Shown: positions 1 through 64,000 of the stretch, in pieces | How positions within the stretch are numbered: the stretch's first letter is position 1 | Layout: every line of letters begins with the position of its first letter | NCBI GenBank assembly: GCA_964401135.1 | Contig: CAYNXC010000001.1 | Location: 210,264-274,263, forward strand | Direction: 5' to 3' | DNA: 64,000 nt | From: an uncultured Candidatus Saccharibacteria bacterium | GTDB taxonomy: Bacteria > Patescibacteriota > Minisyncoccia > Phycocordibacterales > UBA9988 | Program-made: the position numbers and the translations under genes | The notes under the pieces: generated by a model | Database searches by the model: none | What the model was told of the DNA's origin: nothing | What the model saw: the letters and a program-made list of their open reading frames with translations, nothing else

Positions 1-395
1 GTACTCGTGTGTAATAATTTTTGCTCCTTTTGTAAATACAGACTCAGAGAATTGATAGAGATCCTCCATAAGGATAAAGAATGATGGACTGGTCATACCA
101 AACCCATCTTTTGTCTCCCCTCCGGTAAGCACCATACGAATGCTCGCATCGGCGACACGATTTTTCCTACATAACTTGGTTATCAGGTCGCGCACCATCA
201 CTTCTCCCACAGGGACATTGAGACCGATAATATCTGCCGAGCGCTTGAAACGGGCAAAATGCTCATGAAAGTAGAAGGGTTTACCATTGTAGGTACGCAA
301 AAAATCAAAGACTCCGTAGCCACGCAAGACGCCAAGGTCAGAGAGAGAAAGCCTCGCCTTGGCGAGGGGGACAATCTTCCCATCCAAGTAGCAAT
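1..395 (-). CDS. Class IV aminotransferase (branched-chain/D-amino-acid aminotransferase family), partial; C-terminus lies beyond the window start
   Basis: My own minus-strand translation from a GTG near 395 gives VKPYCYLDGKIVPLAKARLSLSDLGVLRGYGVFDFLRTYNGKPFYFHEHFARF..., a classic IlvE/DAAT N-terminal pattern. The ORF track omits it because it runs off the window edge. Start codon is uncertain. Confidence 0.65.
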
Positions 396-408
396 ATGGC
401 TTCACAGG

Positions 409-479
409 TGCGGGTAGGGAGAATCGAACTCCCGTCTCATCCTTGGCAAGGACGTGTTCTACCACTAAACCATACCCGC
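409..479 (-). tRNA. tRNA-Gly (anticodon GCC)
   Basis: Hand-folded cloverleaf. Acceptor GCGGGTA/TACCCGC, anticodon stem CGTCC/GGATG with loop TTGCCAA, T-loop GTTCGATTC. Confidence 0.8.
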
Positions 480-518
480 ATCATTACAAGGCTATCCTAA
501 CAAAGTAAGGTGCCCTCT

Positions 519-950
519 TCAATCCGCCATGACAGGACGAGTCTTGATAAAGGCAGTTGCCGCAATGGCAAAAATTGTGGTAGAGAGGATGGCCGAGATC
601 ATACAGTAGAAACATAATGCCTCAATTACAAAAATTTGTAGGTATACAAACCAGAGTGTGAAGAGGAATCCGGTAAGCCCAAGCAGTGGCATGAGCCTCT
701 CCATCCACGACTTCTTCATATCAAGATAGAGAAAGGCGAGGAGAAATACTGTTGTGTAAAAGAGGAGTCCGTATACCGAGACGGGGAGTCCTGCTATTTG
801 GCTATAGGCGCTCGTAAGCACATCACTACAGCCACCGGTAATGGGACACACCACTTCTCCCCCCGTGTAGTACTTCACGGTAATGTACCCAGCATCAATT
901 AATCCGATGAAGGCGAGGACAGTCCAAGCAAGTGCGACAGTTTTGTACAT
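519..950 (-). CDS. Vitamin K epoxide reductase (VKOR) family membrane protein (DsbB-like function)
   Basis: Polytopic membrane protein with loop cysteines CPITGGCSD and an in-membrane CFYC motif. The likely start is MYKTVALAW at 950, one nucleotide after the stop of the upstream DsbA-like gene. Confidence 0.65.
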   Translation of the reverse strand: MYKTVALAWTVLAFIGLIDAGYITVKYYTGGEVVCPITGGCSDVLTSAYSQIAGLPVSVYGLLFYTTVFLLAFLYLDMKKSWMERLMPLLGLTGFLFTLWFVYLQIFVIEALCFYCMISAILSTTIFAIAATAFIKTRPVMAD

Positions 951-951
951 A

Positions 952-1608
952 TTACCTGTTCTTAGCCGAGATAAGCCCGGCTCGCAGGTCATCAAAACTC
1001 TTAACTGCAAGCTTCTCACCATTTATAAAGAAACTTGGAGTCCCGCGCACCCCAATACGCACAGCATCGTCAGCATCTCGTTTTACACGAGCGGCGACTG
1101 TATCACTCCCCATATCTGTGGCAAAGCGTACTGTCTCTAAATCAAGCTGTTCAGCCAGTTTTACAAAGTAGTCCTTTGCTTGATCCTGAGGGATGCCGGA
1201 CCATTCACTTTGTGTATCAAAGAGGAGATCGTGCATCTCCCAAAACTTTCCCTGTAAGGCGGCTGCTTCGGACGCATAGGCAGCAAGTCCTGCATTCTTA
1301 TGCTGTGCTAAAGGCAGGTGACGGTACACAAAGGTCGTAGATGAAGCAAATTCCGCGTACAACGAGCGCAAGGCGGGTTGCGCCGCTTCACACGCAGGAC
1401 ATTCGAAGTCGCTGTATTCAACAAAAATAGGCGAAGTAGAGGAGCTTGCTCCCCTTATGTGATCATCTGACTGCAATTTTGGAGCAATGGCGCCCGTTCC
1501 TCCACTTGTATCGCGAGTAATCACATATACAGCAAATGCCGCCACAAGAACAAGAGTGAGTGCCGAGAGCCATAAAAAGACACGAGATCCAATGTGTTGT
1601 GCAGACAT
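952..1608 (-). CDS. DsbA-like thiol:disulfide oxidoreductase (thioredoxin fold), membrane-anchored
   Basis: Thioredoxin-fold active site FECPACEAA and an N-terminal hydrophobic anchor. The longer ORF-track start at 1665 would run up against tRNA-Pro (1672..1744), so the internal Met at 1608 is preferred. Confidence 0.65.
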   Translation of the reverse strand: MSAQHIGSRVFLWLSALTLVLVAAFAVYVITRDTSGGTGAIAPKLQSDDHIRGASSSTSPIFVEYSDFECPACEAAQPALRSLYAEFASSTTFVYRHLPLAQHKNAGLAAYASEAAALQGKFWEMHDLLFDTQSEWSGIPQDQAKDYFVKLAEQLDLETVRFATDMGSDTVAARVKRDADDAVRIGVRGTPSFFINGEKLAVKSFDDLRAGLISAKNR

Positions 1609-1671
1609 GACGAAGATTCTAACAGATTGGCAGACAAGCGCAATAGAATATGGTACTATCATCACGGCATA

Positions 1672-1744
1672 CGGGCCGTAGTGTAACGGCTAACATTCCC
1701 GCTTTGGGAGCGGGCGACTCCGGGTTCGAATCCCGGCGGCCCGA
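1672..1744 (+). tRNA. tRNA-Pro (anticodon UGG)
   Basis: Acceptor CGGGCCG/CGGCCCG, anticodon stem CCCGC/GCGGG with loop TTTGGGA, T-arm CCGGGTTCGAATCCCGG. Confidence 0.8.
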
Positions 1745-1765
1745 TTGTTCAGTGAAGAGAAAAAG

Positions 1766-1836
1766 CGGGCTGTAGTATACCGGTAGTACGCGCCCATGGG
1801 GTGGGTGCAGACCGGGTTCAATTCCCGGCAGCCCGA
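1766..1836 (+). tRNA. tRNA-Pro (anticodon GGG)
   Basis: Acceptor CGGGCTG/CAGCCCG, anticodon stem CGCCC/GGGTG with loop ATGGGGT, T-arm CCGGGTTCAATTCCCGG. Confidence 0.75.
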
Positions 1837-1854
1837 TAATCATTAGTCAATCAT

Positions 1855-3387
1855 ATGAGCTGGAGTGTATCTTCTTTTCTTGCAGTCATCATGCGGCGTC
1901 CATGGCGCTACAGTCTTATCGGCGTGGTACTGCTCGGGGTAATTGTCTGGTTTGTAGTCATCCGAGGTAGTGGGGATGGAGATTTTGAATCAGTAGTGGT
2001 TACACGAAGAACATTAATTGAATCGGTAATGGTGTCGGGAAAAGTCCAACCAGCACAGGAAGCAAGTCTCGCCTTTGAAACAAGCGGGGCTGTCTCGCGC
2101 ATCCCCGCCACCGTGGGGACAATGGTAATGCAGGGAGATACGATTATTGCTCTCAGTAATGGGGAAGTATCTGCCCAATATGATGCAGAGCTTATTAAAT
2201 TGAGCGAATTAAAAAATGGAACCCGCCCAGAGGAGATTGCCGTCTCTCTGCGAGAACTTGAGAGTGCCCGAGTAGCAGTAGCAGAAAAGGGGCTGGAGTT
2301 AAGTGTAGCACTCAACGATGCGTATGTTCGTGCAAGTAATGCGATAAATACTGTAGACCGAATTATAGATAATCCTAATTCACAGAATGCTACGCCCTCT
2401 TTTCCTATACCAGATGCAGATTTAAAGATTTCGATCGCTTTTGCTCGTAAAACGATCTCCACTGCTCTACCTGTATGGCGCACACTCACCTTACAAGCAA
2501 GTACGACTGATAGCCTGGCCTCAGCGATGACCGTCTCATTAAATACCATAAACATCATTCGTAATTACCTAACACTCCTCTCAGGAGCACTTACAGACCT
2601 TCCCAACGACATGGCAATCAGGAGTCTGAGTGTCGCTACCGTCCGTTCTGATATGACAAGTGCACGAACATCTCTAGAAACAGCTGCTTCATCACTAACT
2701 TCGGCACATACCGCGTGGCAGAACGCTCGTACTGCACTTGAGGTATCGGAACGCCAACTGACCCTCAAGCAATCAGGATCGCGGTCTGAAGTAATAGACG
2801 CACAAGAGGCCGTGGTAAGGCAGTATGAAGCAAAGCTTGCGAAAACAGTGCTCCGTGCCCCTTTTAACGGTATTGTGACCACTATTGCTGTTGAGCTTGG
2901 CGAATTGGCCCCCGCAAATCAAAAAGTGGCAGGACTCATGTCGGCAAACGTTTTTGAGGTAAAGGCGCAGGTGCCAGAAGTAGAGATTGCAAAAATTGCT
3001 GTGGGTAACACCGCAACAATTACATTAGATGCCTACGGCACTGGGGTATCCTTCCCAGCAACAGTGAGCGAAATAGAGCCAGCAGAGACGGTTGTGGGAG
3101 GTATACCTACTTACACCACGATACTCTCCTTCACGCAAGAAGATCCTCGCATTAGGAGTGGTATGACAGCAAACATCACCATTACCGGCAAAAGACGGCC
3201 AAACATACTAGCCATACCCGCATCTGCTCTTTCATTACATAACGGCAATCGCATTGTTAAAATTCCCGCACGCAATAAAGACGGCTTTACGGAGCGGACG
3301 GTGACAACAGGTGTTTTTGACTCCGATGGAAGTGTAGAGATTCTCTCTGGTCTCTCCGAGAATGAGACGGTACTGGTCCCACACTAA
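1855..3387 (+). CDS. HlyD/MacA-family periplasmic adaptor (membrane fusion protein) of an ABC exporter
   Basis: N-terminal TM anchor, coiled-coil and beta-barrel regions typical of membrane fusion proteins. It is followed immediately by the permease and ATPase genes. Confidence 0.7.
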   Translation: MSWSVSSFLAVIMRRPWRYSLIGVVLLGVIVWFVVIRGSGDGDFESVVVTRRTLIESVMVSGKVQPAQEASLAFETSGAVSRIPATVGTMVMQGDTIIALSNGEVSAQYDAELIKLSELKNGTRPEEIAVSLRELESARVAVAEKGLELSVALNDAYVRASNAINTVDRIIDNPNSQNATPSFPIPDADLKISIAFARKTISTALPVWRTLTLQASTTDSLASAMTVSLNTINIIRNYLTLLSGALTDLPNDMAIRSLSVATVRSDMTSARTSLETAASSLTSAHTAWQNARTALEVSERQLTLKQSGSRSEVIDAQEAVVRQYEAKLAKTVLRAPFNGIVTTIAVELGELAPANQKVAGLMSANVFEVKAQVPEVEIAKIAVGNTATITLDAYGTGVSFPATVSEIEPAETVVGGIPTYTTILSFTQEDPRIRSGMTANITITGKRRPNILAIPASALSLHNGNRIVKIPARNKDGFTERTVTTGVFDSDGSVEILSGLSENETVLVPH

Positions 3388-3395
3388 CTCTCCTT

Positions 3396-4649
3396 ATGCC
3401 TTCACACGCGCTCCGAGTTGGATTCTTTCTCGCCATCAGACAATTGCGCCGAGCGCATGTCTGGACCAATGTGCTCATAATTGCAGTAATGACACTCACC
3501 TTCTTAAACCTCGTCGTGGTAAGCGGAATTTTGGTTGGCTTGATTGAAGGAGCTGTTGAGACAATTCAGTCTCACTATACCAGTGATGTGATTGTGAGTA
3601 ATCGCTTAGAGCGTAACTACATAGAACGGACCCCATTCATTCTCTCGGTGATTGAGTCGCTCCCTGATGTCGTCTCCGCTACTCCACGCTATGTGGAAGG
3701 AGGAAATGTTGAAGCAGATTACTCAATCACCAAAAAAGATTCAGAGATTGGTAACGAAGCGGGGACCTCCATTGTGGGCATTGATCCCGAGAGAGAGCAG
3801 GCCGTCTCACGGTTAGGAGACCTTATTATCGAAGGATCCTATCTCTCTTCTCATGACTATGACCAAGTGCTTGTAGGTGCCCTTCTTCTTAAAAAGTATT
3901 TAAACATCGATTCGCAGTCCTTCCAGGCGCTTGCAAATGTAGAAGTGGGAACTAAAATACGCGTCACTGTCAATGGCAACACGCGAGATGTTACCGTAAA
4001 AGGGATTATTAGGAGTAAGGCGGATGAGATTGACCGGCGCGTTTTCTTTGTAGATAAGCAGTTGCGCCCTATGATTGGGCGCACAGATTATAACGCTGAT
4101 GAAATCGCCATCAAACTCCGCCCCGGGGCGGATCCTGCTGTAGTGCGTGATGCCATACTTGCGCAAGGTGTGGATGACTACGCCCGCGTACAGACGGCCG
4201 ACGATGCTGAACCAAAATTTGTGAAGGATATGAAGCAGACCTTTGCAATTTTAGGGAATATTATCAGCTCCGTTGGTCTCGTTGTTGCCTCCATCACCAT
4301 TTTCATCGTCATTTTTATTAACGCAATCACACGCAAAAAGTACATTGGTATTTTAAAAGGCATCGGTATTAGCGGTAGGACCATTGAGTACTCATACATA
4401 TTCCAAGCAGCATTCTACGCGATAGCGGGAACAGGACTCGGCATCCTTATAGTGTATGGAGTGTTAGAACCCTATCTGCGTGCGCATCCAATCAACTTCC
4501 CTTTCTCTGACGGCATTCTCGTAGTTACCGTACTCGGGACCACAGTACGCGCGGTTGTACTATTTGTTTCCACCTTCATCTCTGGATACATTCCTGCGCG
4601 CATTGTTATTTCAGGCAACACCTTAGATGCTATTTTAGGGAGAAAGTGA
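3396..4649 (+). CDS. ABC transporter permease, FtsX/MacB-like
   Basis: N-terminal TM, a large extracytoplasmic domain and three C-terminal TMs (FtsX-like topology). The stop overlaps the start of the next gene (ATGA). Confidence 0.75.
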   Translation: MPSHALRVGFFLAIRQLRRAHVWTNVLIIAVMTLTFLNLVVVSGILVGLIEGAVETIQSHYTSDVIVSNRLERNYIERTPFILSVIESLPDVVSATPRYVEGGNVEADYSITKKDSEIGNEAGTSIVGIDPEREQAVSRLGDLIIEGSYLSSHDYDQVLVGALLLKKYLNIDSQSFQALANVEVGTKIRVTVNGNTRDVTVKGIIRSKADEIDRRVFFVDKQLRPMIGRTDYNADEIAIKLRPGADPAVVRDAILAQGVDDYARVQTADDAEPKFVKDMKQTFAILGNIISSVGLVVASITIFIVIFINAITRKKYIGILKGIGISGRTIEYSYIFQAAFYAIAGTGLGILIVYGVLEPYLRAHPINFPFSDGILVVTVLGTTVRAVVLFVSTFISGYIPARIVISGNTLDAILGRK

Positions 4650-5323
4650 TGATTAGTGCAAGAAACATTATTAAGAGCTTCCACGATGGGGAACGCGAAC
4701 AGATGGTGCTCCGCGGTATCTCTCTTGAGGTGGACGACGGGGAATTTGTGGCAGTGATAGGGCGCTCTGGCGCAGGGAAGTCCACTCTCCTCTACCAGCT
4801 CTCGCTCTTAGATCACCCCACATCAGGATCAATCTCATTAGATGGGATAGAGACCAGCACCTTAAACCATGAAGAACGGGCGCGCTTCCGCTTAGAGCGG
4901 CTCGGGTATGTCTTCCAAGATTATGCGATTATGCCTGACCTCACAGCGGCAGAAAATGTAGCAATTACAGTAATGATGCGCGGAGAGACAAAGAATGATG
5001 CGCTTGCAGAGGCAGCACGAGTACTAGAGCGTGTTGGGTTGGAGAGCCGTCTTCACTACCTCCCCTCACAACTCTCTGGAGGGGAACAGCAACGCGTCTC
5101 TATTGCACGCGCGCTCGTGAACAACCCACGCATTCTCTTTGCTGATGAGCCAACAGCTAACCTTGATAGCGAGACGGGGTCGCGCGTTATTTCGCTTCTC
5201 ACAGAACTCAACAAAGCGGGACAGACTATTGTGATGGTCACTCACGAGGAAGAGTACAAAAACTTCGCCAAACGCGTCATCACTCTCTCTGATGGGCTCA
5301 TTGTAAGTGATAAAAAAATATAA
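4646..5323 (+). CDS. ABC transporter ATP-binding protein (MacB/LolD-like)
   Basis: Walker A GRSGAGKST, ABC signature LSGGEQQRVSIARAL and Walker B ILFADEPT. Confidence 0.9.
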   Translation: MMISARNIIKSFHDGEREQMVLRGISLEVDDGEFVAVIGRSGAGKSTLLYQLSLLDHPTSGSISLDGIETSTLNHEERARFRLERLGYVFQDYAIMPDLTAAENVAITVMMRGETKNDALAEAARVLERVGLESRLHYLPSQLSGGEQQRVSIARALVNNPRILFADEPTANLDSETGSRVISLLTELNKAGQTIVMVTHEEEYKNFAKRVITLSDGLIVSDKKI

Positions 5324-5457
5324 TCATGTTTTAGCTCTCAGCCACACAAGAGAAACTCTTCATCATCCAAGTACGAAACGCAGTCATCATGATTGGTAGA
5401 GTGCCTGCTTCGCCGAGTCAAGGCGGGCATAAGGATCCTCCCCTCTCTAAAAGAGAA

Positions 5458-5486
5458 ACCCGCCCTTCATACCCATAGGGCGGGTC
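5458..5486. terminator. Hairpin CCCGCCCT-N-AGGGCGGG; candidate bidirectional rho-independent terminator
   Basis: GC-rich stem seen in the sequence. On the minus strand it is followed by a TTTCTCTTTT tract directly after the stop of the 5492..5734 ORF. Confidence 0.4.
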
Positions 5487-5491
5487 ATATC

Positions 5492-5734
5492 TTACATCGT
5501 CGGGCCGAGGACATTGCGTTCACGCAATCCTCGCTCTTCCATCTTTTCACCGGGAACAATGGGGAGGTAATGAGGGAGGGTCTGTAGTCCTTCAACTTCA
5601 ACCGTTGGCTCGATATCTTCTCGTTCGTAGGATGAGAGTAACCCTGAGCTAATAATGATCAAAGTCTGATAGATTTTGGCAAGTAACCCTACAACGGCAA
5701 CACATACAGCGACCAAGATACTGAAGGTTAACAT
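5492..5734 (-). CDS. Small membrane protein, hypothetical
   Basis: 80-aa ORF with an N-terminal TM helix and its own downstream hairpin plus U-tract. Confidence 0.35.
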   Translation of the reverse strand: MLTFSILVAVCVAVVGLLAKIYQTLIIISSGLLSSYEREDIEPTVEVEGLQTLPHYLPIVPGEKMEERGLRERNVLGPTM

Positions 5735-5797
5735 CTTGTACCCCCTTGATGAGCGTTCTTCCTGTATTGTGCAGGATACAAAAGCTAAGTCAATCCA

Positions 5798-5870
5798 TCG
5801 GAATGCCGGGATTCGAACCCGGAGTCACGCGAACCCGAATCGCGTATGTTACCGTTACACCACATTCCGC
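5798..5870 (-). tRNA. tRNA-Pro (anticodon CGG)
   Basis: Acceptor CGGAATG/CATTCCG, anticodon stem CGCGA/TCGCG with loop TTCGGGT, T-arm CCGGGTTCGAATCCCGG. Confidence 0.75.
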
Positions 5871-5901
5871 TTACCCGCCTGTATTGAGGCGGATATACGC
5901 A

Positions 5902-6441
5902 CTATTCTGCTACAAACGATATTTGGATGATAGCGCCAGTGCTATCAGCAATTGGTTTATCCTTTTTGAGATCAAAGACCTTGTCTCCGTCATCAGTGTG
6001 AAGCATTGCGTAATAAGTCTTCCCCTTCTCAGTCTTACGCATCAGCTCAACAGAGACGGCGTTGTGCTCCCCTACAAAGACGAGTGCTGCGCCAAGTACA
6101 TTACCCGGTTTACCACCTACTTCTTCATGTATAACAACCCACCCCATCTGATTAAGCTCTACTGATGAGATCGTCACAAGGTTTCCTGCACGCTGGTTCT
6201 CAATATCTATGGTGTTCTTGCCCGAGAGCACTACTCCTGATGTTGTTCGTGTATCCTGATCTACATCAACGGTTGTCCCCGCCACATCTTGTTCCCCCTT
6301 ATCTACCGTTGAGGTTGCAGTATCATTATTTCCACTTACATCTACCGAGGAGAGGATGAATCCCCTATCAACAGCAAGTGCTCCGACAATAAAACCCACC
6401 ACAAGCCCTATAATGAGGAACTGTACTGATTTTTTATCCAT
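5902..6441 (-). CDS. Hypothetical membrane-anchored exported protein
   Basis: N-terminal signal-anchor MDKKSVQFLIIGLVVGFIVGALA followed by a Thr/Asp-rich beta-rich domain. No family recognised. Confidence 0.5.
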   Translation of the reverse strand: MDKKSVQFLIIGLVVGFIVGALAVDRGFILSSVDVSGNNDTATSTVDKGEQDVAGTTVDVDQDTRTTSGVVLSGKNTIDIENQRAGNLVTISSVELNQMGWVVIHEEVGGKPGNVLGAALVFVGEHNAVSVELMRKTEKGKTYYAMLHTDDGDKVFDLKKDKPIADSTGAIIQISFVAE

Positions 6442-6543
6442 ACGGTTACGGTTAATCCTTAGTAATTTCACTTCATCATACTGGGGCGAGATTAAAAAGC
6501 AATGGCCCATACAGTTTAGAAAGCGGTATGGGCCAAAATATCC

Positions 6544-6786
6544 CTATTCATCCCACGAAAAACCGTCGGCGAGAGGTTGAGTAAGGAGAGGTAGTGTTCC
6601 ACCGCAACAACTACATTGTGCAACAATGGGTAATGCACCAATCTCATTCAGTTCCCCGGCGTCAATCAGTGTCATTCCCCGTTCTATTTCCACAAGTACA
6701 CTCCCTTGATTGCGTCTCTGACATAAAATAGACGCGCATCTAAAGCGTACCGCACCACCATCACTTACTCCGAGTGAGTCTATCAT
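6544..6786 (-). CDS. Small Cys-containing hypothetical protein
   Basis: 80-aa ORF with four Cys arranged C..C...CSCC, possibly a zinc ribbon. Weak support. Confidence 0.25.
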   Translation of the reverse strand: MIDSLGVSDGGAVRFRCASILCQRRNQGSVLVEIERGMTLIDAGELNEIGALPIVAQCSCCGGTLPLLTQPLADGFSWDE

Positions 6787-6846
6787 TAACCTTCTCCTTT
6801 CCTTTTATTAAAGAACTAAACAAACCCTCCGTAGAAGACTCTACTC

Positions 6847-7230
6847 TTACAGCATAATATCTTCTAGGCATTCTATTGTAATCACTTCCCCTTGGCTGTC
6901 CAGTGTCACAGAGTAAGCATCAATCTGCCACACAACCTCCTCCCCTACCCTCTTGTCCAATAGGTAGGTCTGGATAATACGGGAGAGACGCTTGCGCTTC
7001 CACCTATGTATATTTTCAAAGGCTTCATAGTCTCTGGGGCTCCCTGTTACATGTGTAACAGTCTTAACCTCTATAAAATGAATACAGTCCTTATATTTAC
7101 TTACGATGTCTAGCTCTCCCCACGGTCTGAGATAATTTCGATCTAAAATGATGTGCCCAGCGTCAATCAATCTGTCAGATATGACATTTTCACCAACATC
7201 TCCTATCTTTCTTTTTTCTGTATCAGACAT
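6847..7230 (-). CDS. YraN-family (UPF0102) endonuclease
   Basis: GDVGENVISDRLIDAGHIILDRNYLRPWGELDIVS....IHFIEVKT matches the YraN PD-(D/E)xK-like core. Confidence 0.7.
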   Translation of the reverse strand: MSDTEKRKIGDVGENVISDRLIDAGHIILDRNYLRPWGELDIVSKYKDCIHFIEVKTVTHVTGSPRDYEAFENIHRWKRKRLSRIIQTYLLDKRVGEEVVWQIDAYSVTLDSQGEVITIECLEDIML

Positions 7231-7374
7231 GTTTCTTATGAAACACTTATGATTTCCTATACAAGATGACCTTTGTCCATGAGAATATCCTTATTTTTAG
7301 CCAATTTGATTTTATCCTATCTGTCTTTTATACACAGTATACACAGATTTATCCACAAAGAGACTGTCTTTTTG

Positions 7375-7445
7375 TGCGGGCAGGGAGAATCGAACTCCCA
7401 TATCCTGCTTGGAAGGCAGGTGTTCTACCATTAAACCATGCCCGC
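7375..7445 (-). tRNA. tRNA-Gly (anticodon UCC)
   Basis: Acceptor GCGGGCA/TGCCCGC, anticodon stem CCTGC/GCAGG with loop CTTCCAA. Confidence 0.8.
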
Positions 7446-7460
7446 TTTCTCTTTTCCTTG

Positions 7461-7532
7461 TGTCCCCGGCAGGACTCGAACCCGCAACGCATGGTCCGAA
7501 GCCATGAATGATATCCATTTCACCACAGGGAC
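7461..7532 (-). tRNA. tRNA-Arg (anticodon UCG)
   Basis: Acceptor GTCCCTG/CGGGGAC, anticodon stem CATGG/CCATG with loop CTTCGGA, T-arm GCGGGTTCGAGTCCTGC. Confidence 0.7.
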
Positions 7533-7586
7533 AGTGGTAATACCTAGCATATCATAGCTAAGCAAGGAAAAATACAGTACCATGAC

Positions 7587-9059
7587 ATGATGATACAGAA
7601 AGGGGATATACCGGCTCTCATCCAAAAAACCTCTCACACCCTTGAGAAGGCTGGTTTTGAGGCGTATATCGTTGGGGGTTGTGTACGAGATCTCGTAATG
7701 GGAAAGGAGCCACACGACTGGGATATCACTACAAGAGCGCGCCCGGATGAGATTATTGCACTTTTTGAGAAGACATTTTACGAGAATACCTACGGCACAG
7801 TCACGGTTGTTACCGAGGATGCAGAAGAGACACTCCGCCATATCCAAATTACTCCTTTTAGAGAGGAGGGTCAATACAGTGACTCACGACATCCAGATTC
7901 TGTTACTTTTGGCACTTCTATTGAGAATGACCTAGGGAGGAGGGATTTCACCATGAATGCGATCGCGTACCGGCCAGAGACCGATGTCTTTATTGACCCA
8001 TTTGGTGGACTAAAGGATATAAAGGACAACTGCATACGGGCGGTTGGGGATCCTATTGAACGATTGGAGGAGGATGCTCTGCGTAGTATACGGGCGATCC
8101 GTTTTGCGTCTACATTTGGCTTCTCTTTAGATGAAAAGACTTTCTCGGCCATTAAAAAAATGGCTAAAAATATAAAGAAACTCTCTACTGAGCGAATCCG
8201 TGATGAGTTTGAAAAGATTATCCTCTCTCCAGAACCACAAAAAGGACTCTTGCTTGCGGAGTCACTTGGGGTGTTACATGAGATAGCACCGGAGTTAGAA
8301 GAAACTATTGGCGTTAAACAGAACGGAGACCACCCATATCCAGTATGGGAACATATCCTCAAAGCAGTACAGCACTCGGCAGAGAGGAATTTCCCATTAG
8401 AAGTACGCTTTGCGGCTTTATTTCACGACATTGGCAAGCCTCGGACCAGAGATTTTTCACGTGAAAAGAATGATTACACCTTTTACGGGCATGATGTGCT
8501 TGGTGCACGAATGGTTAAAAAGATACTAACTCGCCTCAAGTTTCCCGTGAAAACAATAGAATCGGTCGAAAAATTGGTGAGATACCATATGTTCTTTACT
8601 GATATAGAGAAAATAACCCTCTCGGCTGTCCGCCGTATTGTCCGAAATGTTGGACCAGAACGAGTATGGGATCTGATGAAGGTGCGTGCTTGTGATCGAA
8701 TGGGGATGAATAGGCCAGTAGAAGAGCCATATCGCTTACGGAAATATGAGTCCATGATTGAAGAAGCCTTACGGGATCCCACCTCTGTAAAGATGCTCAA
8801 AATCGATGGTAAGCGGATTATGGATGTTACACAAGAAACACCTGGCCCAAAGATAGGATTTATCCTCCATGCGCTCTTAGAAGAAGTACTGGACGACCCC
8901 TCACTAAACACCGAGGAGTATCTTGAAAAGAAGGCGCAGGAGCTAGTAAGACTCACCGAAGAAGAGCTGAAGAAGCGGGGAGAAAGTGGAAGACAAAAGA
9001 AAGGAGAAGTAGAAGAGGGAGAACTTAAGAAAATACGATCAAAGTATCGTGTAAAATAA
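7587..9059 (+). CDS. cca: CCA-adding tRNA nucleotidyltransferase with HD domain
   Basis: PolyA-polymerase head motif GGCVRDL..DWD and an HD domain (HDIGK). KE-rich C-terminal tail. Confidence 0.8.
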   Translation: MMIQKGDIPALIQKTSHTLEKAGFEAYIVGGCVRDLVMGKEPHDWDITTRARPDEIIALFEKTFYENTYGTVTVVTEDAEETLRHIQITPFREEGQYSDSRHPDSVTFGTSIENDLGRRDFTMNAIAYRPETDVFIDPFGGLKDIKDNCIRAVGDPIERLEEDALRSIRAIRFASTFGFSLDEKTFSAIKKMAKNIKKLSTERIRDEFEKIILSPEPQKGLLLAESLGVLHEIAPELEETIGVKQNGDHPYPVWEHILKAVQHSAERNFPLEVRFAALFHDIGKPRTRDFSREKNDYTFYGHDVLGARMVKKILTRLKFPVKTIESVEKLVRYHMFFTDIEKITLSAVRRIVRNVGPERVWDLMKVRACDRMGMNRPVEEPYRLRKYESMIEEALRDPTSVKMLKIDGKRIMDVTQETPGPKIGFILHALLEEVLDDPSLNTEEYLEKKAQELVRLTEEELKKRGESGRQKKGEVEEGELKKIRSKYRVK

Positions 9060-9060
9060 A

Positions 9061-9092
9061 AAACCCTCCCGTTGTCTGTTGGGGAGGGCTGC
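9061..9092. terminator. Hairpin CCCTCCC-N-GGGGAGGG after the cca stop
   Basis: Strong GC stem. The minus-strand orientation is followed by a TTTTTTATTTT tract. Confidence 0.4.
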
Positions 9093-9259
9093 GTTGGCTA
9101 TTTGTCTTATAGAACAAAGAAATTATCTGAAACAAGGGTGGAGAACCTCTATTTAGTGTTCTTTGTCTTAAAAGACAAAAAGGCCTCTGCGTAAGGACAA
9201 ATCATATCTGTCCTTTATTGTACTTTGTCCTTTATATCCGTCAACTCAGTTATCCACAA
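9093..9259. repeat. Repeat-rich intergenic region 3' of xerD
   Basis: Inverted repeat TTTGTCTTAAAAGACAAA, direct repeats of GTCCTTTAT, and several TTGTC/GACAA half-sites. Confidence 0.4.
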
Positions 9260-10180
9260 TTAACCCTTCCGCCCTTTGGCGTGAAAGTTTTGGTGTATCT
9301 CTTTGAGATGCTTATCGGTAACATGGGTATAGATTTGCGTGGTAGAGACAGAAGAGTGACCTAACATCATCTGCACCGACCGGATGTCTGCGCCATTTTG
9401 TAACAAGTCTGTTGCAAATGAGTGGCGTAGGATGTGTGGAGTCATCTTTTTACCAATGCCCGCCTTGACTGCGTACTGTTTTACTATCCGTTCAATACTC
9501 CGCGAGGTAAGGCGCTCACTCTTATTCTTATTGATAGTTGAGAGGCCAACAAAGAGTGCATCCTCCATATCCTTTCTCTTCTTTAAGTACTCATGGAGAG
9601 CATCCTTAGCAGAAGGGGAGAGAAAGACGACGCGGACCTTTTCACCCTTACCGCGAACAGAGAACTCATCCCGCGAGAGATCGATGCTGTCGGTATTGAG
9701 CGAACAGAGCTCCGATACGCGCAAGCCAGTAGAAAAGAAGAGCTCTAGGATTGCCCGGTCGCGGAGCCCTTTTGCTTGGGTAGTATCTGGGGCAGAGAGG
9801 AGGCGTTCTAACTCCGTACCTGAGACAAGATCAAGGTTGCGTGCTGGTGTTTTTGCCAGCTCAATGGTGTCTGGCGCCAGAGAGCTGATCTTTCGCTTCA
9901 CTAGATATCGGAGAAAGGCGCGTAAAGCAATGAGATGATAGTTCTGGGTGTTTCTCTTGAGCGTACCGCCATACTTTTGCCTATTCTCCTGACGATTGAG
10001 CCAGAGACGGTATGAGCGCACAAGCTCCTCTGTTATCAGAGAAGCATCGTCAATACTCGTTTGCTTAATAAAACGAGAGAGATAGCGATCATAATTCTCA
10101 ACTGTTTTGAGGCTACGGCCCTTCTCTATCTCCAGATATTCCAAAAACTCTCGTTTAAGAGCCGTAATATTGTGCGACAT
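9260..10180 (-). CDS. xerD: Tyrosine site-specific recombinase XerC/XerD family
   Basis: C-terminal catalytic motifs HILRHSFAT and LGHSSVSTTQIYTHV (R-H-R-Y signature). Confidence 0.8.
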   Translation of the reverse strand: MSHNITALKREFLEYLEIEKGRSLKTVENYDRYLSRFIKQTSIDDASLITEELVRSYRLWLNRQENRQKYGGTLKRNTQNYHLIALRAFLRYLVKRKISSLAPDTIELAKTPARNLDLVSGTELERLLSAPDTTQAKGLRDRAILELFFSTGLRVSELCSLNTDSIDLSRDEFSVRGKGEKVRVVFLSPSAKDALHEYLKKRKDMEDALFVGLSTINKNKSERLTSRSIERIVKQYAVKAGIGKKMTPHILRHSFATDLLQNGADIRSVQMMLGHSSVSTTQIYTHVTDKHLKEIHQNFHAKGRKG

Positions 10181-10244
10181 TGCTTCAGTATAGAGGTAAG
10201 GGGGGAACCTTGCAAAGTCTAAAGTTCTATGCTACTATTGCCCC

Positions 10245-10484
10245 ATGCTTGCTACTAAGAAAAAGCAGACGGTAATCAAAAAGTCACAGGTACACGACAC
10301 GGACACTGGCTCTTCTGCTGTGCAGATTGCGCTCCTGACGGAACGGATTGAGACTCTCGCCAGGCACTTGAAGAAAAACGCCAAGGATAATCACTCCCGC
10401 CGCGGCCTCCTCAAGATGGTTGCTGATCGTCGCATACATCAAAAGTATGTAGATAAGCAGACCAAGAAAGCTAAAATAAAATAA
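10245..10484 (+). CDS. rpsO: 30S ribosomal protein S15
   Basis: [28 protein letters not shown] is the canonical S15 motif. Confidence 0.9.
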
Positions 10485-11008
10485 TGCCTGTTATTAAGCA
10501 CAGCGACCAGCGCGTGGGAGTCTTCATAGACACCCAGAACCTTTACCATAGTGCAAAAAACCTCTATAAAGCCCGAGTCAACTTTGGCAATATTGTTAAA
10601 GATGCGGTAGGGAGTCGCCGCCTTGTGTGCGCGCTCGCCTATGTTATTACTACCGAGGGCGGTGAAGAAAAAAACTTTTTTGAGGCACTCGCTAAAGTAG
10701 GGATAGAGACAAAGACGAAGGATCTGCAGGTCTTTGCTGGAGGGGCAAAGAAAGCGGACTGGGATGTGGGGCTTGCCGTTGATGTGATTATGTTTGCCCC
10801 CAAATTGGACTCTGTTATCCTCGTGACCGGAGACGGGGACTTTATCCCGCTCGTTGAGTACCTTCAGCGCACCTTCGGCATACAGGTGGAAGTCTTCTCA
10901 TTTGGCAAAAGCACTTCCGGAAAGCTCCGTGAGGCGGCAGACAGCTTTACCGACCTCTCCGAGAACCCTCGCCGCTACCTCATCCCCGTCAGAAACGGAG
11001 GGAAATAA
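10484..11008 (+). CDS. NYN-domain (LabA-like, PIN-related) protein
   Basis: VGVFIDTQNLYHSA...VTGDGDF are NYN/DUF88 signature residues. The start overlaps the rpsO stop (TAATG). Confidence 0.7.
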   Translation: MPVIKHSDQRVGVFIDTQNLYHSAKNLYKARVNFGNIVKDAVGSRRLVCALAYVITTEGGEEKNFFEALAKVGIETKTKDLQVFAGGAKKADWDVGLAVDVIMFAPKLDSVILVTGDGDFIPLVEYLQRTFGIQVEVFSFGKSTSGKLREAADSFTDLSENPRRYLIPVRNGGK

Positions 11009-11014
11009 TATAGT

Positions 11015-11500
11015 ATGGAATATCACACTCTATCATTTAAAAAAGATAGGGATGCAGTATCGGAACCTCCAAAATTTTTATATTGGATAGTATTTGACGG
11101 GAATCATACAGACTGCGCTTTTGATGAAATTGCCCTAAAAGCAAGCTCTGAAAAAGATGGTGTTTACCCACTCGTGGTTTGTGGGTGTGGCTATATTGGC
11201 TGTAATGGTATGTATGTCACAACTCGTATTGAAAAAGATGATGTAATCTGGGAAAAATTCTGGCAAGGACAATGTTGTGGGGAAACAGAAAAAGACGACG
11301 AATTATCGGAATTTTCCTTAATTAAGAATAGTGCAAAAGGGAAAAATATTACATTAAAACCGCCTGTAAAATTTCATCTCGGTGAATATCGTGACCTTAT
11401 AGAAACAATAGAGCATGATATAAAAAGTGATCCGATCAGTAGTAAAGAATATGATGAAGCTCTTTCATATTATAAAGATGGTAATGTTTTTAGAATGTAA
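11015..11500 (+). CDS. Hypothetical Cys-rich protein in a low-GC islet
   Basis: 161-aa ORF in a markedly AT-rich stretch, containing CGCGYIGCNG and QGQCCGE Cys clusters. Confidence 0.45.
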   Translation: MEYHTLSFKKDRDAVSEPPKFLYWIVFDGNHTDCAFDEIALKASSEKDGVYPLVVCGCGYIGCNGMYVTTRIEKDDVIWEKFWQGQCCGETEKDDELSEFSLIKNSAKGKNITLKPPVKFHLGEYRDLIETIEHDIKSDPISSKEYDEALSYYKDGNVFRM

Positions 11501-11502
11501 AA

Positions 11503-12006
11503 ATGAATTGGCTATCTAAATTTTTTTTAACATACGGCTTCGGCTCAGTTGGATCCATTGCAAAATGGATGGCAGTGAACTATACAAAAGCTAAGAAAAA
11601 ATTTCCAAAAAAAACTCACCGAGAATTATTACTGCACCTTATTGAACTGCGATACCCAAATGGTAAAGCGATAATAGGCCCTGAACGACTGCCTGAACCG
11701 AGCATGGCAATAATTGAAAAATGCCAAGGATCTTTGGAAAAAATCACTATGTATATAGAACATCTGGAACACAATGAATTGGATGAAGTAAAAATAACTC
11801 GACCATATTTATATAGGGCCGTAAAAAAAATAGTTCGGGAAAGATTAAATAAATTTGCTCCTGATATTAAGAGAGATTTAATAGATGATGCCCTTGAAGT
11901 TTTTAAATCTGGCAAGGGAATTAAGAATGACAATTGGAGTATTGAACCTATAGCAAAAAACTTTTGCTCAATATCTTTTCCAGAAGATAAAGAAACGGAG
12001 AAGTAG
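11503..12006 (+). CDS. Hypothetical protein in a low-GC islet
   Basis: 167-aa ORF, AT-rich, two nucleotides after the previous gene. No recognisable motif. Confidence 0.45.
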   Translation: MNWLSKFFLTYGFGSVGSIAKWMAVNYTKAKKKFPKKTHRELLLHLIELRYPNGKAIIGPERLPEPSMAIIEKCQGSLEKITMYIEHLEHNELDEVKITRPYLYRAVKKIVRERLNKFAPDIKRDLIDDALEVFKSGKGIKNDNWSIEPIAKNFCSISFPEDKETEK

Positions 12007-12037
12007 ACAATTTCTCTTATTCAATCTTAATAATTCC

Positions 12038-12820
12038 TCACGGATTACTACGCGGTAAAGTAGTATAAAATTGATGTACGATTTCTTTCATGTCTTTCAG
12101 TAATTTTATTAGAACCGCATCGACTATTTCTTGAGGGATATTCTTGTAAAATGCTTCAGCGATTGCACCAGAAATACATGCGAGAGTATCGCTGTCTCCT
12201 CCGAGAGTTATCGCATTCCGTACTGCACTTTCAAAATCAGTAGACTCTAAAAAGCACATGATGGCTTCTGGGACTGTTTCTTGACAGGTTTCATTAAAAA
12301 AATATGTTGTCCTGATTTCTTTCAGAGTGCGGCCAAGATCATAATCAAATATTTTTTGGATACTTTGAGTTATATCTTTTTTAGTGACGCCACTTCGAGA
12401 TAAAAAGATTGAAAGAGCAACCGCTTGTGCCCCTTTTATTCCTTCTGAATGATTATGACTTACTTCTGCGCTCTTTTTTGCTTCTCTTAAAACCTGATCT
12501 TCGTTGTGAAAAAACCATCCAATAGAGCTTACGCGCATTGCTGAACCGTTACCGTAGCTGTTGTAGGGTTGTGGATCACGAGACTTAATCCATGAATAAA
12601 AACGGTCTCCATATCCACGATCTAAGTATTTTTGCCCCCATTCTCGCATCGTCAAACCATATTCCTTATGATTTAAAATGGCGTCAGCAACAGCAATTGT
12701 CATAACAGTATCATCAGTAAAATCTGATTCTGTATTAAATAAAGAAAAATCAGGATTAGCACGCTTATATTCAAAAGGTGACCCAATTATGTCCCCAATG
12801 ATTGCCCCTAACATCATCAC
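12038..12820 (-). CDS. ADP-ribosylglycohydrolase (ARH/DraG family)
   Basis: N-terminal GAIIGDIIGSPFE, GNGSAMRVSSIG, and C-terminal GGDSDTLACISGAIAEAFY (dimetal-binding Asp/Thr motifs). Confidence 0.75.
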   Translation of the reverse strand: MMMLGAIIGDIIGSPFEYKRANPDFSLFNTESDFTDDTVMTIAVADAILNHKEYGLTMREWGQKYLDRGYGDRFYSWIKSRDPQPYNSYGNGSAMRVSSIGWFFHNEDQVLREAKKSAEVSHNHSEGIKGAQAVALSIFLSRSGVTKKDITQSIQKIFDYDLGRTLKEIRTTYFFNETCQETVPEAIMCFLESTDFESAVRNAITLGGDSDTLACISGAIAEAFYKNIPQEIVDAVLIKLLKDMKEIVHQFYTTLPRSNP

Positions 12821-12870
12821 ACTGTAATCTTATTCTGAAGTAATACAAATGGCTTCTATCTTGGAGATTC

Positions 12871-12898
12871 TAGACATGTTGGTTTGCAATGCTATACT
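12871..12898 (+). promoter_or_regulatory. Candidate sigma70-like promoter for pnp (TAGACA-16-TATACT)
   Basis: Hexamers read directly from the sequence with a 16-nt spacer, about 95 nt upstream of the pnp start. Confidence 0.3.
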
Positions 12899-12942
12899 CT
12901 CCACATTAGCCAGTAATTAATAATGGTGGTCAGCGGATAGGA

Positions 12943-12980
12943 GGTCCGAAACGAGGGTTTCGAATCTAAATTCGAGGACC
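12943..12980 (+). promoter_or_regulatory. Structured pnp leader hairpin (nested GGTCC...GGACC / CGAAAC-GAGG-GTTTCG)
   Basis: Nested perfect stems immediately upstream of the pnp start. Analogous position to PNPase autoregulatory leaders. Confidence 0.35.
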
Positions 12981-12991
12981 ACTACAGCGTT

Positions 12992-15232
12992 ATGGAGAAA
13001 AAAGAATACTCAATGGAGTTGGGAGGCAAGACCCTGACGGCAACTTTTAGTGACCTCGCCGATCAGGCGCAGGGCTCAGTACTGATTAAGCACGGCGAGA
13101 CCGTCGTACTTGTCACAGCGGTGATGAGTAAGGATGCGAAGGAGGCAGCTGGATACTTCCCGCTCACTGTTGATTACGAAGAAAAGTTCTACGCCACCGG
13201 CCGTATCTTGGGGAGTCGTTTTGTAAAACGAGAGGGAAGGCCATCTGACGAGGCCATCCTCACCGGTCGAGTAGTAGACCGTACTATCCGTCCACTCTTT
13301 GATAGCCACATCAGAAACGAGGTACATGTGGTGGTGACAGTCCTCTCTATAGATGAAGAGAACGACCCCGATGTGCTTGGGATCATTGGCGCATCTCTCG
13401 CGCTCGGCACTTCAGAGATCCCGTGGAATGGCCCCGTCTCAGCCGTCCGCATTGGAGCAAAAGAGATGAGCTCTCCCTTTATGGTGACTCCCGGGTACTC
13501 CGAGAGAGAGCAGTGTGCCTTTGACCTGCTCATATGCGGGAAGGATGGCTCAATCAACATGATAGAAGCAGAAGCAACCGAGATTCCTGAAGCACGGATC
13601 AGCGAGGCCTTTGCGCTTGCTATTACAGAGCTTGCCAAGATTGAAGCATGGCAAAAGAGCATCATCATCGAGCGAGGAAAAAAGAAACTTTCCCTGCCTA
13701 AACCAGTACTTGCCCCAGAGATTATTGCAATCTTTAAGAAAGAAATTGAGCCGAAACTTGATTCGGCCATCTTTAGCGGAGCAGGGAAAGAGGCAATCCA
13801 CGCGCTTGAGGAGGAATGGATGACGCTCATTTTGGGACAATCCCCTGATGCGCCAAAAAATGACGCCTTGGATTACTATATGGATTCGGTCAATAACCTC
13901 CTCCACACAGAGGCAATCACAAAAAAGCGCCGTGCTGATGGCCGGAAGGTTGACGAGGTACGACCTCTCTTTGCGCAAGCGGGAGGACTCTCAAGTATCG
14001 TCCATGGAGCAGGATTCTTTTACCGTGGCGGGACACACATCCTCTCGGTACTCACTCTCGGGAGCCCTAAGGACTCACAAGTAATTGAGGGTATGGAAGT
14101 GCGCACTAAGAAGTACTTTATGCACCACTACAACTTCCCTCCATTCTCTTCAGGAGAGACCGGACGCATGGGGGGCACCAATCGTCGTGCCATTGGCCAC
14201 GGCGCACTTGCAGAAAAGGCGCTCCGTGCAGTCATCCCTCCAAAAGAGAAGTTCCCTTACAGTATCCGCATCGTGTCAGAGTCAATGGCCTCAAACGGTT
14301 CCACCTCAATGGGGAGCGTTTGCGGAAGTACCTTAGCCCTCATGGATGGTGGCGTACCGATTAAAAATCCTGTTGCAGGGATTGCGATGGGGGTGATGAT
14401 GGGGAATAACGGAGTCGAGCTTCCAGAGGGATGTCCGACTCCGTACCAGATACTCACCGACATTCAAGGCCCAGAAGATGAGCATGGCGATATGGACTTT
14501 AAGGTTGCGGGAACCAAGGAAGGGGTAACCGCTATCCAACTAGACATCAAAGTGGGGAGCATTCCCGTTGCAATCTTAAATGAGGCTCTCGACGGAGCGA
14601 GGGCCGCGCGGCTTCACATTCTAGAGACTATTACCACTGCAATCCCTGCGCCTCGCGCAGATCTAGCGCCCTCCGCACCGCGAATCATCCAAATCAGTAT
14701 CCCTGTTGAGAAGATTGGCGCAGTCATCGGCTCGGGAGGGAAGGTGATCAACTCAATTATTGAAGATACCGGTGCAGACATTGAGATAGAGGACGATGGA
14801 ACAGTCTACATCTCCGGCATGGTAGAGGCGGTGACAAAGGCAAAAGAGACTGTTGAGGGGATAACTCACGAGTACCAAGTAGGAGAGCGCTTTGAGGGAG
14901 AGGTAATCAAAGTATTGGACTTTGGCATTGTGGTAAAAATTGGACCAACACAAGAAGGACTCGTGCACATTTCAGAGATAGCGCCCTATCGCATTGATAC
15001 TGTAACTGGGTTCTTCTCCGTAGGAGAGAAAGTGCCGGTTGCCATCTGTGGACTTGACCCAGAGAAGGGAAAAGTAAGTCTCTCTATTAAAGATGCCGAT
15101 CCGAGCCTTGCAGAGAAAAAAGGCTTCACTCGTTCCGCCAGTATGGGATATAATGGGAGTGATCATGGACACACATCAGAAGAACGCAGGGGGAGACGCG
15201 GCGGCGGCAGACCCGGTAGCTCTGGACGATAA
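12992..15232 (+). CDS. pnp: Polynucleotide phosphorylase/polyadenylase with a Gly/Arg-rich C-terminal tail
   Basis: Two RNase PH domains (FPLTVDYEEKFYATGRI..; FSSGETGRMGG), then KH (GAVIGSGGKVIN) and S1 (GEVIKVLDFGIVVKI) domains. The RGRRGGGRPGSSGR tail is unusual. Confidence 0.9.
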   Translation: MEKKEYSMELGGKTLTATFSDLADQAQGSVLIKHGETVVLVTAVMSKDAKEAAGYFPLTVDYEEKFYATGRILGSRFVKREGRPSDEAILTGRVVDRTIRPLFDSHIRNEVHVVVTVLSIDEENDPDVLGIIGASLALGTSEIPWNGPVSAVRIGAKEMSSPFMVTPGYSEREQCAFDLLICGKDGSINMIEAEATEIPEARISEAFALAITELAKIEAWQKSIIIERGKKKLSLPKPVLAPEIIAIFKKEIEPKLDSAIFSGAGKEAIHALEEEWMTLILGQSPDAPKNDALDYYMDSVNNLLHTEAITKKRRADGRKVDEVRPLFAQAGGLSSIVHGAGFFYRGGTHILSVLTLGSPKDSQVIEGMEVRTKKYFMHHYNFPPFSSGETGRMGGTNRRAIGHGALAEKALRAVIPPKEKFPYSIRIVSESMASNGSTSMGSVCGSTLALMDGGVPIKNPVAGIAMGVMMGNNGVELPEGCPTPYQILTDIQGPEDEHGDMDFKVAGTKEGVTAIQLDIKVGSIPVAILNEALDGARAARLHILETITTAIPAPRADLAPSAPRIIQISIPVEKIGAVIGSGGKVINSIIEDTGADIEIEDDGTVYISGMVEAVTKAKETVEGITHEYQVGERFEGEVIKVLDFGIVVKIGPTQEGLVHISEIAPYRIDTVTGFFSVGEKVPVAICGLDPEKGKVSLSIKDADPSLAEKKGFTRSASMGYNGSDHGHTSEERRGRRGGGRPGSSGR

Positions 15233-15713
15233 ACTAAAAGCGGCCCGTCTCGCGATGGAGGGGCCAGAGTATGCCGCAAGACGAGAAGAGCGCGAGCGCA
15301 GTGAAGAACTCCACAAAAAGCGCGAGGTGGCAGAGCGACGCTTGGAAAGTATCAAGGAAGAAAAAGAAAAGCTGGAGCTCGCGTGGATTGCACTTGACGA
15401 GAAGCGTGTTCGCGCCCGCCAAACTCTGATGCCACTCTTGGAAGAAGAAAAGAAAATAGAGGCGGAAGAGACGGCTCTGGAAGAGAAAGAGCGTATCAAT
15501 GTGGTAGCAGAAGAACGACAGGTGATAGAGAAAGAGCGTTACGAGGTACAAAAAAGACGCCGCGCGGCAGAAGAGAAAAAATGGCAGAGCGAGGAGGCTC
15601 TTACCGACATTGAAGAAGAAGTTGATATACACACCAAAGCGTACCAAAAACTCTTGGATGAAGAGGAGGATCTGTATTCTAACCTAGAATCATTAGATAA
15701 AAAGATGCCATGA
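15165..15713 (+). CDS. KE/R-rich coiled-coil hypothetical protein
   Basis: Highly charged heptad-like sequence. The ORF overlaps the 3' end of pnp in another frame. Start taken as 15165 or 15177 (ORF-track start is 15093). Confidence 0.45.
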   Translation: MDTHQKNAGGDAAAADPVALDDKLKAARLAMEGPEYAARREERERSEELHKKREVAERRLESIKEEKEKLELAWIALDEKRVRARQTLMPLLEEEKKIEAEETALEEKERINVVAEERQVIEKERYEVQKRRRAAEEKKWQSEEALTDIEEEVDIHTKAYQKLLDEEEDLYSNLESLDKKMP

Positions 15714-16870
15714 TGCCGCTTGATGAACAGCGCCGCAAAGCGGCGCTTGCAATGGCAAGTCCCGAACAGCGGAAGCGGCAATTAGAGCGAGAGAAGCGCG
15801 AAGCAGAACTACAATCAGAGAGGGAAAAGCAAGCAGAACAAGCACAGGCACTTGAACTCGCACGCCAGAAGAAAGAAGCAGAGGCGCGTATTTTGAGAGA
15901 GGCAGAAGAACGAGAACAAAAACAACGAGAAAATAGTCGTCTTGAAAAAGCGCGCAAAGCGGAGGAGCAGATCAGTATGTTAAAGCGCCAAGCGCTGGGT
16001 ATCAATCAGCTCCGCACCATGAAGAGTGACTTGGAGCGAGCACAAAAGAAAGAGGCATCCCCTACATGGGCAGGATCTGCTGTTCCTGTCGGGACGCCAA
16101 TACTCAACGCACATTCACAAAAGCGTTATGTAGCAGAAGAGGAACCAACGCGATCTCGTCCAATACTCTGGTGGCTCGGAGGAGGACTCCTTGCGCTCCT
16201 TGCGCTTGGGGGCGGCGCGGCCTACATCATTTTTTCATCACAGGGGAGTATCCCAGGAGCGGCGAAGGAGCCAAGTGCTCCAGGCGCCCTCGTTACAGCA
16301 GAACAAACAATCGCTATTGATACTACGGGGAAAAATCCAGAGAACCTGCGCAGTATCATCACTCAGAAAATTATTACCGAGACACATAAAACAGGTTTAA
16401 CGCGCGCTTACTTTACCTACCAAGCAACACCAACCTCAAGCCCTGTCGTGTTAGGGGTAGGGGAGTGGCTCAATCGTGTAGGAGCATCTGCGCCAGGACT
16501 CCTAGTGCGCTCACTTGATAACTCCTTTGATTACGGAGCCTACCAATTGGTACCAAACGCGGCCTACATTATTCTCTCAAGCAAGGCCCCACAGAACGCC
16601 TTCTCTGGTATGCTCCAGTGGGAAGACACGACACTAGCCAAAGATCTGATCCCGCTTGTAAGCGGGAGCACGGTGGATGAAGGGCTCCTGCGTGGGACAT
16701 TTGAAGATAAGGTACTCTCTGGACTCAATATAGATGCGCGCATCTTGCGAGATACTACGGGGAACACTCGTCTTGTATACACCGTTTTGAGTGCACAAGG
16801 CGTTATCATCATTACCAAAGACGAAAAGACTCTTGCCGAGCTCTACCGGAGGGTCATTATTCCAGGTTAG
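15710..16870 (+). CDS. Hypothetical bitopic membrane protein (charged coiled-coil N-terminus, one TM, extracytoplasmic domain)
   Basis: ATGA overlap with the previous gene. TM segment WWLGGGLLALLALGGGAAYIIF. Confidence 0.5.
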   Translation: MMPLDEQRRKAALAMASPEQRKRQLEREKREAELQSEREKQAEQAQALELARQKKEAEARILREAEEREQKQRENSRLEKARKAEEQISMLKRQALGINQLRTMKSDLERAQKKEASPTWAGSAVPVGTPILNAHSQKRYVAEEEPTRSRPILWWLGGGLLALLALGGGAAYIIFSSQGSIPGAAKEPSAPGALVTAEQTIAIDTTGKNPENLRSIITQKIITETHKTGLTRAYFTYQATPTSSPVVLGVGEWLNRVGASAPGLLVRSLDNSFDYGAYQLVPNAAYIILSSKAPQNAFSGMLQWEDTTLAKDLIPLVSGSTVDEGLLRGTFEDKVLSGLNIDARILRDTTGNTRLVYTVLSAQGVIIITKDEKTLAELYRRVIIPG

Positions 16871-16902
16871 ACAGCCTCTACAGGCTCTGTTACACTGCAA
16901 CT

Positions 16903-17271
16903 ATGAATACAGACGCGCTAAAAAAGAAACTTCTCGCAGAAAAAGAGAGTTTGGAGTCCGAGTTGGGCTATATTGGAGATAAAGATGAACTAAATCCGGG
17001 CAATTACAACGCAAAACCAGCAGAAACAGATCCGATTGGCTTCCGTGATGAGGTTGCCGACCGGCTTGAAGAGTTGGATGAACGACTTGCAACCGAGCAA
17101 CCGCTTGAAGCTCACCTAAAAAATGTACGCGAGGCACTCAAGCGCATTGAAGAGGGAAACTACGGGATATGTGTGGTATGTGGTGAAAAGATAGAAGAAG
17201 ACCGACTCAGCGCCAGCCCCTCTGCTCGAACCTGTAAAGAACATTTGAGCTCAGACAGTAACGGCGGATAA
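16903..17271 (+). CDS. DksA/TraR-family zinc-finger protein
   Basis: Coiled-coil N-terminus plus a C-terminal CVVCGEKIEEDRL...TC zinc-finger-like motif. Confidence 0.55.
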   Translation: MNTDALKKKLLAEKESLESELGYIGDKDELNPGNYNAKPAETDPIGFRDEVADRLEELDERLATEQPLEAHLKNVREALKRIEEGNYGICVVCGEKIEEDRLSASPSARTCKEHLSSDSNGG

Positions 17272-17295
17272 CAGTAAATCTGCTACAATTGAGTC

Positions 17296-18843
17296 ATGCT
17301 TGCGAAGGTGCATAGCGCACAGGTGAGCGGGCTCTCGGCAGATATCATTGATGTAGAAGTAGATATCTCGCAGGGACTTCACTCTTTCTCTATTGTCGGA
17401 CTTCCCGACAAGGCGGTTGAAGAATCCAAAGATAGGATTACAGCCGCAATAAAAAACTCCGGCTTCAAATCGCCGCAAAAAGGGAACTTGAAGGTGATAG
17501 TCTCCCTCTCACCGGCGGATGTCAAAAAAGAGGGCTCCTCTTTTGACCTCGCCATTGCTCTCGCACATCTTCTCGCCACACGAGAGCTCTCTTTCAATCC
17601 GAAAGAGAAGCTCTTTTTAGGTGAACTTGCCTTAGACGGAGCATTGCGACCTTTGCGCGGCGCACTCATGATGGCGCAAAAAGCGAAGAGCGCCGGATTC
17701 AGCGGACTCTACCTCCCACAAGAGAATGCTCGTGAAGCGGCACTTGTAGAGGGGATACAGATATTCCCAGTGCGTACACTCAAGCAATTAGCTGAACATC
17801 TCTCGCCATTTCAAGAGCAGAGTACTAAGCCCTCCATCATCATCCCGCAAGAAAAAACAGAAATTATTTTTGAACAGTCCTCACACCTAACCGACTTTGC
17901 GGATGTCAAGGGGCAAGAGAGTGCCAAGCGTGGGCTTGAGATTGCCGCGGCTGGTGGACACAACATTGCCATGTCTGGCCCACCGGGGACAGGAAAGACG
18001 ATGCTTGCAAAAGCATTCATTGGTGTACTACCGCCACTCTCGTTTGAACATATTTTAGAAGTAACGGGCATACACTCCTCGGCAGGCATTCTACAAGAAG
18101 ATCTTGTTACTCATCCACCCTTACGATCCCCGCATCACACAGCATCCTATGTCTCTATGGTTGGCGGCGGTGCAAGCCCCCGCCCCGGAGAGATTACACT
18201 TGCGCATCGTGGAGTGCTCTTTCTTGATGAGTTCCCCGAGTTTGAGCGGCGCGTACTGGAGTCCTTACGGCAGCCACTAGAGGATCGTGTCATTTCTATT
18301 TCACGGGCAAAGGGAACGCTCTCATTCCCTGCTGACTTTATTCTAATTGCAACGATGAACCCATGCCCCTGCGGGAATAGGGGAGTACGCGGTAAGGAGT
18401 GCGTCTGTTCTCAATCCTCCATCATGAAGTATGAACGAAAAATTTCTGGTCCTATCATTGATCGTATAGATCTCTGGCTCTCTGTCCCACAAGTTGATCC
18501 ACAGAAATTAGGGAGCGACGCTGAAGGAGAGGGGAGTGCAAAAGTACGCGAGCGAGTTGCACGAGCACGCAGAGTACAAGAAAAGCGTTTCCGCGAAGTG
18601 CCGGGACTCTGCACCAACAGTGGAATGAGCGTGCGAGAGATCAAGCGCTTCTGCCCATTATCTGGAGAGGCTGCGGATGTACTCAATAGTTCTGCGACGC
18701 GACTCAATCTCTCGGCACGCGTCTACCATCGTCTCATCAAGCTTGCGCGAACAATCGCCGACTTGAGTGGAGCAGAGGACATTACTCCGGAGCACCTCCT
18801 TGAGGCCCTACAGTATAGGCCAAAAGAAAAAACAGGATATTAA
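17296..18843 (+). CDS. comM: YifB/ComM Mg-chelatase-like AAA+ ATPase
   Basis: N-terminal Lon-protease-like S5 domain, Walker A GPPGTGKT, Walker B LFLDEFPEF, C-terminal ChlI-like. Confidence 0.85.
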   Translation: MLAKVHSAQVSGLSADIIDVEVDISQGLHSFSIVGLPDKAVEESKDRITAAIKNSGFKSPQKGNLKVIVSLSPADVKKEGSSFDLAIALAHLLATRELSFNPKEKLFLGELALDGALRPLRGALMMAQKAKSAGFSGLYLPQENAREAALVEGIQIFPVRTLKQLAEHLSPFQEQSTKPSIIIPQEKTEIIFEQSSHLTDFADVKGQESAKRGLEIAAAGGHNIAMSGPPGTGKTMLAKAFIGVLPPLSFEHILEVTGIHSSAGILQEDLVTHPPLRSPHHTASYVSMVGGGASPRPGEITLAHRGVLFLDEFPEFERRVLESLRQPLEDRVISISRAKGTLSFPADFILIATMNPCPCGNRGVRGKECVCSQSSIMKYERKISGPIIDRIDLWLSVPQVDPQKLGSDAEGEGSAKVRERVARARRVQEKRFREVPGLCTNSGMSVREIKRFCPLSGEAADVLNSSATRLNLSARVYHRLIKLARTIADLSGAEDITPEHLLEALQYRPKEKTGY

Positions 18844-19120
18844 TAATAAAGACCGTCCGAGAAGCGAAATATAGAACAAATTAGTCACATCATTATGAGT
18901 AAGTACCAATTTGTTTCATCTGTCCGCAGAGAGATTGACGGACTCAACTCTGCCGTTGGCTTGAGAATAGTGAGGAGGAGAATCTATCGCGACCTTGTGC
19001 GTCGACACAAGAAGCTCACGCACACACTGCGGATGCTTGAGCGGAAAAGAGGATCTGGTATTCTCTCATTCTTTTTTTCGTAGCATCACATATTTCATCC
19101 GTAGTATACTTACAAGGATG

Positions 19121-19507
19121 CAGTATCTTTCTCTCGTCGGAAATTATCTCGTATGGCACTACACGCGCGGGTATCACGACCTCGCAGAAAACGCGTACAA
19201 CCTGCTCTATTTCTTATACCACTTTTTTTCAATACGAGAGCTCCTGCGCACTTTTTTCTCTCCATGGAAAAATTTTCATGGAGGGCTCGCGAGTGTGCAA
19301 ACGAGTGCGGAGTATCTCTCACTCATTACTCTAAATAGTGTCCTCCGGATTGTTGGTATCATCCTCCGAAGTATTATTATCGCAACCGGTTGTGCATCCC
19401 TCATCATCGGAGGAGGACTCACTATACTTGCACTCCTCTTATGGGCTATCATCCCTGGCATTATTGTATTTTGTTTCATTACTGGATTCTCTCTCCTATT
19501 TTTGTAG
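19121..19507 (+). CDS. Hypothetical polytopic membrane protein
   Basis: 128 aa with three or four hydrophobic helices. Its stop is one nucleotide before the start of the next gene. Confidence 0.4.
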   Translation, partial: QYLSLVGNYLVWHYTRGYHDLAENAYNLLYFLYHFFSIRELLRTFFSPWKNFHGGLASVQTSAEYLSLITLNSVLRIVGIILRSIIIATGCASLIIGGGLTILALLLWAIIPGIIVFCFITGFSLLFL

Positions 19508-19508
19508 T

Positions 19509-21503
19509 ATGGCATACTCACTTACCGAGCAGATGAGTACAGGGTTACAGAGGGCTTTGCGCGCAGAGCGTATTGTTTCACCTAGAAAAAAACGCTTTCT
19601 TTTACTCGTTGCGGACTGCATCATTATTCTCTTTGTACTCTGTACCATACTCGGGTACAGTGACCCATCTTGGAAAGAGGCGCGTATGCCTCTCATTGGA
19701 GGACTCTTAATGGTAAGTTCTCTCATTCTCTCGTGGTATCTCGTAAAGAGTTACATCCATTCACTCCTTGGGCGAGTAGAAGAACATGAGGGACCCTGCT
19801 CAATTGAAGCGGGACGAATATTGTTTCATCATAAAAAAAATCTACTCCGTGCATGTATCACAAGTCCCGTGGGGCGCAAATTATTTTTACGCGCAGGTAT
19901 CGCTCAAGAAAAAATTTCAAAGCTTACACACGCATTTGTTTCAAAAGAACTTATTGAAGAGCATGAGGGACACATCACACTAAAAGAGATTGCGCGAGTG
20001 CTCATAGAAAAAAGTGAAGAACTCAGACAACTCTTAGAAGAAGTGGGGCTAACACAGAGTGAGTTTATTGGCACAGCAGAGTGGATAGAACGAGAGAGTG
20101 GATGGATAAGAGAAAGAGAGTTGTGGTGGAGGAGGGGAGCCTTAAATCGCATCCCTGGCATTGCGAAGGATTGGGCAAAAGGAGACACGCCCACACTTGA
20201 TCATTACGCACACGACATCGTTGTCCCTCCCACTGTACGCTTCATCACACACAACAGGGAACTGAGAAAAGTGGAGGAGATACTCATGAAAGAAAAAAAT
20301 GCGCATGTCCTCATTGTTGGGGAACATGAGAGAGCATACAGGAGTCTCACTATAGGACTTGCGAGAGAAATTGGGAGCGGACACATCGTGCCACAGCTAG
20401 AGTCATTCCGCGTGGTGATGCTAGAGTCCAATCTTTTGGCTCAGAGCTTCACAGAGGCAGAGGGATTAAAAAAAGTATGTACTATGATACGAGAAGAGTT
20501 ACAACGAGTACATAATATCATCCTCGTGATTGATGCTCCGCATAATAAGATCATATTAGAGTCTCTCCTTACCATAAGACACAGTAAGATACTCGTATGC
20601 GTGCATAAAGAACAGCATCGAGATCTCCCCATAACAGAAGAGGTACGAGCAGGGCTCCACACCATCGTTGTGGAACCTCTCTCTGAAGAAGGAGAGATTG
20701 CGCTTCTTGAAGCACAATTACTTCGTATAAGTACTAGTCGTTACATTGAGATAAACTATCCGGCAATCGTACTCCTCGCACGATACACGAGCGAAGAAAA
20801 TGGTATTGCGAAACTATCAGAGATCATTCCCTGGGCGCGCAAAAAAAACATTTTTCTCATCAACCGCACGGTTTGTGAACAGTTTCTAAAAGAGGCACGA
20901 CTTATGCCGGAAGATGAAAGGGATCATATCCGTGCTCATCGCCTTTCTGATATTACAAAAGAGATGAATGTTTGCGCTCCTGCACAAACACTAGCGATAA
21001 AAGAGATTTCGCAGACGATACAGAAAAAGTATGTGGACTCAAAAAAGAAAGGTGGGCCACTTACAAGACTCCTCTTCTTAGGGCCAGAAGAACAAAAGCT
21101 GGTAGTGGCACAAGCACTCGCGCGAACTCTCTTTGGTGGAGAAGAAGCATTCATACATATCTCTCTCCCACACTATACAGATGTCACAACAATATCCAAT
21201 ACGATGCGAGAATATGTAGCACATCGCCCTGCTGTACTTATCTATGTAGAACAATTTGAGCATGCGAAAGAGGAGTTACGAGAAGCTATACTCAATTTCC
21301 CCGACATAACACAAGAGGCAGTCCTGATTGTATCAAGCCGTGCAGGAGAGCGGCACATAGAGTGGCTCATTGAGACTGGAAAAAATATTGAAGAGGAGGC
21401 GGACGCAATTCTCTCTGGTATCGTCCACGATGGAGTACTCACACAAGAGACATTAGAGAGCTTTGACACCATCGCTCTCTTTAGCCCCACACTCAATAGC
21501 TAG
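19509..21503 (+). CDS. Membrane-anchored Clp (ClpA/B/C)-like protein with degenerate ATPase motifs
   Basis: Two N-terminal TMs. The first domain aligns to Clp NBD1 but has LIVGEHERAYRS in place of GEPGVGKT. The second aligns to NBD2 but has LFLGPEEQKL in place of GPTGVGKT and VEQFEHA in place of DEVEKAH. Confidence 0.6.
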   Translation: MAYSLTEQMSTGLQRALRAERIVSPRKKRFLLLVADCIIILFVLCTILGYSDPSWKEARMPLIGGLLMVSSLILSWYLVKSYIHSLLGRVEEHEGPCSIEAGRILFHHKKNLLRACITSPVGRKLFLRAGIAQEKISKLTHAFVSKELIEEHEGHITLKEIARVLIEKSEELRQLLEEVGLTQSEFIGTAEWIERESGWIRERELWWRRGALNRIPGIAKDWAKGDTPTLDHYAHDIVVPPTVRFITHNRELRKVEEILMKEKNAHVLIVGEHERAYRSLTIGLAREIGSGHIVPQLESFRVVMLESNLLAQSFTEAEGLKKVCTMIREELQRVHNIILVIDAPHNKIILESLLTIRHSKILVCVHKEQHRDLPITEEVRAGLHTIVVEPLSEEGEIALLEAQLLRISTSRYIEINYPAIVLLARYTSEENGIAKLSEIIPWARKKNIFLINRTVCEQFLKEARLMPEDERDHIRAHRLSDITKEMNVCAPAQTLAIKEISQTIQKKYVDSKKKGGPLTRLLFLGPEEQKLVVAQALARTLFGGEEAFIHISLPHYTDVTTISNTMREYVAHRPAVLIYVEQFEHAKEELREAILNFPDITQEAVLIVSSRAGERHIEWLIETGKNIEEEADAILSGIVHDGVLTQETLESFDTIALFSPTLNS

Positions 21504-22465
21504 AAAGGATTCTGTGCGCCGCGGACTTCGAAGTGGAGGTGGGCGCCAGTAGAGCGTCCAGTCATCCCGACAGTACCAATAGCGTCACCTTGCTCAACAA
21601 ACATACCTTGAGAGACAGTAATGCTATCCATATGCGCATAGAGTGTCTGCGTGCTGTTACCATGTTTAATGACCACATAGTTCCCGTAGCCGCCATTCCA
21701 GCCGCTTGAACGGCTCACGATGACTTGACCACTTGCGGCGGCCATGACTGTTGTACCAACAGGAGAGGCAAGATCAATACCATTGTAGCCATGTATGCCT
21801 TGAGAGCGCATAGAACGAGTAAGAGGTTTAATAAAGTAACCACTGACTGATTTCTTTGTAGAATTATCTGCAATAGGAATGGTAGATTGGCCAGAAGAAA
21901 CAGTAATGTCTCCATCGGGGACCATAATAAGCGCCCCTACGATAAGAGGGTGATGTACATCGATTCCGTTAAATTGAGCAATCTCTTCACTGTCGGCTCC
22001 ATAGCGTTTGGCGATACGGCTTACGGTATCTCCTTTTCTGACCGTATGACGGACTCCAGACACTGGCAAGATGACGAGAGTCTGATCAGGAGACACTTTT
22101 GATCCACTGGTAAGGTCATTTGCCCAGAGAATAGTTGAGGGAGAGACTCCGAACATCTCTGCAATTCCGCCAATTGTGTCCCCCTCGCGTACCACATAGA
22201 GACTGATTTGATCGCTTGGAGGAGCCTCCTTTATATCCGCAACAGTACCAAGGGGCCCCGAATCTGCGAGGAGAGCATTCCCCACAATAATCGTATCCCC
22301 ACCACCTCTTGCTGGATGTGGGTTTTGGTTTACTGCTGGTTGAAGGAGGGGTATGGTCTGGGAATTTAAAGATTGTGAGGCCAATGCCTCTTGTCTGCCG
22401 ACATAGACGAGTCGTTCTTTAATGAGTGAGAAAAAATCTACAAAGGTAGTGTTGTGATCCAACAA
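21500..22465 (-). CDS. Peptidoglycan hydrolase: two LysM domains plus M23 (LytM) metallopeptidase
   Basis: Two LysM repeats (YVVREGDTIGGIAEMFGV; HTVRKGDTVSRIAKRYG) and M23 motifs (HGYNGIDLA...GAHLHFEV). The TTG start lacks a signal peptide, and an in-frame upstream extension encodes a hydrophobic anchor. Confidence 0.75.
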   Translation of the reverse strand: MLDHNTTFVDFFSLIKERLVYVGRQEALASQSLNSQTIPLLQPAVNQNPHPARGGGDTIIVGNALLADSGPLGTVADIKEAPPSDQISLYVVREGDTIGGIAEMFGVSPSTILWANDLTSGSKVSPDQTLVILPVSGVRHTVRKGDTVSRIAKRYGADSEEIAQFNGIDVHHPLIVGALIMVPDGDITVSSGQSTIPIADNSTKKSVSGYFIKPLTRSMRSQGIHGYNGIDLASPVGTTVMAAASGQVIVSRSSGWNGGYGNYVVIKHGNSTQTLYAHMDSITVSQGMFVEQGDAIGTVGMTGRSTGAHLHFEVRGAQNPF

Positions 22466-22654
22466 AGAGAAAAGGCAGACGAAGACGACAAACAGAGCCT
22501 GCTTACCGCGGAGTGAGTGTGTTCTTTGATTTCCGTCTCGTACAGGAGTCGGGGAGTTTTTAAAAAGGTATAGTATAAGCCAATATCCGTGCAGCCATTA
22601 CTTCCATACAGGCATCGTACATCCTAACAGAGGGAGGGATATGCTTCAAGTCTC

Positions 22655-25024
22655 TCAACTGCGCAGACGGGTAAGGATGGCGGCTTCAACACTTGTAAGA
22701 TCTCTCCCATATGAGAGGCGGGAAAGTTCTTTTAATTTTTCTGCAACTTCTTGAGATCCTCTCTCGGTAGTGCGCGTTTGGATAGCGAATGCAGGTGAGG
22801 GCTCCCCGTTCACCAAGAGCTTCATAATTGCGTGACGATTTTCTGTACTCATGAGATCAGATGCAGAAAAGGTTGGCTCTACATACTGCTTTAAATACTC
22901 GGCATCTTCAGCCCCCACACGGAAGAGTGCGAGTGACCCCACATTTCCGAAGACTGCCGCCTTGATGGTATCCGAAAGCTGGGCAATAAACTGATGTGCA
23001 AGAGTAAGTGAGAGATGATACTTGCGTGCTTCGGAGAGAATAACCGCAATTGAGTCTGTGGTAAAGTTTTGAAACTCGTCAATGTAGAGATAAAAATCTG
23101 TTCGTGATTGTTCCGACATATCACCTCGAGCAAGCGCGGCCAAAAGAATGCGTCCGGTAATAATCATCCCCAAGAGACCTGCATTAAGATCTCCAATCTT
23201 CCCTTTTGAGAGATTAACGAGTAAAATCTTCTTCGTATCAAGCACTTCCCTAAAGTTAAATGACGATGAAGTTTGCCCAATAATAGGTCGAATGTAATCG
23301 TTTGCAATAAAATTATTAAACTTCGAGGTAATGTAGGGGGTCATATTCGCAAGCCCCTGTTCTCCAGATGTCTTCACTGCCTCTTTTTCCCAAAAATCTA
23401 TGACAACCGGGTTGAGGATGCGAGAGAGCTTACGCTTTCTAAACTCCGGATCGGTAAAGATGCGCGGCACCTCAATCAAAGTGGCGGGTTCATTCTTCAT
23501 ATCCTCCATAAGAAGAAGGAGTGCATTACGCATATACTGCTCAAACATTGGCCCCATTGTCTCCGCCGTAAAAAGACGGTTAAAAATAGACTGGAGTTCG
23601 TTCACAATAAAGGTTCGTTCCTCCGGCTTTTCTGTCTGATGTTCCAACATATTAAGCCCTAGTGGACGCTCGCGATCTCCGGGGTCAAACACGATGACAT
23701 CATTAATACGGCTCTTTGGCACGACGCTCAAGAGGTCGGTAATAAGATCGCCATGCGGGTCTATCACACAGAGGCCGTTCCCAGCCTCAATATCTTGTGC
23801 CGCCATAGTGCGCAGAAGAGAGCTCTTCCCCGTACCTGTCTGGCCAATGAGGTAGAAGTGCCGTAGACGATCAGTGGTGGAGAGGCGCACCGCCTGTGCA
23901 TCGCCACGAAACAGGTTCTCACCAATGGTGACTCCTTCTTGGGAAAGATTTGCGGGGGGAGCCGACTCTCGTGTGCGCAACCAACTTACCCGAGGGATGT
24001 CTAAGGAGTTGGTAGGTAAGTGGAAGATACTAGCCAACTCTTCTGTATTCAAATACATACTCTCGGCATCTCTCCACTCTCTGAATGAGTAACGATACAA
24101 GAGCGACTGTGTGTCGCGAGGAAGCACCGTAACAAAGCCGTTATGTTTTGTGGTAGTGAATTGGGAAAAAGACCCCGCAATAGAAGTAAAGAGGTCATGT
24201 GCCCTATCTTCATTCCCGCCAGAAGTTACAATACGGGCAATCACAGAAAGGAGGGGACTGCCCGCCTTCCGCTCAAGCATAGCAACAGATTCTGTATCAA
24301 CGAGGGATGCGGGTTGAATCTCTACCTTCTTACTCGGTGTTGCGGTAAGCTCTTCATGGAGCTCTTTTAGCCCAAAACTAACTCCTTTCTTTACATCTTC
24401 AAGCTTTACTCCTTTTCTTAGTTGCTCAAGTGCTGATACGAGGCGCTTCTTCGCATTTTGATCAGCGGGGCGGATAAGAAACTGCAGTGAGGCACCGTCC
24501 CCTACACTCTCTAGGTGAGATAAGGTGCTCACGATTGGCGTAAAGGTGTCTAGCGAGGACTCACGATATGTCCGGATGGGGAGGATAAACGACTCTTTGA
24601 GTGAAAGATACCCCGCAACCGCAATACCATGCGGATTGAATACTGAATAGTCGTTCACACGCTCAATGCGTGCCTCAGGGTACAGGCCTCGCACCTGATC
24701 ACTTACATACGCTGCACTCTCACGAGGCACTGATGTATAGAAATAAATTTCCTCTCCAATGTGATGTACCGAGACCTCAAACACAACCGGCCTCCCGATG
24801 GCAGAGAGTGAAGAGAAGAGCTGTTCAGAGAGCGCAATATCTCGGAGTCTTCTCTCTGCATCTCCTCCCGTACCACGAGGCACAGAGATGCGTAAGAGTA
24901 CATACGAGAGGGTAGAGAGGCGCGGACTTCTAAACCACTGAAAGAGGAGTACCAGCATCACCGCGCACGAGAGTGCAGCAATCCCTCCACCAGCTATCCA
25001 CAACAGGCTAGGTAATGAGACCAT
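22655..25024 (-). CDS. VirD4/TraD/TraG-like type IV coupling protein-family ATPase (FtsK/HerA superfamily), membrane-anchored
   Basis: N-terminal TM, Walker A IGQTGTGKSSLL, CVIDPHGDL, Walker B-like YLYIDEFQNF, and LAHQF. A long roughly 380-aa domain precedes the P-loop, which is atypical. Confidence 0.6.
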   Translation of the reverse strand: MVSLPSLLWIAGGGIAALSCAVMLVLLFQWFRSPRLSTLSYVLLRISVPRGTGGDAERRLRDIALSEQLFSSLSAIGRPVVFEVSVHHIGEEIYFYTSVPRESAAYVSDQVRGLYPEARIERVNDYSVFNPHGIAVAGYLSLKESFILPIRTYRESSLDTFTPIVSTLSHLESVGDGASLQFLIRPADQNAKKRLVSALEQLRKGVKLEDVKKGVSFGLKELHEELTATPSKKVEIQPASLVDTESVAMLERKAGSPLLSVIARIVTSGGNEDRAHDLFTSIAGSFSQFTTTKHNGFVTVLPRDTQSLLYRYSFREWRDAESMYLNTEELASIFHLPTNSLDIPRVSWLRTRESAPPANLSQEGVTIGENLFRGDAQAVRLSTTDRLRHFYLIGQTGTGKSSLLRTMAAQDIEAGNGLCVIDPHGDLITDLLSVVPKSRINDVIVFDPGDRERPLGLNMLEHQTEKPEERTFIVNELQSIFNRLFTAETMGPMFEQYMRNALLLLMEDMKNEPATLIEVPRIFTDPEFRKRKLSRILNPVVIDFWEKEAVKTSGEQGLANMTPYITSKFNNFIANDYIRPIIGQTSSSFNFREVLDTKKILLVNLSKGKIGDLNAGLLGMIITGRILLAALARGDMSEQSRTDFYLYIDEFQNFTTDSIAVILSEARKYHLSLTLAHQFIAQLSDTIKAAVFGNVGSLALFRVGAEDAEYLKQYVEPTFSASDLMSTENRHAIMKLLVNGEPSPAFAIQTRTTERGSQEVAEKLKELSRLSYGRDLTSVEAAILTRLRS

Positions 25025-25391
25025 TATGTTTTAACTCGTCATAGAGCTTATCCGTAAGTGCATCATGGAACGCATCCATCAAAAAAGGTCGTTCTTGTTT
25101 AATAAGTGCAATAGTTTTCTTCATACCCAGTTCAGGGATGCGTGTAATGTAGGCATTCAGCTCGGTAAGTGAATCATCATCCATTGCATCAAGGTAATGA
25201 GCGGTTGGGGAGCTCTGTATTATAGGCACCCCTCCTCCACTAAAAATCTCCTCGTGTAATACTTGGCGGACCAAGTCCTTCTCTTTACTCACCCCCTGCT
25301 CTGTTTCTATCGCATTTCTGCGTGATTCAATTGCCTTACTCAACTCAAGCAGTTCAGCAGGTACTGCTTCTGGCGAAAAATGTTCTGGCAT
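25008..25391 (-). CDS. Hypothetical protein
   Basis: Protein-like 128 to 133-aa ORF overlapping the start of the coupling-ATPase gene by about 17 nt. No motif recognised. Confidence 0.35.
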   Translation of the reverse strand: MPEHFSPEAVPAELLELSKAIESRRNAIETEQGVSKEKDLVRQVLHEEIFSGGGVPIIQSSPTAHYLDAMDDDSLTELNAYITRIPELGMKKTIALIKQERPFLMDAFHDALTDKLYDELKHNGLIT

Positions 25392-25448
25392 ACGCAAATT
25401 ATAGCGCACTTCAGAGAGGGCAAAAAGGACGCTATACTAGAGACCGTC

Positions 25449-27359
25449 ATGAAATCATTGGAAGGATTAAATGAACAACAGCGGAAAGCGGCAGAGATGA
25501 CAGAAGGACCGCTTCTCATTGTTGCAGGAGCAGGCGCCGGAAAGACAAAAACACTCACTCACCGCATTATGCGACTCATGGAGAACAGGGTAGCGCCCGA
25601 GTCTATACTTGCCGTTACCTTTACCAATAAAGCGGCAAAAGAGATGAGTGATCGCGTCCGGCTCTTAACCCCAGAAGGAAAAAGCATTCCGTTTATGAGC
25701 ACCTTCCACGCACTCTGCGTGTATATACTCCGTGAGAACGCATCAAAGATTGGATATCCAAGATACTTCCACATTGCAGATAAAGAGGATTCCCTCTCCC
25801 TCGTCAAGCAAGCAATGGATGAGCTTGGTATCTCACAAAAAGAACACGAACCAAGGAAAATTTTGTCCGCGATCTCACGAGAAAAGAACGCTATGGTTTC
25901 CCGTGTTACCTATGACGAGAAAGCACGCGACCCCTTCAGGAGAAGGGTCGCACAAATCTGGCGTCGCTATGCGGATCTGTGTAAAAAGACACATATGCTA
26001 GACTTCGATGATCTCGTGGGGAAGACGGTGGAGCTATTCCGTAGTGACCCTGAGACCTTGGGACAGTATCAAGATCGCTGGCGCTACATACATATCGACG
26101 AATACCAAGACACAAACACTGCCCAGTATGAGTTGGTATCACTCCTTGCGAAAAAATACAAAAATATTGCCGTCGTGGGAGACGCTGACCAATCTATTTA
26201 TGGGTGGCGAGGTGCCGACTTTACCAATATGCTCAACTTTGAGCGCGACTACCCTGGAGCCGCGGTGGTAATACTGGAAGAAAACTATCGTTCAACACAA
26301 ACCATTATCGCAGCCGCAAATGAGGTGATACAAAAAAATCAGGAACGAACAGAAAAATCACTCTTCACTAAAAATAAAGTTGGCGAAAAGATAGGACTAA
26401 TCACCGCGCTCCATGAGACAGGGGAAGCCCGTGAGGTGGCAAAAAAAGTCCGAGAAGCAATCCACTCTGGTGGTGTGCGAGCATCGGATATTGCAGTACT
26501 CTATCGGGCAAACTTTCAATCTCGCGCACTGGAAGAAGCTTTCCTCTCTCTCGGCATACCCTACCGCGTACTGGGAACTCGCTTCTTTGAACGCAAAGAA
26601 GTAAAAGATATGCTCGCATACCTGCGCGCAGCACTAGATACGGAAGATATAGAGAGTGTGAAGCGTATTATCAATACTCCCAGACGAGGCTTGGGGAAGG
26701 CCGCCGTGGCAAAAATTTTTTCTGGGGCACAGAGTGCCTTAACAGGAACTGCGGCACGGGGTGCTCAACAATTTTTTTCTCTCCTTTCGCATATTAAAGA
26801 GAAGGTAGAGCAAGTACCACTCTCTGAAGTAATGAAATATGTACTTATAGAGAGTGGATGGGAAAGAGAACTACGCGAGGGAGGTGATGAGGGAGAGGAA
26901 CGGTTAGAAAACTTGCGAGAATTAGTAACTATCGCGAACGGGTACGACGCACTCCCGAGAGAGGAGGGGATAGAGCGCTTTCTCACCGATGCGGCACTCC
27001 TCTCTGCAGAAGAGGAAGAGGAGGAGAAAGGGAAGGAGGGAGTGCGGATGATGACTGTGCATGCCGCAAAAGGGCTAGAATTTAACTATGTATTTGTGGT
27101 TGGACTTGAGCAAGACCTATTCCCTCACGCACGCATCTCGGGTGATGGGCGTAATGCGGAAGAGGAGCGAAGACTCTTTTATGTTGCAATTACTCGTGCA
27201 CGGGAGAAATTGTATCTCTCGTACGCACAGACAAGAACCATCTACGGCTCACGGAGAATCAATCTCCCCTCCGAATTCCTCCTTGATATCAGCGACGATC
27301 TTATAGACATGGAGGCGATACACCCCATGGATTCCGAGGATGTGATAGAGTGGGATTAA
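25449..27359 (+). CDS. pcrA: ATP-dependent DNA helicase UvrD/PcrA family
   Basis: Helicase motifs I (AGAGAGKT), II (DEYQDTN) and V/VI (MTVHAAKGLEF; VAITRA). Confidence 0.85.
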   Translation: MKSLEGLNEQQRKAAEMTEGPLLIVAGAGAGKTKTLTHRIMRLMENRVAPESILAVTFTNKAAKEMSDRVRLLTPEGKSIPFMSTFHALCVYILRENASKIGYPRYFHIADKEDSLSLVKQAMDELGISQKEHEPRKILSAISREKNAMVSRVTYDEKARDPFRRRVAQIWRRYADLCKKTHMLDFDDLVGKTVELFRSDPETLGQYQDRWRYIHIDEYQDTNTAQYELVSLLAKKYKNIAVVGDADQSIYGWRGADFTNMLNFERDYPGAAVVILEENYRSTQTIIAAANEVIQKNQERTEKSLFTKNKVGEKIGLITALHETGEAREVAKKVREAIHSGGVRASDIAVLYRANFQSRALEEAFLSLGIPYRVLGTRFFERKEVKDMLAYLRAALDTEDIESVKRIINTPRRGLGKAAVAKIFSGAQSALTGTAARGAQQFFSLLSHIKEKVEQVPLSEVMKYVLIESGWERELREGGDEGEERLENLRELVTIANGYDALPREEGIERFLTDAALLSAEEEEEEKGKEGVRMMTVHAAKGLEFNYVFVVGLEQDLFPHARISGDGRNAEEERRLFYVAITRAREKLYLSYAQTRTIYGSRRINLPSEFLLDISDDLIDMEAIHPMDSEDVIEWD

Positions 27360-28126
27360 TGTACGCAAAAAAGAGCCTCGGGCAACACTTTCTTAACTCA
27401 CAGAGTGTCCTTTCGGCAATCCGTGATGCAGGCGATGTCAATGCGGATGATATCGTACTTGAGATCGGACCTGGGAAAGGAGTGCTAACTGAAATACTTC
27501 TCACATCCGTGGCTAAGGTGGTCGCTGTTGAAAAAGATTCCGCACTTGTGATGTACTTGCGTGAGCGCTTCAATGACGCAATATGCGACGGCCGTCTTGA
27601 TCTTATAGAGCAGGACATATTGGATTTTGATCCGGAAACACTCTCATCTTATGGCTTTTCTTATAAGGTTGTTGCGAATATTCCCTACTACATCACAGGA
27701 GCCATCATTAAGAAATTTTTATCAGCAAGACGACAGCCAGAGCGGATGGTGCTCCTCATACAAAAGGATGTTGCCGAGCGGATCCTTGCAAAGGACGGGA
27801 AGGAGAGCATCCTCTCGCTCTCGGTTAAGGCATACGGGGAGCCGTACTATGAGCAGACGGTAAGGAGTGGATCTTTTAGCCCTGCACCGAAGGTAGATTC
27901 GGCAATTATATGCATACAGGACATATCGCGGGCGCATTTTACACAGGTTTCTGAAGAACAATTCTTTACTCTCATAAAAAAGGGTTTCTCGTCTAAGCGG
28001 AAAATGCTCAAGAATAATATTGAAGCAGATGCTGGGCTACTTACCGGATGTGGTGTTGATGAGAAGGCCCGAGCTGAAGACCTCACACTCACACAATGGC
28101 TATGCCTCGCGTCTCATACCTCATAA
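27350..28126 (+). CDS. rsmA: 16S rRNA (adenine1518/1519-N6)-dimethyltransferase
   Basis: LGQHFL...IGPGKGVLTE SAM-binding motif and the KsgA family pattern. Confidence 0.8.
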   Translation: MGLMYAKKSLGQHFLNSQSVLSAIRDAGDVNADDIVLEIGPGKGVLTEILLTSVAKVVAVEKDSALVMYLRERFNDAICDGRLDLIEQDILDFDPETLSSYGFSYKVVANIPYYITGAIIKKFLSARRQPERMVLLIQKDVAERILAKDGKESILSLSVKAYGEPYYEQTVRSGSFSPAPKVDSAIICIQDISRAHFTQVSEEQFFTLIKKGFSSKRKMLKNNIEADAGLLTGCGVDEKARAEDLTLTQWLCLASHTS

Positions 28127-28524
28127 TCGCCGCTTTAGCTCTTGTCATTCTTGAAGTCGGACTTCCTTCTGGAAGCGGAAGTCCGACTTCAGCTCGTGAC
28201 TGGAGTCGAACTTCAGTCATTACTGTAGAAGGAGTAGATTATCGCGTGCGCGTTGTAGATACACCAAGAGAGCGGGCTCAGGGACTCTCGGGTACCACGA
28301 GACTTGCTCCTAATGAGGGGATGCTCTTTGTGTTTGAGGAAGTGGGACTACACGGCTTCTGGATGAAAGATATGAACTACGCTATAGACATTTTATGGCT
28401 CAATGATGAGTTTAAACCTGTAGGAGTCACAGAAAATATTTCTCCTGACAGCTTCCCCACTATCTTCTACCCTCCTATACCTGTCCGATATGCACTAGAG
28501 ATCGCTACGAAGTCCCCACAATAG
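28096..28524 (+). CDS. DUF192-family exported protein
   Basis: GMLFVF....FWMKDM...DILW motif typical of DUF192, with an N-terminal signal peptide. Confidence 0.6.
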   Translation: MAMPRVSYLIIAALALVILEVGLPSGSGSPTSARDWSRTSVITVEGVDYRVRVVDTPRERAQGLSGTTRLAPNEGMLFVFEEVGLHGFWMKDMNYAIDILWLNDEFKPVGVTENISPDSFPTIFYPPIPVRYALEIATKSPQ

Positions 28525-28846
28525 AGATAATCCCTTCATTAGGGATGATTTGGCAATGATGACGGACTCTTATATAGCACGCGTTACCAGTACCTGGGAT
28601 ATAGTTCCCTAAGAGCCAAGTCCCTGGAGAGGATACATTGTGAAATTGATATAGACGGGTACTACCAGGAACATAGTGATATCTCCCTGCACGAGGAGGA
28701 CCTACCATCACTACATGACCTACAGTACAAGTACAATAGATTGGCCGTCCTGTAATCCGGCCGCCAAAGGGGAGTGTGCCAGCCGCAAAAAGAGGAGAAG
28801 GGAGAAGTGTTGCCAAAAAAGCCAGTGTAATAAGTATCTTTTTCAT
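28505..28846 (-). CDS. Small secreted hypothetical protein
   Basis: Signal peptide MKKILITLAFLATLLPSPLFAAG, with Cys- and Gly-rich mature region. Confidence 0.4.
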   Translation of the reverse strand: MKKILITLAFLATLLPSPLFAAGTLPFGGRITGRPIYCTCTVGHVVMVGPPRAGRYHYVPGSTRLYQFHNVSSPGTWLLGNYIPGTGNACYIRVRHHCQIIPNEGIISIVGTS

Positions 28847-28847
28847 A

Positions 28848-29372
28848 CTAAGGGTCCAGCTGCTCTATAAAAGTGGCCGTGTTACTGTCGCCATTCTCAT
28901 TATGAATATACAGAAAAATATCTTGGGTGTTTCCATGAACTGGGTTTTGAGGTAATCCCGGAGCACCTAAGCTGATGCCCCAATGTGAGAGGGTAGAGAG
29001 AGCTTCTTCCTCCGACTGTACGACGGGTGGGTAACGGTGAATGAAGCGTATTTCTGTACCATTTTTTTGTGATGGGACAGAGTAGCGCGTCTCAAATATG
29101 GTATGCACGGTATTACTTGCCGTAAAACCCTTACCCTGTATCACTATTTCAGTCCCCGAGACCCCGCGGGAAGGCGAGAGTGCAGTAATCATGGGAGTGC
29201 TCGCACTCACCACAACGGTGGTAGGCACGGTAGAGATCGGCGTGGGATACAGAGCCAACCTTCGTAAGAGCAAGAGTAGTGTCGCACGCATTGATGGAGA
29301 AAAAGAAGCCCCATATACAATACCGGGGGAGATAAGTGCGCCTAGTACGAAGATAAGGTGGATGCGCCTCAT
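28848..29372 (-). CDS. Secreted protein with an IPT/TIG-like domain
   Basis: Signal peptide, then ITALSPSRGVSGTEIVIQGKGF, an IPT/TIG-like strand pattern. Confidence 0.45.
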   Translation of the reverse strand: MRRIHLIFVLGALISPGIVYGASFSPSMRATLLLLLRRLALYPTPISTVPTTVVVSASTPMITALSPSRGVSGTEIVIQGKGFTASNTVHTIFETRYSVPSQKNGTEIRFIHRYPPVVQSEEEALSTLSHWGISLGAPGLPQNPVHGNTQDIFLYIHNENGDSNTATFIEQLDP

Positions 29373-29439
29373 ATAAGTAGTATACTGTAATTGCGTTATC
29401 CACCCAACAGGCACTCAAAATCACGCTATACTTACAGTT

Positions 29440-30297
29440 ATGAATAAGTTTGCCGCTGGTCTACTCACGGCCTTTGTTTGTGTACTCGCTTTTCTATGGT
29501 GGTTTGGTGGGAAAGTAGAACGGGGAGAAATTGGCAATGCGCTCTACACCGCAGAGAAAAAGGATGCAAAAGCCGAGATTGCCGACAGCGACAAGGATGG
29601 CCTGCGAGATTGGGAAGAACGACTCTGGGGTACTGACATACATTCAACAGATAGTGATGGAGACGGAACAGGGGATGGTGAAGAGGTCGCCCTCGGGAGA
29701 GATCCCAAGAAAAAGTCACCAGGAGATACCCTCTCAAATAAGGAGGACATTGCCCGTGCCGCAATTCACGAGAGTGTGAGCGAGGGAGGGGGCACCATAA
29801 TACCCACAACGGAGGATTTAAAACCAACACTTACTTACACCGCATTTGATATCCATACAGTGGACTCAAAGGATCAGGCTTTTCTCATAAACTATGGGGC
29901 AAGTTTGCGCACAAACTTACGGCCACTCAGCACAGGATTTGGCTCTGCAGCGAGTAATACTATTGCAGTGCTCTCAAAAAAAGATTCGGGGAGTATAGAA
30001 CGGATTAAGGCAGAAGAAACACTACTTATTACAATTACCAAAGAGTTACTCGTTCTTGATGTGCCAGAGTCAGCGAGCGTAATCCACCTTAAACTCCTCA
30101 ATTCACTCACAGAATTAGCAGAGCTCGCGTATACTATGGAGCAAGTGGAGCGTGAACCTGCGTTTGCGCTCGCCAGTGCTGAGGCATACGAAAAGAAAAA
30201 GCCCGAACTCTTGGCAGTGCTCGGTGAGATAAACGCATATTTCAAAGGAGAGGGGGTACGCTTTGATTCAAAAAATGCCGTCACTATAAGTCTATGA
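29440..30297 (+). CDS. Membrane-anchored protein with thrombospondin-type-3-like Ca-binding repeats
   Basis: N-terminal anchor, then DSDKDGLRDWEE and DSDGDGTGDGEE (DxDxDG repeats). Confidence 0.5.
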   Translation: MNKFAAGLLTAFVCVLAFLWWFGGKVERGEIGNALYTAEKKDAKAEIADSDKDGLRDWEERLWGTDIHSTDSDGDGTGDGEEVALGRDPKKKSPGDTLSNKEDIARAAIHESVSEGGGTIIPTTEDLKPTLTYTAFDIHTVDSKDQAFLINYGASLRTNLRPLSTGFGSAASNTIAVLSKKDSGSIERIKAEETLLITITKELLVLDVPESASVIHLKLLNSLTELAELAYTMEQVEREPAFALASAEAYEKKKPELLAVLGEINAYFKGEGVRFDSKNAVTISL

Positions 30298-32390
30298 AGG
30301 TACGAGAACATACACTCATTATAATCTCGCTCGGAATCGCCTTTCTTTCAATCTTTTTTGTAGGGTCGCTCACGGTACAGGCAGAGGAACAAAGGGCAAA
30401 CGATAACAGTCTTATTCAAGCTGGTTTTGATTACGGCCCACAAGAAACAATTGCTCAAGAAATTATTAATGGTCGTGCCGAGAACGACCTCAAAGAGTGT
30501 GTCGCAGAAACAGGGAATACTACCTCGGGAGGATCATCCGGTGGCGACTATGTTCCCGTGCATGAAGTGGGGGAGCTCCTCTCGCTCACCACGGGCATCA
30601 ATAAAAAAGTAACGCACGGCAACGATCTCTTGGTAGATATCTGTATGCACTTAAAGGCGATACGACGCGTGCAGTATGTAATGGAGGCACAAGTGCTCTA
30701 CCATGACCCCAATGCGCGCAAGGCCGCGGCAAAGGCAATCTTTGAACACAAACAGTCCTTCATAGAGAACAACATTAAGAAGGGTTATGAAGTTTCTCCC
30801 GCACTCCTCGGTACCAGCGGGACAGAGAGTAGTTCGGAAAATAAGCAGCCGCTCTATGTGGCAAATATGGACGAGCACCTCAAGTCTGTACGCAGTGAGG
30901 CCTACGGAGTTTTTGATGCTGATTTAACCACACTCAACTCTTCAGCAAATCCAAATATCTTCACCGATAGCATCCGCAAAAATCTTGCAGTCTCTGAAGC
31001 AGCAGGGGAGAGTGAGGAATCACGATTGAGGACATCTCTCGGGTCTACTATCACGAAAGATGAATTCAACGCCTTTACCAACGACTTCTCACAAGGTGGG
31101 TGGGATATGTGGCTCAAGGTACTTGATCCACGCAACAACTACAGAGGCTCAAAAATTCTTGCACAGGATGAGCTCAATTATAGAAAGTCACTCGCAGAGA
31201 CAAACGCGAGAGAAGAAATTGCATCAGCAAAAGGATTTCTCCCTGTTCGTGAATGTGCCACAGAAAACTGGGTAACAACTGCTGATGGGAAGAAGTACTG
31301 TAGAAAGTGGACGGTCAAAACTCCTGGGACCATCAACGAGAGTTACCTTGCAGACATTGTCGGGTCAACTCTGCGTCAAAATGAGATAGCAGATCAGTCG
31401 GTGGAAGATTTTAGCAAGACAGAGTTTGCACGCGTAGAGAGTGAGTTAACTAACCTAGAAAAGGTGGGGAAGACGGAGGACAGAGTAGCAGTACAGAGCA
31501 TCTTCCAAAAAGAGGATCCATGCCCCGGACCAGGGCCTTGTGAAGATTCTGGCTGGGTGGGGAGTAGTGCAGGAGGAGGGATAGGCGGAGGAGGAGGTAT
31601 CACTAACCCAACAACACTCGCGCAACAAATTTATAACAATAAAAATACATTACCAGGTCTCCCTGATGGATTACAATCAATCTTCAACATCCCTGGACTC
31701 TCACAGGAAGCAATCATCAAACAGATTACAGAGTGGCTTAAAAAAGATACCAATGGAAATGGTACTCCCGACTACTTAGAGAGTGAGCCCCCGAAGATTG
31801 TCTTTACTGCCGAAACCAACTCCCTTGCAATTGCGGCCGATGCGGATAGAAACACCACAAAACTTACCTGGAATGCGTGGAATGCAACGGAGTGCAGTGC
31901 GGTCAACGACTGGTTGAGTGCAAGTACGATTACAAAATCGCGCGATACCAAGCTCGCCCCAACAGGGACGCTCACCGTACGACACCCATACACCTTTACC
32001 GTGAGTCTCTCTCGGAGTCCTGACTTAAGTGGATGGAGCACGGGGAGAGTAACGAGCGTGGCGGATCAATTTCTCCTCTCTCAAAAAACAACCATTGATC
32101 TCTCTGGTCTTACTGCCGCGTCGGGGTTAAGCTTCACCCTCTCACTTGGCACCAATGCCAACCTCACTGTAGTGGGAAATAGTTCAAATCAAAATCTGAC
32201 ACAGTCATTCAAAGAAGCGTATAACACACTCTCACAGACAGATGTGAATTATTCTGCTTTGCGTGGTAAGTACGCATTCACTTTTGATATCTCAAACAAA
32301 AAAATCTACATCAGTGCCAATCCGATATACAAAATCTCTTGCACGAATGCGAACAGTACAGAATATAAAGATGTAACGATTACGCGATGA
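30294..32390 (+). CDS. Large secreted or surface hypothetical protein (698 aa), T4SS-cluster associated
   Basis: Signal peptide, a Gly-rich stretch GGGIGGGGGITNP, and no recognisable family. ATGA overlap with the previous gene. Confidence 0.5.
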   Translation: MKVREHTLIIISLGIAFLSIFFVGSLTVQAEEQRANDNSLIQAGFDYGPQETIAQEIINGRAENDLKECVAETGNTTSGGSSGGDYVPVHEVGELLSLTTGINKKVTHGNDLLVDICMHLKAIRRVQYVMEAQVLYHDPNARKAAAKAIFEHKQSFIENNIKKGYEVSPALLGTSGTESSSENKQPLYVANMDEHLKSVRSEAYGVFDADLTTLNSSANPNIFTDSIRKNLAVSEAAGESEESRLRTSLGSTITKDEFNAFTNDFSQGGWDMWLKVLDPRNNYRGSKILAQDELNYRKSLAETNAREEIASAKGFLPVRECATENWVTTADGKKYCRKWTVKTPGTINESYLADIVGSTLRQNEIADQSVEDFSKTEFARVESELTNLEKVGKTEDRVAVQSIFQKEDPCPGPGPCEDSGWVGSSAGGGIGGGGGITNPTTLAQQIYNNKNTLPGLPDGLQSIFNIPGLSQEAIIKQITEWLKKDTNGNGTPDYLESEPPKIVFTAETNSLAIAADADRNTTKLTWNAWNATECSAVNDWLSASTITKSRDTKLAPTGTLTVRHPYTFTVSLSRSPDLSGWSTGRVTSVADQFLLSQKTTIDLSGLTAASGLSFTLSLGTNANLTVVGNSSNQNLTQSFKEAYNTLSQTDVNYSALRGKYAFTFDISNKKIYISANPIYKISCTNANSTEYKDVTITR

Positions 32391-34447
32391 AGCACTGCTC
32401 ACGGATAATTGCGGGGACACTCTTTTTTCTCACTATTTTTGTTTTGTTTTTTGGTGTAGTCCAGACAGTAAATGCTCAAGCCCCTTTACCAGTAATTCCT
32501 GGGTATAACGCTCCTGACACTCCTGAATGGCATGAGATAGCAAGAAAACAAAACACAATGGTAACAGAGTCAGTGGGAGGAGAAGGGGGATTGCTTTCAT
32601 TTCTTCTTCCCAGTTTCAGTGATTTAACAAATTGGATTGGGGATGTTATTTCAACCGCACTCATTTGGCTTGCTGGCAACTTCCTTTGGTTGGGCGGCAA
32701 ACTTCTGGATGCTTCCGTCCAATTTAATGTCTGCGATATGAAGAGTCTAATGGGGACGGCTGTTGTCTCCCAGGGGTGGCTTATCGCTCGTAATATCGCT
32801 AACTTCTTCTTCATCTTCATCCTCCTCTACATTGCCATCTCTATTATTTTAAATGTTGGAGAAAGTCAAAAGAGGTTAATTGTATGGGTCGTGATCATTG
32901 CGCTCGTCATTAACTTTAGCGCCGTGCTTACGCGCTTTGTTATTGATGTATCTAACATCTTTGCCTATCAATTCTATTCAAGCATTGTGGGGGGAGGGGA
33001 TCCGTGCACCGAAGAGAGTCGTAATACAACAGGAATTTCTGCTAATTATATGACTGCATTGAAGTTTCAGAAATATGCAGAAGAAGAATCGAGCTCTGAC
33101 TCTCTCTATAAGGGTATTGAAGGATTTGGAGCAAAGACAGTGACAGGAATCATGACGGCAACATTTATTACCATCACTGCATGGAGTTTTATTATTGTCG
33201 CAGCACTAATGATTATCCGTTCCGCGGTGTTAATGATTCTTATTGTGCTCTCACCAATCGCATTTATGGGATTTATCCTACCACAAATAAAACAGGTAAT
33301 GACTAAGTGGTGGGGCGCACTTATTAGTCAAGCCTTCTTTGCGCCGGTGTACCTCTTCTTTGCCTACATCACCCTCGTCCTCGCTAAGGGTACTGTGGCA
33401 CTTTTTTCACAAGAGACTTTTGCCTCTGGATCTGAACAGATATTCAAAATCTTTTTGCAGTACTCAATCCTCATTACACTCATTGTCGTAGGACTCATCC
33501 AAGCAAAAAAGATGAGTGCCGCCGGCGGAGGGGCAGTGCAAGCGCGAGTACTTAAGTCTCTTGATTGGATGCGCGGACAAGCAACAGGAGCCATGGGACG
33601 CAATACAGTGGGGAGACTCGGCCGTCAAATCGCTGATAGTGATCGTGTTAAGAGATGGTCATCAGGCTCTGGTGGTATCTTAAAGAAAGCCGCGGGGATT
33701 CCTATTAAGAATGCAAGTGCTTCTATGGCTGGAGGGAAGTATGGTGGCGGGAAGAGTTACGATGATATTGTTAAGAAGCAAATTGAACGGGCAAAGGGAA
33801 TTGAAGACCCTGCAGATAAAGCGCGCGTCTTGGGAGGAATGAGTACTGCCGCGCGCAGAGAGTACTTTGATAGTCTCTCTGACCGTGAGAAAGCAGAGAC
33901 ACTTGATGCGGCAAAGACTCTCGGGGGCTTCACGCAAGCACGGGTAGAAGGACAGCGTGAGCGACTTACCGCAGAGCAGGTTGAAAAAATGGAGAAGGCA
34001 GGTGGAGAGGGGAAGGATGCTACACGCAAAAAAGAGCAATCCGCAGATATTGAAGCAGTGGTTGGTAATACAGAAAAAGGTATAGCTGGTCTACCAAGAG
34101 GTTCAGACGAGAGAAGAATTAAGATTGAAAAGGTGGTCACAGGACTTAAAGATGATGAGGGACGCAAACTGGCAAAGATTGTTGAAGATGCGGACACGAC
34201 CGACATTGCCACAATGTACGGGAAGATGAACCCACTTGATCTTGTAGACTTAATGGGGAAGGCTAAACTCTCAAATGATGCTAAAGAAAAACTACGAAAG
34301 GGGATGTTGGATCTTGGAGAAGATCACCCAACATTTATTGAGCTACACAGTAATCCAAAATTAAAGATCCTCTTTGGTAGTACACCAATAAACGCACCTA
34401 GGTCAGCACCGACTCCTGCTAATCCTCCAGGAACCACTACAGCATGA
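32387..34447 (+). CDS. VirB6/TrbL-like polytopic membrane protein (T4SS inner-membrane component) with a long hydrophilic C-terminal tail
   Basis: Signal peptide, then at least five or six TM helices in a TrbL/VirB6-like arrangement, then a charged roughly 250-aa tail. Start overlaps the previous gene. Confidence 0.5.
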   Translation: MKHCSRIIAGTLFFLTIFVLFFGVVQTVNAQAPLPVIPGYNAPDTPEWHEIARKQNTMVTESVGGEGGLLSFLLPSFSDLTNWIGDVISTALIWLAGNFLWLGGKLLDASVQFNVCDMKSLMGTAVVSQGWLIARNIANFFFIFILLYIAISIILNVGESQKRLIVWVVIIALVINFSAVLTRFVIDVSNIFAYQFYSSIVGGGDPCTEESRNTTGISANYMTALKFQKYAEEESSSDSLYKGIEGFGAKTVTGIMTATFITITAWSFIIVAALMIIRSAVLMILIVLSPIAFMGFILPQIKQVMTKWWGALISQAFFAPVYLFFAYITLVLAKGTVALFSQETFASGSEQIFKIFLQYSILITLIVVGLIQAKKMSAAGGGAVQARVLKSLDWMRGQATGAMGRNTVGRLGRQIADSDRVKRWSSGSGGILKKAAGIPIKNASASMAGGKYGGGKSYDDIVKKQIERAKGIEDPADKARVLGGMSTAARREYFDSLSDREKAETLDAAKTLGGFTQARVEGQRERLTAEQVEKMEKAGGEGKDATRKKEQSADIEAVVGNTEKGIAGLPRGSDERRIKIEKVVTGLKDDEGRKLAKIVEDADTTDIATMYGKMNPLDLVDLMGKAKLSNDAKEKLRKGMLDLGEDHPTFIELHSNPKLKILFGSTPINAPRSAPTPANPPGTTTA

Positions 34448-34956
34448 ACACATTAACACCAGATCAGCTCCGTGAGATATACAACTCGCTCCCTGAGGAT
34501 CTTCAAGACGCAATGGGTTCGGCACAGACCTCAGAGACAGTACGCCGTATCAGCAACAACTACGGGCTCTCACTAGATCAAATGGGTGAACTTACAGAAG
34601 AGATTGGCCTCACTATGCTTGGTGTAAACACGCTTGAAGATATGCCAAAAAATATTGCGCTTCGACTTGGCACAGATCTCCCTATGGGAACTGCTATTTA
34701 TAGAGATATTAATGGGAGTATCTTCTTAAGGGTGCAGGGGAGCCTAAAGCAAGTACAGGAGCTCCGCGAATCCAAACCTCTACTTACCTACTCCATACAA
34801 AAGGAGAAGATTGTTCCACCTTCCTCACCAACCCCAGCCCCCGTACAAGCACGAGAACAAGCCCTCCCTCAAACACCACACACTGTACTAACTTCGCCAC
34901 ACACCCCAATGCCCAACAAGTCTGCAAATGATCCGTATCGTGAAATAATAGAGTAA
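34444..34956 (+). CDS. Hypothetical cytoplasmic protein, T4SS-cluster associated
   Basis: 170 aa, overlaps both neighbours by a few nucleotides. No motif recognised. Confidence 0.4.
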   Translation: MNTLTPDQLREIYNSLPEDLQDAMGSAQTSETVRRISNNYGLSLDQMGELTEEIGLTMLGVNTLEDMPKNIALRLGTDLPMGTAIYRDINGSIFLRVQGSLKQVQELRESKPLLTYSIQKEKIVPPSSPTPAPVQAREQALPQTPHTVLTSPHTPMPNKSANDPYREIIE

Positions 34957-35387
34957 TGGATTTCCAAGTACCACAATTTATTGAGATAGAGGACAAAATA
35001 TTCGGCCCACTCACCTTCAAACAGTTTGTCTACATTGCCGGTGGAGCGGGGGCGGCATTTGTGCTGTACTCAATTCTCTCTCAATTTCTTCCTTCAGCCA
35101 TCGCAATCATCATCGCTGTCCCCCTTGTTGGCTTGGGACTTGCGCTCGCATTCTATAAAATAAACGAGCGGCCACTCATTTACCTTGTACAAGCCGCGGT
35201 GCTCTATCTTCTTCGCGGAAAGCTGTACCGATGGAGAAAAGAAGAGTATCAGTTAGGAGAAGACCGGGTGAGTCTCCCTTCCGCGCAAAAAAATCCTCTA
35301 CAGGCAACGCCTGTTCGCGGCGACCGTCTCTCTGGTATTGCATGGAATTTAGATGTTCGCAAAGAGATCCCTACCGAACATACATAA
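34956..35387 (+). CDS. PrgI/VirB3-like small membrane protein
   Basis: KIFGPLTFKQF followed by two TM helices. Size and pattern fit the PrgI family of Gram-positive-type T4SS. Confidence 0.5.
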   Translation: MDFQVPQFIEIEDKIFGPLTFKQFVYIAGGAGAAFVLYSILSQFLPSAIAIIIAVPLVGLGLALAFYKINERPLIYLVQAAVLYLLRGKLYRWRKEEYQLGEDRVSLPSAQKNPLQATPVRGDRLSGIAWNLDVRKEIPTEHT

Positions 35388-35390
35388 GCT

Positions 35391-36050
35391 ATGGCAACAA
35401 AACAAGCAAACGCTTCACAAAAATTTCTCCCTATCCGCGAAATACGCGATAGTGTTGTGGTACTCTCTGATGGTGGAATGCGTATGGCCTTAATGGCCTC
35501 GTCTCTTAACTTTGCACTGAAATCACAAGACGAACAGATGGCAATACTACTCCAGTTTCAAAATTTTTTAAATGCTCTTGATTTTCATATTGAGTTTTTC
35601 ATAGAATCTCGCCGCTTGGACATACGACCCTACCTGCGCATCCTTGAGGACCGTATGAAGGAGCAGGTCAACGATCTGGTAAAAATACAAACCAAAGAGT
35701 ATCTGGACTTTGTGCGCAGTTTTACTGAGAGTACCAATGTGATGTCTAAATCATTCTTTGTGGTAGTGCCCTACAGTCCTCCAATCATCCAGAACTCAAG
35801 TGGATTTTTTGGGAAAATGTTTAATCGGGATAAAACTAATACTCAAGCTCTAGATGAGAGTGCATTTGAAGAACATCGGACACAACTTGAACAGCGTTCG
35901 TATGTCGTTGCACAGGGACTTGCCGCGTTCGGAGTACGATCAGTCATCCTTGGTACCGATGAGCTGGTAGAGCTCTATTACAAATTATTTAACCCCGGAG
36001 AGAAGGATGCGCCACAACCGGGAAGCTACACCAACAATGCCTCTGTTTAA
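35391..36050 (+). CDS. VirB4-like N-terminal domain as a separate ORF (possible split or frameshifted virB4)
   Basis: Immediately precedes, and overlaps in another frame, the VirB4 ATPase ORF. Size of about 219 aa matches the VirB4 N-terminal domain. Confidence 0.45.
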   Translation: MATKQANASQKFLPIREIRDSVVVLSDGGMRMALMASSLNFALKSQDEQMAILLQFQNFLNALDFHIEFFIESRRLDIRPYLRILEDRMKEQVNDLVKIQTKEYLDFVRSFTESTNVMSKSFFVVVPYSPPIIQNSSGFFGKMFNRDKTNTQALDESAFEEHRTQLEQRSYVVAQGLAAFGVRSVILGTDELVELYYKLFNPGEKDAPQPGSYTNNASV

Positions 36051-37875
36051 GAAAAAAGAAGTGTCTGAGGAGGAGGCAAGTGTCTCCGTCATCCCCCGTG
36101 ATTTTTATGAGGGCAATCAACTTTCTCTCAAGGATGTCATCGCCCCTGCTGCGCTCCAAGTTAATCCAAGCTTCATCAACATTGGCGGTAAGTACGCACG
36201 CACCTTCTTTGTTATCTCCTACCCTCGACAGTTAGCAAAGAGTTGGTTTAGTCCCATCATCAACCTTGACCGTGTGTTTGATATTTCTATCTATGTGCAC
36301 CCTATTGACACTTCGGTAGTCCTCCGACAATTACAGAAAAAAGTTGCCGAGGTACAGAGCCAAATTTCAGTACGAGAGGAGCGGGGAATGGTGCGTGACC
36401 CCAAACTAGACACCGCGTACCAAGATATAGAATTCCTCCGCGACCAGCTCCAGCAATCGCGAGAAAAAATGTTTGATGTGGGTCTCTATCTCACCTTTTA
36501 TGGAGAGAGCGAGGAAGAGCTCAACAAAACAGAATCGGAAGTAAAAAGTATGTTGGAGTCAAAACTGGTATATGTGAAGCCTGCTGTATTTCAACAAGAA
36601 GATGGTTGGAAGAGCACTTTGCCGCTCGGTATGGACTTACTCTCTGTACATTCAAAATTGAACTCCTCTCCACTCTCATCACTCTTCCCCTTTACCTCGT
36701 TTGACCTTACCAGTAACCAAGGGATCCTCTACGGCATCAACCGTCACAACGCCTCACTGGTGATGTTTGATCGCTTTTCAATGGAGAATTACAACTCCGT
36801 CACCTTTGCCAAGTCTGGATCGGGCAAGTCTTACGCCACCAAACTAGAGATCCTCCGGAGTCTTATGTTTGATGTGGATGTGATAGTGATAGACCCTGAA
36901 CGAGAGTATGAGTATATGGCGGAATCTGCAGGAGGGCGTTATTTTAACATTTCACTCACTTCAGAGCACCATATTAACCCATTTGATTTACCATTTCCCC
37001 GCGAAGATGAATCGCCTGCAGATGTATTACGGAGTAACATCATTAACCTCGTTGGGCTCTTTCGTATTATGTTGGGAGGCCTCACCCCTGAAGAAGACTC
37101 TATCATTGATTCTGCTATTACAGAGACTTACGCACTCAAAGATATTACTGCAGACAGCGATTTTACCGGAAAACCTGCCCCTATCCTCTCTGACCTTAAC
37201 CTCGTACTTGCCTCTATGGAAGGAGGGGAGTCGCTCTCACAGAGACTCAATAAGTACACTCAAGGCACCTGGGCGGGGTTCTTAAACCAACCAACCAATG
37301 TAGACATCAATAAAAAGTTTGTAGTCTTTTCAATCCGTGATATGGAGGATGAGCTCAAGCCTGTCGCAATGTACATTATTATGCACCATATTTGGAATGT
37401 AGTGCGCCGGACGCTTAAAAAAAGGATTCTAGTGGTAGATGAGGCGTGGTGGATGATGAAGGCAGAAGATACAGCCTCCTTTCTCTTCTCACTCGCTAAG
37501 CGCGGAAGAAAGTACTACTTAGGTCTCGCTACCATTACACAAGATGTAGGCGACTTCTTAAAGTCACCTTACGGGCTCCCTATGATTACCAACTCATCTA
37601 TACAAATACTCCTAAAACAATCGCCGGCATCTATTGATCTTGTTCAACAAACCTTTAACCTCACCGATGAGGAGAAGTACCTCCTCCTTGAGTCAGCAGT
37701 GGGGGAGGGAATCTTTTTTGCTGGGCTAAAGCATGTAGCGATTAAGGTAATCGCTTCGTACACCGAGGATCAAATCATTACCTCCGATCCTTCGCAGGTA
37801 CTCGCCATTAAAAAAGCGAAGGATGAACTGCGAGCGGCAGAGAGTGCTGGTCCCGTTGCAGGAGCTACGGCATGA
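36037..37875 (+). CDS. virB4: VirB4/TrbE/CagE-family conjugative transfer ATPase (C-terminal ATPase portion)
   Basis: Walker A FAKSGSGKSY, Walker B LVVDEAWWMM, and the overall VirB4 motor pattern. Confidence 0.8.
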   Translation: MPLFKKKEVSEEEASVSVIPRDFYEGNQLSLKDVIAPAALQVNPSFINIGGKYARTFFVISYPRQLAKSWFSPIINLDRVFDISIYVHPIDTSVVLRQLQKKVAEVQSQISVREERGMVRDPKLDTAYQDIEFLRDQLQQSREKMFDVGLYLTFYGESEEELNKTESEVKSMLESKLVYVKPAVFQQEDGWKSTLPLGMDLLSVHSKLNSSPLSSLFPFTSFDLTSNQGILYGINRHNASLVMFDRFSMENYNSVTFAKSGSGKSYATKLEILRSLMFDVDVIVIDPEREYEYMAESAGGRYFNISLTSEHHINPFDLPFPREDESPADVLRSNIINLVGLFRIMLGGLTPEEDSIIDSAITETYALKDITADSDFTGKPAPILSDLNLVLASMEGGESLSQRLNKYTQGTWAGFLNQPTNVDINKKFVVFSIRDMEDELKPVAMYIIMHHIWNVVRRTLKKRILVVDEAWWMMKAEDTASFLFSLAKRGRKYYLGLATITQDVGDFLKSPYGLPMITNSSIQILLKQSPASIDLVQQTFNLTDEEKYLLLESAVGEGIFFAGLKHVAIKVIASYTEDQIITSDPSQVLAIKKAKDELRAAESAGPVAGATA

Positions 37876-38198
37876 AGCGTCGGATCAGTAACACCACTGC
37901 AGGTCTCCTTATTTTAGGAACACTTATTGCGGAACTACTCCAAGCAGTGACTAACTTTATTGGGGTTGGCTTCGTCTTAAACCCCATCGTGAGCATATTT
38001 ATCTGGCTCACAGCATACTTTGTATTCGCTACACATAATGTAAGTGTGTTTAGCTCTCGTAAGCTCGCCGCGGCACTCACGAGCGCTACAATAGAGATGA
38101 TCCCTTTTATTGCGGTAATCCCTGCGTGGACACTCTATGTGATATCCATTATTGTTATTTCCCGCAGAGAGGATCGTATACATCATACCGATGAGTAA
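37872..38198 (+). CDS. Small three-TM membrane protein, T4SS-cluster associated
   Basis: 108 aa, hydrophobic, overlapping start. Possibly a VirB2/VirB3-like accessory. Confidence 0.4.
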   Translation: MKRRISNTTAGLLILGTLIAELLQAVTNFIGVGFVLNPIVSIFIWLTAYFVFATHNVSVFSSRKLAAALTSATIEMIPFIAVIPAWTLYVISIIVISRREDRIHHTDE

Positions 38199-38217
38199 AT
38201 CCACAACACACCAAGGT

Positions 38218-39246
38218 ATGCGCTCCTTTCAATGGTACAATGTGCTCATGGTAAGATGCGCCATCTGTTTAATACTTCTCTTGTGTATACCAATGGGAGT
38301 GTCTGCGGCGATACTCAGTGGAGATGAGGGAGTCTCTGTGTCAGTCTCACCGGAGTACCCAGGTGCCGGAGAAGCTGTGACTATAAGTCTCTCGGGAAGA
38401 ACTTTTGATATCGATGCGGCCACTGTCACATGGACAGTAGAAGGAAAAAAAGTATTAGAAGGACCTGCTGAAAAAAATTATTCATTCACTACAAGTGAGT
38501 CCGGTGCAGTAAGTGCGATCACCGCAACAGTGCTCACGAGTGATGGCACCCGCTACCAAAAGGGAATAAGCATCAGCCCTTCGAAAGTAGACCTGATTTG
38601 GGAAGCACAAACCTATACACCACCTTTTTTTAAAGGGCACTCTCTTGCAAGTTCCGAGAGTGTAATCACCGTCGTTGCTCTCGCAGAGCTCAAGGGGGGT
38701 AACGGAACAAAAATACCTGCGAGTAAACTGATTTATAAATGGAGTAAGGATGGAAAAAATATCTCAAGCGCGTCAGGCTTAGGGAAGCAATCGTTTACTT
38801 TCACTGGAGCAAAATTATTTAATGACAATAAAGTAACGGTAAGTATTACTTCGCAAGACGGACTAGTAACAGCCGAGCGGAGCATTAGTATCCCTGTCTC
38901 TAATCCTCGTATTGTTGTCTATCCAGCTCCAGCGCTCTTAGGGACAGAGTATGGAAATGCACTCACGAACTCGTTCACATTACAAGAAGATGAGATGGGG
39001 GTCCGTGCGGTACCATTCTACTTTAGTACTACCGCAGTGGGGGCTCCTGCAACAAGGCTTGTATGGTCCTTGAATGGGAAAATTCTCCCCACAGAGCCTG
39101 GCTCAGATATGCTGGCAATATTACGAAAGGGGACGAGCGCTGGTACTGCTCGCATTAGAGTGGAGGGAGCGCACACAAGTAACCTACTCCAATCAGCCGA
39201 GTGGTCAGGAATAATTAATTTAGGATCTGGGACAAATACCTTTTAA
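38218..39246 (+). CDS. Secreted hypothetical protein (beta-rich, Ig-like repeats)
   Basis: Signal peptide MRSFQWYNVLMVRCAICLILLLCIPMGVSAA, then a repetitive beta-strand-rich sequence. Confidence 0.45.
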   Translation: MRSFQWYNVLMVRCAICLILLLCIPMGVSAAILSGDEGVSVSVSPEYPGAGEAVTISLSGRTFDIDAATVTWTVEGKKVLEGPAEKNYSFTTSESGAVSAITATVLTSDGTRYQKGISISPSKVDLIWEAQTYTPPFFKGHSLASSESVITVVALAELKGGNGTKIPASKLIYKWSKDGKNISSASGLGKQSFTFTGAKLFNDNKVTVSITSQDGLVTAERSISIPVSNPRIVVYPAPALLGTEYGNALTNSFTLQEDEMGVRAVPFYFSTTAVGAPATRLVWSLNGKILPTEPGSDMLAILRKGTSAGTARIRVEGAHTSNLLQSAEWSGIINLGSGTNTF

Positions 39247-39248
39247 CT

Positions 39249-40496
39249 ATGAAAATTATTCTTCACACACTCGTAGCATTCTCTATTTTTTCAAGCATCA
39301 TCACAGTTGCTTTTGCAGCAGAAGGGGGTGGTATTATTCTCTTAGAGCCGAGTGTGGTAAATGCGGGTGAAAATAGCCGAGTCCAATTTGGTCAGTATAT
39401 GTCAACGCTCTTTACCACCTTTATTACCGTAGCGGCAGTGCTTGCGGTACTTATGATTGTGATTGGCGGCATCCAATACATCACTTCATTCTCTGGTAGC
39501 GGTAAAGAACAGGGGAGGGTGCGCATTACCAATGCTATTTTTGGCCTCCTTTTGGCGGTATCTGCGTTCCTCATTCTCCAAACAGTGAATCCGGACTTAG
39601 TCTCGAGCGACACTCTCTCGCTTGATATTGGTAAGTTCTCTCCTATCACACAAAGTATTGCAAATGGATTATATAGCAAAGATGGAACTCGCGATGAGGC
39701 TCATGAGACTAAAGAAACAGATAAATCTGAGGAGGCCGCTGAATGGGGCCGTTGCACTCAAAATGGGTACAAAAAGTGTGTATGGATGGAAAATTGTGTC
39801 TCCATCGGGCCAGACAACCAACCTCTACCATATGTGGAAATACCAAAAAACAACTGTGACAAGCCGGCTATTGCGGACCAGATTGCCTCTTCTATATGTT
39901 GTGGAATGATAGATACTGAAAATAAAAAATATTATTTTATTAACACTGACGAAAGCTGTATTTCTTCTGCTTATAACAGCCTGAATGAATGTAACTCAGC
40001 AAAACCGAGTAACACTGCATGTAGGGATACCGAGATGACTCGTAGAGCCAACGAGACTTTAAATTACCCTCAATGTAGCAATCCTTCTGGGGGTAGTGAA
40101 GGGGGAGACACTTCAACAATTGGACAATGGCAGTATCAAACAGGGATTGAGAGACAAGCGGGAGACATGTCTAGCTCCGTTACTTCATTACTCTCCTGCA
40201 TGAGAGAGAAAATTCCTGACACATCTGTCGGGCAGATTTCTTCAATCAGTGACTCTAGACATATAGGAAACTTGTCTTCTTGTAATCAGGCAAACTGTAG
40301 TGGATGTTCTCACTCATGTAGATCTTGTCACTACGGGGGAGGAGTTTCTGGAGCTAAATCTATGGCAGTTGACTTCGGTGATGAGTGGAATAAGAAAAAG
40401 ATTATAAGTGCAGCAAGAGCATGTGACCCAGAGGCCTATATTCTTGACGAAGGGAACCATATCCACGTAAGCACAAGCGCCTGTCCTCGTGATTAA
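39249..40496 (+). CDS. Pilin-like (VirB2/TrbC-like hairpin) N-terminus fused to a Cys-rich C-terminal domain with a putative M15-like zinc-hydrolase motif
   Basis: Signal peptide plus two long hydrophobic helices separated by a short loop. C-terminal region has more than 20 Cys, SCHYGGGVSGAKSMAVDF and EGNHIHVS. Confidence 0.45.
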   Translation: MKIILHTLVAFSIFSSIITVAFAAEGGGIILLEPSVVNAGENSRVQFGQYMSTLFTTFITVAAVLAVLMIVIGGIQYITSFSGSGKEQGRVRITNAIFGLLLAVSAFLILQTVNPDLVSSDTLSLDIGKFSPITQSIANGLYSKDGTRDEAHETKETDKSEEAAEWGRCTQNGYKKCVWMENCVSIGPDNQPLPYVEIPKNNCDKPAIADQIASSICCGMIDTENKKYYFINTDESCISSAYNSLNECNSAKPSNTACRDTEMTRRANETLNYPQCSNPSGGSEGGDTSTIGQWQYQTGIERQAGDMSSSVTSLLSCMREKIPDTSVGQISSISDSRHIGNLSSCNQANCSGCSHSCRSCHYGGGVSGAKSMAVDFGDEWNKKKIISAARACDPEAYILDEGNHIHVSTSACPRD

Positions 40497-40504
40497 ATAG
40501 AACT

Positions 40505-41758
40505 ATGTCTTCCACTATTGTTAAAATTCTCTTCGGTCTCGCCATCGTCATACTCCTTTCCATTGGTGGGGGACTCATCTGGTACACACTCTTCTACCAA
40601 GCAGTGCCAGAGCCAATCAATACCGCGACAAGTTCTCCAGAGAATCTCTTTCCTGTTGGCGGAGAAGTAGAAGTAAGTACGGCAACCAGCACCGCAAGCT
40701 CTACACTTGGCGTGGCGGTAACAGGAGGAGGAGTAAGGGCGCGAGAGTTGCTTTCAAACCCGATCGCCGGATTTGGAGTATTTGGCTACTCAGCAACAAA
40801 TACGGTAGTTATTGCGGTGGATCGGAGCAATGGCCATGTGTACCGCATCTCTATTGCGTCTAGCACGGTTGAAAAAATCGCCAACACAACACTAGTAGGA
40901 GTGCAGGAGGCGTATGTAGGGGAGACTAAGAGCCTGTACTACATTATTTCTCGCTACGAGGCAAATTCAGGCTCACATACGCATATACAAAGCATTAAGA
41001 AGAGCTTGATAGCCATTACTGCAAGCTCAACAGTAAATTCGGGATCTCTACTCCCTCAAACGATCACGAGTATTGCTCTCTCCCCTAAACGAGATAGGTA
41101 TGCAACAGTGGTGAAGGGGAGTACTGGAGGGAGTATTGTATACATCACCGACTTTGCAACTGGGAAAAAACGGGAGTTGTACCGCTCACCACTTACTGAA
41201 TGGAATCTCCTCTGGCCCAACGAGAGTACACTCACCTTAGAGACAAAGGGATCATCTCGTGTACGAGGCACTCTTTTAAGTATCAACGCACAAACAGGAG
41301 CAGCGACGCGGATACTCGGTAATATAGCAGGGCTTACCTCACTTCCATCTCCCTCTCTCTCATACATCCTCGCTTCAGAGAGTAGAGATGATGGTGGAAT
41401 CAACCTATTCCGCTACACACCAAAATCGGGAGACCGAACACCACTCCCATTCTCTGTATTCCCTTACTGGTGTGTATGGGCACAAAAAACAGAAGGGTTG
41501 CTGTATTGTGCAGCTCCAGACACTATTCCTTCTGTACCCTTCCCCGACACATGGTACCGAGGGGAACTTTCTTTTAACACAAAAATATGGGAGTTTAATG
41601 TAAAAACAGGGGATAGTGAGATCGTGTGGAATCCAAATCTCACAGGGACTCTAAGAACAGAGGCACGGAACCTTGCTCTAAACTCTTCCGGGACACTCCT
41701 CTTCTACATAGACGACAATAATCTGACACTCTGGTCAGTGCGTCTCACTGATCTATAA
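40505..41758 (+). CDS. Membrane-anchored beta-propeller (TolB/WD40-like) protein
   Basis: N-terminal TM, then repeated beta-blade-like segments (ATVVKGSTGGSIVYITDFATGKKREL...). Confidence 0.45.
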   Translation: MSSTIVKILFGLAIVILLSIGGGLIWYTLFYQAVPEPINTATSSPENLFPVGGEVEVSTATSTASSTLGVAVTGGGVRARELLSNPIAGFGVFGYSATNTVVIAVDRSNGHVYRISIASSTVEKIANTTLVGVQEAYVGETKSLYYIISRYEANSGSHTHIQSIKKSLIAITASSTVNSGSLLPQTITSIALSPKRDRYATVVKGSTGGSIVYITDFATGKKRELYRSPLTEWNLLWPNESTLTLETKGSSRVRGTLLSINAQTGAATRILGNIAGLTSLPSPSLSYILASESRDDGGINLFRYTPKSGDRTPLPFSVFPYWCVWAQKTEGLLYCAAPDTIPSVPFPDTWYRGELSFNTKIWEFNVKTGDSEIVWNPNLTGTLRTEARNLALNSSGTLLFYIDDNNLTLWSVRLTDL

Positions 41759-41765
41759 GCGTATA

Positions 41766-42464
41766 CTACGCGTGGAGGCGTTTATAGCCCTGTTCGTAAG
41801 CAATAGAGAAGAGGGTGTTAGTAAGCCAGTACAGAGCAACTGCGGCAGGGAGGCCAGCTGATACCACACCAATCACTATCGGCATAATATACTTCATTTG
41901 GAACTGCAGACTTCGATTAAAATCCTCAGCAAACGAGCGTTCTTCAGTTTGATTTGGAGAGGATGAGGGGAGAGAGAGTTTTGTGTGAATAAACTGTGCA
42001 ATGGTAATAATTACTGCAAACACAATACTTTTTGCACCTAGATCAACACCAAGAAAGATGGCATTAACATACGATGGCGCATGAACAAATGAGTAGAGCC
42101 CGTACTTGAGAGACTCCAGACCATCCCGAAAGACAAGAAATAAGCCAATAAATATGGGTATTTGCACTAAAATAACGGCAAACCCAGCAAAGGGATTGAC
42201 CCGGTGTTCTTTATAGAGCGCCATGACGCGACGAGCCTCCTCTTCACGATTACCAACAGTGTCTTTTTTGATTTTTTTCAGCTCCGGTTCTATTTTTTTC
42301 AGCTCTTTCTGTGTAGATAGAGCTCTATTTTGGAGAGGGATAAGCACTATCTTTACCAGCACTGTAAGAACAATAATAGAAAGTCCAATACTATTCCCAG
42401 GGAGTACTCCTGTTAAAAACACGAGGGCATTATAGAGAGGTTCGGATATGAGTGTATGGAACAT
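41766..42464 (-). CDS. yidC: Membrane protein insertase YidC/Oxa1 (short form)
   Basis: Conserved YidC core LIPLQNRALSTQKELKKIEPELKKIKK...NPFAG. Position is downstream of rnpA. Confidence 0.85.
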   Translation of the reverse strand: MFHTLISEPLYNALVFLTGVLPGNSIGLSIIVLTVLVKIVLIPLQNRALSTQKELKKIEPELKKIKKDTVGNREEEARRVMALYKEHRVNPFAGFAVILVQIPIFIGLFLVFRDGLESLKYGLYSFVHAPSYVNAIFLGVDLGAKSIVFAVIITIAQFIHTKLSLPSSSPNQTEERSFAEDFNRSLQFQMKYIMPIVIGVVSAGLPAAVALYWLTNTLFSIAYEQGYKRLHA

Positions 42465-42471
42465 ACAGTGA

Positions 42472-42804
42472 CTACCTTAGCATATTCTTGATAGAAGTGA
42501 GAAGTTCATCTGTCTTCATCTTTAACTCCTTCTCACTCATTGTAGAGGGGTACGCAGTGAGACGGAGTACCATATCTACACCCTTGCCAATAAAATTATG
42601 TTGTTCAATACTCGTGTAGAGTATGCGTTTGACACGATGGCGATCAACAGAGCTCTTCACCACCACTTTTGGGACAACCACAGAGATTTTCGTCTCTGTG
42701 GAGGAGTGGGCAATGCGAATAGTAGTGAAAGGATTAGTGTATGTTAACCATCTTCTACGGATAGAAAAATCGGCCCTCTTCAGCCGATTTTTTTTAGGCA
42801 ACAT
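42472..42804 (-). CDS. rnpA: Ribonuclease P protein component
   Basis: MLPKKNRLKRADF.. basic N-terminus, between rpmH and yidC. Confidence 0.75.
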   Translation of the reverse strand: MLPKKNRLKRADFSIRRRWLTYTNPFTTIRIAHSSTETKISVVVPKVVVKSSVDRHRVKRILYTSIEQHNFIGKGVDMVLRLTAYPSTMSEKELKMKTDELLTSIKNMLR

Positions 42805-42815
42805 ACACAGTATGG

Positions 42816-42950
42816 CTACACAGCAAGCTTTTTGCGACCTTTTCGCATCCGCCGCAACAAAACACCACGCCCAGAAGAAGTCTTTGTTCTGGTAAGAAAC
42901 CCATGGGTCTTCTGCCTCTTTCTATTCTTTGGATTATAGGTAAACGACAT
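42816..42950 (-). CDS. rpmH: 50S ribosomal protein L34
   Basis: Own translation: [44 protein letters not shown] (44 aa). Below the ORF-track size cutoff. Confidence 0.8.
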
Positions 42951-43096
42951 ACGAATGGAGTATACAGAATGTATATACTTTTTTCAAGAGAATATACTTA
43001 TCCACCATAATCCACTCCTTATAAACATCTTGGATAGGTTTGTAGTTTAGTACTAAGAGTACTATAATCGCAACATAAAAATAACGAGCGGACCCT

Positions 43097-44440
43097 ATGG
43101 ACAACAAAGATCTTTGGGACAACGCCCTTGCGGAGATTGAAGTATATGTATCAAAAGCTAATTTTGGAACATGGTTTCGTAATACAGTAATTCTAAAGAC
43201 GGAAGGTGGGACAGTACATCTCGGAGTACCTAATGCTTTTGTGAAGGATTGGCTATCTAATAAATACCATCTTTCTATTCTTAAAGCGTTGAGAAATCAC
43301 TCTGAACAAATAAAGCATGTTGAATATATTGTTATTCGTGGAGAAAAGATAAAGATAGAAGAACTGCCAGTTAAACCCCTCTTTCGCGATCAATTAGAGC
43401 TATCTGAGTTGTATGTAAACAAAGAAGACAACTTAAACCCAAAATACATCTTTGATTCTTTTATTGTTGGACCATTTAACGAGACAGCATACGCCGCAGG
43501 ACAAGCAATCATTAAATCTCCAGGGACTACATACAATCCCTTATACATCTATGGAGGTACAGGGTTAGGAAAAACACACCTCACCCAAGCAATAGGGAAC
43601 ACCATCAAACAATTACACCCAAATAAAAAAGTTTACTACATTACTTCGGAGAAATTTGTTATCGAGGTAGTAAATGCAATTCAGAACAATAAAGCAAATG
43701 TATTCAAGGAAAAATATCGTAAGTATGATGTGTTTATTATGGATGATGTTCAATTTATTGCTAATAAAGATAAAACACAAGAAGAATTATTCCATTTATT
43801 TAATAGCCTATACGATCAAAATAAGCAGATTATTTTTTCATCAGATAAAATTCCAAAATATATACCAAACTTAGAAGAACGGTTACGATCTCGTTTTGAA
43901 GGTGGAATGATTATTGATATTGCACTACCAGACTACGAATCTCGCCTAGCAATATTAAAATCTAAGATAAAACAGAGTGATTTTTCTCCATCTGATGAGA
44001 TCATTGAATATGTTGCGTCAGTTATTAAGGGAAATATTAGAGAATTAGAAGGTGTTCTTAACTCTATTATTTGCCAATGCCAGTTAAAAAATAGAAATTT
44101 GAATTTGAGTGAGGTAAAAAACCTTATAAAAAATACCATAAAACCACAAAAAACCATCTCTATTAAGGATGTTCTTAAGATTATTGCTGGGTTTTATAGT
44201 ATTGATGAGAAGGTACTCTATGAAAAAACAAGGAGGAAGGAGGTAGTAAAACCGAGACAAATTATTATGTATATCCTCCGTGAAGATTTCAACATCTCTT
44301 ATCCTTACATTGGTCAAAAATTAGGTGGGAGAGATCACACAACTGTGATTCATGCATATGAAAAAATAAAAAAAGAAGTAAAACAGAATAATCTTATTAC
44401 ACAAGAAGTCGAACAAATACGGTCATTACTATACAACTAA
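43097..44440 (+). CDS. dnaA: Chromosomal replication initiator DnaA
   Basis: AAA+ Walker A GGTGLGKTHL, box VII, and the C-terminal DNA-binding signature KLGGRDHTTV. Confidence 0.9.
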   Translation: MDNKDLWDNALAEIEVYVSKANFGTWFRNTVILKTEGGTVHLGVPNAFVKDWLSNKYHLSILKALRNHSEQIKHVEYIVIRGEKIKIEELPVKPLFRDQLELSELYVNKEDNLNPKYIFDSFIVGPFNETAYAAGQAIIKSPGTTYNPLYIYGGTGLGKTHLTQAIGNTIKQLHPNKKVYYITSEKFVIEVVNAIQNNKANVFKEKYRKYDVFIMDDVQFIANKDKTQEELFHLFNSLYDQNKQIIFSSDKIPKYIPNLEERLRSRFEGGMIIDIALPDYESRLAILKSKIKQSDFSPSDEIIEYVASVIKGNIRELEGVLNSIICQCQLKNRNLNLSEVKNLIKNTIKPQKTISIKDVLKIIAGFYSIDEKVLYEKTRRKEVVKPRQIIMYILREDFNISYPYIGQKLGGRDHTTVIHAYEKIKKEVKQNNLITQEVEQIRSLLYN

Positions 44441-44657
44441 TATGTATAACTTGTGAATTATTAGTGAATAAAAAGTAGATAGTAAATTTTAAAAATAAAA
44501 AAATAAAAGATAATTCACTTACATACATACCTTATGTTCATACTATATCCACAATTCATAATAGTAAAAAATTAACACTAAACTCCTTTATAAGACTTAT
44601 CCACTTTATCAACAATACTAATAGTAATAAGTATTTAAAAAAAAGAATTTAATTATT
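44441..44657. other. Candidate oriC: AT-rich dnaA-dnaN intergenic region with DnaA-box-like 9-mers
   Basis: More than 80% AT. Contains ATATCCACA (44555-44563), TTATCCACT (44597-44605) and TGTGAATTA (44453-44461). Further boxes TTATCCACC, TAATCCACT and TGGATAGGT lie upstream of dnaA (42998-43039). Confidence 0.5.
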
Positions 44658-45752
44658 ATGAAAGTAGAATGTGTAAAAGAAAAACTAAAGGACGCATTAC
44701 TTACTGCTGATCGTATTACAGGTAAAAATTTATCGCTCCCCATCCTTTCTTATATTTATCTGCGAGCAATAAAAAATAAAATAATTATTAGATCAACAAA
44801 CCTTGATATTGGTGTTGAGATTATACTACCAGCAAAAGTAGTGAGAGAAGGACTAGTTGTTGTTCCTGGTTCATTACTTATTTCTGTACTATCAAATTCA
44901 ACCCATGAGATGATTACCCTTGAAGAAGTGAATGGTAATATAACAATTACTACACCAAATTTAAATACAATTATTAAGAGTGTCCCGAGTGATGATTATC
45001 CAAATTTACCTAAAAACGAAACAAGTGATGAGTATACACTACATACTTCACTCCTTACTTTAGGTATACAATCTGTTGTATTTGCGGCCTCATTGAGTGA
45101 TATTAAACCAGAAATAGCGAGTGTTTATATCTACTCTCACGACTCTCAATTATTATTTGTTTCGACTGATGGATTTAGATTGGCTGAAAAAAAGTTTCCA
45201 ATAAAATTATCACATGAATTTAAAGCCATTATTCCTTATAGAAATGCACTTGAAATAGCAAAGATCTTAGTTGGAAGTGATGAAGATTCTAAGATATTAC
45301 TCTCACCATCACTTATATCAATTCAAAGTGGGAACTATACTATTACTTCACGACTTATTGATGGGGTATATCCAGATTATCCACAATTAATACCATCATC
45401 ATTTTCTACTACATCAAGAATACCAAAACAGGACCTTGTAAACACATTACGACTCGCTCATATTTTTTGTGATAGAACAAATCAAATTCAACTTACTATT
45501 CAAGTGAGTGAAGCACTTTTTATGATTTATTCTCAAAATACTGAGAAGGGTGAATACTCGTCATCATTACAGTCAATTGTTGATGGTGAAGATCTACAGA
45601 TGAATGTTAATGTACGATATTTAGTGGATATATTATCCATTCTTCACAACCCAACAGTGTTTATTGGGTGTAATGGTCGTGGTAAGCCACTTTTTGTTCG
45701 GGATGATGGTGATAATTCTTTTCTATATCTTGTCATGCCAATGAATCGGTAA
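44658..45752 (+). CDS. dnaN: DNA polymerase III beta sliding clamp
   Basis: Position after dnaA, roughly 364 aa, three-domain clamp-like pattern. Confidence 0.8.
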   Translation: MKVECVKEKLKDALLTADRITGKNLSLPILSYIYLRAIKNKIIIRSTNLDIGVEIILPAKVVREGLVVVPGSLLISVLSNSTHEMITLEEVNGNITITTPNLNTIIKSVPSDDYPNLPKNETSDEYTLHTSLLTLGIQSVVFAASLSDIKPEIASVYIYSHDSQLLFVSTDGFRLAEKKFPIKLSHEFKAIIPYRNALEIAKILVGSDEDSKILLSPSLISIQSGNYTITSRLIDGVYPDYPQLIPSSFSTTSRIPKQDLVNTLRLAHIFCDRTNQIQLTIQVSEALFMIYSQNTEKGEYSSSLQSIVDGEDLQMNVNVRYLVDILSILHNPTVFIGCNGRGKPLFVRDDGDNSFLYLVMPMNR

Positions 45753-45755
45753 TGT

Positions 45756-46016
45756 ATGAACTCAATCTCTGATTTTTTAGGTAAATTTTCACAATTTCAA
45801 GATAATCAATCTCGGATAAAAAAAACGATATCCAGTATTATTCAAAATATATCAGGGATGGATATTCCTGAAACAAATATAGATATTATAGAAGATAGAG
45901 TCTATCTTAAGGTACACCCGGCTATATTAAATGAAATACTCATTCACAAATCTGTGGTGCTAACAGAAATTGAAAAAAAAACAAAAAAAATGTATAGAAT
46001 TATCGGCTTATCGTAG
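45756..46016 (+). CDS. DUF721-like small protein (possible DciA-like helicase-loader homologue)
   Basis: 86 aa immediately after dnaN, with a pattern reminiscent of DUF721. Weak support. Confidence 0.35.
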   Translation: MNSISDFLGKFSQFQDNQSRIKKTISSIIQNISGMDIPETNIDIIEDRVYLKVHPAILNEILIHKSVVLTEIEKKTKKMYRIIGLS

Positions 46017-48177
46017 AGGTAGCTGTGGTGGTATTTATAGGCGCAGTAGTAATCGTCGGTTTGTTAACATAGTGATGCTGTTGCGCCCACTTCTGTATAG
46101 GGGTTTCCCAAAGTATATACTGCGGATCGTTCTCTGGGCGGATAGGTCGTGCACCTAATGGGTTATTTTTGTTTACCCAATATAGAATTGAGTGAATGTT
46201 TGCTGCCACTTCTCCTTGCCAATATCCTCGTAATACAGGTTTAATATCAGTGGGTGTAGTTTCCGGTTTTGTGAATGACTCTTTGGGAATAATCGTTAAA
46301 GCTTCACTCATAAATGTATTCCAGAGAGGCGCAACAATATAGCGCGCCACTCGTTTCTCCATAGGTGTATTGTCGTTATTACCAACCCATGCTCCAACAC
46401 TAATAGTTGGTGTATACCCAAGTATCCACGCGTCTTTGTAATCATTTGTGGTACCAGTTTTTACCGCAACATCATATCCAGGGAAGTAGAGAGGGGAGTT
46501 TGCTCCAAATGCAGGTGTCCTTGCTACATTATCTGAAAGTACATCAGTAATTTGACGAGCAACATTAACGGTGATGACTTGTTTGGGGTTTTGTGTGAAC
46601 TCCTCAACAATTCTCCCTTTTGAATCTTCTATTTTTAAGATAAATGCAGGCTGGTTGCGTACTCCATCATTCGCAAATACACCATAAGCACTCGTAAGTT
46701 CAAGCAATGTTACTTCACCGCCACCAAGTGCGAGAGAGAGACCGTACTGATTTGAATTACCAAGATTTTTAATACCCATTACATTTGCTGTATTAATTGA
46801 GTCGCTTATCCCTGCAAGGTACATTACTTTTACTGATGGGATGTTAATCGACTGTGCAAGTGCGTTTCGCATACTAATTGGACCACGGAATATTGAGTCG
46901 TAGTTTTCTGGGTGATAACAAGAGGATCCATCCGCGCCTGTTTTTGATGTCCCGTCAGGATTACAAGAAGTATCAAACTCAGTAAATAAATCAAAAAGGA
47001 CAGTGTCTGGTGTGTATCCTTTTGCAAATGCGGTTGCGTATGCGAAGGGTTTAAATGTAGATCCCGGTTGGCGGTGTGCAAGGGTGATATTGAAGTTGCC
47101 CTCATTGTCTCTATCAAAATAATTTCGTGATCCTACCATTGCGAGAATTTGTCCTGTCTTTGGGTCTAGTGCTACGAGCCCTGCATTCTTTGCATTGAAA
47201 TTAGTCTCATTCTCTGCTGCGTATTTTGCAACAATTTCTTGTGCACGACTTTGAAGGTGCCAATCAAGTGTTGTGACTACAGAGTATCCCTCTTGTTCAA
47301 TCGTCTCTCTCCCGTACTTCTCTTCAAGGTATGAGCGGACATAATCTACAAAGTGTGGGGCTTTGATACCGCCTCCGCCTCGTTGGTTGAAGGTTATTTT
47401 CTCTGATCGTGCTTGGATGAATTGTTCTTTATTAATCTTTCCTAAATCAAGCATCCTCTGCAGAATAAGATTCTTTCGTTCCTCAAGCCTGTCTTGGTGG
47501 GACCCGTACGGTGAGAGGTATGATGGAGCTTGCGGGAGTGCCGCAAGGTATGCAGATTCCGCAAGACTTAAGACTCGAGCGCTCTTCCCAAAGAATGACT
47601 GCGACGCCTCCTCAACCCCATAAATACTTCCGCCATAGGGAGCTTCATTTAAGTAAATAGCAAGAATATCATCCTTAGCCATTGAGCGCTCTAGTTTTAC
47701 TGCAAGGATTACTTCTTTTATTTTTCTGGTGATACTCCTATCACTAGTCAAGATTGCCATTTTAATAACTTGCTGGGTTATGGTTGAGCCACCCTGCCGT
47801 ACCGATCCAGCCCCTAGGTTTACGAGGAATGCCCGTGCGATACCTCTAGGATCTACACCATTGTGCTCAAAAAAGTTAGCATCCTCGATTGCTATTGTTG
47901 CGTCCTGGACTGTCTTTGCTATGTCGCTTAATGGGACAATAGTCCTCTTTACATTCCCGTGTACATCGTAGAGTACCACCTTCCCCGTGCGATCATAAAT
48001 CTTAGTTGATTCAAAGATGTCTCGAGCTTGGAATGAGTCAAATGTTGGTATGTCTAAAGTGACTGCCCATAAGACAGAGACGCCGGTGGTGACAAAAAAA
48101 ATAATCCCCGCAAGTGCAAGGCTCTTGAGTGCAAGACGAGTGGTGGAACTCTGTTTAATTTTCTTTACCCAACCCAT
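46000..48177 (-). CDS. Class A penicillin-binding protein (transglycosylase/transpeptidase) PBP1A
   Basis: Glycosyltransferase motifs EDANFFEHNGVD and GGSTITQQ. Transpeptidase SxxK (STFK) and KTGT. Confidence 0.85.
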   Translation of the reverse strand: MGWVKKIKQSSTTRLALKSLALAGIIFFVTTGVSVLWAVTLDIPTFDSFQARDIFESTKIYDRTGKVVLYDVHGNVKRTIVPLSDIAKTVQDATIAIEDANFFEHNGVDPRGIARAFLVNLGAGSVRQGGSTITQQVIKMAILTSDRSITRKIKEVILAVKLERSMAKDDILAIYLNEAPYGGSIYGVEEASQSFFGKSARVLSLAESAYLAALPQAPSYLSPYGSHQDRLEERKNLILQRMLDLGKINKEQFIQARSEKITFNQRGGGGIKAPHFVDYVRSYLEEKYGRETIEQEGYSVVTTLDWHLQSRAQEIVAKYAAENETNFNAKNAGLVALDPKTGQILAMVGSRNYFDRDNEGNFNITLAHRQPGSTFKPFAYATAFAKGYTPDTVLFDLFTEFDTSCNPDGTSKTGADGSSCYHPENYDSIFRGPISMRNALAQSINIPSVKVMYLAGISDSINTANVMGIKNLGNSNQYGLSLALGGGEVTLLELTSAYGVFANDGVRNQPAFILKIEDSKGRIVEEFTQNPKQVITVNVARQITDVLSDNVARTPAFGANSPLYFPGYDVAVKTGTTNDYKDAWILGYTPTISVGAWVGNNDNTPMEKRVARYIVAPLWNTFMSEALTIIPKESFTKPETTPTDIKPVLRGYWQGEVAANIHSILYWVNKNNPLGARPIRPENDPQYILWETPIQKWAQQHHYVNKPTITTAPINTTTATSTISR

Positions 48178-48217
48178 TGCTCTTTATCATACCACACATT
48201 TATGGTACTTTGAAGCG

Positions 48218-49381
48218 ATGCACTTATCTCAAACTATTTCTCATTTACTCTCACGAGGGGTATCTCAAATTTATCCAACCGTTGATCTGCTCGCGGAGAG
48301 GCTCAGAAAGGGGCCTATACGCCTCTATAGCGGCATTGATCCTACAGGTCCTACCCTTCACCTAGGACACGCGTCTATACTCCGTAAAATGCGGATGTTT
48401 CAAGATGAGGGGCATCAAGTAGTTCTCCTTGTTGGTGATTTTACTGCGATGATCGGAGATCCAACTGGTAAGGCGAGTGCTCGTAAACAGCTGAGTCAAA
48501 AGGAGGTGCAAAGCAATATGGAGGCGTATCTGGAGCAAGTGGGGAGGATACTCAACCTTGATTCAGTTGAAATACGCTACAACAGTGAATGGTTGAGCGG
48601 ACTTTCTCTCCGCGATATGGTGGGGCTCTTGAGTGAATTTACTGTCCAGCAGATGATAGAGCGGGATATGTTTGAAAGACGGATTAGTGTAGGAGAGCCA
48701 GTGTATGTGCACGAATTTCTCTATCCAGCGCTCCAAGGCTATGACTCAGTTGCCTTGGGTGTTGATCTTGAAGTAGGGGGGAGTGATCAGATTTTTAATA
48801 TGTTGGCAGGACGGACACTCCTCAAAAAGAGGGGAAAAGAAAAATTTATTCTCGCAACAAAATTGCTCATTGATCCAACAGGAAAGAAGATGGGGAAGAC
48901 GGAGGGGAATATGGTGGCTCTCTCTGACTCAGTGAATGATGCCTTTGGAAAGGTGATGAGTTGGTCAGATGAGCTTATGGAGCCGGCCTTTGAATTACTT
49001 ACCTCAAAAGACTTAGATGAAGTACGAGACCTTATATCACGCAATCCTAGAGAGGCAAAGATGACTCTCGCTTATTCCATCACCGAGTGGATTTGGGGGA
49101 AGGAGAGTGCTGAGAGTGCCCAAGAGACTTTCACCGACCGCTTTAGTAATGGGATCATCACAGGGACAATACCAGAAATTACTGTTACGCGCGGATCTCT
49201 CCTTGCTGATGCAGTACTCCAGTCTGGGCTCATTGCCTCTAAATCGGAGTGGCGTCGCCTCGTGTTGGAAGGGGCGATAGAGGTGGAGGGAAATAAAATA
49301 TCTGATCCGTCCATTTCAGTATCCCAAGCTTCCCAACAGTTGCGAATAGGAAAGAGTCGTTTTCTCTCTATTCATACATAG
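48218..49381 (+). CDS. tyrS: Tyrosyl-tRNA synthetase
   Basis: HIGH-like HLGH, KMSKS-like KMGKT, and a C-terminal S4-like domain. The start is set at the Met after the PBP1A gene ends. Confidence 0.85.
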   Translation: MHLSQTISHLLSRGVSQIYPTVDLLAERLRKGPIRLYSGIDPTGPTLHLGHASILRKMRMFQDEGHQVVLLVGDFTAMIGDPTGKASARKQLSQKEVQSNMEAYLEQVGRILNLDSVEIRYNSEWLSGLSLRDMVGLLSEFTVQQMIERDMFERRISVGEPVYVHEFLYPALQGYDSVALGVDLEVGGSDQIFNMLAGRTLLKKRGKEKFILATKLLIDPTGKKMGKTEGNMVALSDSVNDAFGKVMSWSDELMEPAFELLTSKDLDEVRDLISRNPREAKMTLAYSITEWIWGKESAESAQETFTDRFSNGIITGTIPEITVTRGSLLADAVLQSGLIASKSEWRRLVLEGAIEVEGNKISDPSISVSQASQQLRIGKSRFLSIHT

Positions 49382-49382
49382 T

Positions 49383-49415
49383 AATAAAAAATACCGGTGT
49401 AAGACCAGTATTTTT
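49383..49415. terminator. Hairpin AATACCGGT-gtaag-ACCAGTATT followed by a T-run; bidirectional terminator candidate
   Basis: Stem seen in the sequence directly after the tyrS stop, with a TTTTTTAT tract downstream. Confidence 0.45.
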
Positions 49416-49437
49416 TATCGGAGAAAGTTTTTAGCTT

Positions 49438-49560
49438 TTATTCTTCGAAAGAACCAGAACCAAAACCTTCTTCGTCCTCGTCTTTAAAACCTACCTCCTC
49501 TTCATCCTCATCTTTATCTTCCTTATCTTCAAAATCGTCCTTCATCAAATCGTCATCCAT
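49438..49560 (-). CDS. Highly acidic 40-aa micro-ORF (speculative)
   Basis: Own translation: MDDDLMKDDFEDKEDKDEDEEEVGFKDEDEEGFGSGSFEE. No homology can be asserted. Confidence 0.15.
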   Translation of the reverse strand: MDDDLMKDDFEDKEDKDEDEEEVGFKDEDEEGFGSGSFEE

Positions 49561-49661
49561 ATAATTACATTAACTTAATAATGAAAGTCTCTGCGAGACC
49601 ATTTTTTTGTATCATACCACCAATCATTTGCAATGCGGTGCTATGATAGCGTGTGGATAAG

Positions 49662-50153
49662 TTAGCGCATCAGGGGTCGCGCCGTCAAGGCCACCGCAAT
49701 TGCGTCGTACTCATCGTCATGCCGGCGCGTGGCATCCATCATAAGGAGCGTCCGTACCATTGAACTCACCTGTCTCTTATCTGCATTCCCATACCCAGTA
49801 ACTGCGCGCTTAATCTCTTGTGGGGTGAACTCTAGAAAAGAGAGTGCATGCTGTGTAGCAATGTATCGGATAATCCCGCGCAGTTCAGCAACCGCGATGC
49901 CTGTTTTTTGGTTCTTGGTAAAAAAAATCTTTTCGCACGCAAGAATTTTTGGACACCACTTTGTAATAGTGTGTTCCAACACTGTCCCAATTTCTAAAAA
50001 ACGAACATCCAGTGCTCCTGGAACTGGAGTTATGCATGATGACCAGAGAAGCACATCTTTATTGTGTTGTTGCTCAACAACTGCGATACCGCAACGATCG
50101 TACCCAGGGTCTACCCCAAGAACAATAACAGGCTTTTTATGCGTAGGCAGCAT
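49662..50153 (-). CDS. ruvC: Holliday junction resolvase RuvC
   Basis: VLGVDPGYDRCGIAVV (catalytic Asp) and RNase H-like fold residues. The start is set at the internal Met, four codons downstream of the ORF-track start. Confidence 0.8.
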   Translation of the reverse strand: MLPTHKKPVIVLGVDPGYDRCGIAVVEQQHNKDVLLWSSCITPVPGALDVRFLEIGTVLEHTITKWCPKILACEKIFFTKNQKTGIAVAELRGIIRYIATQHALSFLEFTPQEIKRAVTGYGNADKRQVSSMVRTLLMMDATRRHDDEYDAIAVALTARPLMR

Positions 50154-50673
50154 TTGAGAAGACATTTTTCACATCCGGATGCTCGTCTAATGCATCAATA
50201 ATAAGACCTAGTGTCTCAACCTCATCCTCTCGTATAGGTACTACAGTCTGCGCTTCCCACTCATCACCTTTGTGGGTAAACGCCCACTGAGCGCTCCCCG
50301 GACTTGCGAAGTTTGCACCGTGCGATGAAAGGAGATGACGGATCTCTGCAGCAGTTCTATTTTTATTATCAGTCATCCCTACAATGAGTAGCGCGCTCCC
50401 TCCGGGGCCATAAGCCTCGTAGAGCACTTCTTCGTACTGTGCGTCTCCTCCACCACTTCCCTTAACAATTGCTCGTTCAATATTCTCTGTTGGCATATTT
50501 GACGAGCGAGCTTTCTCTATCACAGCGCGTAGGCGTGGATGATTACGATCTCCGCTAGATGCGCGAGCTTCCATTGTAATTGCTCGTACTAGCATAGAGA
50601 ATAACTTACTCTTCTTTGCATCTTCGGCCGCTTTCTTATTTTTTATCTGTGACCATTTATTATGTCCTGACAT
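50137..50673 (-). CDS. YebC/PmpR-family protein (shortened)
   Basis: MSGHNKWSQIKNKKAAEDAKKSKLF... is the canonical YebC N-terminus. 178 aa, shorter than typical. Confidence 0.7.
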   Translation of the reverse strand: MSGHNKWSQIKNKKAAEDAKKSKLFSMLVRAITMEARASSGDRNHPRLRAVIEKARSSNMPTENIERAIVKGSGGGDAQYEEVLYEAYGPGGSALLIVGMTDNKNRTAAEIRHLLSSHGANFASPGSAQWAFTHKGDEWEAQTVVPIREDEVETLGLIIDALDEHPDVKNVFSNAAYA

Positions 50674-50676
50674 AGT

Positions 50677-51693
50677 CTAGAGTAATGAAGATTGTGCTGG
50701 TGTGTCGTAGCCGAGGTGTTTGTAGGCGCGTTCTGTTGCTGTCCTACCGCGTGGTGTTCTCTCAATCAATCCTAACTGTATGAGGTAAGGCTCGTTGATC
50801 TCTTCTATCGTAGATTCATCCTCGGCGAGTGCAGTGGCAATTGTCCCGACCCCGACTGGTCCTCCGTGGAAAGTCTCTATGATAACCGAGAGAACTCGAC
50901 GGTCAATAGAGGAGAGTCCTAGCTCGTCAATTTCTAACAGAGAGAGTGCCTCGTGCACCGTTTCTTTGTTGAGTACCCGTCGTTTGACTTGTGCGTAGTC
51001 ACGAGCCCGTTTCAGGTATTGGTTAGCTATACGGGGAGTGAAGCGGCTCCGCCGAGCAATCTCGGTAATCGCACTCTCTTCGATAGGAACAGCGAGGATC
51101 CGTGCGGATCTTCGAATGATAGTACCTATCTCCTCCTCGGTGTAGAACTCTAATCGGAATGTGCCACCACCAAATCGTGAGCGGAGCGGTGCAGAGAGGA
51201 GTGAGATGCGCGTAGTTGCCGCAATGAGAGTGAATGGGGGAAGTTCTAACTGGATACTGCGTGCTCCTGGCCCCTTCCCAATAATAATATTGAGCATACC
51301 TGATTCCATCGCGGGGTAGAGTACTTCCTCGATCAATTTATTGAGACGATGAGCCTCGTCTATAAATAGAATATCACCCGGTGATAGGTTGGTGAGAATA
51401 GATGCAATGTCTCCTACCTTTTCAATTGCTGGTCCGGAGGTTGTTTTTATTTGTGCGCCCATCTCTCGTGCAATTAAGTAGGCGATGGTGGTCTTCCCCA
51501 AGCCCGGAGGCCCGTAGAAGAGAAGGTGTTCTGGAGGGTGTTTACGCTCTTCTGCTGCTGATAGGAGGATACGAAGGTTCCCTTTAATGTGCTCCTGTCC
51601 CACATACTCATCCCACGAGTTCGGGCGTAGGGCGCTGTCTAAGTGCCGCTCGTGTTCCGAAATTTCTATCTCTAGTGTTTTATTACTTGACAT
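50677..51693 (-). CDS. ruvB: Holliday junction branch-migration helicase RuvB
   Basis: Walker A GPPGLGKTT, Walker B ILFIDEAHRL, sensor motifs and a C-terminal winged helix. Confidence 0.9.
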   Translation of the reverse strand: MSSNKTLEIEISEHERHLDSALRPNSWDEYVGQEHIKGNLRILLSAAEERKHPPEHLLFYGPPGLGKTTIAYLIAREMGAQIKTTSGPAIEKVGDIASILTNLSPGDILFIDEAHRLNKLIEEVLYPAMESGMLNIIIGKGPGARSIQLELPPFTLIAATTRISLLSAPLRSRFGGGTFRLEFYTEEEIGTIIRRSARILAVPIEESAITEIARRSRFTPRIANQYLKRARDYAQVKRRVLNKETVHEALSLLEIDELGLSSIDRRVLSVIIETFHGGPVGVGTIATALAEDESTIEEINEPYLIQLGLIERTPRGRTATERAYKHLGYDTPAQSSLL

Positions 51694-51735
51694 GAAATAT
51701 AATGTATGCTAGTGTCAACCCTGACTGAACGGAGT

Positions 51736-51880
51736 AATCTCTAAGCAATCGGGGCGCAAGCCTATGGGTCTGTCTGCTAGGACGCTTTGGTCTTCTCACT
51801 TTAGTGAGACTGCTGGTGCTATCCTCGTGGGCAAGCCTGCCTTCTTGGAGTTCCAAGAAGGATTGTTTAGAGATTTTTTC
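51736..51880 (+). ncRNA. Candidate structured small RNA of unknown class, ending in an intrinsic terminator
   Basis: A 15-bp closing helix AAUCUCUAAGCAAUC/GAUUGUUUAGAGAUU is perfect with one G-U pair on the plus strand but needs an A-C mismatch on the minus strand. It is followed by UUUUU. Internal perfect hairpins include CCUUCUUGG-aguu-CCAAGAAGG and UCUCAC-uuua-GUGAGA, plus a GNRA-type GGC-GCAA-GCC. A TATAAT lies at 51698-51703. Confidence 0.3.
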
Positions 51881-51888
51881 GCTCAGTC

Positions 51889-53607
51889 TCAATGATCTTC
51901 ACCCGTAAGGTCAATGACACGCCCTAACTCATCTAAGGAGGTATCACCGCGTAATACCTTTAAGACACCATCCTCGCGCATGGTGAGGATATTTTGAGGG
52001 AGTGCTGCGCGTCTGATTTCCCGTTCGCTCGGATTGCTTAAGGTGACAGTGGTAATTGCCTCATCCGAGCGTATTGCCTCAAAAATACCACTTCGTCCTT
52101 TGTAGCCTGTCATGTTACAGAGAGGACAACCAACTGCCACAAAGTAGTGATCTGTGGTGGAGGCGCTAATGTCAGGGCGCCGCGAAGAGATTGCCTCCGT
52201 TGTCTTTTGTAGGAGAGCCAACTCCTCAGGTGAAGGGGTGGCCTCTTTTTTGCATCTCTCACAAAGCTTCCGTACGAGGCGTTGCGCAATAGCGATTGTG
52301 AGCGCTGATCCAATCACTTTTGGATTAACGCCAAGATCGATGAGGCGTGGGATGGTGCCTGCCGCGGTGTTTGTGTGGAGGGTGCTAAAGACCAAGTGCC
52401 CCGTGAGTGCGGAGTTGACCGCGACTCCTGCCGTCTCTTTGTCACGAATCTCACCAACCATAATAATGTCTGGGTCTTGGCGCAAGGCAGAACGGAGCCC
52501 CTCCAAAAAAGTATAGCCCTTATCTTCCTCCACCTGCGTTTGGTTGATACCATCAAGGTGATACTCAACAGGGTCCTCAATGGTGATGATTTTATTCCCC
52601 GTGTTTGAGACATAGCGCAAGAATGCGTAGAGTGTGGTGGTCTTACCACTTCCTGTTGGCCCAGTGAGCAGGATCATCCCGTTTGGTTTGGAGAGCTCCT
52701 CTTCAAAAACGCTCTTGAGTCGCGGCTCAATACCTAACTTGTCAAAAGTGAGCGCTATTGTCTCTGGGTTGAGTATGCGCATAACTACCGACTCTCCGTA
52801 AGTGCCGGGTATGATGGAGCTACGGATCTCCATCTCGGTACCCTTAAGCCGGACGCTAAAGCGACCATCTTGCGCAACATTTTTTAAGTTCAACTTCATT
52901 GCAGAGACGAGTTTAATACGCATGAGTACATTGTGGAAAATCTTTGCGTCTATGTGCACAATGTCTTGGAGTACTCCGTCTAGCCGGTAGCGTAGGCGTA
53001 TAGAAGCATCTTCTGGCTCGATGTGAATATCGGACGATGAGAGTGCGATGGCTCCAGAGAGAATAACCTCGACGAGGTTGGAGATGCCTTGCCCTGATCG
53101 GACCGCCACCTCTTCCTGTTCAACGAGCTTTTGCGCGTCATCGATACTTTTTATTTTCTCTAGGTATGATGAGAGTACCTCTTCAGAAATTGAGATAACT
53201 CCCGCGTCGGTCCGGGAACTCTTAGAGATCTCTGCGTAGTGCTCCCATGCGCGCGCGAGACTCTTTTTTGATGCAATATATAGGGATGGGATGAAGCCCT
53301 TCTCCCTCAACTCCTCAAGTATTCCAGAGACGGCTGGAGAGTCTGGAATCGCGGCGGCAATGTCGATTTTTTTTCCTGTGGCTCGGAAGGAAGCGACAGA
53401 AGACTGCTCTGCTTCTTCTTGGGGTATGATACGGAGAGCATCAGTGTTAATGGCGATGGTGGAGAGGTCAATGTAGGGGATACCGAACTTTGCCGCTACA
53501 ATTTGCGCCAGATCTTCCTCCTCTTTAGCGTGGAGGTCAGCAATACGCTTATCTTGCTTCTCTTCATCAAAACTAATCATCTTTATAGTGTAGCACGAGA
53601 AGCCCAC
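51889..53607 (-). CDS. pilB: Type II/IV secretion-system ATPase (PilB/GspE family; type IV pilus assembly ATPase)
   Basis: Walker A GPTGSGKTTT, Asp/His boxes, and a C-terminal tetracysteine C..C...C..C. Confidence 0.85.
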   Translation of the reverse strand: MGFSCYTIKMISFDEEKQDKRIADLHAKEEEDLAQIVAAKFGIPYIDLSTIAINTDALRIIPQEEAEQSSVASFRATGKKIDIAAAIPDSPAVSGILEELREKGFIPSLYIASKKSLARAWEHYAEISKSSRTDAGVISISEEVLSSYLEKIKSIDDAQKLVEQEEVAVRSGQGISNLVEVILSGAIALSSSDIHIEPEDASIRLRYRLDGVLQDIVHIDAKIFHNVLMRIKLVSAMKLNLKNVAQDGRFSVRLKGTEMEIRSSIIPGTYGESVVMRILNPETIALTFDKLGIEPRLKSVFEEELSKPNGMILLTGPTGSGKTTTLYAFLRYVSNTGNKIITIEDPVEYHLDGINQTQVEEDKGYTFLEGLRSALRQDPDIIMVGEIRDKETAGVAVNSALTGHLVFSTLHTNTAAGTIPRLIDLGVNPKVIGSALTIAIAQRLVRKLCERCKKEATPSPEELALLQKTTEAISSRRPDISASTTDHYFVAVGCPLCNMTGYKGRSGIFEAIRSDEAITTVTLSNPSEREIRRAALPQNILTMREDGVLKVLRGDTSLDELGRVIDLTGEDH

Positions 53608-53680
53608 GAGATATTATTGACGAGTCAAATAAAGATATGTACATTCTTCGCTCAGAAGAACATTTCAAAAAAGAAATAAG

Positions 53681-53703
53681 TGTTCAACCTCGGAGGTTGA
53701 ACA
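53681..53703. promoter_or_regulatory. Perfect 23-bp palindrome TGTTCAACCTC-G-GAGGTTGAACA (candidate operator or bidirectional terminator)
   Basis: Read directly. It lies in the divergent intergenic region between pilB and the 53848 gene. The minus-strand orientation is followed by a U-rich tract. Confidence 0.4.
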
Positions 53704-53750
53704 GCTGGCGGGGGGGGTCAAGCCGTTGTCGCGGTCACATTATAGGGAAC

Positions 53751-53778
53751 TTGACAGATAAACCATATATGCTATAAT
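53751..53778 (+). promoter_or_regulatory. Near-consensus sigma70 promoter TTGACA-16-TATAAT
   Basis: Consensus hexamers with a 16-nt spacer, about 70 nt upstream of the 53848 start codon. A G8 homopolymer lies at 53710-53717 just upstream. Confidence 0.45.
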
Positions 53779-53847
53779 GGACACAGAGTCGTTGAAAATC
53801 CCCTAAATTCGCGTTAGCGAATGGGAATATATGAGGAGGAGAAGAAA

Positions 53848-54429
53848 ATGAAGTTGAATAAGGAAGATGCTTTCTATCTTGTCGTGGCGGCGCTTGTTAT
53901 CACATTCTTTGCACTCTCGGCCTATGCAGGCGAGCCAGGGAGCGAAGAGCGGGCCAGAGTCACTACAGTGGATGCTCCACTACAAGCGACCCCAATCCCC
54001 GCATGGCAGCCCGCACAGGCACCTGCTCCACAACCGGAGATCCGCTATGTGGATCGGATTGTGGAGAAGCCAATCTATGTTGATCGGGAAGTTTATGTGG
54101 ACAAGCCGATCTACATTGACCGACCAGTAGAGAAGATCATCGTGGAAGAATGCCCTGTATTCATCCCGCCTGCCCCGCCGATGCCGGTCTACATTCCTGA
54201 TCCGGCTCCGTCCCTGTTTGGGATCGGATTTGACCTCAATGTGGGCTTCGGTCATCGTCAACCACGGAATCATCCGCAGTACGATAGATACAATCGGTAT
54301 GTTGACTACAACTACCAGCCACGCTATCAGCAACTCCGATACCAACAACGGTATGATCATCTCGATCATCATTACGATCGCAGGTCGTCATACCGCCCAT
54401 CGCGCCACTATCATGACGATTGTTGGTGA
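53848..54429 (+). CDS. Secreted hypothetical protein with tandem (V/I)DR..(E)KPIY repeats and a His/Tyr/Arg/Gln-rich C-terminus
   Basis: Signal peptide, the repeats YVDRIVEKPIYVDREVYVDKPIYIDRPVEK, and a low-complexity RYQQRYDHLDHHYDRR tail. Confidence 0.45.
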   Translation: MKLNKEDAFYLVVAALVITFFALSAYAGEPGSEERARVTTVDAPLQATPIPAWQPAQAPAPQPEIRYVDRIVEKPIYVDREVYVDKPIYIDRPVEKIIVEECPVFIPPAPPMPVYIPDPAPSLFGIGFDLNVGFGHRQPRNHPQYDRYNRYVDYNYQPRYQQLRYQQRYDHLDHHYDRRSSYRPSRHYHDDCW

Positions 54430-54512
54430 GTAGCTCCTCCCCCCTAGCCCCCTTGTTTGGTAATTCGCCTCCGGCGGACCAGCAAGGGGGTTTTGTTTGT
54501 TACAATAGGGCG

Positions 54513-54959
54513 ATGCAACGAAGTACCCTCAGTGCAGAAGAGATGAAAGGGTGTGCCAAAGAGATCATAGCACCACTTCTTCCTCAAGAGAGGAGTCATG
54601 CCCTCGTGCTTGCGCTCTCAGGAGATTTAGGAGCAGGGAAGACGACCTTTACCCAAGGAGTGGCAGAAGCGCTCGGCATTCGTGAAGCGGTGGTTAGTCC
54701 AACCTTCACCATCATGAGGATCTATAAAATTCAAAAAGAAGGCCCCTTCACTCATCTCGTTCACATAGATGCCTATCGTTTAGAGAGTGCAGATGAACTG
54801 TTTCGTCTCGGGTGGGATGCCCTCGTGAAGGATCCGCAGTGCTGTATTGTGATAGAGTGGCCGGAGCGTGTGAGCGACTGTATCCCTCCTTCTGCCCACT
54901 CTATTATTCTTAGACTTGTCTCTGATGCTCGCCATGAAATCAGTTACCAAAAAAACTAA
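54513..54959 (+). CDS. tsaE: tRNA threonylcarbamoyladenosine biosynthesis protein TsaE
   Basis: P-loop GDLGAGKTTF followed by SPTFT, the canonical YjeE/TsaE motifs. Confidence 0.75.
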   Translation: MQRSTLSAEEMKGCAKEIIAPLLPQERSHALVLALSGDLGAGKTTFTQGVAEALGIREAVVSPTFTIMRIYKIQKEGPFTHLVHIDAYRLESADELFRLGWDALVKDPQCCIVIEWPERVSDCIPPSAHSIILRLVSDARHEISYQKN

Positions 54960-57315
54960 TACTTTTCATCCACGTTTGCTTGTCCTCCTGGATGCGCACG
55001 CGATCATCCATCGTGCCTACCATGCACTCCCAGATCTACGCACTAAGGCGGGGGAGCCGACAGGCGGACTTTACGGGATAGCTTCAATGCTGATGAAGAT
55101 TATTACAGAGCTTAACCCTGATTACCTCGTTGCCTGCTATGATCTCCCCGAACCAACTTTCCGTAAGAAAATATATGAGGACTATAAAGCTGGGAGAGTA
55201 AAAGCTGATGATGATTTAATTACACAGATTGAGCGCTCGCGGAGCATCTTCACCGCCTTTGGGATTCCAATCATTTCACATCCCGGATTTGAGGCAGATG
55301 ACATACTTGGTACCTTAGTGGAGCGTTTTAAAAAAGAAAAAAACCTCTCCATCATTATTGCTTCTGGTGATATGGATACACTCCAGTTGGTGGATGGAGA
55401 ACGCGTGCGTGTATATACCTTGCGCAAAGGGCTTACCGACACGGTTCTCTATGATGAAAAGACAGTGAAAGAACGATTTGGTTTTGAACCAATATTAGTT
55501 GCCGACTACAAAGGTCTCCGAGGCGATCCATCAGATAATATTGTAGGAGTGCCGGGGATAGGGGAGAAGACGGCCACAGAACTTATTACACGGTTTGGCA
55601 CCATAGAAGAGATTTATCAGAAACTCAAAAAGACCCCGGAAGTATTTACAAAGTCCGGTATCAAGCCTCGCGTGGTGAGTCTGCTTACCGAGAATGAAGA
55701 AGAGGCGATGTTTTCAAAAACACTCGCGACCATACGCCGTGACGCTCCCATCCAATACACGCTCCCAGAGGGAAATTGGAGGGAGGGAGTGGGTGAGCCT
55801 GCCTTAGTGAGTCTTTTTAATGAACTTGAGTTTGAGAGTCTTAAACGCCGAGCCCTTGCGATCCTGCGTAACACTCCTTTGGATGCGTCAGCTTCAACGA
55901 CTACTGAAGAATCACCCCACGATGAGGAGCTGGGTGAATCACTCCATCGAGCCCGCATCGCACTCTGGCTCCTTGACTCTACGCGTACCACAGCAAGTCG
56001 CACTGATGTGAGTATCTACACTAAGAAAAAAGATATTTCCTCTGCTCTCGCTACGCTTGAAAAAGAATTGAAAGAGAAGGATCTCTTGTCTGTGTACGAA
56101 GAAATAGAGCTCCCTCTCATCCCTATTCTCGCACGGGCGGAGAATCGTGGGATATTGGTGGACACTGCACTCCTCCGCTCACTCTCGGTCGAGTATCACA
56201 AAAGACTCGGTGTGATTGAACGGCGTATCTACAAGGAGGCAGGAGAAGAGTTTAATATCAATTCCCCAAAACAGATTTCAGGGCTCCTGTTTGAAAAACT
56301 AGGACTTTCCACCAAAGGAATTGCGAAGACAGGTGGAGGAGCGCTCTCTACTAAAGAAAGTGAATTAGCAAAATTACAAGGGGAGCACTCAATTATTGAT
56401 GATATTCTCCTCTATCGTGAGCTACAAAAGTTACTGGGAACCTACATTGACGCCATCCCCTCATTAGTTGATGGAGAGAGTCGGCTCCATACGCACTTGA
56501 ATCAGACGGGGACGACTACAGGGAGAATGTCTTCAGACAGCCCTAATCTCCAAAACATCCCTGCGCGAGATGGTTACGGTGTAGCCATCAGAGAGGCTTT
56601 CATTGCGGCTCCCGGCCATACCTGGGTCTCCTGTGATTACTCACAGATTGAGATGCGCGTGCTTGCAGTGATGGCGGAGGATGAGGAGTTAATTAAAATT
56701 TTTAAAGAAGGAAAGGATGTACACAGCTCTGTTGCCTCACGCGTATTTCGTGTGCCAGAAGGTGAGGTGACCAAGGATATGCGACGGAAGGCGAAGGTGA
56801 TCAACTTTGGCATTATCTACGGGATGGGGGTGCAGGCACTCCGAAAAAATCTTGGGACGGATTTGAAAGAAGCGAAAGAGTTTTACGAGCAGTACTTTGC
56901 GAGCTTCCCACGCATCGAGCTCTTTTTTGAAGGGGTTAAAGAGTATGCACGCAGAAACGGTTATACAAAAACATTCTTTGGACGGAGGCGCTACTTCCCG
57001 GAGATCAAATCCCACCTACCCTACTTGCGCGCGAGCGCCGAACGGATGGCAATGAACGCTCCCTTGCAGGGGACTGCGGCAGACCTCATCAAGATTGCGA
57101 TGCGTCGCTCTGAAGAGATACTGACAGAGCGGGGTCTCTCGGGGAGGGCGCATCTCATTCTACAAGTACATGATGAGCTTATTTATGAAGTGGAGCGCGA
57201 AGTGGTGGAAGAAGTCTCCATGATTATCACAGAGGCAATGGAAGGCGCCGCACATGTTGCCGTGCCGCTCTCTGTCTCGCTAGGCATAGGAAGAAATTGG
57301 AAGGAGGCAGGATAG
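54934..57315 (+). CDS. polA: DNA polymerase I (5'-3' exonuclease plus polymerase; 3'-5' exonuclease motifs not evident)
   Basis: N-terminal 5' nuclease (LLVLLDAHAIIHRAYHA, GIPGIGEKTA). Polymerase motifs A (DYSQIEMRVLA), B (RRKAKVINFGIIYG) and C (VHDEL). Confidence 0.85.
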   Translation: MKSVTKKTNTFHPRLLVLLDAHAIIHRAYHALPDLRTKAGEPTGGLYGIASMLMKIITELNPDYLVACYDLPEPTFRKKIYEDYKAGRVKADDDLITQIERSRSIFTAFGIPIISHPGFEADDILGTLVERFKKEKNLSIIIASGDMDTLQLVDGERVRVYTLRKGLTDTVLYDEKTVKERFGFEPILVADYKGLRGDPSDNIVGVPGIGEKTATELITRFGTIEEIYQKLKKTPEVFTKSGIKPRVVSLLTENEEEAMFSKTLATIRRDAPIQYTLPEGNWREGVGEPALVSLFNELEFESLKRRALAILRNTPLDASASTTTEESPHDEELGESLHRARIALWLLDSTRTTASRTDVSIYTKKKDISSALATLEKELKEKDLLSVYEEIELPLIPILARAENRGILVDTALLRSLSVEYHKRLGVIERRIYKEAGEEFNINSPKQISGLLFEKLGLSTKGIAKTGGGALSTKESELAKLQGEHSIIDDILLYRELQKLLGTYIDAIPSLVDGESRLHTHLNQTGTTTGRMSSDSPNLQNIPARDGYGVAIREAFIAAPGHTWVSCDYSQIEMRVLAVMAEDEELIKIFKEGKDVHSSVASRVFRVPEGEVTKDMRRKAKVINFGIIYGMGVQALRKNLGTDLKEAKEFYEQYFASFPRIELFFEGVKEYARRNGYTKTFFGRRRYFPEIKSHLPYLRASAERMAMNAPLQGTAADLIKIAMRRSEEILTERGLSGRAHLILQVHDELIYEVEREVVEEVSMIITEAMEGAAHVAVPLSVSLGIGRNWKEAG

Positions 57316-57414
57316 ACTGACTCATGTGCACATATACGCTATTTCCTCTCAATTCCGTATTTAATGATGGCATGCTATTATTTCTTACGCTGACTCCACG
57401 CCGTCATAATAGTC

Positions 57415-58173
57415 ATGGTAATTCGCACTAGAAATATTTTTGATCCCAATTCACAGGATCCTTTTAAGCTCTCTCGTTCAAAAATTGAAGACTTTTTACG
57501 CTGCCCGCGCTGTTTCTACCTAGATCGTCGTCTGGGGGTGGGGAAGCCGGCACAGCTCCCTTTCAATCTAAACTCCGCGGTAGACCATTTGTTTAAAAAA
57601 GAGTTCGATATCCATCGAGCAAAGGGAGAATCACACCCGCTTATGGAGCGATATGGGATTAAGGCCATTCCCTTCTCACACCCACAGCTCAACGAATGGC
57701 GAGAGAACTTTGTGGGAATCCAGTATTACCACGAGCCGAGTAATTTTATTATCACCGGAGCCGTGGATGATCTCTGGGTTGCTTCGGAAGGGGATATCAT
57801 CGTTGTAGATTATAAATCTACGAGTAAAGATTCGGAGGTAAATCTTGATGCAGAGTGGCAGAGAGGCTATAAGAATCAGATGGAGATATACCAGTGGCTT
57901 TTACGGAAGCTTGGTTTCATAGTCTCTCCCGTTGGATATTTCGTGTATGCAAATGGGCGACGAGATAGAAAGGCCTTTGATGCAAAACTAGAGTTTGATA
58001 TCAGCATTATTCCCTACGAGGGGGACGACAGTTGGGTTGAGGGTGTTATACTAGATATACACAAGTGCTTGATGGGGGACAAGCTCCCAGGAAGTACATC
58101 GCAATGTGAGTATTGTCAATATAGACAAGCAGCGGCAAGTGCGATACGATCGCATTCACAGGAGGATTATTAG
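57415..58173 (+). CDS. PD-(D/E)XK nuclease (Cas4/RecB-like) with four Cys suggestive of an Fe-S cluster
   Basis: N-terminal CPRC, core D...VVDYKS (D-x(n)-DYK), and C-terminal C...CEYC. Confidence 0.6.
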   Translation: MVIRTRNIFDPNSQDPFKLSRSKIEDFLRCPRCFYLDRRLGVGKPAQLPFNLNSAVDHLFKKEFDIHRAKGESHPLMERYGIKAIPFSHPQLNEWRENFVGIQYYHEPSNFIITGAVDDLWVASEGDIIVVDYKSTSKDSEVNLDAEWQRGYKNQMEIYQWLLRKLGFIVSPVGYFVYANGRRDRKAFDAKLEFDISIIPYEGDDSWVEGVILDIHKCLMGDKLPGSTSQCEYCQYRQAAASAIRSHSQEDY

Positions 58174-58191
58174 TTGATACATAAGAGCATT

Positions 58192-58704
58192 ATGAACAAG
58201 CAACTTATATTATTTATTGTTGCCATCATCATCATTGCGATTTTGGTGATTTTGGGCTACCAAAGTCGTGGCTCAGACGAGCTTCCCGCACAAGAAGCAT
58301 CGGTCGGAGTGACGCAGGGCACTATGATAGAAGATACACTTGTTGGTACGAGTACAGAAGAGGCAAAAGTGGGGGATACCGTCACTGTCCACTATGTGGG
58401 TACCCTTGCTGATGGGACAAAGTTTGATTCCAGTATTGACCGTGGAGAGCCCTTTAGCTTCACGATTGGTGCAGGGCAGGTCATACAAGGGTGGGAGCAA
58501 GGTTTACTCGGTATGAAGGTCGGAGGTAAGCGTGTACTCACTGTACCTCCAGAGCTTGGATATGGAGCACAGACTGTTGGTCCTATTCCCGCAAATGCAA
58601 CACTTAAGTTTGAAATAGAACTCATTAAGGTCGCACCTGCGAGCACGAGTACTACTTCAGTTATAGATGACAAAGCAAGCACCTCTACAAAAGAAGTAGA
58701 GTAA
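58192..58704 (+). CDS. FKBP-type peptidyl-prolyl cis-trans isomerase, membrane-anchored
   Basis: VTVHYVGTLADGTKFDSS...GWEQGLLGMKVGGKRVLTVPPELGYG, the canonical FKBP domain, with an N-terminal TM. Confidence 0.8.
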   Translation: MNKQLILFIVAIIIIAILVILGYQSRGSDELPAQEASVGVTQGTMIEDTLVGTSTEEAKVGDTVTVHYVGTLADGTKFDSSIDRGEPFSFTIGAGQVIQGWEQGLLGMKVGGKRVLTVPPELGYGAQTVGPIPANATLKFEIELIKVAPASTSTTSVIDDKASTSTKEVE

Positions 58705-58734
58705 TCCAGAAAACCTAAAGACTAAACGAATATT

Positions 58735-59295
58735 ATGAAAAACGCTATTATCCTGATCGTCATCATTGCGCTCATCGTTGTTGGATACCTCGTATTCAAG
58801 AATAAGGGTGACGAATCTGAACTTCCTACAGACAATGAGACAGCCACCACCACTCCCGTCGCGGAACCAGCCCGCGTGAATGTTACCCTCAATGAAGTGG
58901 CAAAGTCTGGAGAGTCTGGAGCGGCAGTATTAGAAAATGTAGATGGCAAACTGAAAATCACCATAACAGTAAGTGATACTCCTGCCGGAGTCGCTCAACC
59001 TGCATTTGTGTACGCAGGATCCTGCGCGAAGCTTGGTGAGGCTAAGTATACACTTGCTGATGTTGTTGGGGGCACTTCAGAGACTGTTCTTGATACGGAG
59101 ACGGTGGAGCAGTTCCTCACAGGACTCCCGCTCGCCATCAGTATTCAGAAGTCGGAGAAAGATGTGAAAAAGTCTATTGCCTGTGGAGATATCAGTAATC
59201 CCACAGTAACAGAGACAGTGAGTACTACGGCAACAACAACTAGTGCTACGACCACAACAAGCACAACCACAAAAGGAGTTACGACTACTCCTTAA
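58735..59295 (+). CDS. Secreted hypothetical protein with a Thr-rich C-terminal tail
   Basis: Signal anchor and a TTATTTSATTTTSTTT tail. Family not recognised. Confidence 0.45.
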   Translation: MKNAIILIVIIALIVVGYLVFKNKGDESELPTDNETATTTPVAEPARVNVTLNEVAKSGESGAAVLENVDGKLKITITVSDTPAGVAQPAFVYAGSCAKLGEAKYTLADVVGGTSETVLDTETVEQFLTGLPLAISIQKSEKDVKKSIACGDISNPTVTETVSTTATTTSATTTTSTTTKGVTTTP

Positions 59296-59370
59296 GGTTA
59301 GGCAGAATTCTTTATCCATAATCCCGCCCTATCACTTTGGTAGGGCGTGGTTTGTGTTATATTTCAAATT

Positions 59371-59985
59371 ATGGCAGAAGATGCTCGTAATGAAGCACTC
59401 AAGCGAATAAAAGACGAGGTTCTTGCACTTGAACGATCTTCACTCTATGAATACCGAACAAAAAATCACTATTTTCCTGTGATCGGGGAGGGAGACCACT
59501 ATGCAAAGCTCATGTTTGTGGGAGAAGCCCCTGGACGGACAGAGGCACTGACGGGAAGGCCCTTTGTGGGTGCGGCTGGAAGGATATTGGAAGAATTATT
59601 GGAGAGTGTTGGCATGACTCGTGCTGAAGTCTACATTGCGAATATTTTAAAAGATCGTCCACCAGAAAATCGTGACCCACTCCCTGAAGAGATTAGTGTC
59701 TACGGACCCTTTCTTGATCAGCAAATTGAGATTATTCAACCATCCGTCATCGCGACGCTTGGTCGTTACTCGCTTGGCTACATTATTCGGAAGTTTGAGT
59801 TGGAGCTCTATCTCCAACCAATCTCGTATATGCACGGGAAGAGTTTTGCCGCTAAAGCTCCATACGGAGACATCTCCATTGTCTGCCTCTACCACCCAGC
59901 GGTAGCAGTATACAACAACAAGATGAAGGATACATTGAAGAAAGATTTTCAGATTGTGAAGACATTGATTTCTCACCATGAGTAA
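59371..59985 (+). CDS. Uracil-DNA glycosylase, family 4
   Basis: LMFVGEAPGRTE...GRPFVGAAGRIL (motif A GEAPG) and a C-terminal HPAVAVYN-type motif B. Confidence 0.8.
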   Translation: MAEDARNEALKRIKDEVLALERSSLYEYRTKNHYFPVIGEGDHYAKLMFVGEAPGRTEALTGRPFVGAAGRILEELLESVGMTRAEVYIANILKDRPPENRDPLPEEISVYGPFLDQQIEIIQPSVIATLGRYSLGYIIRKFELELYLQPISYMHGKSFAAKAPYGDISIVCLYHPAVAVYNNKMKDTLKKDFQIVKTLISHHE

Positions 59986-60769
59986 ACTCACCCTGATATC
60001 GTGGAATGTGAATGGGATCCGTGCGGCAGTGAATAAGGGCTTTATAGATTTTTTAAAGCATAAAAATCCAGATGTGTTCGGCATTCAAGAAATTAAGATC
60101 AGTAACGAAGCACGAGAGAAAGTGGAGTTTGACTTTGCTGGATATGCCGAGTTTTGGAATCCAGCAGAGAAGCCTGGCTACAGCGGCACCGCTACACTTA
60201 CAAGAGTTGCGCCAATCGCAGTGAGTGAGGGGTTTGTAGTACCTGGAACTAACACAAAAATGCTCGCAGAAGAGAGGGAGGGGCGTGTGCAGACATTAGA
60301 ATTTGAAAAATTTTATTTTTTAAACTGCTACTTCCCTAATGCAAATAACGAGCTCTCCCGTTTGAATTTCAAAGAAGAATTCAATGATACTTTTTTGAAG
60401 CATGTATCTCGTCTGGAAAAAAATAAACCAGTACTTGCTTGTGGAGATTTTAATGTAGCACACCAAGAGATTGATCTCGCGCGTCCACAAGAAAATATGG
60501 GTAATCCAGGATTTACTGGTGAGGAACGACGCTGGGCAGACAAGTTTATCTCACACGGACTCGTGGACAGCTTCCGCCATCTCCACCCCAGTAAAAGAGA
60601 GTACTCATGGTGGAGCTACCGTGCGCTCGCTCGTGAGCGGAATGTGGGCTGGCGTATTGATTACTTTTTTGTGAGCGGGTGCTTTATGAAGCATGTGAAG
60701 GATGCGTTTATCTTGACACAGATAGAAGGATCTGATCATTGCCCCGTTGGGATTACCATTGAGATCTAG
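59978..60769 (+). CDS. xth: Exodeoxyribonuclease III (AP endonuclease)
   Basis: LISWNVNGIRA..., QEIK, CGDFNVAH and GSDHCPV, the EEP-fold catalytic residues. Confidence 0.85.
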   Translation: MSKLTLISWNVNGIRAAVNKGFIDFLKHKNPDVFGIQEIKISNEAREKVEFDFAGYAEFWNPAEKPGYSGTATLTRVAPIAVSEGFVVPGTNTKMLAEEREGRVQTLEFEKFYFLNCYFPNANNELSRLNFKEEFNDTFLKHVSRLEKNKPVLACGDFNVAHQEIDLARPQENMGNPGFTGEERRWADKFISHGLVDSFRHLHPSKREYSWWSYRALARERNVGWRIDYFFVSGCFMKHVKDAFILTQIEGSDHCPVGITIEI

Positions 60770-60772
60770 TCT

Positions 60773-61489
60773 ATGATCTACGCAGTGGTAGGGAATGGGA
60801 ATCCGAAAGCAATAGAAAAGTACCGTTTCTTAAAGGAGCAATTTTTTCGTAAGTATCCTAATGCGCAACGACTCTCGTTTACTGAAGAGACCCTTGATGC
60901 GAAGGAGATTTTTGACGCAGCATCTCAACAAAGTCTTTTTGGTGGGGCATACCTCGTTTCCTGCTTCAGGTTAAGTGAAAATGCAGTAATAAAAGAGATT
61001 TTTTCTGATCTCATCGCAGTGATGTGGAAGTCAGAGAATCACTTTCTCCTCTTTGAACACTCCCTTGATAAAAAATCTCTAGCCCTGATTGAAGAGCATG
61101 GGAAGCTGTACTCATTTGTACCAGCCACAACGGCGCTTGAGTACAATGTCTTTTCTCTACCACAAAAAGTAGGGGAGCGCGATAGAAAAGGGGCGTGGAT
61201 TGAGTTGCAGCGCGCGCGGATGGTAGGCGTCTCTGATGATGAGCTCTTACGCCCGCTTCTCTGGCAGATGAAGACCATACTCCTTGTTCACCCCGCCTTG
61301 GGAGGAGCGAGTGTAGAAGAGTCAGGACTGAAACCCACTGTCTATAGCAGAGCGCTTAGTTATGGGGAAAATTATTCTCGTGAAGAATTAAATGAGCTCT
61401 CCTTTGCTCTTGCCATGCTCCCCTCGCGTGTGGTCTCTGGTGAAGTAGAGATGGATATTGCTCTAGAGTCAATCATTCTGAGTGTATAG
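60773..61489 (+). CDS. Hypothetical protein, possibly a divergent DNA polymerase III delta subunit (HolA-like)
   Basis: Weak resemblance to delta N-terminus and C-terminus patterns (MIYAVVGNGN...; LLRPLLWQMKTILLV). Confidence 0.35.
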   Translation: MIYAVVGNGNPKAIEKYRFLKEQFFRKYPNAQRLSFTEETLDAKEIFDAASQQSLFGGAYLVSCFRLSENAVIKEIFSDLIAVMWKSENHFLLFEHSLDKKSLALIEEHGKLYSFVPATTALEYNVFSLPQKVGERDRKGAWIELQRARMVGVSDDELLRPLLWQMKTILLVHPALGGASVEESGLKPTVYSRALSYGENYSREELNELSFALAMLPSRVVSGEVEMDIALESIILSV

Positions 61490-61527
61490 CGTGGACAGAG
61501 GGGGAGTCTGTGGTATTATTTCGCGAG

Positions 61528-61600
61528 CCGCCCATAGCTCAGTCGGTAGAGCAGCTCCCTTTTAAGGAGAGGGTCGTAGGTTCGAATCCTACTGGGCGGA
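61528..61600 (+). tRNA. tRNA-Lys (anticodon UUU)
   Basis: Acceptor CCGCCCA/TGGGCGG, D-arm GCTCAGTCGGTAGAGC, anticodon loop CTTTTAA, T-arm GTAGGTTCGAATCCTAC. Confidence 0.8.
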
Positions 61601-61602
61601 TA

Positions 61603-62088
61603 ATGATGCAAAACTCTCTCTCCCTTATCCTCCACAATGTGCGAAGCTGTGAAAATGTGGGGAGTATCTTGCGTAGCGCGGATGCAGCAGGAGTAGAAAA
61701 AGTGTACCTCTGTGGGATCACCCCTGCACCAATAGATCGTTTTGGGCGTCCTAATCCTCGCGTGCTCAAGGCCTCTCTTGGAGCGGAGAAAAATGTAGAG
61801 TGGGAAGAGAGAGAAGATAGCATGGCGCTCATTGAGGATTTACGGCAAAAAGATGTTCGTATCTATGCTTTGGAACAGAGTAAAGGCTCGGTAGATTATC
61901 GAACCGTCAAGATAAATACTGCGGCGGCACTTATTGTGGGGAATGAGGTTGACGGAATAGGAGATGAGCTTCTTACACTCGCTGATACTGTTATTGAGAT
62001 CCCTATGCGTGGTATAAAAGAGTCACTCAATGTCTCTGTTGCCTGCGGGATTATCCTGTTCTCTTTTAGTAACGATACTCCGCAATAA
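61603..62088 (+). CDS. SpoU/TrmH-family RNA 2'-O-methyltransferase
   Basis: SPOUT motifs NVGSILRSADAAG, IVGNEVDGI and IPMRGIKESLNVSVACGIILF. The ORF-track N-terminus overlaps tRNA-Lys, so the start is moved to MMQNS. Confidence 0.75.
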   Translation: MMQNSLSLILHNVRSCENVGSILRSADAAGVEKVYLCGITPAPIDRFGRPNPRVLKASLGAEKNVEWEEREDSMALIEDLRQKDVRIYALEQSKGSVDYRTVKINTAAALIVGNEVDGIGDELLTLADTVIEIPMRGIKESLNVSVACGIILFSFSNDTPQ

Positions 62089-62719
62089 TGAGTCCTCGTT
62101 CATCTCGCAGGATGATTGTGTCGTGTTCTGACGAGAACAGGGAGCTATCCGCGTCTAGGAATACTCTCCATTCAGGAGAAAAAAATTGCGGGTTCGCGTG
62201 CTCTCTTTCTACACAGTCGTTATAAAAACCTTCGGTAGTAGTCGCCCCTGTTTTTGTAAATGTAGGATAGAAATTTTGGAAGCGTTCTAGCCTTGGGCTA
62301 CAACTATTCACTTGAAATGAGATACCAACAGGGGAGGATCCTCCAGAGATGAGCGCACGCTCGCCAGGAAAGAGCGCTATAGGGGAACGTGTAGGGATAG
62401 CTCCTTGGCGAAAGAGTGTATTCCCTTCAGGGATAGTGATTCGTATTTTTTTTTCAGTACTCTCTAAGTTCCAACCAGAGATTTTTTGTGCGGTACCCTC
62501 ATGCGCGGTGTACACTACGATAAGGTACTCATGACTCTGTCCGCCTGAAGATATCTCCATCACTCGTGTCAGCGATACCATGCCATAGAGAGGACTCTTT
62601 GCTTCTGGTCGGATAGTAAGTGGAATGGTGACTTCTTTACTTGAAATCAGCAATATACCAAGGGCGGTGAGCACAATACCTACAATACAGGCTCCAGCAA
62701 TCTGCTGTGTTCGCGTCAT
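62066..62719 (-). CDS. Hypothetical membrane-anchored protein
   Basis: N-terminal TM, otherwise unrecognised. Four-nucleotide gap from the Mur ligase gene. Confidence 0.45.
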   Translation of the reverse strand: MTRTQQIAGACIVGIVLTALGILLISSKEVTIPLTIRPEAKSPLYGMVSLTRVMEISSGGQSHEYLIVVYTAHEGTAQKISGWNLESTEKKIRITIPEGNTLFRQGAIPTRSPIALFPGERALISGGSSPVGISFQVNSCSPRLERFQNFYPTFTKTGATTTEGFYNDCVEREHANPQFFSPEWRVFLDADSSLFSSEHDTIILRDERGLIIAEYRY

Positions 62720-62722
62720 AAA

Positions 62723-63895
62723 TTATCCAAGTTTTTCTAAGGCCTTCAGTTCTTCTCGTACCACGGCTGCATCGTCCCATGGGATTTTTGTCCCTCGGGG
62801 TCCCATAATGTACGGATCAGTACCTTTGCCGGTTATCATCACTATGTCACCCTGCCTCGCTTCTCGGAGCGCCGTTCTGATCGCTTCACGGCGATCAAGG
62901 ATGCTCCGTGATGCATCGTGTGGAAGTGCGGAACTCATGTCATTAATAATTGCTTCCGGGTCCTCGTCGTACGGATCTTCATTAGTAAAGATGATCTTTT
63001 CACAGTATTCATGTGCGGCCTGTGCCATGACGGGACGCTTCCACGCATCTCTCCCGCCACCACAACTCCCCAGTACGCAAAGCTTTGGCCCCTTACCAGC
63101 GGCCTCGTAGGCGGCACGAAGTGAATCTCTCGTATGTGCGTAATCTACATAGATGGTAATGCCACGATTATTTTCTATCCGCTCCATCCTACCACGCACA
63201 CCGTGGAACTTTTGGATTGCTGTCGCAATTATTTCTTCGCTTATACCAACTGTGCGTGCAGCCGCGGCGGCGATGAGGATATTAAAACGATTCATCTCTC
63301 CGGGGAGCCTTGTGGAGTAAGGGAAAGCGTCTTTTGCGCCCACTTCAATCTTTTGTGGTATAGAGAGTGAAAGAAACGGTAATTTTTCTTTATCGTCGCG
63401 GTTTACTATAATGGTGCGGTGTGGTTTTGTTGATCGTTCCAACTCTTGTGCAATGGATACTTTTGCCGCGAGATAGTTCTCGTAGGAGCCATGTGACTCA
63501 ATGTGCTCTGGAGAGATGTTAGTGACGACGAGTACATCAAGTGGGATAAAGCGGTGCCGATGTTGGCGGGCTCCCTCGCTCGTCATCTCAATGACCGCGT
63601 GAGTACAGCGCTCTTTCAGTCCTTGCGCAAGTAATCTTTGCAGGAAACCTTTCCCCGGCATAGACATCTTCGTAAGATTGCGTTCGCTCTTACCCGCGAT
63701 AGAGAAGTGTACCGTTGAGGAGATGACAGATTTTTTACCTGCTTCGGCAAGTATTGCTGCAATGATGTCTACTACCGTCGACTTGCCCTTGGTCCCTGTC
63801 ACGCCGATAATAAAAAAATTTTTCGCAGGGAAGTGGTACCAAAGCGCGGCGCAGTATGCCCAGAGGTAGTGGTAGATGGAAATGGATTTTTTCAT
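62723..63895 (-). CDS. Mur ligase family protein (MurE/MurF-like; N-terminal domain absent)
   Basis: P-loop GVTGTKGKST, DVLVVTNISPEHIESHG, and a C-terminal Mur ligase domain. Confidence 0.75.
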   Translation of the reverse strand: MKKSISIYHYLWAYCAALWYHFPAKNFFIIGVTGTKGKSTVVDIIAAILAEAGKKSVISSTVHFSIAGKSERNLTKMSMPGKGFLQRLLAQGLKERCTHAVIEMTSEGARQHRHRFIPLDVLVVTNISPEHIESHGSYENYLAAKVSIAQELERSTKPHRTIIVNRDDKEKLPFLSLSIPQKIEVGAKDAFPYSTRLPGEMNRFNILIAAAAARTVGISEEIIATAIQKFHGVRGRMERIENNRGITIYVDYAHTRDSLRAAYEAAGKGPKLCVLGSCGGGRDAWKRPVMAQAAHEYCEKIIFTNEDPYDEDPEAIINDMSSALPHDASRSILDRREAIRTALREARQGDIVMITGKGTDPYIMGPRGTKIPWDDAAVVREELKALEKLG

Positions 63896-63900
63896 ACGCT

Positions 63901-64000
63901 TAGATATCGTAGAGCTTCACGGATGCGTGCGCCCGTTTCAGTGCACCCTGCTGGTATATGTTTGAGCGCCTCACGAGACTCGTAGAGAGAGTAGCCGAGT
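63901..64000 (-). CDS. 3' end of an unidentified CDS (partial; starts beyond the window end)
   Basis: In-frame ...ALKHIPAGCTETGAHASVKLYDI* ending at 63901. Confidence 0.25.

Follow-up and report, generated by a model that had tools for sequence, protein, structure and literature searches.

The 11 densely packed plus-strand ORFs at positions 29440-41758 of the window, the 64-kb stretch of DNA that we analysed, probably represent the Paceibacteria form of a type IV secretion system (T4SS) that lacks a relaxase, is fixed in the chromosome and is found across the ultrasmall Patescibacteria, a reading that includes the mechanism and function proposed below. The locus is real and well conserved, yet it is not new, since this Patescibacteria system had been published before: Wang et al. 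2023 (PMC10633639) found SEML1_0006-0019, the homologous T4SS genes of Southlakia, to be essential, Quinonero-Coronel et al. 2025 (PMC12102498) describe a clade of T4SSs from Patescibacteria that lack a relaxase and lie near dnaA, and PMC12857230 is a review of these systems. The original prediction, a minimal Gram-positive-type, chromosomal T4SS without relaxase beside the replication origin that serves surface or host interaction instead of conjugation, is supported by the best VirB4 models, the missing relaxase and the conserved flanks. The T4SS-like cluster that it reported is real, and its description is partly confirmed.

The boundaries first given for the cluster are exact, with the first ORF starting at 29440 and the last ending at 41758, whereas the recount gives 11 genes instead of twelve. 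Overlapping starts and stops, as had been noticed, occur at six junctions: 4 nt at 30294/30297, 32387/32390, 34444/34447 and 37872/37875, 1 nt at 34956, and 44 nt at 36007/36050, where the reading frame of g6 overlaps virB4; at the other junctions the genes are 2-8 nt apart. None of the 11 tightly coupled ORFs is interrupted, and in GC content (0.45-0.48) the cluster does not differ from its flanks. These consist of housekeeping genes, as predicted. Upstream lies rsmA (27350-28126), separated from the cluster by a DUF192 gene and two small minus-strand secreted-protein genes. Downstream are yidC (41766-42464), rnpA (42472-42804), rpmH (42816-42950) and dnaA (43097-44440), with dnaN next in order; dnaA is 1.3 kb from the cluster block, and three near-consensus DnaA boxes are found at 44545-44614.

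The ATPase of the cluster, g7 (36007..37875, +, 622 aa), is a VirB4 protein without the N-terminal domain (NCBIfam, PF19044). Its score against the NCBIfam CD1110-family VirB4 model (conju_CD1110), 375 bits with a curated cut-off of 325, bears out the VirB4 assignment and covers model positions 181-733 of 752; the Pfam match to PF19044 is at 6e-25. In the translation, we read AKSGSGKS as Walker A, and Walker B is ILVVDE at residue 474. The best VirB4 models belong to conjugative-element families of Firmicutes and Mycoplasma, namely CD1110 (a Clostridioides conjugative transposon) and the Mycoplasma ICE VirB4. We place this VirB4 in the Patescibacteria clade by its nearest neighbours rather than by a VirB4 tree, and this clade derives from monoderm MPF-FATA conjugation machinery. 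The preceding gene, g6 (35391..36050, +, 219 aa), encodes a detached, TrsD/TraC-like VirB4 N-terminal domain, which matches positions 99-233 of NCBIfam VirB4_plasma (E=7e-8), positions 12-119 of the CD1110 VirB4 (E=6e-3) and, in the precomputed annotation of public contigs, the TraC-like family PF26593. These are N-terminal stretches of the VirB4 models, so VirB4 is split in a TrsD-like manner into this 219-aa piece and the 622-aa ATPase with intact nucleotide-binding motifs. The related loci to which we compared the cluster are the best 80 of 556 confirmed VirB4-matching stretches of genome contigs; in 77 loci the g6 homologue is likewise a separate ORF of 209-239 aa, with a median identity of 55%.

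Two further core components are membrane proteins. The PrgI-family (VirB3-like) protein g5 (34956..35387, +, 143 aa, two TM helices) is as predicted, with 46 bits against PF12666 (E=8e-12; gathering score 27), and is found in 77 of the best 80 loci. The polytopic protein g3 (32387..34447, +, 686 aa) had been called VirB6/TrbL-like with a long tail. Its topology agrees with this, with a signal/TM helix and five TM helices (six hydrophobic segments) followed by a hydrophilic tail of ~290 aa with 33% charged residues, but the family score is weak: the TrbL/VirB6 match (E=4e-4, 20.5 bits) is under the gathering score of 25.9, and just 2 of 28 orthologues match TrbL at E<=0.01. It also matches TraJ at E=4e-3, and a profile search of the PDB gave no VirB6 match. 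In the best 80 loci, g3 is present in 60, always with PrgI downstream. We regard it as a tentative, weakly supported VirB6. No VirB8-like protein was recognised in the operon.

The predicted pilin-like protein, g10 (39249..40496, +, 415 aa), exceeds the gathering score of Pfam T4SS_pilin (28.3 bits, threshold 26.6) and is more complex than first described: it combines a VirB2-like module with a predicted LAS-fold (DD-peptidase/Hedgehog-type) domain. A signal peptide is followed by the two-helix VirB2-like pilin module (residues ~47-113), a Cys-rich beta domain and the C-terminal Hedgehog/DD-peptidase-fold (LAS) domain (residues ~295-415), which has no sequence-level match in Pfam or the PDB. 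In comparison with the LAS metallopeptidases (MEROPS M15, including the Streptomyces Zn DD-peptidase, VanX and phage L-Ala-D-Glu endolysins, and the Hedgehog N-domain), this domain has a longer first His-Asp spacing (13 residues) and extra conserved cysteines. Among the homologues listed, the match is C-terminal, and the majority of these proteins have a pilin domain. Positional orthologues of g10 bear other cell-wall enzyme domains, namely YkuD, NlpC/P60, VanY, SLT and CHAP. In the VirB1-like hydrolases PrgK, TraG of pIP501, CwlT and Tn916 Orf14, which are encoded inside Gram-positive T4SS operons, an N-terminal membrane anchor precedes one or more extracytoplasmic peptidoglycan-cleaving domains. 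The g10 orthologues resemble these hydrolases in carrying NlpC/P60, CHAP and SLT, whereas in g10 itself a VirB2-like pilin module serves as anchor and the head is a LAS-fold domain without a Pfam model, not SLT or CHAP. The sections of PMC12102498 that we consulted describe neither a pilin fused to a cell-wall enzyme domain nor conserved accessory genes for Ig-like and propeller proteins.

The cluster also encodes five accessory proteins that are secreted or located in the envelope, including a triple-Ig-like and a likely TolB-like propeller protein. One of them, g9 (38293..39246, +, 317 aa; gene-caller start, the longest ORF starting at 38152), is found in 76 of the best 80 loci and has a signal peptide and three Ig/FN3-like beta-sandwich domains. 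Its AlphaFold2 model (pLDDT 73) shows these three domains, in agreement with the Ig-like protein predicted, and Foldseek matches it to the Ig arrays of Hoc, Sidekick and SiiE with E down to 1.7e-9. The beta-propeller claimed for g11 (40505..41758, +, 417 aa) is probable, the orthologue profile giving a weak match to the TolB propeller (E=1.4e-3); the protein is anchored by one TM helix (residues 8-26) and is present in 66 of the 80 loci. For g1 (29440..30297, +, 285 aa), the claimed TSP3 repeat, of a calcium-binding type, does match PF18884 TSP3_bac (E=7e-5), but at 23 bits, under the gathering score of 25; the orthologue profile matches the Bap surface protein (E=5e-5). This protein, found in 30 of the 80 loci, has an N-terminal anchor (one TM helix, residues 4-22) and a C-terminal domain without recognised fold. 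The 698-aa protein g2 (30294..32390, +), present in 24 of the 80 loci, is secreted or anchored by an N-terminal hydrophobic helix; it contains a single glycine run, but with 7.4% glycine overall the earlier description as Gly-rich is weakly supported. It has no match in Pfam, NCBIfam, PHROG or the PDB, and its orthologues range from 301 to 1206 aa. Between virB4 and g9 lies a 108-aa protein with three predicted TM helices, g8 (37872..38198, +), for which no known family was recognised; a small ORF with at least 2 TM helices occupies this place in 41 of 73 loci. The soluble protein g4 (34444..34956, +, 170 aa), found in 34 of the 80 loci, has no TM helix and no family match in Pfam or NCBIfam, nor a PDB match, and its orthologue alignment reveals a conserved C-terminal DPYRE motif with invariant D163, P164, Y165 and E167.

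A divergent VirD4/TraD-like P-loop ATPase (22655..25024, -, 789 aa, with an N-terminal TM helix) is encoded outside the operon. The gene and its strand are as predicted, but it lies 4.4 kb from the cluster start, not ~8 kb, and ~11 kb from virB4. It matches PF10412 (27.1 bits, threshold 20.5) and PF02534 (24.9, threshold 20.1), as well as TraD models at 7e-11 with coverage limited to the Walker A region, and contains Walker A (GQTGTGKS) and Walker B (YLYIDE) motifs. We regard it as a candidate coupling protein, which makes coupling of DNA or protein conceivable. Directly downstream of this gene is a 321-aa LysM/Peptidase_M23 cell-wall hydrolase (21500..22465, -; PF01551 6e-32, LysM 8e-23), with a possible link to the T4SS. 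Elsewhere in the window, a PilB-type ATPase is encoded at 51889-53607, 10 kb from the cluster, on the other strand and among unrelated genes.

In the mechanism that we propose, a VirB4 hexamer would dock on the membrane via PrgI/VirB3 and the VirB6-like channel, and would then power extraction or assembly of the pilin-like subunit, or substrate export. The predicted extracytoplasmic peptidase head of g10 would cut the peptide stems of peptidoglycan, either in the cell's own wall for assembly of the apparatus or in the host wall at the contact site, while the Ig-like, propeller and calcium-binding proteins may form the wall-spanning or host-contacting part, substituting for the missing VirB7/9/10 and adhesins. 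Given the lack of a relaxase in the window, the most likely function is transfer of proteins or other molecules between epibiont and host rather than DNA conjugation. We infer a role in host interaction from the homologous cluster that is essential for epibiotic growth of Southlakia epibionticum, as determined by Tn-seq in this one Saccharimonadia species.

The opposite direction of transport, with a T4SS-based importer taking up host DNA, nucleotides or other macromolecules to feed a cell unable to make nucleotides, as in archaeal Ced or H. pylori ComB, is unlikely. It is consistent with the missing relaxase, with weak matches of VirB4 to the DNA import protein CedB (E=1e-9) and of the VirD4-like ATPase to CedD (E=3e-5), and with the speculation on uptake of host molecules in PMC12857230. 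However, the Ced match is far under that of the conjugative VirB4 models (38 vs 375 bits), and no CedA-like channel protein was recognised. Moreover, deletion of comEC in S. epibionticum abolishes competence without affecting viability, whereas the T4SS stays essential (PMC12857230), which argues that DNA uptake for transformation is not the essential role of the T4SS.

As claimed, the scanned ORFs of the window contain no relaxase (~60 ORFs), VirB9/10 or VirB11 family. Conjugation could nevertheless persist if DNA were transferred via the VirD4-like ATPase, with its intact Walker motifs 4.4 kb upstream, and a relaxase too divergent to be matched or encoded elsewhere in the genome; the 11 window ORFs without any family match could hide a novel one. 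We consider this very improbable, since no MOB family was matched in the window, the locus, flanked by housekeeping genes, shows vertical conservation and, according to PMC12102498, relaxases are found in just 103 of 3,035 Patescibacteria genomes and the T4CP homologue is non-essential in S. epibionticum.

The conservation of the locus bears on its mobility. VirB4 is 73-79% identical across the best 80 of the 556 matching stretches; these 80 come almost entirely from Patescibacteria (Paceibacterota, Parcubacteria and other Patescibacteria MAGs, or MAGs labelled only 'bacterium'), and the suggested synteny check beside dnaA revealed the order UvrD-RsmA-cluster-YidC-DnaA-DnaN in the majority of the 46 loci that span 21 kb or more. 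Together, these two observations indicate that the cluster is a fixed chromosomal locus and not a mobile element. A decaying integrated conjugative element, inserted by chance beside the origin, would account for components derived from monoderm conjugative elements and for the loss of the relaxase and several canonical subunits, but this explanation is effectively refuted by the conserved synteny, and is also at odds with 11 of 11 intact ORFs and a native GC content. Neither integrase nor repeats were seen flanking the cluster, as had been claimed for the integrase, and the sole tyrosine recombinase in the window is XerC/D-like and 19 kb away. Finally, a type IV pilus or Tad locus misread as a T4SS, as the pilin-like protein, the many secreted proteins and the PilB-type ATPase in the window might suggest, is ruled out by the VirB4 family score above the curated cut-off and by the pilin, which has two TM helices and belongs to the VirB2/PF18895 type rather than to the type IV prepilins, the PilB gene being distant and on the other strand.

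The relaxase-free T4SS that we favour can be compared with three sets of known systems. With the MPF-FATA systems, represented by C. difficile conjugative transposons (CD1110-type VirB4), pCF10 Prg/Pcf, pGO1 Trs and Mycoplasma ICE, it shares the best-scoring VirB4 models, the PrgI match, a pilin-like module (that of g10) matching the Mbov_0395 family and the lack of a VirB7/9/10 outer-membrane core; the split VirB4 resembles the pGO1 TrsD/TrsE arrangement, as given in PMC12102498. In contrast to this fixed chromosomal locus without relaxase, MPF-FATA systems are found on mobile elements with relaxase, oriT and an adjacent coupling protein, and transfer DNA. The T4SS of Southlakia epibionticum ML1 (SEML1_0006-0019, PMC10633639) has the same core order of VirB6-like, PrgI, TrsD-like and VirB4 proteins, long hydrophilic VirB6-like tails, PF18895 pilins and no recognisable relaxase. 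It differs in having a second VirB6-like gene, an NTF2-like (VirB8-like) protein and six short pilins arranged in an array. In our cluster, by contrast, the single pilin module is joined to a peptidase-fold domain, and an NTF2-like protein was not recognised. Essentiality is known from a different class, Saccharimonadia, with short-pilin arrays and not fusions. From the Patescibacteria T4SS in its Paceibacteria arrangement, as catalogued in PMC12102498, the cluster shows no difference at the system level. That account covers the Patescibacteria VirB4 clade, TrsD, PrgI, VirB6 and VirB2-like pilins, reports that relaxases are rare and places the systems near dnaA, dnaN, rnpA, ksgA and rpmH. The cluster likewise has a VirB4 with MPF-FATA affinity beside a TrsD-like protein, together with PrgI/VirB3 and VirB6-like proteins, a VirB2-like pilin (PF18895) in the vicinity of virB4, no relaxase, a VirD4-like gene away from virB4, and dnaA, dnaN, rnpA, rpmH and ksgA (rsmA) as neighbours.

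The type IV secretion (T4SS) cluster consists of eleven consecutive plus-strand genes, g1 to g11, at positions 29440-41758; the original prediction gave these limits exactly and counted twelve genes, one too many. The encoded proteins have 285, 698, 686, 170, 143, 219, 622, 108, 364 (317 from the gene-caller start), 415 and 417 aa, and the junctions between successive genes are either overlaps of 1-44 nt or gaps of 2-8 nt. A scan for promoters and terminators returned sites no more numerous than in shuffled sequence. On one side the cluster is flanked by UvrD (25380-27359), RsmA (ksgA, 27350-28126) and, on the RsmA side, DUF192 (28096-28524), and on the other by the minus-strand genes of YidC (41766-42464), RnpA (42472-42804) and RpmH (42816-42950), followed by DnaA (43097-44440) and DnaN (44658-45752), with three near-consensus DnaA boxes at 44545-44614. 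Gene identification thus bore out the predicted setting between rsmA and yidC-rnpA-rpmH-dnaA. Two small secreted-protein genes lie on the minus strand between DUF192 and the operon (28505-29414), one encoding a Cys-containing protein of 113 aa, for which 13 related loci have a counterpart in the corresponding position, and the other a protein of 188 aa with an IPT/TIG domain.

A search of species-level genomes with the VirB4 of the window gave 556 confirmed matching stretches, and the best 80 of these are 73-79% identical to the query. These 80 loci are labelled mostly as Paceibacterota, Parcubacteria or other Patescibacteria, and some just as 'bacterium', so that the affinity of this VirB4 to Patescibacteria is a nearest-neighbour result among the best 80 of 556 matches. 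When all window proteins were compared with these loci by tblastn, VirB4 (g7) was detected in 80 of 80, g6 in 79, the PrgI protein g5 in 77, the Ig-like protein g9 in 76, the propeller-like protein g11 in 66, the VirB6-like protein g3 in 60 and the pilin fusion g10 in 58. Among the 46 loci with a length of 21 kb or more, most share the order UvrD-RsmA-(DUF192)-g1..g11-YidC-DnaA-DnaN. The exact VirB4 protein is found on 19 independent public contigs and the exact DnaA on 16, with the same neighbours at the places listed, and the cluster has the same GC content (0.45-0.48) as its flanks. The locus is vertically inherited and chromosomal, and is not an island.

The ATPase g7 matches the VirB4 family PF19044 at 6e-25, and scores 375 bits against the NCBIfam model conju_CD1110 (curated cut-off 325), the runner-up being the Mycoplasma ICE VirB4 with 263 bits; by these scores it is a VirB4 of the monoderm (FATA) type. 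The only family returned from PHROGs, a 'terminase', is evidently a P-loop cross-match. Since g7 spans positions 181-733 of the conju_CD1110 model, it is without the N-terminal domain, which is instead encoded by the preceding gene g6 (219 aa), aligning with the Mycoplasma ICE VirB4 model over positions 99-233 (E=7e-8) and with the CD1110 VirB4 model over positions 12-119, and carrying a TraC-like match (PF26593) in precomputed annotation. In 77 loci g6 is an open reading frame of its own, of 209-239 aa, and the split of VirB4 is therefore not a frameshift artefact. When the g6 alignment was set against that of VirB4 from the same loci with hhalign, no signal appeared (probability 0.25%), as expected with the N-terminal domain absent from g7, and a search of the g6 profile against the PDB returned nothing useful; the relation is settled by the full-length VirB4 models of NCBIfam. 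This TrsD-like protein adjoining virB4 is the 'TrsD' component of Quinonero-Coronel et al. (PMC12102498).

Just upstream, g5 is a PrgI/VirB3 protein near virB4 (PF12666, 46 bits against a gathering score of 27). The VirB6-like protein g3 is a weaker call: its TrbL/VirB6 match (20.5 bits) is under the gathering score of 25.9, only two of 28 orthologues match that family at E<=0.01, and its profile found no VirB6 in the PDB, the only matches being coiled-coil or low-complexity proteins that align through the tail. Because the sequence scores are weak, the assignment depends on three other features: the six hydrophobic helices, the charged tail, about 290 aa long, and the conserved position upstream of PrgI. 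Topology and gene position are in keeping with a VirB6, and the family match itself does not reach threshold.

The remaining proteins of the operon are mostly predicted envelope components. After a signal peptide, the g9 protein is modelled as three Ig/FN3-like beta-sandwich domains (AlphaFold2, pLDDT 73, from an alignment of only 10 homologues), and Foldseek matched this model to Ig arrays with E down to 1.7e-9. The g11 protein is anchored by a TM segment and has a weak match to a TolB propeller profile (E=1.4e-3), and the protein of g1, likewise membrane-anchored, carries TSP3-like calcium-binding repeats. For g2 (698 aa) and g4 (170 aa) no matches were obtained and PDB profile searches gave nothing useful; g2, previously described as Gly-rich, is not truly so. 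The small g8 protein (37872-38198) has three TM helices. Of 73 related loci, 41 have, in the interval from virB4 to the Ig-like gene, a small open reading frame for a protein of two or more TM helices. In about 22 loci this frame is absent and the two genes abut. The sequence of g8 is highly divergent, and tblastn detects it in only 13 loci.

The g10 product (39249-40496) is not a plain pilin. It begins with a signal peptide and a VirB2-like two-helix module, continues with a beta domain rich in Cys and ends in a domain of about 120 aa. The T4SS_pilin family PF18895 is matched with 28.3 bits against a threshold of 26.6, and the scan of 57 positional homologues, among them the window protein, detected it in 54; a VirB2-like pilin (PF18895/PF04956) thus lies near virB4. 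At least 189 proteins contain the C-terminal domain, most of them together with PF18895, and it has 378 cluster representatives (50% identity), the match being at the C-terminal end of the proteins listed. It has no match in Pfam and none by sequence in the PDB, and a PDB profile search with g10 returned nothing useful. The AlphaFold2 model is confident for this domain (pLDDT above 90), which has the LAS/M15 fold, of Hedgehog/DD-peptidase type. In LAS/M15 zinc peptidases the metal is held by His, Asp and His ligands and a further His is catalytic (H..D and HxH). Across 60 homologues of the g10 domain H355, H361, D375, H404 and H406 are invariant, as are several cysteines, and as a pattern these residues fit the LAS/M15 metal site and are putative ligands.

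In positional orthologues of g10 the C-terminal tail belongs to a variety of families: YkuD in four, NlpC/P60 in three, Amidase_5 and VanY in two each, SLT_2, SLT and CHAP in one each, and no recognised family in many (examples of orthologues, by related locus, are L047:12833-13783, L069:12914-14005, L029:12825-14120 and L059:12813-13913). Grouped by BLASTP, the 37 tails that reach 60 aa form 25 unrelated clusters; the identity of VirB4 across these genomes is about 75%. We tentatively propose that the Paceibacteria 'pilin' gene downstream of virB4 may be modular, with a conserved VirB2-like module and an exchangeable cell-wall-active head as its host-specific working part. If the T4SS presents or delivers the g10 head to the host wall, swaps of the head would fit the epibiont to the chemistry of the host peptidoglycan, and g10, if this is true, would be a host-range determinant analogous to polymorphic toxin/effector systems.

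Taken as a whole, the system is, with high confidence, a T4SS of the Patescibacteria clade, and a non-conjugative role in host interaction is the probable one. What the analysis shows directly is which components are present, how they span the membrane (judged by hydrophobicity), that the genes are packed as in an operon, that the chromosomal position is conserved and that no relaxase was found in the window; the mechanism is built on established knowledge of VirB/D4 and Gram-positive T4SSs. In this mechanism VirB4 hexamers would dock at the membrane via VirB3/PrgI and the VirB6-like protein, and would power extraction or assembly of the pilin, or else substrate export. The g10 head would lie outside the membrane, as does the C-terminus of VirB2, and is predicted to cleave the peptide stems of peptidoglycan, of the cell's own wall or of the host's, in a VirB1-like role, which in monoderm systems is taken by PrgK, TraG and CwlT. 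The Ig-like, propeller and calcium-binding proteins may form wall-spanning or host-contact parts.

Among other readings, an import machine of the Ced/ComB type is unlikely, though it is the best placed of them. Conjugation with an unrecognised relaxase is very improbable: in agreement with the original prediction, no relaxase/MOB, VirB9/10 or VirB11 family was matched by Pfam in the approximately 60 open reading frames covering the 64-kb window. The gene of a VirD4-like ATPase lies apart from the operon and on the other strand (22655-25024, minus), as had been proposed, at 4.4 kb from the cluster and not about 8 kb; it is divergent, scoring just above the Pfam gathering scores, and its NCBIfam matches cover only parts of the protein. 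This gene is preceded by a family-less open reading frame of 133 aa (25008-25409, minus) and followed by a hydrolase with LysM and Peptidase_M23 domains (21500-22465, minus), on which converges a frame of 721 aa (19338-21503, plus) with no Pfam match and only weak ClpV/ClpB-like matches. A decaying integrated conjugative element, to which we give hardly any weight, is rejected: the sole tyrosine recombinase of the window is XerC/D-like (9260-10180), and conserved synteny and native GC are found instead of an integrase-bounded, variably present island of foreign composition. A type IV pilus or Tad locus is next to impossible, the ATPase being a VirB4 and the pilin of VirB2 type, with neither a PilB/TadA-type ATPase nor type IV prepilins in the cluster. 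A PilB/GspE-type ATPase (T2SSE and MshEN domains; 51889-53607, minus), a component of type IV pilus machinery and not a VirB11, is encoded elsewhere, 10 kb from the T4SS.

Several other features of the window were recorded. The dnaA-dnaN segment (43000-46000) has a GC content of 0.28-0.36, against about 0.46 on either side, and the steps, near 43.0 kb and 46.0 kb, are sharp and lie within coding sequence. An assembly chimera at these steps is rejected by the recurrence of the same DnaA, with the same neighbours at the places listed, on the 16 independent contigs; the low GC could reflect AT pressure linked to the origin, or the dnaA-dnaN pair could have been replaced. At 61528-61600 (plus), ARAGORN reported a 'tRNA-Stop' with anticodon TTA, and Rfam a tRNA with 71 bits. 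Under canonical numbering the anticodon loop is CUUUUAA, with U33, UUU at 34-36, A37 and a 5-nt variable loop, so that the gene is an ordinary tRNA-Lys(UUU) and the suppressor tRNA an artefact of an alternative stem register. Adjacent genes for VKOR and a DsbA-like thioredoxin (519-1665, minus) constitute an extracytoplasmic disulfide-forming pair, which fits with Cys-rich exported proteins of the T4SS operon such as g10. A tripartite-efflux-like operon (1855-5323, plus), encoding an HlyD-like membrane-fusion protein, a MacB/FtsX-type permease and an ABC ATPase, sits in an organism thought to be single-membraned.

The proposal of a minimal, chromosomal, non-conjugative T4SS is thus supported, though the system is already published: the locus type, the missing relaxase and the origin-side position are known, and this is no new kind of system. 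Patescibacteria T4SSs are nevertheless of real interest, and the window offers a clean Paceibacteria example with its full context. It also provides two handles. The first is the conserved set of accessory envelope proteins, namely the Ig-like protein with its three domains, the TolB-like propeller and the calcium-binding anchor; the second is the fusion of a pilin module to peptidoglycan-active domains that can be interchanged, which points to cell-wall cutting in the working of the machine.

The survey of 3,035 Patescibacteria genomes by Quinonero-Coronel et al. (2025; PMC12102498) describes a monophyletic Patescibacteria VirB4 clade nested in MPF-FATA, with TrsD, PrgI/VirB3, VirB6 and VirB2-like pilins near virB4, VirD4 homologues mostly encoded apart from virB4, and relaxases in only 103 of the genomes. 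In Paceibacteria, virB4 is described there as adjoining dnaA, dnaN, rnpA, ksgA and rpmH; the same neighbourhood is found in the window, whose locus has exactly the Paceibacteria arrangement of that account. The survey also associates VirB1 homologues with virB4 in Paceibacteria specifically, and these are probably the g10-type gene seen from the enzyme side; in the literature searched, including sections of that paper, we found no mention of a pilin-enzyme fusion or of swappable heads. The Southlakia cluster SEML1_0006-0019, which Tn-seq found essential for epibiotic growth in S. epibionticum only (Wang et al. 2023; PMC10633639), shares the core order VirB6-PrgI-TrsD-VirB4 with the window, but differs in having six short pilins and an NTF2-like protein. 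Its authors suggest that the T4SS may export proteins or serve otherwise, rather than transport DNA, and it is from the essentiality of this homologous cluster for epibiotic growth that we infer a host-interaction role for the window locus. A 2025 review (PMC12857230) regards the Patescibacteria systems as newcomers to the T4SS superfamily, and as the first T4SS with demonstrated essentiality for its own bacterium.

Follow-up and report, generated by a model that had tools for sequence, protein, structure and literature searches.

The VirB4 of the T4SS locus in the window analysed here (64,000 nucleotides from an uncultured Candidatus Saccharibacteria bacterium) is encoded by two genes. We consider it highly probable that this pair arose by a genuine, ancient fission of VirB4 and is no lesion, with a TrsD-like ORF1 and an ORF2 for the rest of VirB4 in one operon. 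The two-gene VirB4 is a real, ordinary and already published arrangement in Patescibacteria.

The sequence-only reading had described VirB4 as split into an N-terminal ORF and an ORF with the Walker motifs, and both were found at their positions in different frames. ORF1 (35391..36050, + strand; 219 aa) has the start codon ATG and the stop codon TAA at 36048-36050, as read from the sequence. ORF2 ends at 37875 and lies in frame +1 relative to ORF1. Its candidate starts are ATG 36007, which would yield 622 aa and an overlap of 44 nt with ORF1, and ATG 36037, which would yield 612 aa and an overlap of 14 nt. The former is the choice of the gene callers and has GGAG located 6 nt upstream. The latter (MPLF...) agrees with the conserved M-x-[LIF]-[FL] N-terminus of 79 ORF2 orthologues, and on this comparison 36037 is most likely the start, so that ORF2 is taken as 36037..37875 (+ strand; 612 aa). 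The ORF1 and ORF2 proteins then sum to 831 aa; the earlier description of a first ORF that ends within the start of the second, with about 830 aa together and the size of an intact VirB4, was accurate. The 14-nt start/stop overlap (36037..36050, + strand; ATGCCTCTGTTTAA), read from the sequence, is likely to be a site of translational coupling.

A look for a slippery poly-A or poly-T run in 36000..36050 had been suggested, and there is none. Between 35990 and 36060 the only homopolymers of at least four bases are CCCC (35993-35996) and AAAAAA (36052-36057). The A6 run comes after the stop codon of ORF1, so slippage there would be unable to join the two frames, and it was rejected as a slippery site. 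Readthrough of the TAA by a suppressor tRNA was rejected as well, since a TGA follows six codons on and the frame is the wrong one. A 'tRNA-Stop' called by ARAGORN is most likely a tRNA-Lys and was discarded as a suppressor candidate.

ORF1 is, judging from its 7,339 database homologues (E<=1e-3), a real gene and not a chance ORF. The best 120 of the 7,339 are all 207-234 aa long. The family forms 3,104 clusters at 50% identity, and 149 of the best 150 clusters have lengths of 161-443 aa; the sole exception among these is a fused protein of 797 aa (P0232), encoded in a MAG on contig CAZTUR010000004.1. ORF1 matched the NCBIfam model VirB4_plasma at positions 99-233 (E 6.9e-8) and the CD1110 model at positions 12-119 (E 5.7e-3). 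Searches of ORF1 against a local copy of Pfam-A and against the NCBIfam TrsD/TraD model NF041427 (cut-off 200 bits) gave no match at E<=0.1, and a profile search of its homologues against PDB sequences gave nothing, even at E<=10. In precomputed tables, however, the exact ORF1 protein carries PF26593 'TraC-like', as do 118 of the 120 homologues listed, and so do 18 of 19 homologues of the staphylococcal TrsD/TraD type. An AlphaFold2 model of ORF1 (pLDDT 70.5) was compared with PDB by Foldseek, and the top 12 matches were all TrwK/VirB4 chains of R388 (probabilities 0.85-1.0). The encoded protein also falls in the range of ~200-230 aa, and its gene is flanked by that of a VirB3-like protein and by a short virB4.

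The sequence-only reading was to be given up if the first ORF was a conserved standalone protein and at the same time had no similarity to VirB4 N-terminal domains. ORF1 is conserved as a standalone protein, yet it is similar to the VirB4 N-terminal domain, and since both properties were needed the reading stands.

ORF2 scored 375.4 bits against NCBIfam NF045971 conju_CD1110 (cut-off 325) at positions 181-733 of 752 and is, by this score over the cut-off, a real gene and not a chance ORF. Its Pfam domains are P-loop_TraG (E 5.8e-25), AAA_10 and DUF87, and the Walker A (AKSGSGKS, 36808..36831, + strand) and Walker B (ILVVDE, 37426..37443, + strand) motifs are both in place. It also matched the VirB4 C-terminal domain of PDB 4AG5 (E 1.4e-42), residues 300-735 of TrwK and, end-to-end with 25% identity, TrsE of pSK41 (E 3e-39). 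In the TIGR00929 profile ORF2 starts at position 258 of 792. ORF2 does not hold a complete N-terminal domain in one polypeptide, as it begins at CD1110 position 181.

Alignment of both ORFs to full-length VirB4 models had been proposed as a check, and they proved complementary. ORF1 corresponds to the first ~120-230 positions of the models and ORF2 to ~181 onward; the two are thus colinear. When concatenated, residues 5-771 align as a single stretch to positions 4-726 of TIGR00929 VirB4_CagE, meaning that ORF1 provides the portion absent from ORF2, and the match to VirB4_plasma improves from 262.9 to 297.9 bits. The rare fused orthologue P0232 joins the same two parts: residues 4-210 align with ORF1 (41% identity) and residues 225-796 with ORF2 (56% identity), and its locus has the same PrgI...yidC-dnaA-dnaN synteny. 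We describe ORF1 as a TrsD-like protein that is equivalent to the first part of the VirB4 N-terminal domain but stands alone, and ORF2 as the VirB4 body, with the remaining N-terminal region and the C-terminal P-loop ATPase.

The two genes lie within an operon that begins with a VirB6/TrbL-like polytopic membrane protein (32387..34447, + strand; 686 aa; Pfam TrbL PF04610, E 4.3e-4, under the gathering score). It is followed by a 170-aa ORF, a PrgI/VirB3-like small membrane protein directly 5' of ORF1 (34956..35387, + strand; 143 aa; Pfam PrgI PF12666, E 7.8e-12), ORF1, ORF2, further genes and a protein with an N-terminal T4SS (VirB2-like) pilin domain (39249..40496, + strand; 415 aa; Pfam T4SS_pilin PF18895, 28.3 bits, cut-off 26.6). 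A VirD4/TrwB-like coupling-protein-type ATPase (22655..25024, - strand; Pfam TrwB_AAD_bind, T4SS-DNA_transf and TraG-D_C) is encoded ~10 kb upstream. The locus is chromosomal and origin-proximal, with yidC (41766..42464, - strand; Pfam 60KD_IMP), dnaA (43097..44440, + strand; Pfam Bac_DnaA) and dnaN (44658..45752, + strand; Pfam DNA_pol3_beta) nearby. The window thus combines virB4 with a PrgI-type VirB3, a VirB6-like protein and a VirB2-like pilin near dnaA, the set that marks the MPF_FATA-related T4SS of the Patescibacteria clade. The operon belongs to the chromosomal, origin-proximal T4SS type typical of Patescibacteria, class Paceibacteria, and the relatives of the window are all Paceibacteria-type genomes. 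The same setting near dnaA is described for T4SS loci of Paceibacteria in PMC12102498.

Comparison of orthologous loci for one gene or two had also been proposed, and of 80 Patescibacteria species genomes 79 had two genes, with the gene for the VirB4 body downstream of the ORF1-type gene in the same orientation. Amino-acid identity across the 80 species was 53-65% for ORF1 and 68-79% for ORF2. Of the 76 related loci whose upstream sequence was long enough, 72 had a gene for a PrgI homologue immediately before the ORF1-type gene and in the same orientation. In the 79 loci the ORF2-type gene always had its own ATG and no fusion occurred, and the relative frame was +1 in 35, +2 in 27 and 0 in 17, with a stop codon intervening between the two genes in the frame-0 loci. 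The median stop-to-start gap was 5 nt (-4 to +10 nt in 49/79; full range -4 to ~500 nt). Sequences at the junction were unrelated among loci. A crude scan found Shine-Dalgarno-like motifs 5' of the ORF2 start in 2/79 loci, a scarcity that is compatible with coupling but is no proof of it. Several relatives carried a complete 23S_rRNA_IVP gene between the two genes. The exact ORF1 protein is encoded by 21 contigs, which were assembled independently and stem from several runs of sequencing, and the ORF1/ORF2 overlap is the same in all four listed places that carry the identical ORF1; a Vogelbacteria relative with 79% identity (L087) kept the overlap and both ATGs.

Some variation among the relatives was also seen. 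In some of them a cassette with inverted repeats has come between the genes, the two genes are on opposite strands in one locus (L078), and the TrsD-like domain bears long low-complexity C-terminal tails in many.

The arrangement resembles that of the staphylococcal plasmids pSK41/pGO1 (Staphylococcus aureus). In pSK41 the small VirB3-like membrane protein TrsC (135 aa) is followed by TrsD, a soluble protein of 227 aa, and by TrsE, a 'short' VirB4 ATPase of 672 aa, like PrgI-ORF1-ORF2 in the window (143, 219 and 612 aa), with TrsC as the positional equivalent of PrgI. In the CD1110 profile TrsE, like ORF2, starts at position ~181-183. PF26593 is common to staphylococcal TrsD/TraD and the ORF1 family in the precomputed tables. 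Unlike ORF1, which reaches VirB4 N-termini (E 6.9e-8), pSK41 TrsD matched no VirB4 model at E<=1; it scored 227.6 bits against NF041427, a model whose name, 'TrsD/TraD', includes TraD-named proteins. As ORF1 has no match to NF041427, we regard it as TrsD-like but outside that narrow NCBIfam subfamily. Profile-profile alignment (hhalign) of the ORF1 family with a TrsD alignment was weak (24% probability, E 8e-4, 64 colinear columns), and that with pSK41 TrsD alone was colinear and weak (9.5% probability). Since direct similarity between ORF1 and TrsD is weak, the link to TrsD is based on the shared Pfam family, synteny and the literature. The staphylococcal genes encode the conjugation apparatus of a plasmid, whereas the system of the window is chromosomal, adjoins dnaA and has VirB2-like pilin genes.

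A full-text literature search returned no paper under 'split VirB4'; the relevant term is TrsD, and a name for the standalone piece thus already exists (TrsD/TraD-like, Pfam PF26593 'TraC-like'). According to PMC12102498 (Quinonero-Coronel et al. 2025), TrsD is a remote homologue of the VirB4 N-terminus and, beside virB4, the most abundant T4SS component of Patescibacteria; the CONJScan/MacSyFinder profile T4SS_trsD found 2,272 Patescibacteria homologues, 1,664 of them adjoining virB4. The same paper lists the Southlakia TrsD copy as essential, and the T4SS of Ca. Southlakia epibionticum is reported to be essential (Wang et al. 2023, PMC10633639). As these two sources describe it, the Patescibacteria-clade T4SS is like that of the window in having a TrsD homologue beside virB4, in the nearby genes for a PrgI-type VirB3, a VirB6-like protein and a VirB2-like pilin, and in its location near ksgA, yidC, dnaA and dnaN. 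We see no essential difference, and the window holds one further member. PMC12102498 treats TrsD as a separate component; the sections covered here do not state explicitly that this part is missing from virB4, and they do not mention the coupling junction or fused orthologues.

Intact VirB4 proteins (R388 TrwK, PDB 7O41/8RTB; the CD1110 family; Mycoplasma ICE VirB4) are one polypeptide, in contrast to the two encoded here. The break in the window is not at the boundary of the N- and C-terminal domains but within the long N-terminal region, ~260 residues before Walker A. Some conjugative systems have VirB3-VirB4 fusion proteins, which show that the domain boundaries of the VirB3/VirB4 module are plastic in evolution. 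They are fusions, however, whereas the window shows a fission, the opposite direction, and PrgI is a separate gene here. No such fusions were found in Patescibacteria according to PMC12102498.

The sequence-only reading had left three causes side by side: a genuine split, a programmed frameshift and a sequencing indel. The first stood and the other two did not. A 1-nt sequencing or assembly error dividing a true single VirB4 of ~830 aa would be expected to produce just such a +1 frame difference with overlapping ORFs. Against this, the overlap contains no homopolymer, the junction is the same in the relative with 79% identity and in the four places with identical ORF1, and 79 other species have the genes separate and unfused, with each of the three frame relations represented. 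The 21 independent contigs and the two-gene layout in 79 species exclude an indel, to which we assign practically no chance. It is also very improbable that a programmed +1 ribosomal frameshift, or other recoding, at the ORF1 stop makes a fused full-length VirB4 as the functional product. ORF2 is indeed in frame +1, a shift at GTT-TAA-G (36045-36051) would continue into AAG AAA AAA of ORF2, the junction is kept in L087, and a minor fused product in this sub-lineage would be compatible with the sequence. However, there is neither a slippery heptamer nor an upstream SD-type stimulator at the stop, re-pairing from GUU to UUU would be poor by codon-anticodon rules, and the initiator Met and N-terminus of ORF2 are conserved. 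The conserved frame relation and slippery or stimulatory site in orthologues that characterize the prfB/dnaX type were not found. As the frame varies freely (+1/+2/0 in 35/27/17 loci) and the genes are often apart, by up to ~500 nt and sometimes by a whole gene (23S_rRNA_IVP), a conserved programmed frameshift is excluded.

Pseudogenisation classically reveals itself by split ORFs, and broken genes accumulate in reduced genomes. That a once-intact VirB4 is now decaying in the window nevertheless has next to no probability, given the identities kept by both genes over 80 species, the full length of ORF1 and ORF2, the intact Walker motifs of ORF2 and a break point that is the same as in TrsD/TrsE of pSK41; the TrsD homologue of Southlakia is, besides, reported essential in PMC12102498. 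Somewhat less improbable, though still unlikely, is that ORF1 is an autonomous accessory protein derived from a VirB4 N-terminal domain, which has ceased to complete ORF2, and that ORF2 is a naturally short VirB4; ORF1 might then have a regulatory role, assist assembly as a chaperone or connect to another machine as an adaptor. TrsD homologues of Gracilibacteria are reported as unassociated with virB4 in the same paper, the pair is on opposite strands in L078, and the long tails in many relatives suggest extra roles. On the other hand, ORF2 is without any region equivalent to ORF1, the fused orthologue joins both pieces colinearly, and a stoichiometric partnership is suggested by the close stop/start coupling and by the order PrgI-ORF1-ORF2, which most species conserve.

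With an old fission of VirB4 as the preferred explanation, the VirB4 N-terminal domain has its first ~200 residues in ORF1, a TrsD-like protein, and ORF2 comprises the remaining N-terminal region and the RecA-like ATPase domain, which carries both Walker motifs. ORF2 would use its own ATG (most likely 36037) through termination-reinitiation coupling to ORF1, which would hold the two polypeptides near 1:1, and both would reassemble non-covalently into a VirB4-like unit. VirB4 N-terminal domains link dimer protomers, embed in the membrane and touch VirB3 and VirB8 (PMC12857230). By analogy with the N-terminal domain of R388 VirB4, the TrsD-like piece may give membrane association, contact with VirB3 (PrgI) and protomer pairing, while the ATPase ring driving both assembly and secretion would consist of ORF2.

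We give little credence to the idea that the fission is, beyond this, exploited functionally, or else that the Vogelbacteria sub-lineage, in which the overlap in frame +1 is conserved, produces a fused isoform in minor amounts through +1 slippage where ORF1 terminates. If exploited, the free TrsD-like N-terminal piece could be a detachable docking module, whose stoichiometry would be set by translational coupling and would be uncoupled where the inserted cassette separates the genes. The choice of partner (PrgI/VirB3 or the long disordered tails of other lineages) could then switch the state of the VirB4 motor, which could be, for example, pilus biogenesis versus secretion.

For annotation, our results mean that overlapping, out-of-frame VirB4 halves in Patescibacteria should be neither marked as a frameshift, a pseudogene or an assembly error nor merged, and that the small upstream gene deserves a label as TrsD-like or as the N-terminal piece of VirB4. 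A motor of two polypeptides, in which the presumed membrane- and VirB3-docking part is separate, is of use to structural and genetic work on the T4SS of these ultrasmall epibionts, which is reported essential in the one genetically tractable member (PMC10633639, PMC12102498).

ORF1 (35391..36050, + strand; 219 aa, stop codon TAA at 36048-36050) is followed by ORF2, which is read in frame +1 with respect to ORF1 and runs on the same strand to 37875 from an ATG at 36007 (622 aa) or 36037 (612 aa). ORF list and raw sequence agree on this layout, which stands as the sequence-only reading described it, with two frames and both Walker motifs in the second ORF (Walker A, AKSGSGKS, 36808..36831; Walker B, ILVVDE, 37426..37443). 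Depending on the ATG used, the ORFs overlap by 14 nt (ATGCCTCTGTTTAA) or 44 nt. The N-terminus of ORF2 orthologues is conserved (M-x-[LIF]-[FL]), and because MPLF fits this motif, the comparison favours ATG 36037 as the true start. A slippery run was sought at the junction: an A6 run (36052-36057) occurs only downstream of the ORF1 stop, and inspection of the overlap found no homopolymer of at least four bases.

By its profile matches, ORF2 is a VirB4-family ATPase. It scored 375.4 bits with NCBIfam conju_CD1110 (cut-off 325), covering only positions 181-733 of 752, and carries the Pfam domains P-loop_TraG, AAA_10 and DUF87; with other VirB4/TraC models the match begins only at position ~245-290. 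ORF1 matched positions 12-119 of CD1110 and positions 99-233 of VirB4_plasma (E=6.9×10−8), and thus does resemble the VirB4 N-terminus. The matches of the two ORFs are colinear and do not overlap. When ORF1 and ORF2 were joined in silico, residues 5-771 aligned unbroken to positions 4-726 of TIGR00929 VirB4_CagE, and the VirB4_plasma score rose from 262.9 to 297.9 bits. We conclude that ORF2 lacks exactly what ORF1 supplies: compared with full-length VirB4, ORF1 is the N-terminal part and ORF2 the remainder.

ORF1 has 7,339 homologues at E≤10−3. The best 120 are all standalone proteins of 207-234 aa from Patescibacteria (Vogel-, Kaiser- and Nomurabacteria, Paceibacterota); their alignment shows strong conservation and a uniform end a few residues past an FNPGE motif. 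Pfam PF26593 ('TraC-like') is annotated on all but two of them, and a protein identical to ORF1 carries PF26593.2 in precomputed tables, whereas our scan of ORF1 with a local Pfam-A copy gave no family at E≤0.1; library copies or thresholds differ between the two.

Searched with an ORF1-family profile, 1.84 billion cluster representatives yielded 3,104 clusters at E≤10−3. Among the best 150, 149 representatives were 161-443 aa long, and in every one of these the domain lay at the N-terminus or close to it. Many of the more distant TrsD-like proteins, such as the 356-443-aa representatives P0153, P0182, P0199 and P0229, bear low-complexity C-terminal tails of 100-230 residues rich in Pro, Ala, Gln and Thr; ORF1 of the window has no such tail. 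The exception was P0232, a fused VirB4 of 797 aa encoded at 544-2937 of locus L086 (Patescibacteria MAG GCA_964615945.1), with PrgI upstream and yidC-rnpA-dnaA-dnaN downstream. Its residues 4-210 align with ORF1 (41% identity) and residues 225-796 with ORF2 (56% identity), and its linker has ~26 residues fewer than the ORF1 tail and ORF2 head combined. At the sequence level P0232 is direct evidence that ORF1 and ORF2 correspond to one VirB4, with the fusion known from a single contig; as there is only this contig, two explanations fit it, re-fusion and assembly error. Fused relatives exist and are rare (1 of the best 150 clusters).

The same triad is present on Staphylococcus aureus plasmid pSK41 as TrsC (135 aa), TrsD (227 aa; 'TrsD/TraD family') and TrsE (672 aa). 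TrsE aligns end to end with ORF2 (25% identity, E=3×10−39), and both start at CD1110 position ~181-183; the break point is therefore identical. Staphylococcal TrsD/TraD proteins share the precomputed PF26593 domain with the ORF1 family. Direct similarity between ORF1 and TrsD is weak (hhalign: 24% probability, 64 colinear columns), and the NCBIfam TrsD model did not match ORF1.

The sequence-only reading had left three causes open: a genuine split, a programmed frameshift and a sequencing indel. The identical ORF1 protein is present on 21 independently assembled contigs, and four loci shown from these, from four separate sequencing runs, each have the overlapping 219-aa/622-aa pair. From 526 loci confirmed in a scan of species-representative genomes we took the best 80, and in 79 an ORF2 orthologue (68-79% identity) lies downstream of ORF1 on the same strand; a stop codon separates the two genes in all 79, and none is fused. 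Two genes at orthologous loci, together with the 21 contigs, rule out a sequencing or assembly indel, and conservation of both genes across species rules out a recent pseudogene. A conserved programmed frameshift is incompatible with the varying gaps, with genes up to 420-500 nt apart, and with the frames of ORF2 relative to ORF1 (+1 in 35, +2 in 27 and 0 in 17). Contig, species, frame and spacing data thus exclude an indel, a recent pseudogene and a conserved programmed frameshift, and the split is genuine. The stop-to-start distance (median 5 nt; -4 to +10 nt in 49 of 79) is the pattern expected of translationally coupled cistrons, and a Vogelbacteria relative at 79% identity retains the overlap and both ATGs. 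At the remaining locus, L078 (CAZTTV010000081.1), the virB4-body homologue lies upstream of the trsD-like gene on the opposite strand, possibly by rearrangement or misassembly, since the contig is short (2.8 kb).

In the window the operon comprises a VirB6/TrbL-like gene (32387..34447), a 170-aa ORF, PrgI/VirB3-like (34956..35387), ORF1, ORF2, ORFs of 108 and 364 aa, and a T4SS-pilin-domain protein (39249..40496). PrgI directly precedes the ORF1 orthologue in 72 of 76 loci. A VirD4/TrwB-like ATPase (22655..25024) is encoded on the other strand ~10 kb upstream. The operon lies ~2.6 kb from dnaA (43097..44440) and is flanked by ksgA (27350..28126), yidC (41766..42464) and dnaN (44658..45752). 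ORF1 and ORF2 are 100% identical between contig L001 and contigs L002 and L003, yet neighbouring genes differ (VirB6-like, 686 aa in L001 vs 698 aa in L002 and L003; pilin-domain, 415 aa in L001 vs 421 aa in L002), which suggests strain-level variation in surface/membrane components around a fixed ATPase pair. Elsewhere in the window, ARAGORN called a tRNA at 61528..61600 (+), within the mechanical ORF 61510..62088, as 'tRNA-Stop' (anticodon tta, UAA suppressor); Rfam gave tRNA (71.1 bits). Numbered by hand, it has a canonical cloverleaf, an anticodon loop C-U-UUU-A-A and a body close to bacterial tRNA-Lys, and is most likely tRNA-Lys(UUU) with the ARAGORN anticodon register off by one.

Five relatives have 420-500 nt between the trsD-like and virB4 genes (L012, 4140-4581; L023, 4134-4629; L049, 4128-4548; L053, 4149-4612; L065, 4128-4577), each with a same-strand ORF of ~115-135 aa. 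In L012, L049, L053 and L065 this is a complete 23S_rRNA_IVP (four-helix-bundle) gene (Pfam E=10−26 to 10−37); in L023 an ORF of the same kind is split into two open stretches. Inverted repeats of 30-34 nt, built of ~7-nt tandem units whose sequence varies by locus, flank the cassette in all three loci checked (L012, L049 and L053). Similar IVP genes occupy other intergenic junctions of the operon in ~10 further loci; the window has none. The cassette resembles a small element, mobile or IVS-like, that targets operon junctions, and the long-range stem might serve as an RNase III site or draw the two cistrons together. Spacers of 60-200 nt precede the virB4 ATG in L006, L011, L038, L042, L050, L056, L062, L073 and L080. 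Such shorter spacers consist of degenerate 7-8-nt tandem repeats (TTGTAGG x3 in L062, TTCGTTA x3 in L006, TTTCGTA/TTTCGGA in L080) and may be leftover IVP-type cassette arms or regulatory repeats.

Two conserved cistrons jointly make up a VirB4. Coupled translation would yield roughly equimolar products, and the two polypeptides would reassemble non-covalently. In each VirB4 dimer of the solved R388 machine, the N-terminal domains connect the two protomers; these domains are also membrane-embedded and make contacts with VirB3 and VirB8 (review PMC12857230). By analogy, docking to PrgI and the membrane would most likely fall to the TrsD-like piece, and ORF2 would form the ATPase ring. As the chief remaining alternative, ORF1 may have become an autonomous accessory factor. 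Three observations favour this: many relatives carry a long disordered extension on the TrsD-like domain, the two genes lie on opposite strands at L078, and Quinonero-Coronel et al. 2025 (PMC12102498) describe TrsD homologues without a link to virB4 in Gracilibacteria.

According to that paper, TrsD outnumbered every other T4SS component in Patescibacteria (2,272 homologues, 1,664 adjoining virB4). The paper lists TrsD as essential in Ca. Southlakia epibionticum, assigns it no function, and places Paceibacteria T4SS loci close to dnaA, dnaN, ksgA and rnpA. The window agrees with the locus described there point by point, including its origin-proximal placement. Wang et al. 2023 (PMC10633639) reported the T4SS to be essential for epibiotic growth. 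The window thus shows the TrsD-like plus VirB4 arrangement that is standard, and already published, for T4SS loci of Patescibacteria; it calls for care in annotation and is not a discovery. To the passages of PMC12102498 used here, our analysis adds the explicit colinear complementarity of ORF1 and ORF2, the break point they have in common with TrsD/TrsE, statistics on the coupling junction, a rare fused orthologue and the IVP cassettes inserted between the genes in some relatives.

Follow-up and report, generated by a model that had tools for sequence, protein, structure and literature searches.

A VirB2-like pilin module joined to a predicted LAS-fold peptidase-like domain in an origin-adjoining T4SS cluster of an uncultured Saccharibacteria bacterium

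The DNA analysed here is a 64,000-nt window (the whole stretch under study) of contig CAYNXC010000001.1, assembly GCA_964401135.1, from an uncultured Candidatus Saccharibacteria bacterium. It holds a T4SS gene cluster that opens with a TSP3-repeat protein and runs through a 698-aa protein, a VirB6-like protein, a 170-aa protein and PrgI to an ORF resembling the N-domain of VirB4, VirB4 itself, a 108-aa membrane protein and an Ig-like protein. The cluster ends with the subject of this report, a pilin–peptidase fusion, and a 417-aa protein, after which come yidC, rnpA, dnaA and dnaN. The fusion ORF lies 2 nt from the ORF upstream and 8 nt from the next, and both neighbours are on the same strand. 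The relevant features, in window coordinates, are:

32387..34447, + strand, VirB6/TrbL-like polytopic membrane protein (Pfam TrbL 4e-4, under cut-off)
34956..35387, + strand, PrgI (VirB3-like; Pfam PrgI 7.8e-12)
35391..36050, + strand, separate ORF like the N-terminal (TraC-like) part of VirB4 (NCBIfam VirB4_plasma 7e-8)
36007..37875, + strand, VirB4-like T4SS ATPase (Pfam P-loop_TraG 6e-25, AAA_10, DUF87)
38293..39246, + strand, Ig/PKD-like protein directly upstream of the fusion (weak BiPBP_C, PKD_3 and Ig_3 matches)
39249..40496, + strand, pilin–peptidase fusion ORF, present in the sequence with an ATG start, 415 aa
40505..41758, + strand, 417-aa protein encoded next downstream of the fusion, N-terminus hydrophobic
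41766..44440, chromosomal origin region with yidC (− strand), rnpA (− strand) and dnaA (+ strand) (Pfam 60KD_IMP, Ribonuclease_P, Bac_DnaA)

This is the origin-adjoining, relaxase-less T4SS of Patescibacteria as previously described (PMC12102498). Relatives at 68% and 34% identity (loci L004 and L005) show this gene order too, with the VirB6-like gene holding its position in both, and the same order recurs in further MAG species of Vogelbacteria, Kaiserbacteria and Paceibacterota type; the T4SS context of the fusion is also conserved in L012. Orthologues of the VirB4 N-domain-like ORF match the TraC-like family PF26593 in L004, L005 and L009. The two genes that flank the fusion also persist. 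The Ig/PKD-like gene is conserved beside it, the two occurring together in seven related loci, and the 417-aa gene is conserved in L004, L005 and L009 and accompanies the fusion in seven loci. The 417-aa protein is possibly a β-propeller, and its counterpart in L009 gives faint PD40/Tricorn matches. When the 64-kb window was searched with an HMM of the family's pilins, the fusion ORF matched and no other pilin was detected.

The association with T4SS genes does not extend to the whole family. Among 41 related loci drawn from species-representative genomes, around 10 show the T4SS/oriC context. Around 18 are of the Falkowbacteria type: they are embedded in an operon for 2-oxoacid:ferredoxin oxidoreductase (POR) and lack a virB4 gene within 10 kb, so that the T4SS link is not universal. 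Roughly 30 of the 41 have no virB4 within that distance. In the Falkowbacteria-type context a DsbA-like gene is found a few genes upstream; such a gene was detected in 14 of the 41 loci.

The full-length AlphaFold model and the alignments together resolve the 415-aa protein into five parts, namely a signal peptide, a hairpin, a linker, a middle domain and a C-terminal domain, the last of which contains both halves of a putative metal site:

39249..39317, + strand, Sec-type signal peptide, residues 1–23 (basic n-region, hydrophobic core, AxA site)
39387..39602, + strand, VirB2-like pilin hairpin, residues 47–118 (Pfam T4SS_pilin match and model)
39603..39740, + strand, disordered charged linker, residues ~119–164 (low pLDDT)
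39741..40082, + strand, lineage-specific Cys-rich middle domain, residues ~165–278, 10 Cys (model and alignments)
40116..40493, + strand, C-terminal LAS (Hedgehog/DD-peptidase-fold) zinc peptidase-like domain, residues 290–415, 8 Cys
40311..40373, + strand, putative metal site, first half: H355, S359-x-H361-Y362-G-G364, a 7-residue insertion, A373-x-D375
40449..40466, + strand, putative metal site, second half: E401-G-N-H404-I-H406 (ExxHxH pattern)

Cleavage of the signal peptide is predicted after AFA, between MKIILHTLVAFSIFSSIITVAFA and AE as read from the sequence, and in the full-length model this region forms a helix over residues 2–19. The two helices of the hairpin (47–79 and 83–113, pLDDT ~90 in the full-length AF2 model) are both long and hydrophobic and are joined by a short loop containing basic residues, SGSGKEQGRVR. 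Residues 51–112 match Pfam T4SS_pilin (PF18895) at 28.3 bits against a curated cut-off of 26.6 (E 1.9e-6), and in NCBIfam the hairpin weakly matches a Mycoplasma ICE pilin-like protein. The query protein itself does not match TrbC (PF04956). Among 132 diverse representatives of the family, 111 match T4SS_pilin and 13 of the 132 also match TrbC/VirB2. The hairpin carries a conserved NP motif.

An initial, sequence-only reading of this DNA had proposed a VirB2/TrbC-like pilin hairpin behind a signal peptide, and these matches bear it out. It had also named the alternative that would undo the proposal, a simple membrane anchor unrelated to pilins. That alternative is contradicted by the conservation of the hairpin, which exceeds what a generic anchor would need: it shares 44–57% identity with the pilin modules of proteins that do not align to the query in their C-terminal regions, and we therefore regard it as more than a generic anchor. 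On sequence evidence, the N-terminal part is a pilin module of T4SS type.

The cysteines of the protein, 18 in number, lie between positions 169 and 412; the first reading had put more than 20 in the C-terminal region and had assigned them to a single Cys-rich domain of about 260 aa. The alignments and the full-length model instead divide that region into the linker, the middle domain and the peptidase domain. The linker has pLDDT below 50 over residues 123–142 and 155–164, and differs in length and sequence among homologues, with lengths of 12–331 residues in the family as a whole. The middle domain is modelled with mixed strands and helices at pLDDT 72–84, and a Pfam search with it gave no match. 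Some relatives align along the whole protein and others only at the pilin and C-terminal regions; about 20 homologues align to the last ~125 residues of the query, and most of these also to the hairpin, with the middle region left unaligned. By the model and the alignments, the supposed single Cys-rich domain is two separate ones. In other lineages the position of the middle domain is occupied by 3D or SLT domains. Conversely, the close relatives P0006 and P0011 match the query over the hairpin and middle domain and have a different C-terminal region.

The C-terminal domain was modelled with high confidence, both alone from a 32-sequence alignment (pLDDT 93, pTM 0.86) and within the full-length protein (pLDDT above 90), and the top structural matches are identical for the two models. 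The predicted structure, modelled without metal, has a central antiparallel sheet packed against helices and is superposable on known LAS members. The top match of the modelled domain is Hedgehog, which to our knowledge has not been established as an enzyme. By these models, the fold of the C-terminal module is that of the LAS (Hedgehog/DD-peptidase) group, and we are highly confident of the architecture and fold of the fusion protein.

Searches by sequence were far less revealing. Neither M15, M74 nor HH_signal of Pfam matched 32 members of the domain family at E<=10 or 132 members at E<=0.01, and a phmmer search of the PDB with the full-length protein found no relevant entry. Foldseek, one of the tools that the sequence-only reading had suggested, also missed the resemblance and found nothing in the PDB. 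The sole link to the fold at sequence level is a profile match to Desert hedgehog in a PDB profile search (E=2), in which C-x-H-x5-HYxG of the family aligns with HH-x5-HYEG and NH[IV]HVS with NHVHVS. An even number of cysteines is found in 124 of 132 C-terminal domains, which fits a disulfide-bonded, extracytoplasmic domain. The DsbA-like gene of the Falkowbacteria-type loci speaks for the same location.

The motifs that first drew attention to this region are present as originally written, SCHYGGGVSGAKSMAVDF at residues 359–376 and NHIHVS at 403–408. Exactly six columns are invariant in all 132 representatives, H355, H361, Y362, D375, H404 and H406, even though the sequences compared are only ~27–53% identical to the query. 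S359 and A373 are each retained in 130 of the 132 and E401 in 114; G363, G364 and S371 are also strongly conserved, as are six cysteines of the domain (317, 350, 353, 360, 392 and 412). The canonical zinc ligands of DD-peptidases lie in H-x6-D and H-x-H motifs (PMC6027127). The pattern in the query, S-x-H-x-x-G...A-x-D plus [E]-x-x-H-x-H, is that of LAS proteins, except that seven inserted residues make the first spacing H-x13-D rather than H-x6-D. On this evidence the catalytic complement of the putative site looks complete. The earlier likening of this region to M15-type zinc hydrolases holds as to motifs and modelled fold, with the caveats of the altered H-x13-D spacing and the lack of any match to a Pfam M15 model; because of the latter, we consider the domain to be a new family of the LAS fold rather than a member of M15.

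A quite different assignment is suggested by the string C357-R-S-C360-H361, which has the CxxCH form of a haem-binding, c-type cytochrome-like domain. Weak Pfam matches to Cytochrome_CBB3 and Cytochrom_C550 (E 0.0056–0.2) point the same way, but all cytochrome matches fall far under the cut-offs, C357 is present in only 34 of the 132 members and the modelled fold is that of LAS proteins and not of cytochrome c. At E<=10, Pfam searches with 32 domain members returned no peptidase family and only chance-level cytochrome c matches. We rejected the haem-binding reading, to which we assign a negligible probability.

A profile of the C-terminal domain, run against 1.84 billion proteins, retrieved 689 representatives at E<=1e-3, each standing for a cluster at 50% identity; with the stricter limit of E<=1e-10 the number was 439. 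The family thus outlined is a large, unannotated one that is modelled by no Pfam entry; source annotations of its proteins read ‘pilin’ or ‘hypothetical protein’, with the peptidase domain unannotated. A protein sequence identical to the 415-aa query is recorded in public assemblies, and full-length homologues range from 98% down to ~31% identity. This record, these homologues, the 689 representatives and the six residues invariant in 132 of 132 sequences place the fusion far beyond chance and confirm that the predicted protein is real.

With the HMMs built in this analysis, the pilin module was found in 155 of 172 proteins that have the peptidase domain, and throughout these 172 the order is fixed, with any pilin N-terminal and the peptidase at the extreme C-terminus. 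In around 10 full-length family proteins the hairpin is replaced by just a signal peptide or one anchor; the remaining pilin-less proteins are short and probably partial sequences, plus P0183 of 1,496 aa, in which a glucosaminidase is joined to the peptidase domain. Other wall-related domains are found in fusions that do contain the pilin. An SLT domain lies between pilin and peptidase in 4 of 132 relatives, among them P0184 (pilin 116–175, SLT 234–333, peptidase 419–548), which is encoded downstream of virB4 within a T4SS cluster. A Falkowbacteria group shows the order pilin–3D (MltA-like)–peptidase, with a weak 3D match in four proteins (E 4e-4 to 0.02). PG_binding_1 and Lysozyme_like occur in one family member each. 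This association with wall glycosidases within single polypeptides suggests that the target of the peptidase is the cell wall.

VirB2-type pilins and LAS-fold peptidases are each familiar, and the novelty lies in their being joined in one protein. The fusion had initially been called unusual, which is apt by textbook standards but not within Patescibacteria, where it is common. Our literature search, of incomplete coverage, found no paper on a pilin–peptidase fusion. As in VirB2/TrbC pilins of T4SSs, the query has a signal peptide, two hydrophobic helices and a loop with basic residues, and as with the Patescibacteria pilins of PF18895 (PMC12102498), it scores above the cut-off of that family and its gene sits in an origin-adjoining T4SS cluster. 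The pilins described for this group, however, are ~125–185 aa long and have no enzymatic domain, whereas the query, at 415 aa, has about 300 additional residues including the peptidase; its mature form of ~392 aa would be far larger than known VirB2-type subunits.

On the side of the enzyme, the nearest kin are the LAS/Hedgehog/DD-peptidase group (MEROPS M15 and M74, with the Streptomyces albus DD-peptidase, VanX, VanY, MepA and the phage L-Ala-D-Glu endolysins Ply500 and T5, and the Hedgehog N-domain), from which the query family differs in having no Pfam match, in the H-x13-D spacing produced by the insertion, in its three family-wide conserved cysteine pairs and in being nearly always fused to a pilin. 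Within T4SSs the closest functional parallel is with VirB1-type hydrolases, since here too a domain of wall-degrading type, as predicted for the query, is encoded in the T4SS cluster. The monoderm examples PrgK (pCF10) and TraG (pIP501) combine SLT with CHAP or LytM (PMC12102498). Relatives of the query resemble them in pairing a glycosidase (SLT, 3D or glucosaminidase) with a peptidase; the query itself gave no Pfam match to SLT or CHAP. It differs from both in that its predicted peptidase is of another catalytic class than CHAP and is tethered to a pilin module and not to a plain N-terminal anchor. A role as a VirB1 surrogate is plausible, with the caveat that no more than about a quarter of the sampled related loci adjoin virB4.

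Patescibacteria T4SSs are widespread, and in the one species tested the system is essential for the epibiotic lifestyle (PMC12102498, PMC10633639). They possess VirB2-like pilins, although the monoderm systems from which they derive have none (PMC12102498, PMC10633639). VirB1 goes undetected in the majority of Patescibacteria that have such pilins, and other hydrolases may substitute for it (PMC12102498). The only Patescibacteria T4SS studied genetically is that of Southlakia epibionticum (PMC10633639), in which the gene following virB4 encodes the 1,113-aa SEML1_0007, a protein that epibiotic growth requires (PMC10633639, Tables S1/S2). This is a precedent for the query, and a requirement for the query in its own T4SS would be argued by analogy to it. 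In a structure-based table its authors assign residues 951–1105, at the C-terminus, to a ‘Hedgehog/DD-peptidase’ domain, and the next gene, SEML1_0006, encodes lysozyme-like and cysteine-proteinase domains (PMC10633639). The pilins of this species are separate short genes (PMC10633639); in contrast to its array of short essential pilins, SEML1_0014-0019, the query is the only pilin in its cluster.

The reading that we favour is of a modular envelope protein, a pilin–peptidase that would cleave wall peptides on the outer side of the membrane and serve a T4SS in the manner of VirB1. VirB2-type hairpins place both ends outside the membrane, as established for VirB2 and TraA, so a C-terminal fusion to such a hairpin would lie outside the cell membrane. 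After export the hairpin would accordingly span the membrane with the SGSGKEQGRVR loop in the cytoplasm and both ends outside, and the C-terminal peptidase would be held in the cell-wall zone. Zinc would be bound by H361, D375 and H406, or H404, with E401/H404 and H355 completing the catalytic set, and the enzyme would most likely act on the peptide stems or cross-links of peptidoglycan. The fusion could in this way supply a VirB1-like, wall-opening activity where the T4SS or its pilus is assembled and has to cross the cell's own wall. Were it built into the pilus, it could bring the same activity to bear on the wall of the epibiont's host.

The analysis establishes the domain architecture, the modelled fold, the invariant site, the recurrence of the fusion through the family, its pairing with wall glycosidases and the T4SS setting in this lineage; metal binding, substrate, topology, polymerisation and processing we infer. 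Taken as a whole, the favoured statement seems to us somewhat more probable than its negation, and the predicted peptidoglycan peptidase activity of the C-terminal domain is likewise somewhat more probable than not. The specific T4SS or VirB1-like role is a possibility to which we give a little under even weight. That a pilin with an extension of ~300 residues should polymerise is a point against the reading; the protein may polymerise, be a minor component of the pilus, be processed in the linker or just stay in the membrane. The boldest version, a ‘catalytic pilus’ in which a T4SS pilus built from or decorated with VirB2-like subunits of a modular family, fused to LAS peptidase, SLT, 3D or glucosaminidase domains, digests a path through the host wall at contact, is in our judgement unlikely; if true, T4SS pili would be shown to work on a principle not seen before, and the way in which epibionts breach their hosts would be explained directly.

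Other explanations account for parts of the evidence. The protein might be a housekeeping wall peptidase, a carboxypeptidase or endopeptidase working independently of any T4SS, with its pilin-derived hairpin serving as a mere anchor. The many loci of the family without virB4 within 10 kb (~30 of 41), including the ~18 in the POR operon, would be expected on such a reading, as would the ~10 full-length members that have only a signal peptide or anchor. Distance from virB4 is weak evidence, however, because Patescibacteria pilin genes stand apart from virB4 in ~40% of assemblies (PMC12102498). Against a mere anchor, the hairpin is as strongly conserved as the catalytic domain, with T4SS_pilin recognisable in 111 of 132 relatives; the gene has a fixed place in the T4SS cluster in the lineage of the query and in relatives down to 34% identity; and the pilin–SLT–peptidase variant is also encoded within a T4SS cluster. 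We regard a purely housekeeping role as improbable.

Two further explanations keep the pilin in its usual role and change the fate or the function of what is attached to it. The protein could be a precursor that is cut in the linker to yield a free wall hydrolase and a short pilin able to polymerise. P-type pilins mature in a comparable way: RP4 TrbC, for one, is trimmed of an extension at its C-terminus. The modelled ~45-residue disordered linker between hairpin and globular domains suits this idea, on which a pilus would no longer have to accommodate 300 extra residues per subunit. We identified neither a protease gene nor a conserved cleavage motif, though, and linker length differs widely among family members (12–331 residues), leaving maturation by cleavage quite unlikely in our estimate. 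Alternatively, the zinc cleft might bind a ligand, for instance host wall peptide, and leave it uncut, making the protein a pilus-borne adhesin. Hedgehog, the closest structural match, is argued to bind its ligand non-catalytically. In the query family, by contrast, every residue expected for catalysis is kept, beyond the metal ligands (H355, H404 and E401), and the fusions with wall glycosidases (SLT, glucosaminidase) point to degradation; we hold a solely binding function to be very unlikely.

The finding bears directly on how Patescibacteria T4SSs cross cell walls when VirB1 is lacking. The pilin-fused family offers a concrete candidate for the missing VirB1-type wall-opening activity, and the fusion itself links pilin and peptidase functionally in the style of a ‘Rosetta stone’. 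The residues to mutate can be named (H361, D375, H404, H406 and E401). Display of the enzyme on a pilus would be a first for VirB2-family pilins, none of which is known to bear a catalytic domain, and would suggest a way for ultra-small epibionts to get through host cell walls.

Pilin modules in this group are also attached to other C-terminal modules. Kinship of those modules to the peptidase domain was considered and not adopted, with hhalign probabilities of only 0.2–11%, and phmmer searches of the PDB with them found nothing. They nevertheless show some likeness at the level of motifs. The pattern TGG[TS]E...H..G....D...HWH occurs in P0040, P0045, P0006, P0011, P0041, P0042, P0050 and P0052, the pattern TEGYPP...CHY.G.C.D...HFH in P0044, P0046 and P0055, and S.HY.G.A.D...HVH in P0047.

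Pilin-domain proteins of Patescibacteria carry C-terminal modules of more than one kind. Fourteen of them (P0006, P0011, P0040-P0047, P0050, P0052, P0055 and P0056) end in modules unlike that of the pilin-peptidase fusion protein, in which motifs resembling those of the LAS (Hedgehog/DD-peptidase) fold can nevertheless be read: TGG[ST]E...H..G....D...HWH, TEGYPP...CHY.G.C.D...HFH and S.HY.G.A.D...HVH. P0006 is 62% identical to the fusion protein across the first ~231 residues, a stretch that takes in the pilin region and some of the middle domain, and then ends in one of these alternative modules. Kinship of the modules was not confirmed by hhalign or by PDB searches. A further relative, P0183, is very long (1496 aa) and bears the peptidase domain at residues 1359-1476, preceded by six hydrophobic segments around residues 613-750 and a glucosaminidase domain at 1228-1315. 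The pilin hairpin is absent from P0183, and this protein may represent a different T4SS membrane component joined to the same pair of hydrolases, glucosaminidase and peptidase.

The peptidase domain of the fusion protein itself contains a motif that could be mistaken for a haem-binding site:
window 40317-40331, CxxCH motif, residues 357-361 of the fusion protein
This motif is the source of the protein's weak Pfam matches to cytochrome c, and it overlaps the putative first zinc-ligand histidine. The first of its two cysteines is confined to particular lineages and is found together with C345, a pattern which suggests that the two residues would form an extra disulfide rather than serve in haem binding.

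In Falkowbacteria-type loci, pilin-domain genes, a pilin-3D-peptidase fusion among them (3D being an MltA-like wall glycosidase domain), alternate with genes for subunits of a 2-oxoacid:ferredoxin oxidoreductase (POR):
L001 5537-11590, locus with POR operon
L003 6587-12342, locus with POR operon
L006 5385-11611, locus with POR operon
The genes run in the order DsbA-like, POR gamma, ferredoxin, POR alpha, pilin, POR beta (TPP_enzyme_C) and pilin-peptidase. This order is kept in many species, and the arrangement recurs in about 12-18 of the related loci L011-L051. The pairing of envelope proteins with a cytoplasmic redox enzyme in one operon is an odd combination.

The public records of nine contigs bearing the Patescibacteria-type fusion gene (L019, L021, L022, L024, L025, L027, L033, L043 and L049) assign them to Gammaproteobacteria, Thermoplasmatales, Pacearchaeota or Bacillota. 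Because dnaA, yidC and virB4 from a cluster of the same type are present as well on at least L033, these labels are probably binning or taxonomy errors.

In the window, virB4 appears to be divided between two ORFs, which share 44 nt, and is directly followed by a small ORF:
window 35391-36050, N-terminal TraC-like part of VirB4, 219 aa
window 36007-37875, VirB4 ATPase part, 622 aa
window 37872-38198, 108-aa ORF with several hydrophobic segments
As VirB4 is split likewise in the related loci L004, L005 and L009, the division is probably genuine and not a frameshift error. The 108-aa ORF has no family match, its position is kept in relatives (109 and 118 aa there), and it may encode an unrecognised small membrane component of the T4SS. 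From dnaA to dnaN (window 43500-45900), G+C falls to 0.24-0.33, against about 0.46 in the rest of the window; this region nonetheless codes for conserved housekeeping genes in conserved synteny.
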